Shown piece after piece: positions 1-64,000 of a stretch of 64,000 nucleotides of DNA. Positions within the stretch are counted from its first letter, which is position 1. Each line of letters starts with the position of its first letter. A program made the position numbers and the translations under genes. The stretch is taken from positions 1 to 64,000 of the forward strand of contig MU008169.1 of NCBI GenBank assembly GCA_010909165.1, in the 5' to 3' direction. This DNA comes from Anthoceros angustus (Eukaryota > Plantae > Anthocerotophyta). Below the pieces are notes generated by a model that made no database searches, was not told the DNA's origin, and was given only the letters and a program-made list of their open reading frames with translations.

Positions 1-866
1 ATTTTCGTCCTCCTTGCTGGTTTGCACCCAATATTTCATGCAATGTTTGTTGTTGTTTGCGGTTCCGGCATTGTGAAGCTTTGGCTGTCCAAGTGCGAGA
101 AGTAGTGTTAAAGATCTTGATTTGACAATGAGACCAACTCGGTGTATTCAACATCGACATGTTGAAAAGGTTAAGTGTAAAGGTGGTTTAAGTTTTATCC
201 TTCATTCTCTTATTGTGTTTGTCGATTCTATGTTTTGGCAGTAGCCACCACTAAAGATCTGTCGGCCACTAGTTTGTGCATTTGGTCCTCGATTCAACAT
301 TGATGGTGCCCGAGTGTGGTGGAGGTGATGCCTCCTCGTTGAGGCCTGTAAGCATTTTATGAGTCGTTTGGTGTTTCAAGGTTTGTTTCTTTTCTTCTTT
401 TGCTGATTGGTATTTGACTTTTTGTTGCTTTTTGTTGCGTTGCCAATTATTACCACCCTTGCTATCCACCATGAAAGCGGGCCCTTTGCCCTTTTTGGAC
501 GTTAGTATCTTCTTTGTATTTTGGTTCTCCTTGCTGGTTTGCACCCAATATTTCATACAATGTTTGTTGTTGTTTGCGTTCCAGCATTGTGAAGCTTTGG
601 AAGCTCAAGTGCCGAAAGTAGTGTTAAAGATCTTGATTGACAACGGACCAACTCGGGTGTATTCAACATCGACATGTTGAAAAGGTTAAGTGTAAAGGTG
701 GTTTAAGTTTCATCCTTCATTCTCTTATTGTGTTTGTCGATTCTATGTTTTGGCGAGTATTAGCCCCACCACTAGTTTGTTTGCATTTAGCATTTGGTTC
801 CTCATTTCAACATTGATGGTGCCACGAGTGTGGTGGAGGTGATGCCTCCTCGATTGGAGGCCTGTG
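1..866. repeat. ~520 bp tandem duplication
   Basis: 1-346 recurs at ~520-866; the copies diverge after GAGGCCTGT. Confidence 0.9.
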
Positions 867-1589
867 TGCCAAGTCATTGTGGTGAGACAGGGGAAGTGCA
901 ACAGGAAGGATTGTGGAGACACCTATAGCTTTGGATATGGTAGAGCGGCATGGGGTTGAGAAGGGTGGTTCAAGCGAGTTTGAGCGTCTTCGAGATTACC
1001 CGAGAAAGGAGAATGACAGGAGAATCGAAAAGGGAATTTCAACGGCAAAAGATTTAGAATCATTGATTGAGCAAGAGGCGCAAGGCGTACAACCGAGTTT
1101 CCAAGCAAGAGAAAGCTTTGGAGATCCAAAGGAGAAAAATGTCGAAAGGAGGCAAGAGTATTTCAAAGCAGAAAAACTCAAGCAGCGGGAAGGAGCAAAT
1201 GCGAAGATTGCGTGGGAAAGCGGCAGAAGCAAACTATTGACAATGTTACAGTCCTCCAGGCCCACTTCCATCCATGGAAAACCATATAAAAAGTAAGTTG
1301 ATTTAATTGTTCCCTTGATTTTGATCGCTAATTTTACTTTAGTAGACTAAGACGGTAATGTTTGATTAGGTTCTCAACTTTCGAAGATGAAGAATTTCTC
1401 CAAAGCCCCGTGTTCATCAACTTCGCAAACTATGATAATGTTGGACAAGTTGCCCGGTTAAACCAAGTGGTCTTGGAAACTATGTCTTCAATCTCTACAA
1501 TTGTACGATCAATTTTCCAAAATAAGGTGGGAATCTTTCTAATGAACTTTTCTTTTCATTCCGAATCATCTAATTGGTTACAAGCCTAA
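66..1589 (+). CDS. Putative spliced accessory gene inside S1, unknown function (partly duplicated)
   Basis: Exon-like segments bounded by T-rich GT..AG introns (acceptor TTCCAG ~585, donor GTTAAG ~171, donor GTAAGT ~1290); charged ORF 913-1296 and ORF 1362-1589. No recognised domain. Confidence 0.4.
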
Positions 1590-1842
1590 TTTACTTTGTA
1601 TATGTAGATTTGTAATTTCGAATAAGGAGGATCAACTATTCTGGTATTTTCTCTATTTTCTGTTATTTTGAATTCATGCAATTACGGATATACGAAACTT
1701 TGCAAAGATGATATTTCTTTGTTGGTTTTTGTATATCCGGATCCGCATGAATGGTATATGTAAGATGTTTCTTGCCGATTAGCGATTGTGTTGGAATTAC
1801 TAGGCCTCCACAGATTACAATCTACCATGGTATTTCAGCACT

Positions 1843-2010
1843 TGCTATTCACTTGGTGATCATTCTTTACCCTCTTGTTCTAGTTTTGATTTGGATGGTA
1901 AAATGTTTCCATTCATCCTCGTTTTTACTCTATATTCACTTGGTTGATCCATTCTTTACCCTCCTATTCTAGTTTTGACTTGGATGGTAAAATGTTTCCA
2001 TCCATCATCT
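1843..2010. repeat. ~87 bp tandem duplication
   Basis: CTATTCACTTGGT..ATGGTAAAATGTTTCCAT occurs twice in succession. Confidence 0.8.
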
Positions 2011-2146
2011 ATGCTTTCTACTCTATTGTTACAATTTCCACCTTATTCGGTAAAAATTTTACCAATTGAAAAATTCTCTCTCTTCGTTTTTACCTTTTGG
2101 CCCGAAAAAACCAATGGGCGTCGAGGCCCCAGGCAGGCAGGACTGC

Positions 2147-2600
2147 GTAACCACGGGCGTAACCACATAAGTACACCAATGCACAAGTGCCCATGTAACC
2201 CGCAGGACCGTAACCACATGGCAAGACAAGTACACCATGCCACGACCACATAGCAAGAGAAGTACACCATGCCACACCCTGTATAAGTGCCCATATACAC
2301 GGAGCATATCACGACCACATGGCGGAAAAGTGAACCATCAGACAAGTGCCCATGTAACCATGGGAACATGCCAGACCACAAGGAAACAAGAGTGAGCCAT
2401 GCACAAGTGCCCATGTAATGGAACATGCGGGACCACAAGGCAAGAAGAGTGAGCCATGCACAAGTGCCCATGTAAAGGAACATGCCAGACCACAAGGCAA
2501 GAAGAGTGAGCCATGCACAAGTGCCCATGTAACCACGGGAACATGCGAGGATCACATGGCAAGAAAAGTGAACAAGCATACAAGTGCACATGTAACCAAC
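2147..2600. repeat. Motif array (ACAAGTGCCCATGTAACC, ~58-60 bp period) inside S1
   Basis: About 7 copies of CAAGTGCCCATGTA plus repeated GACCACA. Confidence 0.9.
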
Positions 2601-3110
2601 TTGAAGGGAACATACCCATCTGCTATATAAAGCCACGTCCATACTTGTCGACGCTTGTTCAACCCTTGCGACGACATGCCTCCATCCCCACCACACGTGT
2701 ATGGTCAAGGAAGTTGAATTCAAGATGAATTCAACATCCTCCCTGTGTGCCAAATGGCGAGCACCTCTGAGGAAGAGCCAGTCAAAAACCAGGGACATAC
2801 TGCCATATGCATTTCATTGTTGGAAATTATCTCCATGGTTCAAGGACACAACGTACCGGGTCTGCTCTATAAAGCTGGCAATGTATTTGCCTGAGCTGGA
2901 AAATGACCGTGTGCCCAAGACCAATGGCATCTACAATTTGTACACTGCACCATGCATTATTGGATCATCGTTGGATACAAACAAGCTATCTTCATGGTTC
3001 AAGGAAACAACGATAAGGGGCAATGAGATGCCAACAATCTCCGTCCAGTCAACGTGATGCTTGCACTCCACACCAAAACAACGACTTTTACCACTCCACA
3101 TCAAAACAAC

Positions 3111-6100
3111 CTAAGGATCCCTAACGGCATCATCACGATTACTCTCCTCCACAAGGAGTCCACTACTTGAGCATCGATGATAGGACGTATAACAACTCGT
3201 CACCATCCATTCATGGTGGACCATGTCAAACTTGCATAGTTTGACTAACTCAGTTGAACATCATGCGTTCTCTAGAGGCAAGGTATAGGCGGACCGAATA
3301 TTCTTACGCAACATGTAATCTTGACCAACCACCACGCACCGACGATGTGTGACGGCTCCAAGGCGATGTCGGCTTGTGCTAAGCGTGTGCTTCACCTCAG
3401 TGCACTGCAGAAGGTAGAATTCTTGGCCCTCATCTTCTTTATTGGCAAAAACCATGAAGTTGTCACCGACTTCCAAGAGGTCGCCGTCGAGAGATCCACA
3501 CTTCATCATCGCGGACAAGGAGGCGTCGAGTAAAGGAATTGCCGGTGGGGCTGCGGGTAATCCGAGGAGCAGGACCATCAGCATGTGGTCTAATCGTAAC
3601 CAAATTCCAAAAGCCGGCGTGGAACTCTCTTGCAAGCATCATGGTTGCTTTCCATACACTCTGCACAAAAACAGGACAGGCTGCGCATTTTCAGTTGCCT
3701 GGGATCTGCCACACTAGCCCCATACAGGCTATGCATCTTCTTGGACCCGGGTATGGAGTCACAAGCATATTTCACCCTCCGATTCACCTCATCCTTGCCA
3801 ATAAGCCAGAAACTTCTATGCACTCCATGCTGCCCAGATGCATAAGAGCTTGCTGCAGCAGCAGAAATGTGTTCTTGCAGGTACTGGACAACATCAGCTG
3901 CATTTTGCAACCTCCCTGCCGTGGGAGAGGACTCTGCAGCTCTAAGGGCTCTCTTCAAAATAGCACCTGCACCATCATGCTCTCCCTTGCCATGGCCACT
4001 CCCAAAGTATGACCACATGTTGCGGCCACACAGCTAGGGTACACAGGAGATGAAGTATGAAGGTCGACATGCCTTGAATTGACTTGCTGCTCCATCGACC
4101 AGCACCAATGCTCCGAGGTCTTGGGAACCACAGATCCAACATCCACCACCAATGCTTCATCAAAGCAGTGTTGAGCGAAGGCGTGTCATGCACAAGGTCG
4201 TCAGCGATGTAGAAGTGGTAGTATTTCGAATGTTTGCGCGGGGTTGTCGGCATCTAGGGGCCATTGCGCTAGAAAACCGAGCGAGGATGGAAACACGGTC
4301 ATTACGCCAATGCATGGTGGATTTCATCTTGGACTCCAAATGCGTAATTCGAGAAAATCCATAACCGAGACAACCACATCGGATGGAAACCACTCTAGGC
4401 AATGCGAACTCCAACCCGCCATCGAACAAAGTCATGGAGAATGAAATCCTTCAACTTGCCCTTGAAGAACTCAACAAATTCTGCTGGATGTGTCTCCATG
4501 AAGACAAGTTTGATCCGTTTCTTATCCTGCCCATCCACATCCTTGCCCACAACTTGGTATTGGAAGCATCTCCATTTTAGAAGAGCATTAGGTGAACATT
4601 TATAGAAGTCTCCAATGACGAACTTAAGCTTATTCACCCCACATAGGACACAAGTGCCTTGCGGACATGCGAGCATGCCAATCTGCATCAGCCTTCGCAC
4701 AAAGAGCACTTTGACAAAGCGATCTCAGCCACACATGTGGAGGAGCATTACAAACAATGGGAGATGTACTGGCGGCAAAGCAGACCTCCACAAGAACAAT
4801 GGCAAAGACCACGGGGATGGACACGAGAGAGAGTCCCACGGAGGCCATTCAATGCATCCTTCAAAAGGCCATCTCCACATGATAACAACAAAGATTACGC
4901 TCCTGCAGCTCTTCACAAAAATGGCTTCAACTTCTCAAAGCTCCGCCCTACTTGAATGTTGGTGTTCCTCACAAAAGCGCAAGTAGAATTGATCACGGCC
5001 CACACATGCGATCCGCCACACCTCGGATGAACTTGAACACCTGAATTTGCCCACAAGGCCCCAAGCAGATGCCTAATTGAAGTTCAAAATCAACATCTAC
5101 ACTAAGCATTTACACACAGTCAAATGAGTCAGAAAGCTTACAAACCCACAGCTTTGCCAGGCCAGAGCCTCTGTTACAGCTTGGTACATGCAATCTGCTA
5201 CACCTCAAATGAACCAGGACTGCAGCACCAAATTTTTCTGTCATGTCCCCCAAGCAGATGGCCAACTAAGGTTACAATCAACATGTACACTAGGCATTCA
5301 CACACACTCTGACAAGGAGATGCCCAAACAGCATGTAAAAGGCAACCAGCAATAACATGGATTTGTGCATCACACAAAGGCACAAGACCATGACCCAAAC
5401 GTACTTGTGACATGTCAAGAAAGTGCGTGATGTGGTTGATGAAGGTTTTAGGCTGCGTCGCGGCAGCTTGGTATCTTTGTGTTTGACGCGGCAATTCCAA
5501 AAGCGGGCGATGCTTGCTTTCACATAGGCGGAAGGATGTCGACCTTGCTTTCCTTCCACCCCACACCATGTTCTCGGCACGAAACATATCCTCCGCACGG
5601 TGCTCAAAGCTTGATGGATCGCCTCCGCTCACTCCTATGTGCCGAGAAAGGCTCGAAAGGGACCCTTTCCTTGGATATCCTCGATAAGATAATGTTGAAC
5701 AAGGTGTTCCTTGCCCGCAATTTGTCACCAACTTGAACATCATTTAAACTTGTGCAAGCCTCACGCACATTCTTCAACAACAATGCTCCCAATTGGCTGT
5801 CTTTGGCATCTGTCGAGCTCTTGGTGAAACATCTTCAGAATGGCGGTTACTAAACTTCTCCGAATGTCTTGACGACATTACGCGTGTATCCACTTGTAAG
5901 CTCTAAAGCGATGACCTAATTTGCGAGCCACATCACCTTGCGGCGTAAGCATTCCTTAACACGCGTGACCATAGCTCAGCTCTCTAAACTTACATGCAGA
6001 CGGTTGAAGTTTGGGCACCACGAGTTTCTTGCACAGTAGCGATTGCATCCTCTTACATTCCACCTTCCTCTCTTCTTTGCATGGGTCCCCTCGTTTGACC

Positions 6101-6210
6101 TCTTCGAGGAATACCAAGATTCCTTGTTATTCTCCTTCACGGCAACTCTTGAACACCAGCTTCACTAGAAGATGCTTACTTGCTGACTGGGCTGGGCTGG
6201 CGTTCTCATT
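3111..6210 (-). pseudogene. Sola-like DDD transposase (frameshifted, one intron ~4990-5404)
   Basis: Motifs across frames: VMDFLENYAFGVQDEIQSMHW, FYIADDLVHDT, WSDGAASQFK, WSYFGSGHGKGEHDGAGAILKR, C-terminal LEVGDNFMVF..EFYLLQC; donor after FLDMSQ. Start position uncertain. Confidence 0.85.
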
Positions 6211-6942
6211 GTCGGCGTTTCATGACCCGCTCCAGGGTTGATGGTGACCGAGCCATGCACGCTACGCACAACCCTAAACAAAAGCACGGTACTGATTAGA
6301 CTCCAACTTTGTACCGCAGCGGGCCAAGAACAAGCCAGGCACAACCCTAAAAGCACTGATCACCTCAGTAAGCAAGCTCGCGCCTCCACGGATCCGGTTG
6401 TAGGGTGTGAGCTGCTGATCGTGTGATCCTACAAGGTGATCGATATCGACCACCACTGCGCATCCGCGATTCCCTCGGAGTTCCATGAAAGCCCATCAAG
6501 AACCAACAGTTAGAAATACAATGAACCAAGGACTACCTAAACCCAATGCATACCACCACCTCGCCTACCACTTCCACCACCTCAATCCACCACTCCCTTG
6601 CCAACCCTTGCCACGGTACCTTGGTCCTGCCTCAACCCTGCTCACATCACGCCACATATACCCACCAGTGAGCTAAGTCCAAAGCTCTCATCAAAGAAAA
6701 CGTTTATCAAACATGCCGCAGATCTAGGTCTAACTGCGCTCCATATCGAGTTCCAGTTCTCATGCTACATAGTCCGGCCCAGACCTCAAGATAAGCCTAC
6801 TCTATACATGTGTGTTGAGATGCACTCCTCGCCCTGGTGTGTGGTGACCTCTTCTGACGCAGCAACCCTAAATCGAAGTGCGGCGAAGTGCGGCAACTCA
6901 AAATTTGTTCGATTACACGACGATCCGTTTGCTCATCTAAAT

Positions 6943-8650
6943 AAATATGCTACAAAATGATTTAGGTAAGGGCGAGTGCGCCTACACACTGTTCTCGGGC
7001 CCGCCGTAAACATAGTGTGACAAGTGCCGAGTGAGACAATGCCCATCCCAAGTAGTCTCTAAATTTAGACTTTCATTTTGAATATTTTCATGAGTATTTT
7101 AATTTTAAATTTTAATCTCATGTAGAAGTGATATATTTGTATATCTTGTAAAAAATCAGATAGTTTAGAGAAGAAATAAATTAGTTAAAATTATTAACGT
7201 TACATGAGGACAAAATAACAATGTTTATGTTTCTCACTAATGTGAGCACCAAACCATGCTTACACCCTATGACGGATCAAGCCCATAAAGTCATTGTTAG
7301 TCAAACCCGAGATAGTATGACCACGGGATGAGTGGCGGGACTGGATGAGCTTGCTAGATCTACTATCATGCTAACATTGTCAAAAGCGATGTACTTCAAT
7401 GTGAAAGATAAGACCACAAGTTACGGCGTGGATGTGACTGTATGAGAAGCAAAGTGCGGCTTCTCGGTGTATTGGTTGAAGCGGTGGTGGACTTGAAGAT
7501 GAAGGAAGGGACGAGGATGTCCGATCATCGAATGATTTCAATACCATTTTCAGCCACTCTCATCTCAAGGTATCACATTCCCAGTTCCGTGAGAGCTATG
7601 TTTCATTGGTCACATTACGGAGTTGGGACACCTTTAAATGCCGAGTAATTGCCTTTGCTAGTGGTCTTACCATTGTAAATGTAGAAGGTAGCACATTGGC
7701 GAGGAGGTGAGCAGGAAAACATGGAACCTTCCAAAGGTTCCGGTGCCCTCATAGTGAGAGGGAGGTCCCTGCGAAGGGAAGCAACCGACGAAGCTTTCTC
7801 GTAAATATGCTACAAAATGATTTAGGTAAGGGCGAGTGCCCGCCACCACATTCTCGGGCCCACTTCGTAAACATAGTGTGACAAGTGCCGAGTGAGACAA
7901 TGCCCATCCCAAGTAGTCTCTAAATTTAGACTTTCATTTTGAATATTTTCATGAGTATTTTAATTTTAAATTTTAATCTCATGTAGAAGTGATATATTTG
8001 TATATCTTGTAAAAAATCAGATAGTTTAGAGAAGAAATAAATTAGTTAAAATTATTAACGTTACATGAGGACAAAATAACAATGTTTAGTAGTTTCTCAC
8101 TAATGTGAGCACCAAACCATGCTTACCACATGACGAGATCAAGCCCATAAAAGTTAAGTGAGCAGGATAGTATGACGGGATGAGTGGCGGGACTGGATGA
8201 GCTTGCTAGATCTACTATCATGCTAACATTGTCAGTGTACTTCAATGTGAAAGATAAGACCACGAGTTACTGGTATGGCGGGCATGTGACTGATGAGCAA
8301 AGTGCGGCTTCTCGGTGTATTGGTTGAAGCGGTGGTGGACTTGAAGATGAAGGAAGGGACGAGGATGTCCGATCATCATGATTTCAATACCATTTTCAGC
8401 TCTCATCTCAAGGTATCACATTCCCAGTTAGTGAGAGCTATGTTTACATTGGTCACATTACGGAGTTGGGACACCTTTAAATGACTCGAGTAATTACGCC
8501 TTTGCTAGTGGTCTTACCATTGTAAATGTAGAAGGTAGCACATTGGCGAGGAGGTGAGCAGGAAAACATGGAACCTTCAAAAGGTTCCGGTGCCCTCATA
8601 GTGAGAGGGAGGTCCCTGCGAAGGGAAGCAAGGACGAGCTTTCTCGTAGC
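6943..8650. repeat. ~860 bp tandem duplication spanning the S1 end and D gag
   Basis: AAATATGCTACAAAATGATTTAGG at ~6943 and ~7803; the two copies carry different indels. Confidence 0.9.
7246..7267. repeat. Right TIR of S1 (degraded second copy near 8109 within the duplication)
   Basis: Reverse complement GGGTGTAAGCATGGTTTGGTGC, preceded by the hairpin CTCAC-TAAT-GTGAG. Confidence 0.85.
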
Positions 8651-11600
8651 AAATCTCGTAGTCGTAACAAGAATGTGGAGTGTCACTATTGTCACAAAGG
8701 GTCACTTCAAAAGAGAGTGCGAGAAGTTCAAAAGGACCAAGGAAAAGAAGAAGCGGGGACAAGAAGGCGACTTGAATCGAGTTGGAAGAGTTAAAATTCA
8801 TTGAGGACGGAGATGTCCTTATCTCTTCTTACTTGAATCTTTGCAATTAACGTGGATAGTCATTTATTCGCAATTGGATAATTGACTGGTGCATCTTTCC
8901 ATGTTACTCCTCATAGAGAGTGGTTTAACGTATGATGCTACAAGGAAAGGATGTGTTAGGCTTGGAAATAACTATGCATGCGGATCGCGGGCGTTGGTGA
9001 TGTGCAACTCAAGTTTGACAACGGATCTTCATTCATCTTTGAAGGGCGTTAGGCATGTTCGAAGTTGACAAAAGCATGATTAGCGCAGGTTGGATGATCT
9101 TTGGTTACTTCTGGTTTGGGGATCACTCTTGGAAGATCTCCAAAGGTTCTGTGTTAGCTCGTGGATCGAAGTGTGGCACTTTGTACTCACTTGAGTAAAC
9201 CGTCGATCATATAATCATGTAACAGGCAAATGTTTCCTTGTGGCATTGCGGTTAGGACATATGTCTCGAGAAGGGAATGAAGGTTTTATCTCGTTACGGT
9301 TATCCCACTGTTCTTAACTTCTCGATCTCTCGATGTGTGAGCACTTTTATATGGGAAGCAGACAAAATCATCACATCGAACAAGAGGTAAAGTAAGTAAA
9401 CCTCTTGAGTTGGTTCACGATGTATGTGGACCTATGCCTCTGCATCATTAGGCGGTGCCTCCTATTTTGTCACTTTCATAGATGATTTCTCACGCAAGGT
9501 GTGGGTTTATCCTTTGAGGAAAAAGGATGAAGTTCGGTGTTTGAAATTTGTCACCCTTGTAGAGAATCTGCCACCGATTGAAGTGTCTAAGGGCGGATAA
9601 TGGTGGAAGTATGTTCAAGCTTTCCATTCGTGATTCCAAGGGAATCAAAAGAGAATTTCGTATACTCCTCCACAAAATGGTGTGGTGGCGGATGAAACAG
9701 AACCATTCGAGGAGAGGATGCGTAGTTTGTTGTCAAACTCGGATTGCCTAATGGGTTTTGGGCGAGCGATTCTCTGCAATTCATCTTATTAACGGATCTC
9801 CTAATAAGGCATTGATAGCGAGTTCGAGGAGCTATGGTGCGGAAAGAAACCATCCTACAAGCATCTGCGAGTGTTTGGTATGAGGCATCTTGCCATGTTC
9901 CAAAAGAGTTTCGGGACAAGTTGGCACCTAAGTCCAAGAAATGTATTTTTCTTGGCTATGGTGATTCTGGTGAGATGGGATCGTTTGTGGGATCGAGGCT
10001 AGAAAGGTTGTTCGTACTAACGTGTTCTTCAATGAGAACAAGATGCAGAAGCCTACTCCAAGCTGGAGAGTGCGAAGGGTGATCTTCCAAGAAGATGGAC
10101 ATGATCATCATGGGCGGGTTGATACGTGGTAATGTGCGAGGAGCACATTCCTCCAGTAGATGAACCAAGAGTCGAACAAGCTCCTATAGAGTGTGCCCGT
10201 AGGTCGAGGCGGATTACGACCTCACGGCGGGTATGATCCATCTCGGATTATGTCATGCCGACAGATTGTGGGAACCCTCTTCTTACAAAGAGGCCATGTC
10301 AATGAGTAACAAGAAGTGGGAGAAGGCCATGCGGTAAATGAATTTGCATAAGAACCAAACTTGGGAGTTGGTTGGTTGCCTAGGATAAGAAGGCACTCTG
10401 CAAATGGGTGTACAAGATGAAGGTCATACTTGATGGCAAACCAAAGTACAAGGCACGATTGGTTGCTAAGGGTTTCAAGCAACAACAGGCATTGACTTTG
10501 ATGAGATTTTCTCACGATAGTCAAAATGACAACTTTGCGATGTGTTCTTGCTTTGGTTGGAATGATATGGAACTTATGCGGATGGATGTCAAGGCGCATT
10601 CTTGCATGGTGACCTTCAAGAGGCGTCTACATGCAGCAACGAAGGTTTTGTTGAGAAGGGCAAAGAGAATCGGTGTGCGAGGTTGAGGAAGAGCCTTTAT
10701 GGTTTGAAAGCAGGCAGAGTGGTATCACAAGTTCCACTCATTTATGCTTTCTCAAGGCTACAAGCGTGGCGATGAGGATCATTGCCTCTATCTGAAGCAA
10801 GCTAAGGATCAAAGCTTGCTCATTTTGATCCTCTATGTGGATGATATGCTAATTCTTTGGAGCGATCTTGATGAGATTTGTTGAAGTCAAAGTTGAATGC
10901 TCACTTTGAAATGACAGACTTGGGAGGCGAGCCATATACTTGGCATGCGTATTCGTCGGAGCAGACATAAGCGCTTTATTTGTCTCGACGGAATACATTA
11001 AGTGCTTCAACGTTTCAACATGGAGAAGGGAAGCCATTGGGTACTCCATTGCCTCCATATGTGAAACTTTCAAGCGGATTGCCCAAGCTACGAGGAGGAC
11101 AAAATGAAATGGAGAAGGTCCCATACTCATCAGGTAGGGAGTTTGATGTATGCAATGATTGCTACCGTCGACATTGCCTTTGCGGTGGGAGTGGTTAGCG
11201 GTTTATGTCAAACCAGCAAGAAGCATTGGGAGGCGATAAAAGGAGTTATGAGGTATCTGAATGGTACAAAAGCTTTGTGCATATGTTTTGGTAGTGAAGA
11301 TGCATGTGTGGTTGGGTACAGATCTTGATGAGATTTGTTGAAGTCAAAGTTGAATGCTCACTTTGAAATGACAGACTTGGGAGAGGCGAGCCATATACTT
11401 GGCATGCGTATTCGTCGGAGCAGACATAAGCGTCTTTATTTGTCTCGACGGAATACATTAAGGTGCTTCAACGTTTCAACATGGAGAAGGAAGCCATTGG
11501 GTACTCCATTGCCTCCATATGTGAAACTTTCAAGCGCGGATTGCCCAAGCTACGAGGAGGACAAAGCTGAAATGGAGAAGGTCCCATACTCATCGGTGTA

Positions 11601-12210
11601 GGGAGTTTGATGTATGCAATGATTGCTACGTCGACATTGCCTTTGCGGTGGGAGTGGTTAGCGAGTTTATGTCAAACCAGCAAGAAGCATTGGGAGGCGA
11701 TAAAAGGAGTTATGAGGTATCTGAATGGTACAAAAGCTTTGTGCATATGTTTTGGTAGTGAAGATGCATGTGTGGTTGGGTACAGATCTATTATGAGGAT
11801 ATGGACAAAAGGAGGTCCACATCGAGTTATGTCTTCATGTGCCTTTGGAGGCGATCTCATGGCGATCTCGTTTGCGATCGTGCATTACGCTATCTACCAC
11901 AGGCCGAGTATGTTGCGACAAGAGGCTTGCAAGGAAGCCATATGGCTTGCTCGTTTAGTGGGAGACTTGGGGATCAAGGTTGAGTTGCCGGTGTTGCATT
12001 GTGATAGCAGTGCTATCCAATTGGCAAAGAATCGATGTTTCATGCGAAGACTAAACATGTGGATGTGAAGTATCACTTCATTCGAGAGGTGTTGGATGAC
12101 AAGAGGGTACAACTTGTCAAGGTTCACACACCAGAACCTGAGATATTCTTACCAAGGGACTCTCTACGAGCAATTTGCACAAGCTCGGACACGATGGGCA
12201 TGAGGTAGTC
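7268..12210 (+). pseudogene. Copia D gag-pol (frameshifted)
   Basis: gag LVDLKMKEG, zinc knuckle ECHYCHK.GHFKREC, protease WIID.GASFH (~8875), integrase FIDDFSRKVWVY, RT KYKARLVAKGF and LYVDDML, RNase H ACKEAIWLARLVGDLG. Confidence 0.9.
10865..11792. repeat. ~460 bp tandem duplication in D RT
   Basis: GATCTTGATGAGATTTGTTG occurs twice; junction microhomology GATCT. Confidence 0.9.
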
Positions 12211-12250
12211 CATTCTTCTCTGAAGGTAAATTGGCCTTTAAGTGGGAGGT

Positions 12251-12482
12251 TGTAAGGGTATTAAAGCCCAATGTACTTAGACTAATACACTTAGTCTAAG
12301 TTAGGTGTCATCATTAGTTTAGTGAAGCTAATCACTAGGAAGCTTCTTGTGCTTCCTAGGGGCTTCTTGTGGAGCTTCCTAGGAGCCTGTTGGAGGTATA
12401 AATACCCCAGCCTCATCTCAATGAGAGATACATTTGCTTCCTCCTCTCCTCTCCTCTTTCCACCATCATGGGCTGCCACACA
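12251..12482 (+). repeat. 3' LTR of copia D (~232 bp)
   Basis: Starts TGTAAGG right after the PPT, contains TATAAATA, ends CCACACA where H sequence (ATCATTGTG) begins; no second LTR in the window to confirm. Confidence 0.65.
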
Positions 12483-14857
12483 ATCATTGTGATGTCCGTA
12501 GTAAAACCACCCATTTTCTAGTAGTGCAAGTAACAATGTTGTTCCTCCTCTCCTCTTTGCCTGCTTGGTGCACGACAATCGTTTGACCCATTGCCCGAGA
12601 GAGAGATTATCGCTTGGAATGTACATATTGCAGGCTATACTTGTCAAGATGACGGTGAAGTAGGCTTTGACTTGGTTCAGACAATGAGAGAGGATAGTGT
12701 ACGGCCAGATGGCATCACATAAGTTCCTCAGTGTGCTCACAATTTGTAGTCATGCGGGTCTAGTGGAAAAGGGGCGGGTGTGCTTTGAGGCTATGAGTAG
12801 ACAATATGGAATTATCCCCATGAAAGACCGCTATAAATGTACATGGTGAATCACATATTTCAGTTTCAAATTATGCAAGAATCCACATCTTTTTCGTCTT
12901 CTCCTTGCTTTCTCTACGTGTTGCTTTCCGCTTGCACAACAAACTTTTCCCTTTCTCCCTGGAGCCTTTCTTCCCTTGCCCCTTCGCCTGCTTCTTTTCC
13001 CACTTTTGTTCTGACCTTCCCTTCTACCGGTTCTTGCGGATGCACATCCTTATACCTCCTCCTCACCCCTCCCAAACTTTTGCTAAGTTGAGTTAAGAAC
13101 CTATGGTTTTATAAAAAAATTGCAGTGCAAAATATGAAATTATTACTAATAGTAAGTCTCGATTAGAATATTACATATTAAGAAATAGTACAAATGCATT
13201 AAAAGAAATAAAACTATTATCAAATGACAAGTTTCAAATTAGAAATTATATATTAAGAAATACTAATTTGGGTTTCGTCACCTAGTATATAATAAGTTCA
13301 ATCTTGAGTTGTTACTCAAGAATGTAAATTCAATTAGGTTAGTCACATAAGGATAGAAGTCACCTTATAGGTGGTTTGTTTTGCTTAAAGTAGAGAGCAA
13401 ATAATAGAACGCATTGGCGAGATCAAGGACGTGAAGGCGTCGATTAAGTTTATAAGTCATTATATGCTCCGTTGGCGTGGTGTAACGCATTCCTAGCTCG
13501 CAGATCAGGTACGGCCTATTGTATGCGCGATGGAGGAGAAATCAATGAACCCTTTTTCGGTGAGTTAAGATTAAGAGATGTTTTCCGATTATGTTGTCCA
13601 TACACGATTTCCCATGTACAAAATCTTGTGGTGCAAGACTTATTTTACTATCCATTATTCAACATGTGTTTTGTGCAGACTGCATAAAGAAGATGATGCG
13701 AGACGAATGGCCAGTAGGGAAGATTGCATCTGCGACTCCCATCCTTATTTGTAAGTCCACCCTCTTTCTTTTCTAAATCTTAACTTTTCCTTAAGATAAG
13801 TTAAGCAAACTAAGGTTAAGTTAAGAATCATTTGAGCATATACCTTCAATAAATAGATAGACAATGAGCGGATAGATAGATAGGTAAACACTCTGCAAAT
13901 CTTAGACAAGAGAATTTTCAATTACTAACTTTTTTTGCTGAATTTGTGGAGGTTTTCTTACAAGACTGGTGTAGTAAAGGCCCGGATCACCTCGAGATAG
14001 GATCCAAGACTATCGTGCACCTCATTTGTAAGCAATTTTTATTCTCTTGTCTCTTTTGTGCTCATGATCAACAGTGCACCTTTGGGACTATGTTCCCAAC
14101 TCGACAATTGATGCTTTCGAGGTCTCATTGTGAATGCTTTGTGGGCTTTGTTGCGAAAGCAATGCATACAATCAATTAATGTGTTCGACTTCTTACGAGA
14201 TTTTATTTGGAAGTTCGGACATTGTGGTTGAGAAGAAGAGCACCTTTGGAAAAAAAGGTACATTTTACGTAATGTAACCTAGCAATTGCCTCGTGATGAT
14301 CCATGATTGGTAATTCTCGGAGTAATTATGTTTGCTTTCGACTTGTTGGACATGGTTGCGAAAGCGAGATGTTAATGATAGCGAGGAAAAGGAAAAGGAG
14401 TTTGTTCAACAGCCAAAATTAGATAGCGAGGAGGAGAAGGCATTAAAGCGACCAAAATCATGAGTCCCGAATCTCATAGACTAATAGTTTGTGCGGAATG
14501 CCAATGCGTTTTGATGACGCACCTTTTGATGGAAAAGGTTGCTGAGCACGTAGGGATTCGTGGGCCGACATCATAGAGATTTGTCGAGGGCTGCAAGTAT
14601 GCCATTGAGAACACTTCATTTCTGGTTGGGTTGGTTTGTCCTTACTCTTATCCTTTGATTGATTCAGGAATTGCAACTAGGACCTGGTGGAGGTCAAGAA
14701 AGAGGCAATGAAAAAGGCCGGCGGAGGAATAGTGCGAGAGAGAGACATGTCATGAATTCACAGTGACAATCTACCATTGCACCTATTGGCTAGCCCGGAA
14801 AAGGCAGTAGCAAACTACCTTTTAGGTGTAACCTAAGCTTGAGCTAGGATACCAATG
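12483..14857 (-). mobile_element. Unit H, copy 1 left part (non-autonomous LTR-like element)
   Basis: Collinear with 55259-57817; PBS-like TGGTATCCTAGC on the minus strand at 14843-14854. Confidence 0.7.
13940..14370 (-). pseudogene. Degenerate ORF downstream of the H PBS (gag-position ORF, unrecognised); second copy ~56700-57300
   Basis: ..NYSELPIMDHHEAIARLHYVKCTFFPK.. is present in both H copies; no RT or INT motifs seen anywhere in H. Confidence 0.4.
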
Positions 14858-15139
14858 TGATGAGAATCCTGGCTGCTCTAGGTAGCAAAACATAGAAGGC
14901 AGATAATAGAAAGCTTTGTACAAAAGAGTTGTATGCATTGATTATAATAGAAAGTACAAAGCCTTTATATAGGCTAGGTGGTTATAACCATAAGGTGGTT
15001 GTAACCATAAGTAGTTCTAACCTCTAGGTGGTTGTAACAACTAACTACTCATTAAACTACCTAAAGCCCTAAGAACTAAATTAATTAATAGCCTTAGGTG
15101 CCCTAGTGAAGAGTGCCCTAAATAGGTCATATTTCATCA
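14858..15139 (-). repeat. 3' LTR of copia A
   Basis: About 8 substitutions and no indels versus 48202-48483, counted by eye. Confidence 0.95.
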
Positions 15140-15556
15140 CTCCCACTCACTATGAACTAGGTGTGAAGAATCAGCTTCAAAATGAGACTAAAAGGCTAGT
15201 TAGCTCCCACTAACTTGAAAGCTATCCGCTAACTAAGAAAACAATTAAAACTGGCTTAAGTTACATTTAAGCAGAATTTAATGTAATCAAAATTAATTAC
15301 CAAAAACTTAATTAGGAAATGGTAAATTCCTAAACAAGGTAAAAGATAAAAGTAAAACTTAAACTAGGTTAATCTTAGTAAAACCATAGGTAAAAGTTAA
15401 ACAAAACTTAAAAGGTAAAAGTGAAACCCATTAAATGGGTAATGGCCCGCCATATGATGCCGTCAGTATGCCCATGGGGGTCATACGTTATGTACCCTCC
15501 CCCATACGGTTTTATTCCTCCTCCCTCGCCTCGCCTCCCCGCCGCGCTCCTCCCCC

Positions 15557-16869
15557 ATGAACAAAGAACTTGCCTATGGCGCACACCGGGCAGGGCGCGC
15601 TCCGAGGGAGCCGGGGGGTCGCGCCGCGCGCCGCCGCCCATGTGCTGGATCCGCGTGCGCGCCGATCGCAAGGATAGTGCCCGCCTGCATGGAAGAAGAG
15701 TGGGAGGAGTGCGGCCACAGGGAGGGACGCCTCAAGAGTGCCCTCCGGGCGCGTGATCCTCCACCGCCTCTAAATGGATTCCAACCTTTGTGGAGAGCCC
15801 ACCACGTTTTCCGGTGGGATGAAGTGGTCCGCTCGTGTTGAGGTTGAAGTCACCGGGAGAGGTGGAATTTGCCCGCAGTGAGATCGCCAATTGATGTGTG
15901 AGTCTGCCATGCGGAGTGTCTCACCCAAGCCGGAAATTAAAGATCTTGCCCCATGTCTTGTCTCAATTTGTCTCAATTTGTTGAAGTGCTGCGCCAATCC
16001 CAAGCCAACATGCTCCAAGCTGCATGTCACCATCGTGTGAGAGATCGTCGAGGAAGATTCAAAGCTCTTGTGGAGAAGAAATCGCGAGATTGTTCTCTCT
16101 CGATACAAGTGCCTCGGAAGAATCTTCATTGAAGGGCTTCCCCGCCTGTGATGGAGGCTGAAATCTCAAGTAAGATTCATGGTGTAGCAAGGCATTCCCC
16201 CTCGTGAAGGGAGGCGAGGTGAGGATGCCCCCTTTTGTAAGGGAGAGGCACCTAGTTGTAAGCCCGTTTGTGGGCATCTTCAAATGACCATTTTCCAGTT
16301 CAAAAATATTAATTGTGATGAATTTTCTGATACTATTTTCGCAGATTTATGTATGGAAAATTATGGGAAAAAGGAAAATGAAATGAAAATGAGAAAAATG
16401 AAAAGGTAGACATGCTTTTGTGACTCTAAAAGGTGTTCTAACTTATTTTCTCTTGCTAAAACTTGCCCATTTTTTTTTTTTAGATTTCGCCCCAAGAAGA
16501 CATAGAATAGGAAACATAGGATTGAAGCCCGGCATATATCCCAAGGGTGATGATGTGAAGCTCATCTATATAATCACTAATATGAAAGGGAATGGGCAGA
16601 CGACTCACCATGCTCCTATGTTTGCCGTGAAACTAAGATACATATGATACGGGTTATGTATCTTTGTGAAGAATTTCCGGCATATGATCCATGTCTATCG
16701 TGAGTATTCCTGAGGCTAAGAAAATATGGAAAAGTTTTAATTAGCAAAATATTATTTAATATTTTAATATTATTTTCCAGAGAGCTCCTCAACTATGTAT
16801 GAAGGAGAGGACGCAGGCTACGAGGCCTATGTTGAGATTGAGGATGATTGTTCAGAAGACTTAGAATAG
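15557..16869 (+). CDS. Antisense multi-exon accessory gene of copia A (last two exons 16484-16699 and 16781-16869 well supported; upstream exons uncertain)
   Basis: Intron GTGAGT(16700)..TTCCAG(16780) joins in frame ..FRHMIHVY-Q-SSSTMYEGEDAGYEAYVEIEDDCSEDLE*; one internal TGA; GC-rich open frames at 15557-16280 upstream. Confidence 0.6.
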
Positions 16870-16929
16870 AATATTGGACTAGTTTTTAAGGTTATCTCAA
16901 GTAGACCAATTTAGTTGCTAGGATGAACT

Positions 16930-19750
16930 CTAGGCTGGAGGCTTAGACAATGTGTCCAATATACCTAAACATTTCATGTGTTTCTTGTGCAGTTCAATGC
17001 CTAATGACTTTGTTAATAAATCAGCTGCATTATCTAAAGTTTGAACATAACTAATATCTATAGTTTTATCCTCTATTTTCTCTCTGATGTAATGATATTA
17101 GTTCTAGAGTGGAAGACAGGGTTCCTTAACAAGGCTATAGCTCCCTGACTATCACTCAACAACAAGGTGGGCTTTTCCTGCTTGTGATGAAGTTCACTCA
17201 AGGTTAGCCTAGTCCATACTATGTCTTTAGCAACTGAGGTTAGTACTCTATACTCTGACTCAGTGCTGGACAAGGCTATGGTTGGTTGTTTCTTACTTGA
17301 CCAGGATATTGGTGCTCCCCAATAGCAGTACGTAACCTGATACGGATCTGCGTGTGTCGGGGTCACCAGCATAGTCGGCGTCAGCGTAAGCTGTTAATGT
17401 CAACGTCTTTATGCCTGGTGTATATTTGAATGTCAATCAGTGTGCATAGTACCCTTGAGGTATCTGAATATGTGCTTAGTTGACATCCAATGTTCACGTC
17501 GAGTTCTCGAGGAATTGTGAATGGAGCTTGAAGATATATCCGGTCGGTGAAGTTGGATAAATATATAAGTGTGCCAACAAGATGTCGATATGGACTGACA
17601 TTTCCAACTTGTCTTGTCTTTGGACTCATATCCATGGTAAGCGACCGCTAGCAAAGGTGTAGGCGTTTCGCATCTTCAAGTCCAAACTTGGTTAAACTCT
17701 CTTTAATGTACTTGGTTTGAACAATACTGAGTCTTGTTTGCTCGATCTCTAATAATGTTGACACCAAGTGCATATGTCATTTCTCCTAAATCGACATTTC
17801 ATAAAAGTCTTGAGCCGACTTTTGATCTCGGCTAGGAGAGTAAGAGAGTTTGTGGCCATGAATACGTCGACGAGAGCAATAAGTAAAGATATCATTGCAC
17901 GATATTAGGATATACATGCATGCATCGGCATCACTTTGCGGAAGCCTCTTTGATGAGTTTCACATGTATGTCCATATTCCAATTTTTACCAGATTGCTTG
18001 AGACCATACAAGCCTTTAATTAGTCTGCATACCCAATCTTCCTTGCCTTTAACCTCATAACCTTGGCTGTTTCATGTAGATTTCTTCTTGAAGACGGCCA
18101 TAGAGATATGTTGTCTTCACATCCATCATATGGAGCTCAAGATCATGATGGTCATGCGAAGATTATTCTAAGGGAAGCAAACTTTGCTCGAGCGAATGTG
18201 GCCCATGGGAGGTAATCTAAACCCGTATCGGGTGAATCCTCGCCACAAGGCGTGCTTTGTATCTCTCAATGGAACCATCTCCTTTTCTCTTAATTTTGAA
18301 TACCCATTTGCTGGTGACTATCTTCCTACCCTTAGGTGGCTTAACCAATTCCCATGTAGAGTTGCTAATGAGAGAGTTATATTCAGAATCTAGAGCTACC
18401 TTCCATAAGTCTTTTTCAGGAGAAGAGAAAGCTTGTTTTAAGGTAAGAGGTTCTTCTGATCTATGGTTGCCTTGTATACAACTTGTGAGTAAAGTGATAC
18501 AGGGGGAATAGGATCATCAAAAACAGCTAGATATCCTAAAGGAGGTTCCTTCCATCCTGCGGGTCCGGGGATTGCAGGACGGGTTCTTAAGTTGTACCTT
18601 TGTGTAGGTTCTGGTGCATCTTCCACTGGAGCAGGAACATCAATAGGATCATGGTGCTCCATGTCATTCACTGGAGGGTCATCATGCTCTTCATCAAGAG
18701 TGTCAACTGGCTCCTCGACTTGAATGTTGTCGCCATCTGGTGGTGTTTCATGTGGAATAGATGCTAACTCCTCCTCCTCCGCAAGAGGTTCAACTACGGA
18801 ACACGAGAGGTGAAGGGAAATTGAGTGATATAATGATCATCAAATGAGGAGGTATCGAGGGCTCTTAAGAGACGCCTCGGCCGGATGTACCAGCTCCCAC
18901 TGCTGGGGAAAAGAGGTAAGACTCATGAAAAGTAACACTCGGCATATATAAGCTTCCGTGTGTGGGTTCAAATAGCTTGTAACCTTTGATGCCTTGTAGC
19001 CAATAAATAGATATTTGGCAGCTTTGGATCTAACTTCTTGCGTTGTACTTTAGGGATAAAGACATATGCAGGAGATCCAAAAATTTGAAGGTGATCTATG
19101 GAAGGCTTGTTGCCGGTGAATGCTTCATATGGGGTCATACCTTGAACTGATGAAGTCGGCAGGCGATTCATGAGATAGGTTGTCGTAAGGAGGGCCTCCC
19201 CAATAAGCTTTGGATAAGTTAGCTTGTGTTAACAGCAACTGATCTCTTGGAGGCGGAGATTCTTATTTTCTGCCATTTCTTTGAGGAGTGTATACTACAC
19301 TTAGTTGTTGAGCTACGCCTTCAGCTCGACAAAATTCAGCAAATCTATGAGATGTAAACTCTCCACCGTTGTCGGAACGTAAGGTCTTGAGTTTGTGATT
19401 TGTAAGCCTTTCTGCCCATGCCATGTAATCCTTGAAAAACTGATAAGTTTCACTCTTTTGGGTGAGGATGTAGGAGAGGTAGAAACGAGAATAGTCGTCG
19501 GTGAAAGTTAAGAAGTATCTACTCCCACTAAAGGAGGGTGTAGAGAGGGGTCCGCAAATGTCTGTGTGTACTATCTCTAAAGGTGACTTGGCCCTTTGTG
19601 GAGATGGATTTTTGAAAGGTTCCTGGTGACGTTTTGTGAGGACACAGGTTTCGCACCAATCTAAGTTGTGAATCTTGGAGAGACAGGGTGTTCTATAAAG
19701 GTTGTCTCTAGACATTTGGAGTAACTTCTGACTATTAGGATGACCTAATC
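16930..19750 (-). pseudogene. Copia A pol: integrase, RT, RNase H
   Basis: VHTDICGP, FTDDYSR, LRSDNGGEF; LIKGLYGLKQSG; [18 protein letters not shown]. Confidence 0.95.
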
Positions 19751-19755
19751 TACAA

Positions 19756-19905
19756 TGTTAAATATAAAAGGGTGCGGCTAGTTAGGGTTGGTCATGTGAA
19801 CCGTTTTTGAGTTGCATATATAGTGAGGCCATATGTATTTGTTCAACACACATTTTGTTTAATCATTTTTACAAAGTCTGTTTTTCGCTCCTCGCAAAAT
19901 AAACA
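19756..19905 (+). repeat. 5' LTR of copia B (150 bp)
   Basis: TGTT..AACA, directly followed by the Met-i PBS. Confidence 0.95.
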
Positions 19906-19943
19906 TGGTATCAGAGCTCAGCTCTGGATTCTATCTTCCCTGA

Positions 19944-21040
19944 ATGATGCCGAGTCGCGGAAGCCCGCGTAGGTGGTATAGAAGAGGCAGCCGCACTCGT
20001 CGTGGAGGAATCTCTCCTCCACAAGCACATGGCACCCCCCTAGAAACTATTCTAGACCTGTATGAACAGGATTACCCCTACATCTGGTTGAAGGACTTTG
20101 CTGACAGGCACTCAGGACTAGGACGAAGATCACGTCCATTGCAGCCCAACAGGAATCACATGGTTGACAATCTGTACAGAGAAAGATGCGCCAAGAGGGG
20201 TCAGAACCCTGATTTGTTTTATCGCCGATCAACAAACCCTCACGGCCCCTCCCGTCCAGAACTACCATGTGATTGTCCTGCACCCAGCGACAAGGGCGAT
20301 CAAGACGCCGTCGCCAGACTATTTGCAAGCGTCACTAGGGTCGAGAGATCCTTATCTCACAACAAATCGGGAAGAAATTAAGACCAGTCGATCACCTTGA
20401 TAACACATCGGGACGAGCAATCAGTGACGGCAAATCAATCAAATACCGGATCAATGAAGTGGTTGATCTCATGAAAAGATTGAGCTTGAAACATATGAGG
20501 AGGAGAGAAATCAACGGATCTCTCCCTCTGCGGTGATTGCATCTTGACCATTCCGTGAGGTCGGCGGGGCCGAAGCGCACAGACGTGAGAAACGTCACCA
20601 ATCTTGATGAAGCGTCGCCTGGCATCCTCCATGTCACTCGAGCAGTCATCAAGCTGTAGCGTCGACCCTCTTTCGCATCTCAGGACCTCAAGATCCAGAA
20701 CCTACCGGTCGCGCCTCTTCACACAATCTGGATACGCGACGGTTTAGTTAGAAGTCCTGCAAGGAAAGTCAATCAGCGCGGTAACAAATGTTACCACGCT
20801 GATTGACTTTCCTGATTGACTTTCCTTGCAGGTCACCATCTGCCCGGACTGTAAGTTGAGACGACCAAGCTGTTGTGTCAGTTGATCTATAGACGCTAGG
20901 TACATGCGTAATGTGACCTTCCTTAAGTTATGACTCGTGGAAGAGAAAACACTAATTACAACATTGTGATGAAAGGAGTGACACTAGCCTTAAAGTTGAA
21001 GGACATGGGCAATGTACCTTCATTCTCGACGACAACACAA
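19944..21040 (+). pseudogene. Copia B gag/protease (heavily frameshifted)
   Basis: Position between PBS and integrase; weak gag-like fragments (..DGKSIKYRINEVVDLMKRL..). Confidence 0.6.
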
Positions 21041-21042
21041 CT

Positions 21043-22377
21043 TTGAAGATCGCTGGAGTTCTATTTGTACCTGAAATGGCCAAGAATCTTTTGTCAATGA
21101 GCAAGATCATGCAGCTTCGAACGTATGAGATACGTGTCGCTGATGATGCCTACTGCTTTTACAGGAAGAATTCCTCTAGCGCATGTGCATTTAGAGGTAT
21201 CCTCGACCATGACTTGTACAGGACAGAACTGAGGTGTTCTCCTCATCCTGTAAGTCATTCTTCGTTTTCTGTCAATATGAAGTCAACCCAGTTAGCATCT
21301 CTGTGGCACGCACGGCTAGGACACGCTAACAGGCATAAACTTATTGACATGTCACGCATAGGTTGCCACAGAGAACCCCTACCTGCTTGTTTTAGGGATC
21401 TTCCCATCTGTGAGTCGTGCATCCTTGCCAAACAGAAAGAGCTACCATTCCCCAAAACTGCACATAGAGCAAAGACTGTCCTTGCACTTGTGCATGCTGA
21501 TATCTCTGGAAAGATCCATGAGCCATCTCTAGGTGGAGCACTGTACTATCTAACCCTCACAGACGACTTTAGTCGATACTCTTGGACCTTTCCCATGCAC
21601 CTGAAAAGCGACACTCTCATGCACTTTAAGCAGTGGCTCCCACTTGCACAAAGAAAATCTGGATGCCTACTTAAAGTCCTACATAGTGATAATGGGACAG
21701 AATTTGTCAACAATGCCTTTGATGATTACCTTCAAGAACAGGGCATTCAAAGACAACTTATTGTTCCGTACACTCAGCAACAGAACGGAGTTGCTGAACG
21801 TAAAAATCAGACGCTACTTGGAATGACCAGGAGTATGCTACTGCATGCCAACTTACCTCAAGAGTATTGGGCGGAGGTTGTGGTTACAGTCACGTATATA
21901 CTTAACAGGATACTTACCAGCTCTGTCACTGGACAGACTCCTTATGAGGTTTTCTGGCATCGAAAGCCTAGTTTGCTCCACCTCCGAGTATTTGGATCCA
22001 AGGCCTTCGCCTATATTCCTGCAGAAAAACGCAAGAAGTTAGAGGACCGAGCTCAACGTCTACTTTTTGTGGGGTACAGTGAACATGTGAAAGCGTACAA
22101 ACTCTATGACCCTGACACTCAATCATTAGTCCTTGCCCGCTGTGTCACCTTCGTAGAACCTTTGCACACACTGACTACCAACCCCACACCCTCTAACCCC
22201 TTAGAGGGAGTAGATGCAAATGAAAACTTTGATACTGTCACCTTCCCTACAGATGACGAAGAAGAACCCTCTAACCTTCCATCTGCAGATGTAGATGACT
22301 CTGTAGAGGCTCCCCCTGTTGTTGCCCCTCACCCTACAAAGAGACCCGGTGAACCAATGATGATCTCACGCCAATGA
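21043..22377 (+). CDS. Copia B GAG-pre-integrase and integrase (444-aa open frame)
   Basis: LWHARLGH, CESC, VHADISG, TDDFSR, LHSDNGTEF, QQNGVAER. Confidence 0.95.
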   Translation: MKIAGVLFVPEMAKNLLSMSKIMQLRTYEIRVADDAYCFYRKNSSSACAFRGILDHDLYRTELRCSPHPVSHSSFSVNMKSTQLASLWHARLGHANRHKLIDMSRIGCHREPLPACFRDLPICESCILAKQKELPFPKTAHRAKTVLALVHADISGKIHEPSLGGALYYLTLTDDFSRYSWTFPMHLKSDTLMHFKQWLPLAQRKSGCLLKVLHSDNGTEFVNNAFDDYLQEQGIQRQLIVPYTQQQNGVAERKNQTLLGMTRSMLLHANLPQEYWAEVVVTVTYILNRILTSSVTGQTPYEVFWHRKPSLLHLRVFGSKAFAYIPAEKRKKLEDRAQRLLFVGYSEHVKAYKLYDPDTQSLVLARCVTFVEPLHTLTTNPTPSNPLEGVDANENFDTVTFPTDDEEEPSNLPSADVDDSVEAPPVVAPHPTKRPGEPMMISRQ

Positions 22378-22489
22378 TAGTTCACCCGGGTCGATGAGGA
22401 GGATGTCACACCGGACCCTGCTCAGCATTCACCGCCTCGAACCACCCCTCTGACGTTCCACATGCCATAGGCCACCTCCGGACCAATGG

Positions 22490-23789
22490 TTAGAACCCTA
22501 TTATCAATCCGTCGATTTTGAGCGTCTTGGCTTTGGTGCTATCACAGAATATCCTCCTAACCGAGGAACCCCTATCATGGAAGTGGTTAGAACCCTATTA
22601 TCAATCCGTCGATTTTGAGCGTCTTGGCGATTTTGGTGCTATCTGAATAAACCCCGAGAAGCCCTCCGTGGCCATTGCTCCAAGTGGCGTGCGGTGGAGG
22701 ATGAATACCAATCTACTGCTCAAGAACAAGACCTGCAAATCGCTGACCTCCCACAGACGCCAGCCATCTCTTCCTTCCTCTATGGAGACTGGATGAAGAC
22801 ACATACATGGCACGGCTGAAGGATATGAAGATCTGAACATCCCACCAAAGTGCTTAAAGCGCTCAAGTGTATATATGGACTAAAACAAAGTGGCGAATAT
22901 GCATAAGCTAAGTACCAAGTTCGAGATGAAAGACATCGGAGAACTTAAATCTGTTGGGAGTTCAAATCTTAAAAAGTGCGAGAGGAAGGGCTGCGATAGT
23001 TCACCGACATAAATACATCGGTGATATTTTGCAAGTTCAAACTTGACTAAGCTAGACCCTCAACTACTCCTTTCGCTATGGGCGTGAAACTTACCAGTCT
23101 CGGTACAATCCGGGAAGAACTTAAGGACATGAAGGATGTCCCTGAGACATACAATGGCGATCTAATCTTCTTAGCGAACCTGGACAAGGCGGATATCCGA
23201 TTACTCTGTAAGCCAGTATCACAATTTACGGAGAATCCGGGAAGAACACATTGGGCTGTTGTCATGGATTTTCCGCTATCTCAAAGGAACCCACAATTAT
23301 GGACTCTTCTATCGGAGGAGGGCGGTAGAAACTCACCCTTAGGGGTTCACGATGCCGGTCGGACGGTGATTCAGAAAAGTCTCTCCACATCTTCCTGTTG
23401 TCTTCCATGAATTGGTCGTGTAAAAGCAATCTTCCATAGCCACATCTTCCACAGGCGAGTACAAATCATTGATGATGCTTCAAAGGAGGCTAAATGGGAA
23501 AGGACCTTCCTTCATGACCTCGACGGACCAGACACCTACCCCTATCATGTGTGATAACATGTCGACCTTAGCCCTTGTCGCTAATCCACGCTTTCACGCC
23601 CGCACTAAGCATATAGAAATTCAACATCACTACATTAGAGATGTAGTGGAGCGTGGAGTCGTGAAGGTGGGTTATGTGCACACAGATTCTAACGTCGCAG
23701 ACGTGCTAACGAAAGGATTGGCAAAGCATAAACACTACCCGCATCTTTCAGGGTTAGGCCTGGACGACTATACCAAGTATTTCGGATAA
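22490..23789 (+). pseudogene. Copia B RT (internally deleted) and RNase H
   Basis: IYGLKQSG runs almost directly into KFEMKDIGEL with no YVDD; RNase H CDNMSTLALVANPRFHARTKHIEIQHHYIR; stop at 23787-89. Confidence 0.9.
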
Positions 23790-24214
23790 CTTATGTGTGG
23801 TGGGGTGGGGTGGGAACCCGAAGGTTCCCTTGGGAATTGTGTTGGGTGCAAGCATGCTTTGGTGCCACACTTTTGTGCCATATGGCAAAGTACATTTGGC
23901 TATCTTGTGCTAGAGTATGAATGGTGTGAATATGAATTTTGAACCATTTACTTTTATTTATTTTATCATACTTCTTACCTTATAGTATATATATTTATTA
24001 TTATTATTAGTATGCTCTACTTTAACTTTCTACTTTTTACTTTAACCATAAAACTTAACTTTAGGTAAGTCTAAATCAGCTCACTTTACCCGTTGACAAT
24101 TATGCCCACGTTTCGGACATTGATGCGTCCCACCTCTCTCCCTTCCTCCGATCCTCGCTTCTCCCTTCCTCCTCCTCCTCCTCGCCCGTGTCCGCTTGAG
24201 CTGCTGCTTCTTGC

Positions 24215-24800
24215 CATGGCTCTAGGGAGCACTCATCGTTTAAGGAAGCTCGCAATTTGAGCGGGCCAAGGCTGCAAGATCGGGCTGCCCGATCGCCGAG
24301 AGATACTCCTACCTTGAGGCAAGGTATGGAATTGGCACGTTGGTGATGGGAAGCTCCGCGAGAAAGGCTTGGACGTTCGAAACGACAAGTTTTTGATGGG
24401 TTTGAAGGAGAGATTGGGAGGGCCGGACGTGTTGTCTGATGCCTTTGGCAAGGTATGAAACGAGAACATAGGCTTTGTATGGCAAGGCACAGACACACTC
24501 TCAGCTCAGGAGTGGAGGCACGTAGATGATCTATTATACCACATCTATGGGAAACGCCCAAGCAGGTGCAACTCACAGCGGGTGCCCAGGTCCATGGCCT
24601 TGGGACTTTTGGTAGAGAAAGCGTGCAAATGTGTGGGCAGCCTTCCTTTGAAGGCGGGGCGAAGAAGGAGGCGAAGGAGGCAAAGGAGGCGAAGGGAAGA
24701 ACACTGGGATGGATGAGAAAGAGGTGGAAGTTGAAGAAATGGCGTCGGAGGAGGACAAGGAGGCGATTGCGGCTCTCTCCATAGGGGCCAGCTCAGCCTG
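24215..24800 (+). pseudogene. Accessory ORF-a of C, unknown function (further copies ~25500-26060 and ~26500-27065)
   Basis: Reconstructed frame WNWHVGDGKLREK..LKERLGG..EWRHVDDLLYHIYGKRP..ALGLLVEKKACKCVSWAAF followed by an E/K-rich tail. Confidence 0.55.
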
Positions 24801-27800
24801 TGGCGAATCACTGAGCCGGGCGATTCGCTCCTCATTGTCTCACCTCCTAAGGCTTCTAAAGCCTCTTCTATTCCGGTGATCACGAGGTGGAGCAGGAGTC
24901 GGAGTGGAGGCCGCATTTGGTGGCCGGGCGATTACCGATTCAATGAGCAGCCAAGCTGCGGCGGAAGACTTTAGAGACATCGTCGGCAAAGGTTCGTCTT
25001 CTCGTGCGTGAGGTGTTGCCACTTTACAACATGGGCGGGTATCGGGACTCGACATGGGTGGACGGTTGTCGATGTTGGGGCACACTGTGTGGTGGGGTGG
25101 GGTGGGAACAGAAGGTTCCCTTGGGAATTGTGTTGGGTGCAAGCATGCTTTGGTGCCACACTTTTGTGCCATATGGCAAAGTACATTTGGCTATCTTGTG
25201 CTAGAGTATGAATGGTGTGAATATGAATTTTGAACCATTTACTTTTATTTATTTTATCATACTTCTTACCTTATAGTATATATATTTATTATTATTATTA
25301 GTATGCTCTACTTTAACTTTCTACTTTTTACTTTAACCATAAAACTTAACTTTAGGTAAGTCTAAATCACTCACTTTACCGTTGACAATTATGCCACGTT
25401 TGGACATTGATCGTCCCTCTCTCCCTTCCTCGATCCTCGCTTCTCCCTTCCTCCCCTCCTCCTCCTCGCCCGTGTCCGCTTGAGCTGCGCTTCTTGCCAT
25501 GGCTCTAGGGAGCACTCATCGTTTAAGGCTCGCAATTTGAGCGGCGGGCCAAGGCTGCAAGATCGGGCTGCCATCGATCTTGAGCCGAGAGATACTCCTA
25601 CCTTGGGGCAAGGTATGGAATTGGCACGATGGTGATGGGAAGCTCCGCGAAAAGGCTTGGGCGTTGAAGCGACAAGTTTTGATGGGTTTGAAGGAGAGAT
25701 TGGGAGGGCGGACGTGTCGATGCCTTTGGCAAGGTCTGAAACGAGAACATAGGCTTTGTATGGCAAGGGACACACTCGGCTCGAGTGGAGGCACGTAGAT
25801 GATCTAGTATACCACATCTATGGGAAACGCCCAAGTGGTGCAACTCACGGTGGTGCCCAGTCCATGGCCTTGGGACTTTTGGTAGAGAAGAAAGCGTGCA
25901 AATGTGTGAGCTGGGCAGCCTTCCTTTGAGGCGAAGAAGGAGGCGAAGGAGGCAAAGGAGGCGAAGGGAAGAACACTGGGATGGATGAGAAAGAGGTGGA
26001 AGTTGAAGAAATGGCGTCGGAGGAGGACAAGGAGGCGATTGCGGCTCTCTCCATAGGGGCCCGGCCGGCTACCTGGCGTCCAGGCCGGGCGGCGTTCGCT
26101 CCTCCATGTCTCACCTCCTAAGGCTTCTAAAGCCTCTTCTATTCCGGTGATCACGAGGTGGAGCAGTCGGCGGAGTGGAGGCCGCATTTGGTGGCCGGGC
26201 GGGCGATTACCGATTCAATGAGCAGCCAAGCTGCGGCGGAAGACTTTAGAGACATCGTCGGCAAAGGTTCGTCTTCTCGTGCGTGAGGTGTTGCCACTTT
26301 ACAACATGGGCGGGTATCGGGACTCGACATGGGTGGACGGTTGATGTTGGGGCACTGGCGGTGGTGCTAACCTAGTTGTGGATGCAGGATCTTTGGATAT
26401 ATTGGCTGAAGGATGGGGTGCTAGTGATTTCCTCGATCCTCGCTTCTCCCTTCCTCCCCTCCTCCTCCTCGCCCGTGTCCGCTTGAGCTGCGCTTCTTGC
26501 CATGGCTCTAGGGAGCACTCATCGTTTAAGGCTCGCAATTTGAGCGGCGGGCCAAGGCTGCAAGATCGGGCTGCCATCGATCTTGAGCCGAGAGATACTC
26601 CTACCTTGGGGCAAGGTATGGAATTGGCACGATGGTGATGGGAAGCTCCGCGAAAAGGCTTGGGCGTTGAAGCGACAAGTTTTGATGGGTTTGAAGGAGA
26701 GATTGGGAGGGCGGACGTGTCGATGCCTTTGGCAAGGTCTGAAACGAGAACATAGGCTTTGTATGGCAAGGGACACACTCTCTCGAGAGTGGAGGCACGT
26801 AGATGATCTAGTATACCACATCTATGGGAAACGCCCAAGTGGTGCAACTCACGGTGGTGCCCAGTCCATGGCCTTGGGACTTTTGGTAGAGAAGAAAGCG
26901 TGCAAATGTGTGAGCTGGGCAGCCTTCCTTTGAGGCGAAGAAGGAGGCGAAGGAGGCAAAGGAGGCGAAGGGAAGAACACTGGGATGGATGAGAAAGAGG
27001 TGGAAGTTGAAGAAATGGCGTCGGAGGAGGACAAGGAGGCGATTGCGGCTCTCTCCATAGGGGCCCGGCCGGCTACCTGGCGTCCAGGCCGGGCGGCGTT
27101 CGCTCCTCCATGTCTCACCTCCTAAGGCTTCTAAAGCCTCTTCTATTCCGGTGATCACGAGGTGGAGCAGTCGGCGGAGTGGAGGCCGCATTTGGTGGCC
27201 GGGCGGGCGATTACCGATTCAATGAGCAGCCAAGCTGCGGCGGAAGACTTTAGAGACATCGTCGGCAAAGGTTCGTCTTCTCAGGGGTGCGTGAGGTGTT
27301 GCCACTTTACAACATGGGCGGGGTATCGGGACTCGACATGGGTGGACGGTTGCTGATGTTGGGGCACCTGTGGCGGTGGTGCTAACCTAGTTGTGGATGC
27401 AGGATGCTGGATATATTGGCTGAAGGATGGGGGTGCTAGTGATTTCCTGCTGATGTATGGGTGCTGGTGGTATGGGTTGCTTGTAATGTTGCTTGTAATG
27501 TGGGTGCTGGTGCACGCTTCTTTTCTTGCTCTCCGCTAGAGGCCGCTCGGTGATTTCGTGCGCTTGGGGGGGTAGTGGCTCTGATTTTGTTCCTCTTATG
27601 CCGCCCATCTTGGAGGTGCTTTCCTATTTTGAGGTGATGCCCACCTTCTTATTCTAGTGTTCTAATCGTGGTGTAAGGGCTTGGTGATCGCGCTTCTTTT
27701 TTGCTCTCTCCATAGGGCTGAGCTCGCCTGTGACGAGGTCACAGAGGGCGACTGCTTCTCGCTCCTCCCTCACCTCCTAAGGCTTCTAAAGCCTCTTCTA

Positions 27801-30800
27801 TTCCGTGATCACGAGGTGGAGCAGGAGTCGGGGAGTGGAGGCCGCATTTGGTGACGCGGAGCCACGATTCCAATGAGCAGCCAACGCGGAAGACTTTAGA
27901 GACATCGTCGGCAAAGGTTCGTCTTCTCGTCTGCGTGAGGTGTTGCCACTTTACAACATGGGCGGGTATCGGGACTCGACATGGGTGGACGCGATGTTGG
28001 GGCACCCGTGCGGTGGTGCTAACCTAGTTGTGGATGCAGGATCTTTGGATATATTGGCTGAAGGATGGGGGTGCTAGTGATTTCCTGCTGATGTATGGGT
28101 GCTGGTGGTATGGGTTGCTTGTAATGTTGCTTGTAATGTGGGTGCTGGTGCACGCTTCTTTTGGCGCACTGCTCTCCCGCTAGAGGCCAGCTTGTGTTCG
28201 CCGAACGGTGTGATTTCGTGCGCTTGGCTGGGGCCGTGGCCTGCTGATTTTGTTCCTCTTATGCCGCCCATCTTGGACAGTGCTTTCCTATTTTGAGGCT
28301 GATGCCCACCTTCTTATTCTAGTGTTCTAATCCGTCGTGGCTGTAAGGGCTTGGTGATGCGCGCTTCTTTTTGCTACCGCTCCCCTCAAGGCATGGTTTT
28401 CAATCGTGATTTTGTGCACTTATGGGGGGCCCGTTGTTTTCGTTGCTCTTGTGCCGCCCATCTTTGACAGGGCTCACCTCTTTCCAGGCTGATGTCCTGC
28501 TGTTTATTCTAGCGTTCTAGCTGTTGTTATCTGACGGTGTTGGTGGTGCCGGTGGTAATCTTCTGGCACTCGTGGATGTTGGATTTAAGCTAATTCGTCG
28601 TGATCGGTGCTAACCTAGTGGTGGATGCGAGGTTGAATAGATTTCTGCGCATCGGTCTTGGCGATTTCCTGGCGATGTATGGGTCTTGGTGATATGGGTT
28701 GGCTGCGATGTTCTTTGGTAACTTTGGATCTTTGATGCGCTGCTAGCGTTCATTTCGATCGTCGTCATCTTCCAGTTCTACGATCGTCGGATCTGTAAGG
28801 GCTTGGTGCATCGTATGCCCATGTGTGGCTACCGAATTTAAGCATAGGTGGTGGGCTCAAGGGGTGCTAGTTGTCTAACGTTGCTTGGATCGATTTCCTC
28901 TTGGCTCTTATCCCACTTCATCTCGCGTGCATAAATCGGTGGGGTGTTAGTGGTTGGTGCAAGCGGGTGCAACTCGCTCATCTTTGTATGATGGTGCTAA
29001 GGTCTCGTCGATCTTGGTTGTCTTTGGATCTTTGTTATGGTGTACTCGTGCTGTTGCCATCTGTTCTTCTAGAAGGTTCTTTGGGAGGTAGGCGGTGAAG
29101 GGTTCGGTCACTTAAGAGTTTTGGTATGTCTGGCTCTACATATGTTGTGAAACACGGATGCTATTGGTTTTGGTTTTCAATAGATGGGATCTTGCGGATG
29201 CCTCCGAAGCCGTTTTTCATCTTTCCAAGTTTCCATCCTTGGTTTTGGTTTTCAATAGATGGGATCTTTGATGCCTCCGGAAGCCGTTTTTCATCTGCTC
29301 CAAGTTTCCATCCTTGGTTTTCGCCACCGGAAGGCGTGGTAAGCGGATCCGTCGTGTGTAAGGGCTTGGTGATCGCGCTTCTTTTTGCTACTGCTCTCCG
29401 TGAAGGCCGGCATGGTTTTCAGGCTGTGATTTTGTGCACTTAGTGGGCCGGGGCCGTTGTTTTCGTTGCTCTTGTCTTGACAGGCTCACCTGTTTCCGGT
29501 GATGTCCTGCTGTTTATTCTAGCGTTCTAGCTGTTGTTATCTGCTGACGGTGTTGGTGGTGCCGGTGGTAATCTTCTGGCACTGGTGGATGTTGGATTTA
29601 AGCTAATTCGTCGTGATCTGGTGCTAACCTAGTGGTGGATGCAGGAGGTTGAATAGATTTGCTGCAGGCATCAGGTGCTGGCGATTTCCTGCTGATGTAT
29701 GGGTGCTGGTGATATGGGTTGGCTGCGATGTTCTTTGGTAACACGGATCTTGCTGCGCTAGCGTTCTTCTGATCGTCGTCATCTTCGGCGTTCTGATCGT
29801 CGGATCATAAGGGCTTGGTGCATGCGTATGTGGCTACCGAATTTAAGCATAGGTGGTGGCTGCGAAGGGGTGCTAGTTGTCTAACGTTGCTTGGATCGAT
29901 TTCCTCTGTTGGGGCTCTTATCCCACTTCATCTCGCATGATGCATATCGGTGGGGTGTGGTTGGTGCAACTGCAACTCTGCTCATGTATGATGGTGCTAA
30001 GGTCTCGTCTTGATCTTGGTTGTCTTGTGGATCTTTGTTATGGTGTACTCGTGCTGTTGCCATCTGTTCTTCTAGAAGGTTCTTTGGAGGTAGGCGTGAA
30101 GGGTTCGGTCACTTAAGAGTTTTGGTATATACTGCTGGCTCTACATATGTTGTGAAACATGCTATTGGTTTTGGTTTTCAATAGATGGGATCTTGCGGAT
30201 GCCTCGAAGCCGTTTTTCATCTTGCTCAAGTTTCCATCCTTGGTTTTCGCCACGGAAGGCGTGGTAAGCGGATCCGTCGAGTTAGTTCTCCTTGGTGACC
30301 CGGGCATTGAAGGGTGCACAGTCACGGTTGTTGTCCACGGTCTAGGTCGGTTTGGTACCCTTGTATTAGAGGACCATTAGTCATATCCGCCTTTTGTGTG
30401 TTCATATACGCACTTGTGTGTTTTGTGTTCAATGTTTCTTCATGAGTCTCACTTGTGGCGGTTGCCCCATCGTCCATGTGTGAAAATATATCCATGGCGG
30501 AGTTGTGCTACTTGCACACCTCCTAAGGCTTCTAAAGCCTCTTCTATTCCAGGTGATCACGAGGTGGAACGGGAGTCGACAGGAGTGGAGGCCGCATTTG
30601 GTGACGCCGGGGCAGAGCGACACGATTCCAATGAGCAGCCAACTGCAGCGGAAGACTTTAGAGACATCGTCGGCAAAGGTTCGTCTTCTCAGGGCTGCGT
30701 GAGGTGTTGCCACTTTACAACATGGGCGGGGTATCGGGACTCGACATGGGTGGACGGTTGCTGATGTTGGGGCACCTGTGGCGGTGGTGCTAACCTAGTT

Positions 30801-33800
30801 GTGGATGCAGGATGCTGGATATATTGGCTGAAGGATGGGGGTGCTAGTGATTTCCTGCTGATGTATGGGTGCTGGTGGTATGGGTTGCTTGTAATGTTGC
30901 TTGTAATGTGGGTGCTGGTGCACGCTTCTTTTTGCGCATTGCTCTCCCGCTAGAGGCCAGCTTGTGTTCGCCGAACTGTGTGATTTCGTGCGCTTGGGGC
31001 CGTGGCACTGATTTTGTTCCTCTTATGCCCATCTTGGGTGCTTTCCTATTTTGAGGCCGATGCCCACCTTCTTATTCTAGTGTTCTAATCCGTCGTAAGG
31101 GCTTGGTGATCGCGCTTCTTTTTGCTCTCCGTGAAGGCCGGCATGGTTTCTAATCGTGTGATTTTGTGCACTATCGGGCCGGGCCCGTTGTTTTCGTTGT
31201 TTTGCCGCCCATCTTCGGCTGTGGCTCACCTGTTTCCGGTGATGTCCTGCTGTTTATTCTAGCGTTCTAGCCGTTGTTATCACCGACGGTTGGTGGTGCC
31301 GGTGGTAATCTTCGCACGGTGGATGTTGGATTTAAGCTAATTCGTCGTGATCTGGTGCTAACCTAGTGGTGGATGCAGGAGGTTGAATAGATTTGCTGCA
31401 GGCATCGTGTCGATTTCGGCGATGTATGGTGCCGGTGATATGGGTTGGCTGCGATGTTCTTTGGTAACTTTGGATCTTTGTGCGCTGCCAGCGTCCTGCT
31501 CAGCGTCCATCTTCCAGTTTCTACCGTCGGATCTGTAAGGGCTTGGTGCATGCGTATGCCCATGTGTGGCTACCGAATTTAAGCATAGGTGGTGGTCATG
31601 AAGTTGTCTAACGTTGCTTGGATCGATTTCTCGTGCTCTTATCCCACTTCATCTCGCAGTGCATAAATCGGTGGGGTGTTAGTGGTGCAAGCGGGTGCAA
31701 CTCGCTCATCGTATGATGGTGCTAAGGTCTTGAGGCTGGTTGTACCGTGGATGTTATGGTGTACTCGTGCTTGCCATCTGCTCTTCTAGAAGGTTCCGGG
31801 AGGTAGGCGTGAAGGGTTCGGTCACTTAAGAGTTTTGGTATGTCCGCTGGCTCTACATATGTTGTGAAACACGGATGCTATTGGTTTTGGTTTTCAATAG
31901 ATGGGATCTTGCGGATGCCTCGGAAGCCGCTTTTTCATGCCGCCCAAGTTTCCATCCTTGGTTTTCGCCACCGGAAGGCGTGGTAAGCGGATCCGTGTGT
32001 TAGTTCTCCTTGGTGACCAGTGCATTGAAGGGTGCCCGTCACGCTTGTTGTCCGCTGCGCCTAGGCCGTTTGGTACCCTTGTATTAGAGGACCATTAGTC
32101 ATATCCGCCTTTTGTGTGTTCATGTACGCACTTGTGTGTTTTGTGTTCAATGTTTCTTCATGAGTCTCACTTGTGGCGGTTGCCCCATCGTCCATGTGTG
32201 AAAATATATTAGGCGGAGTTGTGCTACTTGCACACCTCCTGCTTTGCTGGTCACTAGGCCACCGACCAATTACCCATATCGGACGATCGTTTGGTTCGTT
32301 GACCCTTGGTCATGATGGATGGTGATCACTTTACCTGTGGACATTGATCCGGGTTCGAACTTGGTGAACAATTTGTACATTCTAATGGGTTCCTTATTTC
32401 CGGACCATGCTTGGCAAGCGCTTGACGTGGCCACAAAAGTGAAGGGGAGCTTGCATTGCTCCTTGCACAAGCCGAGGAAGAGGAGGCATTGTCTACAAAG
32501 GCGTTTGCGAGCAAAATAAGTTGAATGACTCGGTTGGTTTTCGACTTTGTGATTGCTCGTGTCGTGGCGGCGTCATCTCGACCGGTTTGTAATTGTGCGG
32601 AGATCACCTCTTGTGCCCAACAATGTACTTGACCACTACTTATTAACGTCTTTGGGCGATTTGAGTGCAGTAGGATGCTGTTGCTCGTGTGAAAGAGCAA
32701 GCGCAAGTGGTGGATGCAGGAGGTTGAATAGATTTGCTGCAGCATCGTGCCGGGCGATTTCGCGATGTATGGGTGCTGGTGATATGGGTTGGTCGATGTT
32801 GCGGTAACCCGATGCCGGTGCGCGCAGCTGCCCAGGTTCTCGCCGTCATCTTCCAGTTCTCTGATCGTCGGATCTGTAAGGGCTTGGTGCATCGTATGCC
32901 CATGTGTGGCTACCGAATTTAAGCATAGGTGGTGGTCAAGGGGGTGCTAGTTGTCTAACCTTGCTTGGATCTGATTTCCTCTGTTCAGGCTCTTATCCCA
33001 CTTCATCTCGCAGCGTGCATAAATCGGTGGGGTGTTAGTGGTTGGTGCAAGCTGGTGCAACTCTGCTCATGCTGTATGATGGTGCTAAGGTCTCGGTGCT
33101 GATGCTGGTTGTACTGTGGATGCTGTTATGGTGTACTCTGGTGCCTGTTGCCATCTGTTCTTCTAGAAGGTTGCTGGGAGGTAGGCAGTGAAGGGTTCGG
33201 TCACTTAAGAGTTTTGGTATGTCTGCCTGGCTCTACATATGTTGTGAAACCTGGATGCTATTGGTTTTTTTGGGTTTTCAATAGATGGGATCTTGCGGAT
33301 GCCTCCGAAGCCGTTTTTCATGCCGCTCCAAGTTTCCATCCTTGGTTTTCGCCACCGGAAGGCGTGGTAAGCGGATCCGTCGAGTTAGTTCTCCTTGGTG
33401 ACCCGGGCATTGAAGGGTGCACAGTCACGGTTGTTGTCCGCCGCACGCCTAGGCCGGTTTGGTACCCTTGTATTAGAGGACCATTAGTCATATCCGCCTT
33501 TTGTGTGTTCATGTACGCACTTGTGTGTTTTGTGTTCAATGTTTCTTCATGAGTCTCACTTGTGGCGGTTGCCCCATCGTCCATGTGTGAAAATATATCC
33601 ACGGGCGGAGTTGTGCTACTTGCACACCTCCCTGTTTTGCTGGTCACTAGGCCACTGACCAATTACCCATATCGGACGATCGTTTGGTTCGTTGACCGGT
33701 TGGTCATCGATGACCGTGGTGATCACTTTACCACCGTGTGGACATTGATCCGGGTTGGAACTTGGTGAACAATTTGTACATTCTAACGGGTTCCTTGTTT

Positions 33801-35039
33801 CCAGACCATGCTTGGCAAACGCTTGACGTGGCCACAAAAGTGAAGGGGGAGCTTGCATTGCTCCTTGCACAAGCCGCTGAGGAAGAGGAGGCATTGTCTG
33901 CAAAGGCGTTTGCAGAGCAAAATAAGTTGACGGCAGCTCGGTTGGCTGTTTCTGACTTTGTGATTGCTCGTGTCGCTGGCGGCGTCATCTCGACCCACTG
34001 GTTTGTAATTGTGCGGAGATCACCTCTTGTGCCCAACAATGTACAGTTGACCACTACTTATTAACGTCTTTGGGCGATTTGAGTAGCCGAGGATGCCGCT
34101 CGTGTGAAAGAGCAAGCGCAAGTGGTGGCACAGTGAAAGTGCCCTTCTAGCCCTCCGGAAAAAGCATGAGGTGCTAGATCAAAGGTGTAGTGTAGTCCAT
34201 GAGTACCATGGAAACCTTTGCCGATTGTATAACCTCGTTGAAGAAGCGACTGTGCCACAATGGGTTCCTGCTCCTTCGCGATGAGGCCAAATGGGCCTCT
34301 TCAAATAACCCTTTGTTACATGTGTGGCTACCGAATTTAAGCATAGGTGGTGGTCATGAAGTTGTCTAACGTTGCTTGGATCGATTTCTCGTGCTCTTAT
34401 CCCACTTCATCTCGCAGTGCATAAATCGGTGGGGTGTTAGTGGTTGGTGCAAGCGGGTGCAACTCGCTCATCGTATGATGGTGCTAAGGTCTCGGTCTTG
34501 ATCTTGGTTGTACCGTGGATGTTATGGTGTACTCGTGCTGTTGCCATCTGCTCTTCTAGAAGGTTCTTTGGGAGGTAGGCGTGAAGGGTTCGGTCACTTA
34601 AGAGTTTTGGTATGTCCGCTGGCTCTACATATGTTGTGAAACACGGATGCTATTGGTTTTGGTTTTCAATAGATGGGATCTTGCGGATGCCTCCGAAGCC
34701 GTTTTTCATGCCGCCCAAGTTTCCATCCTTGGTTTTCGCCACCGGAAGGCGTGGTAAGCGGATCCGTCGAGTTAGTTCTCCTTGGTGACCCGGGCATTGA
34801 AGGGTGCACAGTCACGGTTGTTGTCCGCTGCGCCTAGGCCGTTTGGTACCCTTGTATTAGAGGACCATTAGTCATATCTGCCCCCTTTTGTGTGTTCATG
34901 TACGCACTTGTGTGTTTTGTGTTCAATGTTTCTTCATGAGTCTCACTTGTGGCAGTTTGCCCCATCGTCCATGTGTGAAAATATATCCACAGTGGCGGAG
35001 TTGTGCTACTTGCACACCTCCCTGTTTTGCTGGTCACTA

Positions 35040-35733
35040 GGCCACTGACCAATTACCCATATCGGACAGTCGTTTGGTTCGTTGACCAGTTGGTCACTGA
35101 TGACCGTGGTGATCACTTTACCACTGTGTGGACATTGATCCGGGTTGGAACTTGGTGAACAATTTGTACATTCTAATGGGTTCCTTGTTTCCAGACCATG
35201 CTTGGCAAACGCTTGACGTGGCCACAAAAGTGAAGGGGAGCTTGCATTGCTCCTTGCACAAGCCGAGGAAGAGGAGGCATTGTCTACAAAGGCGTTTGCG
35301 AGCAAAATAAGTTGACGGCAGCCGGTTATCGCTTTCGACTTTGTGATTGCTCGTGTCGTGGCGGCGTCATCTCGACCACGGTTTGTAATTGTGCGGAGAT
35401 CACCTCTTGTGCCCAACAACACGCTGACCACTACTTATTAACGTCTTTGGGCGATTTGAGTACGGGCGAGATGCCGTTGCTCGTGTGAAAGAGCAGCGCA
35501 AGTGGTGGCACAGTGAAAGTGCCCTTCTAGCCCTCCAAAAGCATGAGGTGCTAGATCAAAGGTGTAGTGTAGTCCATGAGTACCATGGAAACCTTTGCCG
35601 ATTGTATAACTCGTTGAAGAAGCGACTGTGCCACAATGGGTTCCTGCTCCTTCGCGAGGCCAAATGGGCCTCTTCAAATAACCCTTTGTTACGTGTGTGG
35701 GAGGTTAGTGCTACTTTTCGTGTGAAACCTTGA
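35040..35733 (+). pseudogene. Coiled-coil accessory ORF-b of C (other copies ~32250-32700 and ~33650-34320)
   Basis: DIDPGWNLVNNLYIL..ELALLLAQAAEEEEALSAK..ESALLALQKHEVLDQRCSVVHEYHGNLCRLYNSLKKRL..; stop at 35733. Confidence 0.5.
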
Positions 35734-35903
35734 TGTTCTTGTTGTTGTTCTAAGATGTACCATGTAAATGTCTTTGTGTGTTCGGTGGTTTGCATGCAAC
35801 GATTTTGTTTTCCTCCCATGTGGGCATAGCTTCCATGATGCTGTCTTTTTCGAGCATTCCACTCCATGTCATCGCCTAGAGTAGGCAGGCAAGTTCCTCC
35901 ACA

Positions 35904-37560
35904 ATGGTGAAAGCCAAAGGGTGGCCTTTACGAGTGCGGTTAATTGGAACCGGCTAGACCCGGGAGCTAGAGTGGACAGAGTACCATCAAGCTGAATGAC
36001 TTCAAGCAATTGGAAGACCGCTTTGAAAGATGGTATAGGGTATGTGGGTCTGGAATTGAAGCCATCTTCCCAGTGCAGCTAGAAAACTTCTCCAAGACTC
36101 TCTGGTGAGTGCACACCGCCAAAATTGTGTTTATGCTCAAGTTCGTACCACATCACATGCCCATCAATTGTTGTGGTTTCTCCTCAGAGTTATAGTCGCC
36201 TTCCCCAATGTCTCCGATTGTTCCCACTCTTGGGGACACTCATGTTTAGAAAACCCCACCTCGGACAATGCGGCCATCACGCTGCTCGCTCCGCCACCGT
36301 GCAACCTTCTGGTGATCACGATGTAATTATGTGCTTCAAACGCCGGACCTGGTTGTGCCAAGAGCAGAGGGCCAATTGTAGTCAAGATGATGTCCGCACC
36401 AGCAATAGTGTGACCCGGTACTTTGCTTTGACCCGGTAGCGAACCGGTGGGCTGTGCGATGGAGCACCGGATCATGCAACATCTTTGTTAATTGGCACAA
36501 CGGAGGTGGGTGAGTTGCCCAAGGAGCTTCCTCCTTTAGAGGAGTGGTTAACGAGGCCATTCAGCATCGAAGGCGCGGTGTGCCCCAAGTGCAGTCGCGG
36601 TGGGAACTCCGTGGTAGAAAGTCCGAATCCTAAAGGCGTAATGGAGGGTCCTAGTGCGAAGTGCCATTGCAAAGTGAGCAGTGGCTGTGTACATGTTGTT
36701 GCGACCCTCGCGATGGATGTGCAAGCAGGCCCTCACGACCAAAATGTCACGGGAGGACAATGTGGTGCACCCAATGGCCCTCGGTGCATGGATGAGGGTT
36801 TGTCAATTGTCACTGGAATGGCAGTTGCTGGTGAACTGGCCACACATGAGGAAGTGGCCCCTAGCACGGGGGATGAAATGGCCACGGCAGTTGAGTGTGA
36901 AGTGGTCATACCGAACACCTCGGAATTGTCACTGCAGCCCAAGGCCCACCGGATCAACTCCAGGTCATCGTGCAGGCAGCCTCCAGGGAGTTGGGTGAGG
37001 CAGAGGAACAGAAGCGGCAAACTAGGCAGAAAGCAAAGGGGAAGCAGGAGCCGAGGCCGGGGCCTCTGAAACGGAAAGGTGGCAAGTCACGAGGACAGGG
37101 GCGGCCAGGAAGATTCGAGCGGCAGTGGAACGTTTGGAACGTCCAGATGATGTCGCAGATGGAGCTACGAATTTAGGTCTTGGAGACACTTTCATGGTAC
37201 TTGCTCCACATGGCAATGCAGGCGTGTCTCATTCTATTTGTTGAAAGCCTTATGCGGACTGAAGTGTTACAAGCAGATTATGTTGACCCTGCTTGGGGAT
37301 GTGAGAAGTTTGACATGGGGGACATAGTTGTGAGGGCTGTGTACTATGAAGTGATGCCTGGAGAACAGGCTGTGTACCAATTGCTAGACAGTGGTGATCG
37401 TGGTGTCCCAACAATGATGCAACGTGACATGGTGCTGGCGTGCAAAATCCCGTTGGATCCAGTGGCCCGTGTGAAGGAGCCCAAGAACTCGGTATAGCTA
37501 TATTGGCTTGCCCCCGAAATTCGGAAGTACCTGGAGCAGGTGGCCCAGGATGCTAGGTGA
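35904..37560 (+). CDS. Accessory gene of C: SWIM-type zinc finger plus a C-terminal domain paralogous to the transposase C-terminus
   Basis: Exon 1 from ATG 35904 to donor GTGAGT 36105; CHCKVSSGCVHVVATL (CxCx5CxH) at ~36662-36705; LGDTFMVL..GDIVVRAVYYE..VLACKIPL at ~37155-37500; frameshifts present. Confidence 0.6.
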
Positions 37561-37985
37561 ATTAGAACTGTTGGTGAGCCTCTTTCATTTTCTATGTCTT
37601 GTGCACTTGCTGCGGTGGACCTCCATGTCTTTCTTTGGTGGGCTGCTTTCATTCAATGCCTTGCTCATTGCGAGTTGCTATGTGTTTGGCTCCTTGGCGG
37701 GACCTATTGTGGAGAGACTTGCTACCAGACAAGCTCTCCAATATCTTGGATGGTGGCTTGTTGCATGTGCGTGGACACACTGGTTAAGTTATCAGACTTT
37801 GTGTGAGTGATCATTGACATATAAGATTGCAAAGGCATGCTGCACATGTGCATGCCAGTGTGTTTGTAAGAGATTTTATTTTGTCTTATCACACTCCTTT
37901 ATACTGGATGACATGAAGCGGGCGAGAACACCAAAATGGGTGGACTGTGACGTTCACAGTACACAAGGCGCTTATGCCAAATCGT

Positions 37986-38118
37986 CCGGGCTTGTGCGTC
38001 GTGTGTCTATGTAGACACCTCAAAGCCAAAGCGACCGGGCTTGTGCGTCGTGCGTCTATGGAGACACCCCAAACCCAAAGCATCCGGGCTTGTGCATCGT
38101 GGGTCTATGGAGACACCT
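37986..38118. repeat. 49-bp tandem repeat x3
   Basis: CCGGGCTTGTGC..GTCTATG.AGACACC at 37986, 38035 and 38084. Confidence 0.9.
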
Positions 38119-41100
38119 CTAGCGAATTGTCGAAATGGCGGAGGCCACGGTGCCATGGCGCGCCCAAGCTAGGAGTCAAACCTTGAATCCATTTCCTGCG
38201 GTGAATTGATTACTGATTGCACACATGATGCCCCTAAGAGAATGGAACATTTGGTGAGTGCACAAGTGAGGACGCACACCTCCTCCTAATCATCAAACAT
38301 CATTCGATTGTGTACATTTGTGCCAATGAAGGGCTCCATCTTCAATAGGCGTTGCCCTCGATCGATGGTGAGCCACCTTCTCCGTCGCAAGAGTCGTCCA
38401 CCTGGGTGTTCAAACACAGGCTGGCCGTTGTGAGTGCATTCGGATCTCCTTGGCATGGTATGGATGAAGTCGCTGCCCGGTTCTGGTATGGCGCCATCCA
38501 GAGCTTGTGCATCCCAAGCCGATCGCCGTGCCCGAGCACGTTCCATGCGCAGCAAGAACTTCGCAGACGCTTCAAAAAGGGGGGATTCAGCAATGGCGGC
38601 CACCAAGCTAGCGCTCGGTGGCTGCTCCCACCTCCATACCATTATGCAAACCACCCTCAAGCACCACAGCAGGGGCCTCAAGAACAAGGAATGCTAGTGC
38701 AGGCGCCTCCATGTCTGAAGCGAGAGCAGGAGGCGGGAGCCGGGTGCCGGGGAATGAAAAGGTGATAGAGGAGGTGGGTGGCTACAGGCCTTATGTTGTG
38801 CGATTACGGGGACGTGTGCAAAGGGCCACAGGAAGGGTATGACTTGGCCAAGATCATTAGATGTCGAAGACTTAGTAATGACCACATCCGGGGAAAGCGT
38901 GATCAATGAATTGTCTTTTTCTGTCCGTGTGTGGAATGCCTAGTGCTCACCGAATCCATTTGCCGAAGACATCATGTGTGCACAGTGCATTAAATTAGCA
39001 TGTGGTAGATGAGAAGTACAAAGGGACCCGGTGGAATGTAGTGCACATTCGTCCAAAACACTAAGGGTTGATACTCGAATCACGAAAGCTCTCTTCCACA
39101 ACTGTAGTCACAACAAGTTGTGCTTGAGTGAGGTGTAGATTCCACTTCTTCTCTCGGTGGTGCCATGTCAAACTTGCATGCTTGGACAAATTCAGTAAGA
39201 TGCAATCATGGAGATCCAAGGGCAAGCTGTAGACAAACCCGGCCACGTCCTTCTGCAACTGGTAGTAATGACCAACCACCACCTCCTCCCTAGATTGGTA
39301 GTTTGTATCGCTCCAGGGGCAGTGTCTGGACACTCTCACCTTGTGCTTTGCTTCCGTGCAACGGAGGAGGTAGAAGTCCTGCCCTTCGTCTTCTGGGTCT
39401 GCAAACACAAGGAAATTGTCGCCAACTTCCAATATATCAGCCAGGTGAGACACGTCAACAACATCCTCATCTTCACGATCGCCCAATGCAGTGACCCTCC
39501 ACCATTCTTGCTGCTGGTTGCATGCCTGTAATTCGAGCAACCTGTATCGCATGAGGTCCGATCGTAACACGCTTCCAATATCCGGTGAGGGACCGTGGGA
39601 CAATCGGCATGGTTGCTCTCAAGGCACTCAAGGCATGCATGCCAAGCTCCGCATCCTCAAGCTGCGTAGGGTCATCCACATTGCAACCATACAGCTATGC
39701 ATCAACTTAGAGCACGGAATGGGGTCACATGCATGCTTGTTCCTCCTGTTCACCTCATTTTTCCCTATCAGCCAAAAACTCCTATGCACGCCATGTTCTC
39801 CAGATGCATAGGAGGTTGATGCGCCACCTGAGATGTTGTTGCAAAGGTACTCCACCACATCTTGAGCATTCTGCAGCCAACCAGCTGTTGGAGAGGACTC
39901 GGCTGCACGAAGAGCTCGCTTCAGGATTGCACCAACACCGTCATGTTCTCCCTTACCGTGCCCACTACCAAAATATGACCAAAGCATGTTACACCCTCCC
40001 GTGAGGCTTGGATGCGAGCAATGAAGTAGCTTGGTCGACATGCCTTGAATTGGCTTGCCCCATCGACCAGCACGGTGTTCCAGGTAGTGGGAATCCGAAT
40101 CCTGCATCCAGCGCCATTGATGCAGCAAACAATGTTGCACAAAAGAGTGTCATGAACCATATCGTCACTAATATAAAATGGTAATACTTCTCTATGGTTG
40201 ATGAAGGGTCTTCGCATCAAGAGGGCCATTGCGAAAACACGAGAACCGGAATGGATACAGTCGCTTTTGCGGTGCATAGATTGGATTTTGTTACGCACGC
40301 CAAAGCATAGTTCGCGAAAAGTCCATCACGATACTACAACATCTTGGGAAACCATTCTAGGCCTTTGCGAACTCTATCCCTTGCCAGCGCTGAACAAAAT
40401 CATGGAGCACAAACTCCTTCAGCTTGATCTTCAGGTGCTCCACAAACTCTGATGGGTGTGTTTCCATGAAGACTAACTTGATGCGATTTTTATCATGGCC
40501 ATCTGAATCTTTGCCAACAACTTGGTACTGAAAACATCGCCACTTGAGAACAGAGTCAGGTTGGATAGTTGCATCTACCTCCGATGGACAAAAGGCAAGT
40601 GTACTAACACCACACGAACAAGTTCCTTGCAAGCATGCAAGAGCATGCCAATCAAGATCTGGTTCCTTTGCACAAAGGACACGCTCACAAAGCACCCTCA
40701 CGGCGGCAAGCGGGAAGCATTACATGCAAGATCCGATGACCCTAAAGGAGGATTACAAACAAGGCAAGAGCATTCCACGGTGGCCACGGGTGAACCACGA
40801 AACCGTTCCCCTAAGGCCATTGAAAGCATCCTTTAGGAATGCCATCTCAACATGGTACCTACAACAGCATAGATTGCGCTCTTGTAGGCTCTTTACATAG
40901 AAGGGCTTCAATTTCTCGAATGTACGCTGGCCTACTTGAATATCAGGGTGTTCATGACAGAAGCGAAGGTAGAATTCCGTCTGCACATGGTAGCATCGTA
41001 TGAATCAGTGCGGCTGAATGTATACACAACCCTATGTGTCCGAGCCAACAAGCTTAAGGTACCAAAAGGCAAGACAAGTGGACACATGCCCAAGTTACCA

Positions 41101-41264
41101 GATGACCCAAAAACGGTGGCAAAGGCCCGTGGCAAAGAACGTGACCAAGTGTACATGACCAGGAAGCCACATGCTCATCCAAAAAAGAGGTTGCTCAATA
41201 CAATCATCCTTGGGCATGGACAAAGGGACGGTGAGGGTGACAACTCGGCCACACATGTGCAACC

Positions 41265-41480
41265 GAGTGAAGCGACCATGTGACCACCAAGTCAAGCAAC
41301 CATGTGACCAGAGTGAAGCAACCTTGTGACCACAGGGTCAAGCAACCATGTGCCCACTGGGTCAAGCAACCATGTGACCATAAGGAATGGGAACTTGTGG
41401 TCACCCAGGGTTGCCCCGTGGCCGTCGCCGCTGGCCACAATTGTGGCCAATGAGTCCACCAACCACGTGACCACAAGCAC
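41265..41480. repeat. Intronic motif array AAGCAACCATGTGACCA (second copy 42698-42860)
   Basis: Several closely spaced copies of CAACCATGTGACCA and GTGACCAC. Confidence 0.85.
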
Positions 41481-44058
41481 TACTTGTGGTCACCATGGGG
41501 TGACACAATGTGGCAAGAGGCCCACAGACCAATCTTGTGGTCTCAGGCGCAGGTGGCCATCCGAGCAGCTGGTGAGCACATGGGAAGACCACAATAAGTC
41601 AATGGCACCAAACATCCACAATGGCACAATGTATACGGTACATCGAGCTGCATAAATAGCAACCACCATGTACATCACCCTTATGTGAGACAACATCAAC
41701 GGCGTTTGCACCAAGCATGCATTCGTCTTCCTTGAATGCCTCACACGGACATGAAAGCAAACATCGAACAACGAATTCTCATAAAAACACGAGCGGAGGA
41801 AAACAATAATCCAGCTGCACGACTGGAGACATCACTCAAACATCACCAATAGCGGACTCACCAATCACCACATCACAAACAACATGTCCACCACAACTAC
41901 GCAGATAAAACCGAAGAATGAAAGATCAACTGAGACATATCAAGGAAGTGAGTGATATGCTTGGTAAACGTCTTTGGAGCCGTTCTCAACCGTTTTGTGT
42001 CCTTTGTGTTTGATGAGGGAAGCAAGCTCGAGCGCACAATCGTCCTTGACATACCCAAACAATGTCATTCCGTGTCTTCCTACCGCACCACACCATGACC
42101 ACAATTCACCACGTTCATGCCCTTGCCGAGAGTTTAGTGCGATATAGCGCCTCCTCGACTCCTATCTGCCGAGACGAGAGGACACCGGATGGCTTCCATG
42201 GATGTCCTCCCGAATGATGTTGAATAGTGTGTTCACGGCCTCGGGTGGTCTCCAAATTGCACATCCTTTAGACGTGTACATGCATCCTTCACATTCTTCA
42301 ATATCAAGGCGCAAGGTGGCTATCCTTTGTAGTCATGCAATATCTGACGGTACTCCTTTAGCAATGGCAAGTGGCCAAAAGTGCCAAGATGTCCTTCCGC
42401 ATGATGATGTGTACGCAGAGGTGAGGGACAAAAAATGTTGCCCAAGTTGGCGAGCTACTCGTTGTTTTACGGAGAGAGCACTCGACTCCCCACAGGCGCC
42501 ATAGCCCGCTCGGCTCTCCACTTTGGACGCTTTACATGACCGTTTTGCCAGCCACCACCCTCATGTCTCCTCCCTCGCGAGCATCTAGCCCTTGTTGTTC
42601 ATCTTCCTCCTCGATAACCCGCACCCGGATGTTTGCGGATGCATTGTTTGGGCTGCTTTTCCCTCGACGCCTTCCCATGCTCGGGCTTGGTGAAGCAACC
42701 TTGTGACCACGGTGGTGCAACCATGTGGAGTCAAGCAACCATGTGACCATAAGGAATGGGAACTTGTGGTCACCAGTTGCCCGTGGCCGTCGCCACAATT
42801 GTGGCCAATGAGTCCACCAACCATGTGACCACAAGCACTACTTGTCACCATGGGTGACACAATGTGGCAAGAGGCCCTGAGACCAATCTTGTGGTCTCAG
42901 CGCAGTGGCCATGGTGAGCACATGGGAAGACCACAATAAGTCAATGGCACCAGACATCCACAATGGCACGGCAATGCGGTGTCAGCTGCATAAATAGCAA
43001 CCACCATGTACATCACCCTTACGTGAGAGCCATCAAGCGTTTGCACCAAGCATGCATTCGTCTTCCTTGAATGCCTCACACGGACATGAAAGCAAACATC
43101 GAACAACGAATTCTCATAAAAACAACAGGAGAGAAAACAATAACGATCCAGCGTACGAACCTGGAGACATCACTCAAACATCACCAATAGCCAGACCTGT
43201 CACCAATCACCACATCACAAACAACATGTCCACCACAACTACGCAGATAAAACCGGAAGAATGAAAGATCAACCTGAGACATATCAAGGAAGTGAGTGAT
43301 ATGCTTGGTAAACGTCTTTGGAGCTGTTCTCAACCGTTTTGTGTCCTTTGTGTTTGATGAGGGGCGCGAAGCAAGCTCCCAGAACTGCACAATGCTGTCC
43401 TTGACATACCCTGAAACAATGTCATTCCGTGTCTTCCTACCTGCACCACACCATGACCACAATTCACCACGTTCATGCCCTTGCCGAGAGTTTAGTGCGC
43501 GATATAGCTGCCTCCTACTGACTCCTATCTGCCGAGACAGAGAGGACACCAGATGGCTTCCATGGATGTCCTCCCGAATGATGTTGAATAGTGTGTTCAC
43601 GGCCTCGGGTGGTCTCCAAATTGCACATCCTTTAGACGTGTACATGCATCCTTCACATTCTTCAATATCAAGGCGCAAGGTGGCTATCCTTTGTAGTCAT
43701 GCAATATCTGACGGTACTCCTTTAGCAATGGCAAGTGGCCAAAAGTGCCAAGATGTCCTTCCGCATGATGATGTGTACGCAGGTGAGGGACAAAAAATGT
43801 TGCCCAAGTTGGCGAGCTACTCGTTGTTTTACGGAGAGAGCACTCGACTCCCCACAGGCGCCATAGCCCGCTCAGCTCTCCACTTTGGACGCTTTACATG
43901 ACCGTTTTGCCAGCCACCACCCTCATGTCTCCTCCCTCGCGAGCATCTAGCCCTTGTTGTTCATCTTCCTCCTCGATAACCCGCACCCGGATGTTTGCGG
44001 ATGCATTGTTTGGGCTGCTTTTCCCTCGACGCCTTCCCATGCTCGGGCTTGGTGAAGC
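41314..44058. repeat. ~1.37 kb tandem duplication in the C transposase
   Basis: Junction microhomology GTGAAGCA at ~41313, ~42690 and ~44051. Confidence 0.9.
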
Positions 44059-44982
44059 AGGCCATGCCACAATACCATCATCGGCATGCTCGCTCGCCCT
44101 CATGACTCGCACTTTACCAAAAGGCTTGAGTTAAGAGCGACACAAGCACCCATTAACAAGGCCCCACACGATACACGAATGGCACGATGGCATTACCTCC
44201 ACCGCCAAGATCCGCTTCTTGCAGTTACCACCGACACATCACCGCAAGCTTGAAAAGCGTTACGACGCATCGGCGAAGCGTAACGCGCCAATATCCTAGC
44301 AAACCTAGCATACCGCATCAACCACCGGATCGGTCTGACTCATCATCCACAGTGCACTAGCATCAACATCCATCCGGCCGAAACTGGCGATCTCCTCCAC
44401 TCCGGTGGCGGATCCGGTGAATCTTGGTTTGGTTGCAACATAGTGTGGCTGCGGAGAGCAACCACGCCAGTTCTTGGTGTCATCACCCACAAGTTCCTAC
44501 TCCTTCTCCACATCGGACAAATGACAAGTGCACAAGTCCGCTCATGTCACCGACCTTTCTTTGGGCGTGAGTCCCCAACCACCGATTTCCTCGGCCTTGG
44601 CGGTTTTGAGGTTGACTTGTTAATGCGAGTTGAGCGGTGGTACGCAACCCGATCCACTAGGTAAATAATCCAATTCAAATTCCGCCATAAACCGGCCAGC
44701 CATGGCGTTCATCACAATTGTGGCTAAATGAACTTTGTGTCTGGACAAACCCGTCGAGTGAACTCAACATTTTGTTTATGTGAAATAGATATTTTAATAA
44801 TCTATATATTTTTATATATTAACGCCAAATACAAAAACTCCTGTGCTATAAGCTGTAAAAAAATTAGATACATCCGGGACGATATGAATTACATATATTT
44901 ATATGAACATAGAGAGGACAAATTAAGAGTGTTTCGTCCGTTCCTCACTTAAGTGAGCACCAAAGCATGCTTGCACCCTGTT

Positions 44983-45497
44983 GTGTTCTCAGTCTTCCTT
45001 GGAGGAACACAGGAGCTGCTGACACTGCACACATTTCCTGTTAGTGAAACGAAAGAGGGAGATGGACAGCCTTGCGTGGAGGATGAAGCTTACCTTAAGA
45101 CCTAATCTCCTGGCAACGCGATACTTCTCTCATATAGCAAGCTTCACATCCTGCTCTTTGTCACCCGGCGGTGGTGCCCTGCTGTCCGCCAGCATAAGCT
45201 CCAGCTCTGTTATTCTTTCCATGGCCGTCTTTAGCTTGGCAGCCAAGATTGGGGCCGCATGTATGGAGTAGCGCATCCCCGTTTGATGCTCTTGCTCTTA
45301 GTCCTTCGCCCTCGACCCGGCAAGGACCATGTTTAGGCGTGTGGCTTACACGCTACCAATTTGTTCGATGTGGGACATGGTGTCCCTGGTGGTGATTGCG
45401 AGCCGACAGTCGAATCCTTCTCACGGATTATCCTTCCTTTTTTCCTTCTCTGATACACTTCAGGGCACTCATAGCTCGTTCCCCTTCGAGTCCTCAT
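44983..45497 (-). pseudogene. Antisense intron-containing ORF of copia B (exon 2 continues at 23791-23843, split by C)
   Basis: ATG 45497; frame ..KLKTAMERITELELMLAD.. with 4 in-frame stops; intron GTAAGC(45093)..CTAACAG(45038); spliced frame ends at TAA 23791-93. Confidence 0.6.
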
Positions 45498-45713
45498 GCT
45501 CTTAGTTATCTGCGTGGAGCAGTGCTCGAGGATGAAGACGCAAACGAAGCTGAGTACAGAAATGGTAAAGAGGATGGTCTGCAGGATTCTTATGGCGGCG
45601 GGAGTTTACGCTAGGCTCCCGCGTACTGGTACACTGACAGCGTGAAGTCGGGCGTAACGTTTTCAGAGCGGTGTGAACGCGTTTAACCTAACCTAGCTTA
45701 CCTTTAGAGGGAG

Positions 45714-45861
45714 TGTTAAATATAAAAGTGCGGCTAGTTAGGGTTGGTCATGTGAACCGTTTTTGAGTTGCATATATAGTGAGGCCATATGTATTTGTTC
45801 AACACACATTTTGTTTAATCATTTTTACAAAGTCTGTTTTTCGCTCCTCGCAAAATAAACA
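45714..45861 (+). repeat. 3' LTR of copia B
   Basis: Follows the PPT and is followed by TSD TACAA. Confidence 0.95.
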
Positions 45862-45866
45862 TACAA

Positions 45867-47358
45867 TGCCAGAGCATCGTGTGTGTTGGTTGTGCAGAAT
45901 GTTGGGAGGCTATATTGACGGAATGTGTGGCTCCTACTTTAACTGACAAGCGGTAGAGACCATCGTCTAAGATGCCAGTGCAGATATTGTGTGTTCTATT
46001 CTTGAGGTAGGAAAGGAAACAGCTATCTGCATATAAAAGGACACATGTTGTGTTCTTTGCAAAGACTAGTGGCGGACACTAGGTTTTTGCACATGGCAGG
46101 AACATGGAGGACTTGGTGAAGATGAAGAGTCTGACCTGAATCACATCTGAGTACAACAGAACCTAGGCCGGCTATGGGAAGGTTATGATCATCGCCCAGG
46201 AGAACAATCGGATGTCCTGTGGCTGGGGTGTATGACTCGAAGGAGTCTTTGTTGTAGCAGATATGTGATGTTGCTCCACTGTCCAGGTACCAATAAGCGG
46301 TGGCCGGCTTCGAGGAGGCAAGGCAAATAGTGAGCACACGTGTTGTTGAGGAAGAGTGTTTCTTCGAAGCAACATGAGCGGCAGGCGGGGCCTCTGATCT
46401 TGGTTCCCCATTCTTTTTCTTTCTACAGTCCTTTTCCATGTGATTAGGAATTCTGCACCATTTACAAATAATTCCACTCTTTTTGTTACCCCTGGAAGGT
46501 GTGGAAAAGCTGGATTCGCCATGAGATTTGTTTGGTGTGGAATAAGCAAGTCTATTGGAAAGAGAACTTTTGCCGCGTCCTCTTCCTCTGCCTCTTCCAG
46601 CGTACATCACCTGCTGTCGGTTGGACTTGGGCTCATGGCGTCGACTGGACTCCTGCTAAATCATGGCTCCGATGAGTTCGGCGACACTGATGTCGAGGTT
46701 GTCGTCTGCATCGAAGCCGCCCGAATTCTTTTGGGCTTGTCGAACCACAGCGTTCTGTGTGGTGAGAAATGGTCTGTAGGAGGGTGGGAGGGATATCAAG
46801 AGAACAAGGAATGCAACAAGTTCGGAAACGGAGGTGTTGGTGGCAGCTTCATATTGAGATCTAGCTTGCTGGAAAGTGTTGATATGGTGTTCGACAGTCA
46901 GATTCCTTCATCTTTAGATTGAAGAGGTTGCGCATCGCGGTCATCATACTCATCACATCTCTTGAAGAATATAATTGAGCAAGGTGATCCCACATCTGTT
47001 TAGAAGTTTTTGCTTGACTGCATTGTCTTACCATGTTCAGTGCTAGTCCACTGATCAGGAGGTCTTGAGCTTTTTCATCCCTGGCGTCCCAGGTTTCTTT
47101 GCTCTCGGAGCCCCATTGTGGTCTGGGTGTGGACCCACTTACAACGTCCCATAGATCTCGATTGCGGAAAAGTGCACGCATTCGCAAGCGCCAAACGTCG
47201 TACGCCTGCCCATTGAATCGTCCTTCTCCTTAAAACTGTCACCATAGTTGTGATTCACCACGGAAGGTCGTACTTCATCTTTGGGTGGATCCTTCCTCTC
47301 CTCTCTCTCTCGTCATGTTGTTGTTTCTCCTCTCGTTCGTCCACGTCGGAACCAGCCA
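45867..47358 (-). pseudogene. Copia A gag, zinc knuckle and protease
   Basis: FNGQAYDVWRLRMRALFRNRDLWDVVSG; CKWCRIPNHMEKDC; WYLDSGATSHIC. Confidence 0.92.
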
Positions 47359-47381
47359 TTGCAGGTGGTCACTACTGCAGC

Positions 47382-48038
47382 TTAGAGAGCTGCGAAGCGC
47401 CTACGCATTTCCTCATCATCATGCATGAAATACTGGGCGCAAGGAGCAAGGCAAGGAGAAACCTTTTCTATACTGGCGTGTTTGTCAGGATGACAAGCAG
47501 CAGTAAGGGAAAGTTTGTGATGAAGACAGCTCAGCATGTGTGGATCAGTATGCTCAAGGAGGCGCTTATTGAGATCACGCACTTCTCTTGCTAACTCCTC
47601 TATGCTTGTTCTGCGTAGGGTGTGTTGATGGCGTGGTTCTCTGGCGAGAGTCTTTATCGAACTGAAGGTTTCTTGCTTGCATTGTTGTGAACCTGCATTG
47701 GAGACAGAAGGAAAAGGACCTGCTTGTAGATTTGGGATATGATCAAGAGCGAGTTCAATTGCTTTTACTTGACTTAAACTAAAGATAGTAAGCAAGTTTC
47801 TTCTAGCAATTTCTATTTGCCTCCCTTGATCTTCTACTTTGATTAGAATAGAGCCAATGAAGTTAGCAATAAGTATGGAATCTCCTACTATCTGACTAGA
47901 CTTCCTAGCAATTCTAATCTTTGCATTCCTATATTCTATATCTTGTCTTGCAGCCTTAATCTTCTTCCAATAGCCTTGCTTGCGAGGATTGAAGAATCCA
48001 TCGCATTGAAGCAAGGATTGGATGCACTGAGTGTGCAT
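47382..48038 (-). CDS. Extra 218-aa ORF between the PBS and gag of copia A, unknown function
   Basis: Uninterrupted ORF ending ~24 nt before the gag ATG; short coiled-coil SIEELAREVRDLNKRLLE. Confidence 0.55.
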   Translation of the reverse strand: MHTQCIQSLLQCDGFFNPRKQGYWKKIKAARQDIEYRNAKIRIARKSSQIVGDSILIANFIGSILIKVEDQGRQIEIARRNLLTIFSLSQVKAIELALDHIPNLQAGPFPSVSNAGSQQCKQETFSSIKTLAREPRHQHTLRRTSIEELAREVRDLNKRLLEHTDPHMLSCLHHKLSLTAACHPDKHASIEKVSPCLAPCAQYFMHDDEEMRRRFAAL

Positions 48039-48201
48039 TATTGAAGATTAGGAACCTGCAAACATGACAGCAATCTATGACATGCAATCTAAAGAATCTA
48101 TACATCTTCTAAAAAGAAATGAAGAAGAAGATGAAGAAGAAGAGTAGATCAGCATGTCAAGTTGCCCAATGCAAATAGAGAGCAGCAATGCTTTGATACC
48201 A

Positions 48202-48483
48202 TGATGAGAATCATGGCTGCTCTAGGTAGCAAAACATAGAAGGCAGATAGTAAAAAGCTTTGCACAAAAGAGTTGTATGCATTGATTATAATAGAAAGTA
48301 CAAAGCCTTTATATAGGCTAGGTGGTTATAACCATAAGGTGGTTGTAACCATAAGTAGTTCTAACCTCTAGGTGGTTGTAACAACTAACTACTCAATAGA
48401 CTACCTAAAGCCCTAAGAACTAAATTAATTAATAGTCTTAAGTGCCCTAGTGAAGAGTGCCCTAAATAGGTCATATTTCATCA
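48202..48483 (-). repeat. 5' LTR of copia A
   Basis: Adjacent to the PBS; flanked by TSD CAATG. Confidence 0.95.
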
Positions 48484-48842
48484 CAATGAAGAGTCTCCTA
48501 GCAATTTGGGCAGGCATCAATTATTCTTGTATTAAAACAAATAGTCTAGAAGAGTATGTATAGAGGACTTGATAGTTTGTGTGAGTGATATCATATATAT
48601 GATAGATGTTAAGAAGCTTGGTATGTTAAGATGTTGAGGAGCGGCTGCAGAGGCGGGGAGGATGAGACTCTTTGCATTCTCAAATTAAGTTAAATATATG
48701 TAAATGATAAAAATTATACATGACTTAGAACTCATTCTAACATCTTCATTTGTTAGTGAATTTGTCAAGTATATTGTATTGCACTTAATTTTAAAAGCCC
48801 CACATGATCTTACAATAGTGGAGATAAGCACTAAGAGGCCCT

Positions 48843-48927
48843 GGGGAACTTTACAACGAGGCTTTGGGGAACTTTACAACTAGGCTTTGAGGAACTTTAC
48901 AACTAGGCTTTGGGGAACCTTACAACA
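48843..48927. repeat. ~24-bp tandem repeat GGGGAACTTTACAACTAGGCTTT x~4 (also 58167-58245)
   Basis: Direct head-to-tail units. Confidence 0.9.
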
Positions 48928-49633
48928 ACAACTCATTGAGATAGCCACCTAAAAAGACTGGAGAACTTTACAAGAGCGCCTATTGAGGACAAAGATTGCA
49001 CCTTAGCACAAGGCCACCAAGGACCAAAAATAACTGGGATATATAATAACTTATCCCAATATTAATCAAACCAAAAATACCTTAACCAAGGAGTTTGATT
49101 GAAGTCATGGCTAAAATCTCCGTATTGTAGCTAAGTAGGTAATTGTTTTGTCCATTGCTCATACTATAAAGTTGGCTCTCCTCGCGAAAAAACAAATGTT
49201 CGCTCATGCATATTATAAAGCTCTGCTCGTTGTTACTCATCGATATTACAAAGCTTTGTGCTCTCCGTTACTTTATCACGCTATCGTACCTATTCCAATT
49301 TCCATCGAGCGGCAAATGACCACCATAGACTAGGTACCTACTAGGGAGATAGGTGTCTGGATAGCCTGGTAAAATTGCAGGCCGTGCATGGTTTTGGGAG
49401 GCCGCCATTTGCGTTCTCCAGCCATGGTGTCGACCATGGCTCCTGGAATCGCAATGTGTGGAATGGGGTTTTGTGTCCAAAGACGCAAGGAGGCCACATT
49501 TACCCTCTATGTCGCTATAGTCCTAGGATTTGATCCCAAGGGAATGGTTTTGTGTCAAGATGTTCCAAAACTATGGATTCTAGTCTTCCTACAATCGGTT
49601 CCTACCCGGCCATAATCAACTACGTGTAAGACC

Positions 49634-49740
49634 GCGTGGTGGGTTCGGCCACCGTGGTGGATTCGGCCCGTGGTGGATTCGGCCACCGTGGTGGGTTCGC
49701 CACCGTGGTGGCTGATTCACCACCGTGGTGGGACCCACCC
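49634..49740. repeat. ~18-bp GTGGTGGATTCGGCCACC array (also ~58955-59100)
   Basis: Repeated GGTGG..CCACC self-complementary units. Confidence 0.85.
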
Positions 49741-50090
49741 AGGCCGGCCACGCGCGCGTCGCGATCAACGATTTGGCGCCCGGTTCCATTCGCTCGTTAA
49801 GGGCTATGGTCCTATACTGCAGTTCACATGTACACCGAGTCACACTCATGTGGATTCACACGAGCTCACGGTGGATGCACACCATGGCCACGTGGCGGCA
49901 CCTCACTCCGTCGATTTCCTCGACCCCACAATTTATTCCCAACCTTCCTCGGCGTTCGCGTTTTCTAGACTCTCGCTCACCACTTCCTAAACTCCCTTCA
50001 TACAACGACTCACTCACCCCTTTCTTCTAGGACCTCATACACCACCGCGCACAAGATGTTCCCACAGATCCTCCTCTCTCGGGCCACCAG

Positions 50091-50190
50091 ACCTCTCTTG
50101 GGCCACAGGCCTCACTTGGGCCACCAGACCCCTCCTTGGGCCACAGACCCCTCCTTAGGCCACAGACCCCCCTTGGGCCACACAGACCCC
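50091..50190. repeat. ~18-bp TGGGCCACAGACCCCTCCT array (also ~59433-59565)
   Basis: About 6 units. Confidence 0.85.
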
Positions 50191-52799
50191 CTAATTAGAC
50201 ACAATCGGTTAGGCAGTGGGAAAGGAAAAAAAAGCGGTTCCATAGGCGATTCGCATCGATCTCACCCGGTCCCCTCAGAATTTCCCTCTCACATGCGTTG
50301 AGCACCCTTTACCACTAGTCACCCCAGGGCGGAGCTTGGTCACTCGGCTCTCGACCATCCAGGATCTCCCGGCCCTCTTGTGAGAGGGGCCACGAATCAG
50401 CCCGTCATGGATCGGATGCCTCCAACCAACCAGCACCAATTCGACACACGGAGCTCACACAGAAATTGTCTAACGAGAGAGGCCGAAGGGTCTCTTGTAC
50501 ATCCGCCACGGAGCGCGAACTCACTTTTCCGGTGTCTAAAGATGGCTAACCTACCTCCGGTGTCTAAAGATGGTTAACCTACCACAGCGCGCCTACCAAT
50601 TCGGGTATCTACAGGTTCACAGCTTTCCTAGCTCATTATCCTCTAATGCAAGTGAAAGCCGCTGACCTATGATGCCGCCCCCCCTCTAAAATCAGCGCCC
50701 GCCTCATTTATTCGCCTAGCCCTGCGGCCCATGGGTGTTCCCCTCGCTCTCCTACCACGCCTCTGATCCGAAAGATTCTCCCTTAATACCTCCACCTCAC
50801 TTCCGCTATCCGAGGTCCTCTCACTCCTGCAAGGAGGTGCCGCCCGTCTACTGCCCCGCGCACGTTGCCTCGCCCTTCATCCGGACAGCCAAACATTGCG
50901 TTCCTCCATCCACACTCAAGTCTCATCTCTCTTCACTTATACCTCTCCGCTAGCTTCTTGAACTTCTCAGGTGGCATCTCCACTTGTTCACAGGCTTTCC
51001 TAGCTCATTATCCTCTAATGCAAGTGAAAGCACGACCTATGATGCCGCCTCTAAAATCAGCGCCCGCCTCCATTGCCGCCTAGCCCTGCGGCCCATGGGT
51101 GTTCCCCGCCTCCTACCACGCCTCGATCCGAAGATTCTCCTTAATACCTCCACCTCACTTCCGCTATCCGAGGTCCTCTCACCTGCAAGGAGGTGCCGCC
51201 TCGCCCCGCGCACGTTGCCTCGCCCTTCATCACGGACAGCCAAACATTGCGTTCCTCCATCCACACTCAAGTCTCATCTCTTCCACTTATACCTCTCCGC
51301 TAGCTTCTTGAACTTCTCGAGGTGGCAGATCTCCACTTGTTCTGGCTTGTGAAATTTCATTCGAGCTCCTCATTCGTCGCATCGCCTCCTTCACTTAACT
51401 TCACTGATCCGCGGTTGCGAACTTATTTTGGCCCCAGAAATCTCGCAGTCACGGTACCAAGGTGCGGTCTTCTTCCAATTGCGCTCCAACTCTGCTGGTG
51501 CTCTCACTTTATCAACCGACTCAACTAGGGTTGTTATCTCCCCCAGCTGTATCTATCGTTCCATATCGGCCACCGTTGTGGAACTAGCCACCTCCCACTT
51601 CCTGCGCCATTCTTGAATGAAGGATCCCCAACTTATATAGACAATTTTATTCCTAAAATCCCAAGGTCCAAGGACCTTCTAGCCTAACATGACATTCACA
51701 GTTCGAGGTCCAAGGACTAAAAGTAATATTGTCATGGGCCAAGGACCTCTTTTAGTATAAGAGGCCTTGCCTCGGACATTTCCTAAGCACTCCATCATAC
51801 AAAACATAAGAAAACAAAAAACATTCAAACCAACGGTCCGGGGGTTAGTGTACATGTGGTCCTCCACTGATGCACGTCCCCCCGATTTCGGCGAGGGTCT
51901 CGGGCGTAGTGTGTGGCGGCGGGGACGAGCTCGTCTGCTGGATACTTCTTCGGCCAGTGGGCTTGGGATTGGATCACGGTGTTGGATCGACCTTCCTTGG
52001 CGGTGGAAGTGGTGGGAGCCCTGCCCCAGGTGCGCCGAAAAGATCGTCATTGGGATGAGATCGTCGTTTGCCCCAAGTTATATAGACTAGGAAGCGGGTC
52101 CTTTTACTAATGGCACTTTTGTAGAGAGGAGAGATTTTGTCGTCGGTTTGTTTTACTACGAGTTTTGGGTCCATTTATTATTTTCAAGTATAGCCCATGA
52201 CTTTACAACATGAGGCTAGGGTTCTACTACCAAGGTGTATTTCGCCATAGGTTAAATATTGTGATGACGTGGCACAGCCAATTGTTATTTACCATGCATG
52301 CTTTATAACAAGCGTGGATTTGCGACGGGGATCTTTACAATGGTCCACGGGTCTTTTCCTACGCATCGAGAAGTTACAATGAGGTTTGGTATTTCACAAC
52401 GCTTGCCTTTACAGCAGGACAATGAACATTTAGAACGGAGCATGTTTTACAACGGGACGTGGTGTTTTACAACACACGTTTTTACAACGCCGAAATACAT
52501 GAAATACAACATACCGGGTTTCATGATGCGAGCTCGTGATTTACAATATGGTCATTCACAATGACACTGAATTTACCACGATGCTATGGACTTAACAACA
52601 ATGTCATTATGTATTAATTAGAGTTGTGTGCAATGGGGGGTTACGGTGAGGCTTTTCAAGGTGAGGGTTTCCTCCTCATGGCGCTTTATTGATTCATATA
52701 TGGGCCACATGTATCGGTCGGTCCCTAGCTACCACCTATATGCAACATGCCATCGTAACATCGAGCCCTACCCAAAGCAGACTCTATATGCATCGACGA

Positions 52800-53155
52800 T
52801 GGTTGAGCCGGATGCGGTGGTGGTCGGATCTCCATTTGTGGCGGTACCCTCTCTACATGTACTCTCCTACATGAGGTCGGAGGATCACGGTGGTGGGCGG
52901 ATCCCGTTGTGGCGCTACCCCTCTTTACATGTGCTCTCCTACATGAGATCAAGCCGGATCACGATGGCGGTGGGTCCCCGTTCTGTTGTCCTTTCTTTAC
53001 ATGCGCTCTCATACATGAGCTCGATTCGAATGCAAGTGGCCAAGTCCTGTTTGTGGCGGTACCCTCTCTACACGTGCTCTTCTATATGAGGTCGAGCCGG
53101 ATGCGGTGGTGGACGGATCCCGTTTGTCCCTTCTCTACATGCGCTTTTCTAGATG
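52800..53155. repeat. ~68-bp diverged tandem array (also ~53945-54295 and ~62060-62410)
   Basis: About 5 units of GAGCCGGATGCGGTGGTGG..CCCTCTCTACATGTGCTCTCCTACATGAG. Confidence 0.85.
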
Positions 53156-55258
53156 AGACCGACATATGACTTTGTGCTTAAGTCCACAACATGAGCATAT
53201 ACTCAAAGGGCAAGTCGAGGAGAGGCCTCGCAGTGCCCCTACTAAAATTTGTTACAATTCTAATTTTTATCCAAAATATAGATTCAATTGACCCCATCGC
53301 AACACTAGTTGGAGGTGTAGTCTGAGTTTTGGGTCCATTTATTATTTTCAAGTATAGCCATGACTTTACAACATGAGGCTAGGGTTCTACTACCAAGGTG
53401 TATTTCGCCATAGGTTAAATATTGTGATGACGTGCAATTGTTATTTACCATGCGGGCACTTAAACAGCTTTATAACAAGCGTGGATTTGCGGGGATCTTT
53501 ACAATGGTCCACGGGTCTTTTCCATCGAGAAGTTACAATGAGGTTTGGTATTTCACAACGCTTTAGAGACAATGAACATTTAGAACGGAGCATGTTTACA
53601 GCGGGCGTGGTGTTTTACAACACACGTTTTACAACGCCGAAATACATGAAATACAACATACCGGGTTTCATGATGCGAGCTCGTGATTTACATATGGTCA
53701 TTCACAATGACCGAATTTACCACGATGCTATGGACTTAACAATGTCATTATGTATTAATTAGAGTTGTGTGCAATGGGGGTTCTGAGTGAGGCTTTTCAA
53801 GGTGAGGGTTTCCTCCTCATGGCCGCTTTATTGATTCATATATGGGCCACATGTATCGGTCGGTCCCTAGCTACCACCTATATGCAACATGCCATCATCG
53901 AACATCGAGCCCTACCCAAAGCAGACTCTATGCATCGACACGATGGTTGAGCCGGATGCGGTGGTGGTCGGATCTCCATTTGTGGCGGTACCCTTCTCTA
54001 CATGTACTCTCCTACATGAGGTCGAGCCGGATGCGGTGGTGGACGGATCCCGTTGTGGCGCTACCCCTCTTTACATGTGCTCTCCTACATGAGATCAAGC
54101 CGGATCACGGTGTAATGGGTCCCCGTTCTTACCGTCCTTTCTTTACATGCGCTCTCATGAGCTCGATTGCGATGGCGGCCAAGTCCTGTTTGTGGCAGTC
54201 CCTCTCTACGTGCTCTTCTATATGAGGTCGGGCAGAATCTGACGGCGGCGGATCCCGTTTGTCCCTTCTCTACATGCGCTTTTCTAGATGAGACCGACAT
54301 ATGACTTTGTGCTTAAGTCCACAACATGAGCATATACTCAAAGGGCAAGTCGAGGAGAGGCCTCGCAGTGCCCCTACTAAAATTTGTTCTAATTTTTATC
54401 CAAAAATATAGATTCAATTGACCCCATCGCAACACTAGTTGAGGGTGTAGTCGAGTTTTACCCAAATTTGATGCCAACAAGACCATTCAAATTTGGATAA
54501 TACTAATGAAGACTTTATTGTATTTTCACTATACTAACTCACAACTAAGACGATCGACTCCACGCCTAGATGCACCCGACTCGACTCCACGGAGATGGCG
54601 GGTTTCGGCTGAACTCTGGAGTGGCATGCCACAAATTGGCGGATGCTCATGAGCATGAGTGAGCACAGCTCGTGAGCACACAACTATGCTCATGGCCATC
54701 ACTGCAGATCAAAAGCGATAGAGGGCAGCCAACCTGAAGCTCGAATCCAACATTCTCGTGAGGAGCAACGATGTGAGAGGCTACTACAGACCCCGCTGCT
54801 CACAACCACACCAACCGGCTGGCTAAGGAGCAAAGTCCCTACTTGCTGCAGTATGCACACAATCTGGTAGGCTGATTTTTATGCCGATGCAATCTTGGAG
54901 TAGGCTAGGATGGAGGGTATCAGAGATGTGATGGTAGTCGGATGCTGCCCTTAATAGAATGTTGTTTACGTGTATCGATTATCTCATGTTTAGTTGAAGG
55001 ATGCATGTTAGATTACAGCTGGAGGATACTTGTGTTGTTGGCTGGTATGTGTACTCTGACTGTGGGAGGATTTTTTGTTGTGTCGCTGATAAGTTAGAGG
55101 CCATCGTTGAAGCGACAATTAGGGGAAGGAAGCGTATACCATGGACCATACCGAATATGAATTTTACATTGTATGCACGAGAGAGTCTTTTCCTACGGAC
55201 ACAAACATAGGGTGCTTATTATGGGTGTTTTACTACGTGCGTAGTAAAGATAGTAAAA

Positions 55259-58200
55259 ATCATTGTGATGTCCGTAGTAAAACCACCCATTTTCTAGTAG
55301 TGCATGTAACAATGTTGTTCCTCCTCTCCTCTTTGCACCTTGGTGCACGACAATCGTTTGACCCGTTGCGAGAGAGATTATCGCTTGGAATGTACATATT
55401 GCGGCTATACATCAAGATGACGGTGAAGTAGTCTTTGACTTGGTTCAGACAATGAGAGAGGATAGTGTACGGCCAGATGGCATCACATAAGTTCCTCAGT
55501 GTGCTCACAATTTGTAGTCATGCGGGTCTAGTGGAAAAGGGGCGGGTGTGCTTTGAGGCTATGAGTAGACAATATGGAATTATCCCCATGAAAGACCGCT
55601 ATAAATGTACATGGTGAATCACATATTTTCAGTTTTCAAATTATGCAAGAATCCACATCTTTTTTCGTCTTCTCCTTGCTTTCTCTCTGTGTTGCTTTCT
55701 CGCTTGCACAACAAACTTTTTCCCTTTCTCCCTGGAGCCTTTCTTCCCTTGCCCCCCTTCGCCCCGTTCTTTTCCCACTTTTTGTTCCTGACCTTCCCTT
55801 CTACCGGTTCTTGCCAGATGCACATCCTTTTACCTCCTCCTCACCCCTCCCAAACTTTTGCTAAGTTGAGTTAAGAACCTATGGTTTTTATAAAAAAAAA
55901 ATTGCAGTCTAAAATATGAAATTATTATTAAATAGTAAGTCTCAGATTAGAATATTACATATTAAGAAATAGTACAAATGCATTAAAAGAAATAAAACTA
56001 TTATCAAATGACAAGTTTCAAATTAGAAATTATATATTAAGAAATACTAATTTGGGTTTGTCACCTAGTATATAATAAGTCCAATCTTGAGTTGTTACTC
56101 AAGAATGTAAATTCAATTAGGTTAGTCACATAAGGATAGAAGTCACCTTATAGGTGGTTTGTTTTGCTTAAAGTAGAGAGCAAATAATAGAACGCATTGG
56201 CGAGATCAAGGACGTGAAGGCGTCTTAAGTTTATAAGTCATTATATGCTCCAAGTCAGCGTGGTGTAACGCATTCCTAGCTCGCATCAACGAGTACTATT
56301 ATGCGTGATGGAGAGAAATCAATGAACCCTTTTTTTGGTGAGTTAAGATTAAGAGATGTTTTCCGATTATGTTGTCCATACACGATTTCCATGTGCAAAA
56401 TCTTGTGGTGCAAGACTTATTTTACTATCCATTATTCAACATGTGTTTTGTGCGACTCGCATAAAGAAGATGATGCGAGACGAATAGTAGGGAAGATTGC
56501 ATCTGCGACTCCCATCCTTATTTGTAAGTCCACCCTCTTTCTTTTCTAAATCTTAACTTTTCCTTAAGATAAGTTAAGCAAACTAAGGTTAAGTTAAGAA
56601 TCATTTGAGCATATACCTTCAATAAATAGATAGACAAATAGGATAGATAGATAGGTAAACACTGCAAAATCTTAGACAAGAGAATTTTCAATTAGTAACT
56701 TTTTGTTGTAGCTGAATTTGTGGAGGTTTTCTTACAAGACGGTGTAGTAAGACGGCCCATCACCTCGAGATAGGATCCAAGACTATGCACCTCATTTGTA
56801 AGCAATTTTTATTCTCTTGTCTCTTTTGTGCTCATGATCAGCAGTGCACCTTTGGGACTATGTTCCCAACTCGACAATTGATGCTTCTTTGAGATCTCAT
56901 TGTGAATGCTTTGTGGGCTTTCTATTTGCGAAAGCAATGCATACAATCAAATAATGTGTTCGACTTCTTACGAGATTTTATTTGGAAGTTCGGACATTGT
57001 GGTTGAGAAGAAACCTTTGGAAAAAAGGTACATTTTACGTAATGTAACCTAGCAATTGCCTCGTGATGATCCATGATTGGTAATTCTCGGAGTAATTATG
57101 TTTGCTCATGACTTGGACATGGTTGCGAAAGCAATGCATACAATCAAATAATGTGTTCGACTTCTTACGATTTTATTTCGGAAGTTCTTGTGGTTGAGAA
57201 GAAGAGCCTTTGGAAAAAAGGTACATTTTACGTAATGTAACCTAGCAATTGCCTCGTGATGATCCATGATTGGTAATTCTGAGTAATTATGTTTGCTCAC
57301 TTGTTGGACATGGTTGCGGGGAAGCGAAGATGTTAATGATAGCGAGGAAAAGGAAAAGGAGTTTGTTCAACGCCAAAATCGGATAGCGAGGAGGAGAAGG
57401 CATTAAGCGACCAAAATCATGAGTCCCGAATCTCATAGACTAATAGTTTGTGCGGAATGCCAATCGTTTTGATCGACGCACCTTTTGATGGAAAAGGTTG
57501 CTAGAGCACGTAGGGATTCGTGGGCGACATCATAGAGATTTGTCAAAGGGCTGCAAGTATGCCATTTGTGAGAACACTTCATTTCTCGATGGTTGGGTTG
57601 GTTTGTCCTTACTCTTATCCTTTGATTGATTTAGGAATTGCAACTAGGACTGGTGGAGGTCAAGGAAGAGGCAAAGAAAAGGCCGGTAGCGAGAATAGTA
57701 GAGAGAGACATGTCATGAATTCACGGTGACAATCTACCATTGCACCTATTGGCTAGCCGGAAAAGGCGTAGAAACTACCATTTAGGTATAACCTAAGCTT
57801 GAGCTAGGATACCAATGAAGAGTCTCCTAGCAATTTCGGGGCATCAATTATTCTTGTATTAAAACAAATAGTCTAGAAGAGTATGTATAGAGGACTTGAT
57901 AGTTTGTGTGAGTGATATCATATATATGATAGATGTTAAGAAGCTTGGTATGTTAAGATGTTGAGGCGGACGAGAGGCGAGGAGGATGAGACTCTTTGCA
58001 TTCTCAAATTAAGTTAAATATATGTAAATGATAAAAATTATACATGACTTAGAACTCATTCTAACATCTTCATTTGTTAGTGAATTTGTCAAGTATATTG
58101 TATTGCACTTAATTTTAAAAGCCCCACATGATCTTACAATAGTGGAGATAAGCCTAAGAGGCCACAGGAACTTTGTGAGGCTTTGGGGAACTTTACAACT

Positions 58201-61200
58201 AGGCTTTGAGGAACTTTACAACTAGGCTTTGGGGAACCTTACAACAACAACTCATTGAGATAGCCACCTAAAAAAGGCGGAGAACTTTACAAGAGCGGCC
58301 TATTGAGGACAAAGATTGCACCTTAGCACAAGGCCACCAAGGACCAAAAATAACTGGGATATATAATAACTTATCCCAATATTAATCAAACCAAAAATAC
58401 CTTAACCAAGGAGTTTGATTGAAGTCATGGCTAAAATCTCCGTGTAGCTAAGTAGGTAATTGTTTTGTCCATTGCTCATACTATAAAGTTGGCTCTCCTC
58501 ATGAAAAAACAAATGTTCGCTCATGCATATTATAAAGCTCTGGCTCGTTGTTACTCATCGGATATTACAAAGCTTTGTGCTCTCCGTTACTTTATCCGCT
58601 ATCGTACCTATTCCAATTTCCAGCTCGAGCCGGTAGCCAGCCATGTAGACTAGGTACCTACTAGGAGATAGGTGTATGGATAGCCTGGTAAAATTGCGGC
58701 CAGTGCATGGTTTTGGGAGGCCGCCATTTGCGTTCTCCGACCATGGTGTCGACCATGGCTCCCTACTGGAATCAATGTGTGGAATGGGGTTTTGTGTCCA
58801 AAAGGCCAAGGAGGCCACATTTACCCTCTATGTCGCTATAGTCCTAGGATTTGATCCCAAGGGAATGGTTTTGTGTCAAGATGTTCCAAAACTATGGATT
58901 CTAGTCTTCCTACAATCGGTTCCTACCCATAATCAACTACCGTGTCCAAGACCCGCGTGGTGGGTTCGCCACCGCCGTGGTGGATTCGGCCACGCCGTGG
59001 TGGATTGGCCACGCCGTGGTGGATTCGGCCGCCGTGGTGGATTCGGCCACCGCCGTGGTGGGTTCGCCACCGTGGTGGTGGGACCAACGTGGTGGGACCC
59101 ACCCGACCGCGCGCGCGCGTCGCGATCAACGATTTGGCGCCGGTTCCATTGCTACGCTAAGGGCTATGGTCCTATGCACACAGTTCACATGTACACCGAG
59201 TCACACTCATGTGGATTCACACCGAGCTCACCGGTGGATGCACACCATGGCCACGCGCGGCACCTCACTCCGTCCCGACCCCACAATTTATTCCCAACCT
59301 TCCTCGGCGTTCGCGTTTCTAGACTCTCGCTCACCACTTCCTAAACTCCCTTCATACAACGACTCACTCACCCCCTTTCTTCTAGGACCTCATACACCAC
59401 CGCACAAGATGTTCCCACGGATCCTCCTCTCTCGGGCCACAGACCTCTCTTGGGCCACCACGGCCTCACTTGGGCCTCACAGACCCCTGGGCCACAGACC
59501 CCTCCTTGGGCCACACGGACCCCCCCTTGGGCCACACAGACCTCCTTAGGCCACACAGACCCCCCCTGTGCACTTCTAATTAGACACAATCTGGTTAGGC
59601 AGTGGGTAGGGAAAAGGAAAAATAGCTGGTCGGTTCCATAGGCGATTCGCACATCTGCGATCTCACCCCGGTCCCCTACGGGAATTTCCCTCTCCTGGCA
59701 TGCGTTGAGCACCCTTCACCACTAGTCACCCCAGACGCGGAGCTTGGTCACTCAGCTCTCGACCATCCAGGGATCTCCCCGGCCCTCTTGTGACGAGAGG
59801 ACAGCACACCGAATCAGCCCGTCATCGATCGGATGCCTCCAACCAACCACGCGCACAAATTCGACACACGGGAGCTCACACCTGAAATTGTCTAACGAGA
59901 GAGACGCGAAGGGGTCTCTTGTACATCCGGCTGCGGAGCGCCAGAACTCACTTTTCCAGTGTCTAAAGATGGCTAACCTACCTCCAGTATCTAAAGATGG
60001 TTAACCTACCACGCGCCTACCAATTCGGGTATCTATGAGTTCACAGCTTTCCTAGCTCATTATCCTCTAATGCAAGTGGCACGACCTATGATCCGCCTCT
60101 AAAATCAGCGCGCGCCCGCCTCATGTGCTGCCTAGCCCTGCGGCCCATGGGTGTTCCTCGCTCTCCTACCACGCCTCTGATCCGAAAGATTCTCCCTTAA
60201 TACCTCCACCTCACTTCCGCTATCCGAGGTCCTCTCACTCCTGCCAGAAGGTGCCGCCCGTCTACTGCCCTGCGCTCGTTGCCTCGCCCTTCATCACTGG
60301 ACAGCCAAACAGTGCGTTCCTCCATCCACACTCAAGTCTCATCTCTCTTCCACTTATACCTCTCCGCTAGCTTCTTGAACTTCTCCAGGTGGCATCTCCA
60401 CTTGTTCTGGGCTTGTGAAATTTCATTCGAGCTCCTCATTCGTCGCTTCGCCTCCTACCACGCCCGATCCGAAAGATTCTCCCTTAATACCTCCACCTCA
60501 CTTCCGCTATCCGAGGTCCTCTCACTCCTCGCAAGGAGGTGCCCCACCGCCCCGTGACGCTGCCTCGCCCTTCATCACCGGACAGCCAAACATTGCGCTC
60601 CTCCATCCACACTCAAGTCTCATCTCTCTTCCACTTATACCTCTCCGCTAGCTTCTTGAACTTCTCCAGGTGGCAGATCTCCACTTGTTCTGGGCTTGTG
60701 AAATTTCATTCGAGCTCCTCATTCGTCGCATGCGCCTCCTTCCTTAACTTCTGCGGTCACCGGTTGCGAACTTCACTTTGGCCTTGAAATCTCGCAGAGT
60801 CACGGTACCAAGGTGCGGTCTTCTTCCAATTGCGCTCCAACTCGCTGGTGCTCGGCTCCTTTATCAACCCCGGCTCGCAACTAGGGTTGTTATCTCCCCC
60901 AGCCCGTATCTATCGTTCCATATCGGCCACCGTTGTGGAACTAGCCACCTCCCACTTCCTGCCACTATTCTTGAATGAAGGATCCCCCAACTTATATAGA
61001 CAATTTTTATTCCTAAAAATCCCAAGGTCCAAGGACCTTCTAGCCTAGCCTGACATTCACAGGTTCGAGGTCCAAGGACTAAAAAGTAATATTGTCATGG
61101 GCCAAGGACCTCTTTTAGTATAAGAGGCCTTGCCTCAGACATTTCCTAAGCACTCCATCATACAAAACATAAGAAAAACAAAAAAAAACATTCAAACCAA

Positions 61201-63341
61201 CAGTCCGGGGGTTAGTGTACATGTGGTCCTCCACTCGATGCACGTCCCCTCCACATTCTTGGGGTCTCGGGCGTAGTGTGTGGCAGCAGCACGAGCTCTC
61301 GCTGGATACTTCTTGGCCAGTGCGCTTGGATTGGATCACATGTTGGATCGACCTTCCTTGGCGGTGGAAGAGTGGGCGGAAGCCCTGCCTCGCGCTTCAT
61401 GCGAAAGATCGTCATTGGGATGAGATCGTCGCTTGCCCCAAGTTATATAGACTAGAAGCGGGTCCTTTTACTAATGGCACTTTTGTAGAGAGGAGAGATT
61501 TTGTCGTCGGTTTGTTTTACTGAGTTTTGGGTCCATTTATTATTTTCAAGTATAGCCCATGACTTTACAACATGAGGCTAGGGGTTCTACTACCAAGGTG
61601 TATTTCGCCATAGGTTAAATATTGTGATGACGTGGCAGCCCAATTGTTATTACCATGCGGCACTTAAACCGATTTACAACAAGCGTGGATTTGCGGAGGA
61701 TCTTTACAATGGTCCACGGGTCTTTTCCTCGCATCGAGAAGTTACAATGAGGTTTGGTATTTCACAACGCTTGCCTTTACACAGGATGCAGCTCGTGATT
61801 TACAATATGGTCATTCACAATGACCGAATTTACCACGATGCTATGGACTTAACAACAATGTCATTATGTATTAATTAGAGTTGTGTGCAATGGGGGTTAC
61901 GGTGAGGCTTTTCAAGGTGAGGGTTTCCTCCTCATGGCCGCTTTATTGATTCATATATGGGCCACATGTATCGGTCGGTCCTAGCTACCGACCTATATGC
62001 AACATGCCATCGGAACATCGAGCCCTACCCAAAACAGACTCTATGTCGCATCGACACCGATGGTTGAGCCGGATGCGGTGGTGGTCGGATCTCCATTTGT
62101 GTGCCTTCTCTACATGTACTCTCCTACATGAGGTCGAGCCGGATGCGGTGGTGGGCGGATCCCTTGTGGCGCTACCCCTCTTTACATGTGCTCTCCTACA
62201 TGAGATCAAGCCGGATGCGGTGGTGGGCGGATCCCGCTTGCAACGTCCCTTCTCTACATGCGCTCTCACATGAGCTCGATTGAATGCGATGCGAAGTCCT
62301 GTTTGTGTGTCCCTCTCTACACGTGCTCTTCTATGAGGTCGAGCCGAATCACGGTGGCGGCCGGATCCCGCTTGCAACGTCCCTTCTCTACATCGCTTTT
62401 CTAGATGAGACCGACATATGACTTTGTGCTTAAGTCCACAACATGAGCATATACTCAAAGGGCAAGTCGAGGAGAGGCCTCGCGAGGTGCCCCTACTAAA
62501 ATTTGTTACGTTCTAATTTTTATCCAAAATATAGATTCAATTGACCCCATCGCAACACTAGTTGTGGGGTGTAGTCTGAGGTTTTACCCAAATTTGATGC
62601 CAACAAGACCATTCAAATTTGGATAATACTAATGAAGACTTTATTGTATTTTCACTATACTAACTCACTTACAAGACTCAGGCCGATCGGCTCACGCCTA
62701 GATGCACCCGACCGACCCGGCCACGGAGATGGCGGGTTTCGCGCTGAACTCTGTGAGTGGCATGCCACAAATCGGCGGATGCTCATGAGCATGAGTGAGC
62801 ACAACTCGTGAGCACACAACTATGCTCATGGCCATCACCTGCATCAAGCGATAGAGGGCGACCAACAAGCTCGAATCCAACATTCTCGTGAGGAGCAACG
62901 ATGTGAGGCTACTACGGACTCACGCTCACAACCACACCAACCGGTGGCTAAGGAGCAAAGTCCCTACTTTTGCAGTGGCTGTAGTGGTGATTTTGCCGAT
63001 GCAATCTTGGAGTAGGCTAGGATGGAGGTATCTGTAGATGTGATGGTAGTCGATGCTGCCTTAATAGAATGTTGTTTACGTATCGATTATCTCATGTTTA
63101 GTTGAAGGATGCATGTTAGATTACATGGAGGATACTTGTGTTGTTGGTATGTGTACTCGGTGGAGGATTTTTTTGTCGATAAGTTAGAGGCCATAGTTGA
63201 AGCGACAATTAGGGAAGGAAGCGATACCATGGACCATACCGAATATGAATTTTACATTGTATGCACGAGAGTCTTTTCCTACGGACACAAACATAGGGTG
63301 CTTATTATGGGTGTTTTACTACGCGTAGTAAAGATAGTAAA
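55259..63341 (-). mobile_element. Unit H, copy 2 (8083 bp, empty A site); a third copy begins at 63342
   Basis: ATCATTGTGATGTCCGTAG at 12483, 55259 and 63342; single CAATG at 57813-17. Confidence 0.8.
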
Positions 63342-64000
63342 ATCATTGTGATGTCCGTAGTAAAACCACCCATTTTCTAGTAGTGCATGTAACAATGTTG
63401 TTCCTCCTCTCCTCTTTGCACCTTGGTGCACGGACAATCGTTTGACCCGTTGCGAGAGAGATTATCGCTTGGAATGTACATATTGCAGGCTATACATCAA
63501 GATGATGAAGTAGTCTTTGACTTGGTTCGAGACAATGAGAGAGGATAGTGTACGGCCGGATCCCTTGCAACGTCCCTTCTCTACATCGCTTTTCTAGATG
63601 AGACCGACATATGACTTTGTGCTTAAGTCCACAACATGAGCATATACTCAAAGGGCAAGTCGAGGAGAGGCCTCGCACGCAGTGCCCCTACTAAAATTTA
63701 TTACAATTCTAATTTTTATCCAAAATATAGATTCAATTGACCCCATCGCAACACTAGTTCTGGGTGTAGTCGAGGTTTTACCCAAATTTGATGCCAACAA
63801 GACCATTCAAATTTGGATAATACTAATGAAGACTTTATTGTATTTTCACTATACTAACTCACTTACAAGACTCAGGCCGATCGGCTCCACGCCTAGATGC
63901 ACCCGACCACTCGGCTCACGGAGATGGCGGGTTTCGCTTGAACTCTGTGAGTGGCATGCCACAAATCGGCGGATGCTCATGAGCATGAGTGAGCACAACT

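Follow-up and report, generated by a model that had tools for sequence, protein, structure and literature searches.

A Sola2-type DNA transposon with possible remnants of a convergent companion gene, inserted in a Ty1/copia element of Anthoceros angustus

A stretch of 64,000 bp of the Anthoceros angustus assembly (contig MU008169.1, positions 1 to 64,000; here called the window) holds, at 23844-44978, an element that the original prediction, made from the letters alone, described as a giant Sola-like transposon with several accessory genes. This raises the question whether the locus represents an undescribed multi-gene system or a member of a known superfamily, and how much of its length is genuine. 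Our analysis favours, with a probability of roughly 0.78, a single Sola2-type insertion in a Ty1/copia element, carrying two convergent genes in a defective copy, of which ca. 9.7 kb of the 21.1 kb is duplication and the true length would be ca. 11 kb.

The boundaries of the element can be read directly (Table 1). The 22-bp terminal inverted repeats (TIRs; GGGTGCAAGCATGCTTTGGTGC) form an exact inverted match, for which 0.01 occurrences per window would be expected by chance; they begin with GGG, as predicted, and partial complementarity continues beyond them out to ca. 34 bp. The predicted 4-bp target site duplication (TSD) was likewise found, TGTT standing directly outside both ends. The insertion lies 57 bp behind the RNase H end of the copia pol, and no paralogous empty site occurs within the 64-kb window. 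The stretch between the TSDs represents one insertion event, in which a cut-and-paste transposon entered the 3' portion of a Ty1/copia element. These exact ends are the addition made by this copy, since the metagenome contigs with relatives are without them: none of the 81 related loci yielded a convincing complete element with TIR and TSD. Given the TIRs and TSD found here, both genes sit inside the mobile unit.

Table 1. Positions of the element, its parts and neighbouring features in the window.
Feature	Position	Strand	Basis or remarks
Second element, right part, diverged, same lineage	3222-7267	-	Transposase 3222-5659; TIR with 2 mismatches 7246-7267; left end beyond window
Insertion host, Ty1/copia pol	20956-23786	+	Pfam rve, gag_pre-integrs and SH3_retrovirus on 20956-22374; C-terminal pol sequence read
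Left TSD, TGTT	23840-23843		Read directly; same letters at 44979-44982
Left TIR, 22 bp, begins GGG	23844-23865	+	Exact reverse complement of 44957-44978
Companion N-terminal domain, putative remnant copy 1 (24459-24713), then acidic stretch in other frame (24652-24876)	24459-24876	+	Relatives' N-terminal profile E=0.56, among three best in window
Head-to-tail duplicate of 23794-25083, with 50 bp flank, TGTT and left TIR (25135-25156)	25086-26355	+	Identity 92.6%; 37 gap events vs 23 substitutions
Companion N-terminal domain, putative further copy	25541-25926	+	Profile E=0.006 at 25753-25926
Companion N-terminal domain, putative best-kept copy, unbroken 129-aa ORF	26544-26930	+	Profile E=0.04; BLASTP to L009 companion E=4e-4 over 43 aa
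Block of staggered 0.6-1.7 kb duplications	27100-35700	+	86-93% identity; no Pfam domain; ORFs match only one another
Degenerate RING-like finger, putative	35768-35881	+	First Cys pair broken, then stop; tblastn with L049 finger exon E=2e-4
Putative accessory ORFs, "SWIM finger" of first reading	36083-37807	+	Without support except weak likeness of 37177-37494
49-bp tandem repeat, 2.9 copies, spacer between two genes	37976-38119		
Transposase exon 2: CCC-YHV motif, DDD core, Cys motif, BAH-like C-terminal domain	39064-40980	-	Collinear with P0140 residues 52-622; C-terminal profile E=1e-11
Transposase intron, GT...CAG	40981-43273	-	2,293 nt as assembled; ca. 0.95 kb without the 1.37-kb duplication
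Head-to-tail duplication, first copy (second 42690-44059)	41313-42697		Identity 92.7%; 41 gap events vs 16 substitutions
Transposase exon 1, N-terminal region	43274-43696	-	Matches in L006, L007, L009, L010; Pfam HTH_8 only E=0.06
Right TIR	44957-44978	-	Perfect pair of left TIR
Right TSD, TGTT	44979-44982		Matches left TSD

The spliced DDD transposase predicted for the minus strand is borne out by a single GT-AG intron and by a conserved core. Exon 1 ends in ...LDMSQ, followed by GT, and a CAG precedes exon 2, which starts with TEFYL; the same exon junction occurs in the second element of the window, and the spliced reading (...LDMSQ/TEFYLRFC) agrees with that of relatives (P0140, ...DLTQTELYLKFC). 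The core motifs read MDFS, ISDD, VDGASQFK and GHGKGEHDG in a gene interrupted by at least three in-frame stops and at least four frameshifts. One frame change falls on the same DFxEN codon in both elements of the window (40300-40325 and 4345-4365), a coincidence for which random error does not account. HMMER retrieved 232 relatives of the transposase fragment, including Klebsormidium proteins, plus one Taxus protein. In 33 relatives D223, D315 and H357-G358-K359 are invariant and D363 is nearly so. An AlphaFold model (pLDDT 81.8) has its elements in RNase H order, with D223 in strand 1, D315 after strand 4 and D363 in the next helix, and Foldseek searches with it gave RNase-H-fold nucleases and transposases as well as BAH domains, all weak. 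The C-terminal domain, which has no Pfam match, weakly resembles the BAH domains of polybromo (1w4s; E=0.04, probability 0.87) and EBS (5z8n; E=0.13, probability 0.96). The transposase as a whole matched no Pfam family, its profile retrieved nothing from the PDB sequences, and no relative was found in the viral collection; the bacterial and archaeal genome collection contained one contig with a relative, probably a contamination. Word-index protein searches gave few matches, none of them informatively named (one was a hypothetical protein of Taxus), and did not reach the dictyostelid Sola2 proteins. The expectation of at least two families also held, in that the second element of the window is a diverged member which shares with the first only the transposase coding sequence (66-69% nucleotide identity) and ca. 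120 bp of terminus.

Some of the related transposases in metagenomes are accompanied by a second gene. Among the 30 related loci with at least 3 kb of sequence downstream, this companion, intact or decayed, was present in 14 and not seen in 16; where present, it is in every case encoded on the other strand, and the end with the finger faces the transposase. An N-terminal domain is followed by an acidic linker, and the finger follows the pattern C-x2-C ... C-x-H-x2-H-x2-C ... C-x4-C, for which the best Pfam matches are RING families at scores below the curated cut-offs (E=2e-4 for L047, E=0.01 for L004). The N-terminal domain found no structural match (Foldseek E>2; best VIA, Z 3.1), and VANC21 (9lnk) ranked 18th with Z 2.3, among unrelated entries. 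In none of the loci was the C-terminal domain of the transposase found a second time on the side of the companion. The transposases of the window fall in a clade (SH-aLRT 99) with those of L003, L004, L009, L016 and L022. The companion is present in four of the five, while the flank of L016 is too short for a decision. The predicted cargo-carrying lineage thus stands as far as a second gene is concerned, and falls short with regard to the three cargo genes proposed.

Sola lacks a Pfam match (PMC5751038), as does the transposase found here, and 4-bp TSDs are a feature of Sola2 (PMC3627910). We compared by eye the transposase with the proteins of Sola2_DFa-2 and Sola2_PPa-1 printed in the supplement of PMC3627910, and found four motif blocks in the same order in both: a Cys motif, DFKEN, WSDGAKHFKS/WCDNARHFKS and YHGKSDVD/YHGKSECD, corresponding to CCC-YHV, DFxEN, SDGxxxQFK and GHGKGEHD here. 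Since this comparison with reference sequences is by eye, not formal, and since Sola2_PPa-1 has not preserved the second motif block (SDD), the transposase might instead derive from another or unnamed DDD/DDE superfamily and only resemble Sola2. This seems very improbable, as DFxEN, (S/C)D(G/N)xxxFKS and HGKxxxD, together with the preceding Cys motif, share their order and have similar spacing in both published proteins, the TSD measures 4 bp, and all transposase families in Pfam were without a match. Judged from its sequence, the element is a TIR transposon with defined ends and belongs to the known Sola2 type, the match to Sola2 being one of motifs compared by eye; the predicted Sola-like character is upheld by these blocks together with the TSD and the TIRs. 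The companion is harder to trace. Its profiles were run against 2,617 fragments; in the window, the RING-exon profile has its top match at the degenerate finger (E=0.0011; Pfam zf-RING_11 E=0.006, below the cut-off), and the best-kept N-terminal domain lines up with alignment A2 at each of its six invariant columns. That this domain occurs three times is due to the duplications. With the full-length companion profile no coiled coil was detected in the window, nor anything else in 27100-35700, a block that presumably holds the linker and the coiled coil; a scan of the window for the RING-H2 pattern returned only repeat-borne strings. With E-values of just 1e-3 to 6e-3 against that number of fragments, a finger that has lost its first Cys pair and no detectable coiled coil, these matches could be due to chance, in which case this copy of Sola2 would have the transposase as its only gene, next to a long non-coding arm. 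We consider this unlikely: both profiles peak inside the element, between the TIRs and on the expected plus strand, in the expected order of N-terminal domain and then finger, and the transposases of the window cluster with companion-bearing loci.

As assembled, the element comprises 21,135 bp, of which 9,746 bp repeats earlier parts of it, leaving 11,389 bp of non-redundant sequence. The ca. 21 kb first estimated is thus correct for the assembly; the 12-14 kb suggested after collapsing the duplications is slightly too high, and the term "giant" no longer applies, about half of the length being duplication that resembles an assembly artefact. Large DNA transposons commonly contain internal repeat arrays, and the units at 27-35.7 kb differ by up to 14% in a complex, staggered pattern, so that true tandem arrays in an element of really ca. 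21 kb have some appeal. We nevertheless give them a low probability. Of the 12 head-to-tail duplicate pairs in the window, six lie outside the element, exactly abutting in unrelated sequence; one duplication takes in 50 bp of host flank, TGTT and the left TIR, which recur at 25086-25156; gap events exceed substitutions in all nine pairs tested, the differences being mostly indels of 1-6 bp; and in two pairs an ORF is intact in one copy and frameshifted in the other. A frameshifted copy of transposase exon 1 (41900-42332) lies within one such duplicate. Junctions of duplications within the element fall at 25083/25086, 26433/26429, 32713/32706, 34327/34319 and 42697/42690. Because of this pattern, with duplications of the same kind outside the element and mostly small indels, the duplications are most likely error-rich long-read sequence that was joined without merging, an explanation drawn from the pattern and not from reads, and the true element most likely measures ca. 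11 kb. Long ORFs nearby, among them that of the 473-aa copia integrase, are unbroken, which speaks against an even spread of indel errors. Repeats are inflated and frameshifted in this part of the assembly, and "giant" elements or "dead" genes from it need checking at read level. A long, bounded element with many plus-strand ORFs, one of which (37177-37494) is weakly like the latter half of the transposase's C-terminal domain (profile E=0.016, third best in the window; BLASTP E=3), could also be taken for the system first proposed, of 12-21 kb with at least three separate accessory genes and comparable to VANDAL or CACTA. Here too the sequence argues otherwise: the ORFs between 24 and 35.7 kb duplicate each other, no ORF outside the transposase, on either strand, has a Pfam domain (30 ORF pieces of the element searched, with no match above threshold), none of the accessory ORFs matches the 81 related loci or the second element, those at 36083-37807 match nothing in the related loci or the rest of the window, an Atlas search with the 209-aa ORF returned nothing, its recognition score being low, and relatives have one companion gene, not three. 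Such a multi-gene system is, in our opinion, quite improbable. The SWIM finger that had been assigned to ORF 36440-37066 found no support, since no Pfam family, SWIM included, matched at E up to 1; its CxC...CxH string had been recognised by eye only. Instead of the several coding regions first counted, the plus strand probably holds weak remnants of one convergent companion gene.

Sola2 was described by Bao, Jurka and Kapitonov in 2009, as cited and illustrated in PMC3627910. In the prediction, novelty rested in part on Sola2 being usually single-ORF and mostly found outside land plants. This ground is lost: Sola belongs to the DNA transposon superfamilies known from plants, and only the angiosperm genomes in the analysis lacked it (PMC9804982). 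Dictyostelid Sola2 elements of 10-15 kb carry a second gene, Fanzor1 (PMC3627910), so that additional genes in Sola2 have a precedent. The present element agrees with Sola2 in its 4-bp TSD, short TIRs, the motif blocks of its DDD transposase and the lack of a Pfam family, and its ca. 11 kb of non-redundant sequence falls within that length range. It differs in its plant host, in the nature of its second gene, which would encode a RING-like coiled-coil protein, and in its TGTT target, the dictyostelid families having AT-rich sites; the BAH-like C-terminus of the transposase may be a further difference. With the Sola2-Fanzor1 families (DFa-1/2/3 and PPa-1/4/5; PMC3627910) it shares a second protein-coding gene inside the TIRs. 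Theirs, however, is the TnpB-like Fanzor1 and differs from family to family, whereas the RING-like companion persists in diverged families and is in every case convergent with the transposase. No solved structure or tested activity of Sola2 was found. Plants have other two-component transposons, namely PIF/Harbinger (ORF1 and transposase), CACTA/En-Spm (TnpA and TnpD) and VANDAL (VANC). The likeness of our element to these is one of layout, a transposase with a second, family-specific protein, no relation in sequence or fold having emerged. The proposed comparison with VANDAL and CACTA is hence valid for layout; no result supports a shared function.

For the family as a whole, we picture two genes. 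In that of the transposase, an exon for the N-terminal region is separated by a single intron from a long one, which would encode a Cys motif, a DDD core of RNase H fold and a BAH-like C-terminal domain. The companion may start with a small N-terminal domain of alpha/beta type and continue through an acidic linker and a coiled coil to a divergent RING-like finger. If it works like those of other DDD/DDE elements, the transposase would bind the 22-bp inverted ends and excise the element, and reinsertion at a 4-bp staggered cut would give rise to the TGTT duplication. We infer that the companion might be an E3-ligase-type or zinc-binding partner, either aiding transposition or acting on a host factor. 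As its sequence reads, the present copy cannot move alone, because its transposase has stops and frameshifts and no more than remnants of the companion are detectable; it is a poor copy of its family.

The conservation of the companion across diverged families suggests a two-protein mechanism, which can be tested experimentally, in a superfamily that has been little studied. Possibly, although we are inclined to doubt it, Sola2 includes a streptophyte clade, ranging from mosses or algae to this plant, that depends on an element-encoded RING-like coiled-coil protein, which would be either part of the transposition machinery or a ubiquitin-ligase-type weapon against host silencing. If this is true, Sola2 would be a further two-component transposon system of plants, beside PIF/Harbinger, CACTA and VANDAL.

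A JGI metagenome scan for relatives of the transposase of element 1, the Sola2-type transposon at 23844-44978, returned 80 loci, many of them with ORFs intact over 560-1,600 aa. When the flanking ORFs were clustered, one gene (the companion) recurred downstream of the transposase, encoded on the other strand. It starts with a conserved domain of ~110 aa, continues with an acidic linker and then a coiled coil, and has a Cys/His finger in a later exon, the best Pfam matches of which are RING families, all below the cut-off. Of the 30 loci with at least 3 kb downstream of the transposase, 14 show it, each time in the same orientation.

Remnants of the companion in the window (see table) agree with the relatives in strand, order and position, lying inside the terminal inverted repeats (TIRs) and convergent with the transposase. 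The first Cys pair of the finger is broken and a stop follows; the three N-terminal domain matches are duplicate copies of one segment, with a BLASTP match to locus L009 at E=4e-4. The coiled coil was looked for in the window and not detected. As a representative of its family, element 1 is a poor copy. In a quick tree, in which the window rows cover only 16-18% of the columns, the transposases of element 1 and of element 2, a diverged relative near the window start, fall in one clade with L003, L004, L009, L016 and L022 (SH-aLRT 99); the companion is present in four of these five loci, the flank of L016 being too short to tell.

The original prediction had assigned at least three accessory coding regions to the plus strand, which is not upheld: the ORFs at 24-35.7 kb are copies of one another, and no ORF of element 1 outside the transposase contains a Pfam domain or has a match in element 2 or, by tblastn, in 81 related loci. 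We conclude that, rather than three genes, the plus strand probably carries the remains of a single companion gene, which the duplications have multiplied. A SWIM finger proposed for the ORFs at 36.1-37.8 kb likewise found no profile support in Pfam. A 209-aa ORF of that region has a low Atlas recognition score, and 37177-37494 is the third best window match to a profile of the transposase C-terminal domain (E=0.016; BLASTP E=3); no copy of this domain was found on the companion side in related loci.

The window is rich in head-to-tail duplications of 0.2-1.4 kb and ~88-98% identity, as revealed by self-comparison. They are likely to be assembly artefacts, because the second copy begins no more than a few bases from where the first one ends, six of the 12 pairs lie outside element 1 in unrelated repeats, small gaps outnumber substitutions in all nine aligned pairs (e.g., 41 gap events vs. 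16 substitutions), one pair (23794-25083 and 25086-26355) also duplicates the left TIR together with its TGTT and 50 bp of the host sequence next to it, and in two pairs one copy has an open frame and the other a frameshift. Gap-dominated differences are the signature of long-read error and not of old duplicates. Repeats of earlier sequence make up 9,746 of the 21,135 bp of element 1, leaving 11,389 bp. The duplications outside it seem to reflect a generally poor assembly here, so that whatever is annotated in this stretch will come out inflated and frameshifted.

Features in the window and in related loci (L-numbers; coordinates of the respective contig)
Feature	Position	Strand	Remarks
Left TIR, element 1	23844-23865	+	starts GGGTGC; string match, no mismatch
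Right TIR, element 1	44957-44978	-	string match, no mismatch
Extra left-end TIR copy	25135		search allowing 3 mismatches
Variant TIR	7246-7267	-	2 mismatches; search allowing 3
Companion N-terminal domain copies	25753-25926, 26544-26930, 24459-24713	+	three best window matches of domain profile
Companion N-terminal domain pair	26544-26930 vs. 24459-24713		first open, second frameshifted
Companion finger, degenerate	35768-35881	+	best window match of finger-exon profile, E=0.0011; tblastn E=2e-4
Transposase exon 1 pair	43696-43184 vs. 42332-41900		first open, second frameshifted
Head-to-tail duplications outside element 1	6942-8648, 10864-11797, 50615-51342, 52160-54459, 56926-57318, 60158-60740		91-97% identity, indel-rich
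Ty1/copia integrase and RNase H parts	20956-23786		host of insertion
Element 2 (second Sola2-type element)	1-7267		cut by window start
Tandem repeat in element 2 stretch	2046-2813		~60-nt
Long-ORF distant relatives	L028:1915-6735, L055:1468-5316, L038:603-4025	+	

The ends of element 1 were confirmed exactly as predicted, the 22-base TIRs being identical and directly adjoined on their outer sides by TGTT. Four TIR copies with up to three mismatches were observed in the window versus 0.01 in shuffles, and an alignment of the four termini extends partial complementarity to ~34 bases. The TIR of element 2 differs at 2 of 22 bases, and the two elements are similar only in transposase coding sequence and ~120 bp of terminus. 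Element 1 was inserted 57 bp past the end of a Ty1/copia pol reading frame; no empty paralogous site was found within the window. More Ty1/copia pol fragments (Pfam Pol_BBD, rve) flank the insertion on both sides (46026-46655 and 19266-19757, both minus strand), in what is a nest of copia elements.

The transposase exons were searched separately. The ORF pieces at 41004-39064 (minus strand) follow residues 52-622 of the 721-aa relative P0140 collinearly, and an upstream piece (43696-43274) matches the N-terminal region of the relatives. A GT...CAG intron joins it to the main exon (...LDMSQ/TEFYLRFC), fitting the relatives, and the junction is identical in element 2; the predicted splicing thus holds for one intron. 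The remaining breaks comprise at least three in-frame stops and at least four frameshifts; in an assembly this rich in indels, the frameshifts do not prove decay. Elements 1 and 2 shift frame at the same spot, in the catalytic motif DFxEN at its Glu codon (40300-40325 and 4345-4365, both minus strand), where a CG stands beside a run of T. That the site is shared is not explained by random error; a systematic base-calling error at a methylated CG, a mutational hot spot and a lesion of common ancestry are possible causes.

HMMER with a 173-aa transposase piece returned 232 relatives, mostly fragments, with Klebsormidium nitens and K. subtile proteins among them; another search contributed an incomplete Taxus chinensis protein. 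Neither the window pieces nor the full-length relatives match any Pfam family, and Sola RNase-H-like domains have been reported to lack any Pfam similarity (PMC5751038). Across 33 aligned relatives, D223, F224, N227, D315, Q320 and H357-G358-K359 are invariant and D280 and D363 nearly so. Modelled with AlphaFold (pLDDT 81.8), the intact L009 transposase shows the strand/helix order of RNase H, with D223, D315 and D363 at canonical positions; Foldseek returned RNase-H-fold nucleases and transposases (e.g., NurA, PIWI, RNase H1, Metnase, IstA) with weak E-values and, for the C-terminal part, a weak match to BAH domains. The Sola2_DFa-2 and Sola2_PPa-1 proteins (PMC3627910 supplement) contain these motif blocks in identical succession: a Cys motif, then DFKEN, WSDGAKHFKS or WCDNARHFKS, and YHGKSDVD or YHGKSECD. 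Because of these shared blocks, compared by eye, and of the 4-bp target-site duplication, a Sola2 feature (PMC3627910), we provisionally file element 1 under Sola2. PMC9804982 counts Sola among the eight superfamilies of DNA transposons known from plants and reports its absence from the angiosperm genomes examined to date.

Single ORFs of 1,100-1,600 aa occur in distant relatives from marine and other metagenomes, plant-type transposases being ~650 aa; extra domains are probably fused to a Sola2-like core. An intact 775-aa relative of this eukaryote-type transposase (L001:163-2487, plus strand; JBEVXV010001172.1) lies on a contig of 6.3 kb that belongs to a MAG labelled Sedimenticola sp. As the sole match in 185,579 genomes of bacteria and archaea, it probably stems from eukaryotic DNA contaminating the bin.

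A second gene is known from dictyostelid Sola2 elements of 10-15 kb, which carry Fanzor1 (PMC3627910); none of the papers searched mentions both Sola2 and a RING finger. The companion N-terminal domain folds confidently (pLDDT 81) and has no structural relative by Foldseek (E-values >2) or VIA (best Z 3.1), VANC21 ranking only 18th (Z 2.3). Given its RING-like finger and conserved linkage, the companion might be a cofactor of transposition or an effector of the ubiquitin-ligase type. The L009 metagenome contig carries an intact 639-aa transposase (2434-4350, plus strand) convergent with an intact 568-aa companion first exon (7029-8732, minus strand), and is a better experimental template than the window copy.

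Follow-up and report, generated by a model that had tools for sequence, protein, structure and literature searches.

On the plus strand of the hornwort window analysed here (the whole stretch of 64,000 nucleotides from Anthoceros angustus contig MU008169.1), positions 37,110-37,560 contain coding sequence related over its full length to the C-terminal domain (~125 residues) of the neighbouring transposase family. Its homology to this transposase tail, the lesions that disrupt it, the BAH-like class of the predicted fold and the lack of recent descent from either transposase copy of the window, named C and S1, are established. We explain the stretch as a pseudogenised second gene, once ending in a BAH-like module, beside transposase copy C, and give this reading a probability of about 0.45. 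A preliminary description had instead proposed an accessory gene pairing a SWIM finger with a copy of the transposase's own C-terminal, possibly BAH-like, domain.

Transposase copies and the convergent tail

The window is rich in repeats, with Copia elements, long tandem arrays, and nested and duplicated repeats. It contains C and S1, two diverged and dead copies of one DNA-transposase gene, both on the minus strand and sharing 50-73% protein identity. The tail under study, here called the accessory tail, lies on the opposite strand and can be read only in three pieces:

39061..43678, minus strand: transposase copy C, a dead gene with a GSGHGKGEHDG core, two stops within the Cys finger and a duplicated N-terminal exon
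39083..39477, minus strand: C-terminal tail of C, BAH-like by predicted fold and frameshifted near 39205; scores 92 bits against the tail profile
~3.1-5.7 kb, minus strand: S1, the diverged, dead transposase
3114..3509, minus strand: tail of S1, interrupted in frame by a stop at 3261-3263; scores 64 bits against the tail profile
37110..37223, plus strand: first piece of the accessory tail, the acidic linker and first strand (..DDVADGATNLGLGDTFMVLAPHGNAG), at family profile positions ~225-248 and within the 61-bit match
37226..37252, plus strand: second piece, in a second frame and located by the profile, where VSFYLLKAL corresponds to the family's gveFYiLqC
37255..37560, plus strand: third piece, in a third frame, PAWG..FDMGDIVVRAVYYE..VLACKIPL, continuing past a TAG into the terminal helix (LYWLAPEIRKYLEQ)

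The tails of S1 and C are broken at the same point (the stop at 3261-3263 and the frameshift at ~39205, respectively), where other family members are intact; the lesion may be old and shared, or the agreement may be due to chance. Around C, a 1.37-kb tandem duplication repeats its N-terminal exon, and long-period tandem arrays (units of 1.0-1.7 kb, at 23794-35700 and 41313-44059), the ORFs of which have no Pfam match, abut the accessory stretch. Three copies of a 49-nt tandem repeat (37976-38122) separate the two convergent tails, and the entire C region lies between two 283-nt repeats (14858-15140 and 48202-48484) that are 33 kb apart and 97% identical. Further duplicated segments are found at 12.5-14.9 kb and 55.3-57.8 kb. 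Neither SET remnants in the window nor shared 3' flanks or terminal inverted repeats of the two convergent tails were found.

Pairwise, the accessory tail is only weakly similar to its neighbours. BLASTP between single ORFs of the accessory and transposase tails is not significant (E 2.6), and Smith-Waterman alignment gives a score of 52 and z 5.3 with C, equalled by 1 of 5000 shuffles, and z 2.1 with S1, with X at the breaks. For this reason, members of the family were gathered to build a profile. With a profile of the C and S1 tails, HMMER returned 37 short matches among 1.84 billion representatives, and a word search with the family protein P0016 added 39 members; a word-index search with the C tail ORF and a metagenome locus scan with the tail piece gave no matches. 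In these comparisons, joined readings with X at each break were scored locally, and the large searches and the structure prediction took single ORFs or database proteins. The family includes proteins from the fern Adiantum and the liverwort Calypogeia, in which the end of the core (HGKGxxDG) is followed by a CxCxxC..C..H finger, an acidic linker and the tail of ~125 residues. As for the enzyme itself, no piece of C or S1 matches Pfam, DUF7869 included, nor does the Pfam DUF7869 model match this transposase clade; in a language-model atlas the core piece adjoins DUF7869 clusters at 0.96, and the motifs DFAENY, SDGCAAQFK and HGKGEHDG are recognisable by eye in one related locus (L006). As a candidate assignment made from sequence, the transposases of this plant family may be of the DDD type and related to DUF7869.

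Against a profile HMM of 59 family tails, all from other genomes and none from the window, the accessory tail scores 61.2 bits (E 9e-18) over model positions 9-125 of 131. The resemblance to the transposase C-terminal domain that had been noticed at first by manual alignment, marginal in pairwise terms, is thus decisively upheld by the profile. The peptides quoted at that time are present in the sequence but are spread over several frames rather than one, and the reading requires three frames, not two: two frames give 40 bits, the third-frame piece VSFYLLKAL raises the score to 61.2 bits, and the ORF of the third piece alone gives 29.8 bits. The match is colinear over the three frames at the expected profile positions and retains the family-conserved residues GDxF, FY, WG, GD, YY and aCKxP. 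At 37495-37497 a premature TAG interrupts it, and the family alignment continues beyond this stop into the terminal helix. The score and the colinear alignment through the TAG make the homology to the family's C-terminal domain certain at the level of sequence, in a copy with two frameshifts, at 37224-37225 and about 37253, and a premature stop; it is a pseudogene and cannot make the protein. A chance resemblance or a translation artefact, with no real domain behind it, would agree with the non-significant BLASTP between single ORFs, but 61 bits, against at most 5.6 bits among those shuffles that gave any score with the same HMM, and colinearity over three frames leave this explanation a negligible probability.

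The accessory tail is 24% identical to the tail of C, 22% to that of S1 and at best 32% to that of any family member, against 50% between the C and S1 tails themselves. Maximum-likelihood analysis joins C and S1 with 100% bootstrap and places the accessory tail among other lineages, at the end of a long branch (1.76 substitutions per site) and with weak support values (59-77). In its C-terminal motif, KIPLDPVAR, the accessory tail is similar to an extra tail copy at locus L013 (KIPMTPVAR), which belongs to the P0019 clade, the clade nearest C and S1 in the tail tree; this likeness and the weak branch support make the placement of the accessory tail uncertain. A recent duplication from C is excluded by the sequence comparison, and the idea that the tail is a copy of the transposase's own C-terminus fails on both its low identity to C and S1 and its separate branching.

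Predicted fold of the family tail

Transposases of this family in liverworts, ferns and hornworts end, by predicted fold, in a BAH-like domain. The AlphaFold2 model of a complete family tail (P0011, from 62 aligned sequences) has a pLDDT of 94.2 and a pTM of 0.86, and the modelled C-terminal half of P0016 shows the same domain after the finger. In an unbiased structural scan of the P0011 model against 48,161 representative chains, BAH domains took 15 of the 17 top places, with matches to DNMT1 BAH1, DIM2, EBS, MTA1, ORC1, AIPP3, TNRC18, ZMET2, PBRM1, MET1, ASI1, Rsc2 and ASH1L; DNMT1 BAH1 superposes with Z 6.8 and an rmsd of 2.6 A over 81 residues. When the best 1000 chains of Foldseek were realigned, the top 25 of 25 were BAH domains, the highest Z being 7.1; barrels of the chromo, Tudor and PWWP types ranked below them. 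Overall the BAH matches are middling (Z 5.4-7.1, rmsd 2.6-3.9 A, 81-96 of 129 residues). Conserved aromatic residues (FY, W, YY) are present in the family tails.

At the level of sequence, no Pfam family, BAH PF01426 included, is matched by any tail, and the family tail profile has no match at E 10 among the sequences of solved structures. In view of the middling Z and the absence of a sequence-level link, the tail is named BAH-like in fold only: a predicted beta-barrel of this fold class, with no membership of the BAH family implied. The early suggestion of a BAH-like domain, based on a consensus pattern, consequently holds for the fold and not for sequence or profile similarity. Likewise, the check by AlphaFold and Foldseek proposed with it yielded a confident model with BAH domains at the top of the structural ranking, but Foldseek alone gave nothing below E 0.1.

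The upstream frame and the second genes of relatives

Upstream of the accessory tail, on the same strand, lie the sequences that would have formed the rest of a second gene:

36485..37069, plus strand: ORF of 194 codons whose Cys/His cluster (36581-36694) reads CPKC, 25 residues, then CHCKVSSGCVH
35771..35869, plus strand: string that may be a decayed RING-H2 remnant (..CNDFVFLPCGHSFH..); it shares the frame of the 194-codon ORF

It is here that the preliminary description placed its SWIM finger. The string CHCKVSSGCVH (36662-36694), followed by VVATL, is literally present and fits the pattern CxCxnCxH with n=5 only; the spacer of SWIM fingers is generally longer than this. The pattern is found a second time in the six-frame translation of the window, at 37602, and therefore discriminates poorly. 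Furthermore, neither the 194-codon ORF at E 1 nor the excised 59-residue finger at E 10 matches SWIM PF04434 or any other Pfam family, and the claim of a SWIM finger is not supported. An accessory gene joining a true SWIM zinc finger to a duplicate of the element's own transposase tail would account for the CxCx5CxH string and for the tail homology, which is real; nevertheless, with the Pfam result, the short spacer, the recurrence of the pattern, and a tail that is 22-24% identical to those of C and S1 and branches elsewhere, we regard such a gene as very improbable.

No relatives of the 194-codon ORF were found by word-index search, in the language-model atlas or by metagenome locus scan, and against the transposase-finger profile it scores like its own shuffles. 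The identification of its finger with the RING-H2 of relatives was also tried and rejected, the scores against the RING profile being again like those of its shuffles. The ORF frame is depleted of stops, with 7 in 456 codons over 35,702-37,069 against 16-23 in four other frames; between 35904 and 36439 this frame has three stops. An open run of at least 194 codons arises in 12 of 500 shuffles, GC is flat across the codon positions of the ORF, and its joining to the tail demands a further frame change, which would lie at 37027-37069, or an intron. The RING-H2-like string at 35771..35869 is the best match of the window to the RING accessory profile of relatives, at 2.2 bits, a score equalled by 7 of 100 block-shuffled windows and so not significant; as a decayed remnant it would be a lead only. 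In any plus frame of 35.6-37.3 kb, no transposase core or finger was detected upstream of the accessory tail, either by profile or by tblastn with P0069 and P0064; the same core/finger profile finds C and S1 at E 1e-60.

In relatives of the element, a second gene converges on the transposase gene, 0.5-1.5 kb past the stop of the latter. Two kinds of ORF were found in convergent orientation, a Pre-SET/SET ORF nearest the transposase end and a set of homologous coiled-coil/RING-H2-like ORFs:

L001:11784-12890, minus strand: Pre-SET/SET ORF
L003:11897-13036, minus strand: Pre-SET/SET ORF
L010:3204-3935, minus strand: Pre-SET/SET ORF
L011:4278-5009, minus strand: Pre-SET/SET ORF
L001:18745-19335, minus strand: coiled-coil/RING-H2-like ORF
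L006:6838-7446, minus strand: coiled-coil/RING-H2-like ORF
L010:7061-7354, minus strand: coiled-coil/RING-H2-like ORF
L012:15890-17443, minus strand: coiled-coil/RING-H2-like ORF
L013:7888-8181, plus strand: orphan partial tail (GCA_046195345.1), almost identical to the tail of the neighbouring P0019 transposase and 1 kb upstream of the P0019 gene

Among three diverged relatives (L001, L003 and L010/L011), identities of 62, 37 and 47% for the SET module go with 66, 49 and 48% for the transposase tail; the divergence of SET tracks that of the tail, so that, judging from these identities, the Pre-SET/SET gene looks like cargo of the element. The RING and SET second genes have no detectable similarity to the accessory stretch. 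In addition, at L008:5862-7855, on the plus strand, the relative's transposase is immediately preceded, on the same strand, by a CACTA-type transposase (Transposase_21, DUF4218). Each of the loci L001, L002, L003, L006, L008-L011 and L012 has a single tail, and a second tail in the accessory position was found in 0 of 8 related loci.

Position, orientation and the stop-poor frame argue for a former gene at this site. Alternatively, the accessory tail may be an orphan fragment: the ~140 terminal codons of a further, diverged transposase copy of the same superfamily, which stayed behind or were captured next to C in tail-to-tail orientation, with the upstream ORF and its finger unrelated to it and no accessory gene ever having existed. 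To this explanation we give appreciably less than an even chance. The boundaries of the accessory tail, from acidic linker to terminal helix, are exactly those of the transposase C-terminus, and the tree puts it among transposase tails of other lineages, away from C and S1. Moreover, the orphan partial tail of L013 stands beside a transposase of the C clade and indicates that fragments of tails do become dispersed; nested and duplicated repeats crowd the window, and the two-tail design occurs in no relative. The orphan-fragment explanation has difficulty, however, with the core and the finger, the best-conserved parts of the family, which are undetectable upstream; it leaves without a role the depletion of stops in the upstream frame of the same strand, and it would have a fragment fall, in location and orientation, at the very site of the relatives' second gene. 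The pseudogenised second gene is in turn weakened by an ORF with no homologue in the searches made and a flat GC, by the frame change or intron required for the join, by the lack of two-tail relatives and by the non-significance of the RING-like string.

If the stretch is a pseudogenised second gene, it would be the decayed 3' part of a convergent coding unit adjoining the dead copy C, in which the one module that can be verified is a paralogue, complete yet broken, of the family's terminal transposase domain. In its intact ancestors, a Cys/His-rich N-terminal part not derived from the transposase would have been joined to the BAH-like module. By analogy with the chromodomains of chromoviral integrases, the transposase tail may tether integration to chromatin; a protein with the BAH-like module alone could then compete or co-target with the transposase, docking, as competitor or tether, on whichever nucleosome or histone feature the transposase tail would recognise. 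A further step, which we consider unlikely, is that in intact members of the hornwort lineage a gene opposite the transposase specifies a stand-alone protein with a BAH-like module taken over from a transposase tail. By binding the same chromatin mark as the transposase, this protein would steer or restrain integration, the second gene of sister lineages ending instead in a SET histone-methyltransferase module.

Known systems and significance

The predicted tail fold has its best structural matches, and almost its only ones, in the BAH domains of DNMT1, ZMET2/CMT3, EBS/SHL, AIPP3, ORC1 and PBRM1; unlike them, with which it has no sequence or profile similarity, the family tail is a transposase C-terminus known from a predicted model. 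Chromoviral (Ty3/gypsy) integrases likewise carry a reader-type module, the chromodomain, at the C-terminus of an integrating enzyme, suggesting a tethered choice of target (10.1101/2021.11.30.470311; PMC12477816), but the enzyme here would be a cut-and-paste DNA transposase and the fold is predicted to be BAH-like. Two-gene DNA transposons include Harbinger, with its transposase and a Myb-like protein. Second genes on the opposite strand of transposable elements are documented (10.1101/2021.11.30.470311; PMC12477816), and Sola1 with its ParB-methyltransferase gene is another two-gene DNA transposon (PMC12477816). The listed fusions of reader domains with transposable elements involve Chromo, PHD, Tudor and SET and include no BAH (Grau-Bove et al., 10.1101/2021.11.30.470311; PMC12477816).

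The relatives of this family, with their convergent RING and SET genes, resemble such two-gene elements, none of which has been described with a second gene like the candidate here, made out of a paralogue of the domain that ends the transposase itself. The KP repressor of the P element arises by internal deletion and keeps the DNA-binding N-terminus of the transposase. If the accessory protein was real, it would likewise have retained no more of the transposase than a binding module and might have competed with it; differently from KP, this would be the C-terminal module, joined to unrelated sequence.

The most useful result of this analysis is the BAH-like C-terminal domain that is predicted across this transposase family and for which we found no prior description; our literature search returned no paper on a BAH-type domain in a DNA transposase, nor any on DUF7869. 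The extra tail copy is at best the fossil of a derived regulator. Retrotransposons use chromodomains to pick their chromatin targets, and cut-and-paste transposases of land plants with a BAH-like end, accompanied by SET and RING second genes, would extend chromatin targeting to DNA transposons. The BAH-like transposase tail would give a testable handle on how these elements choose or reshape chromatin.
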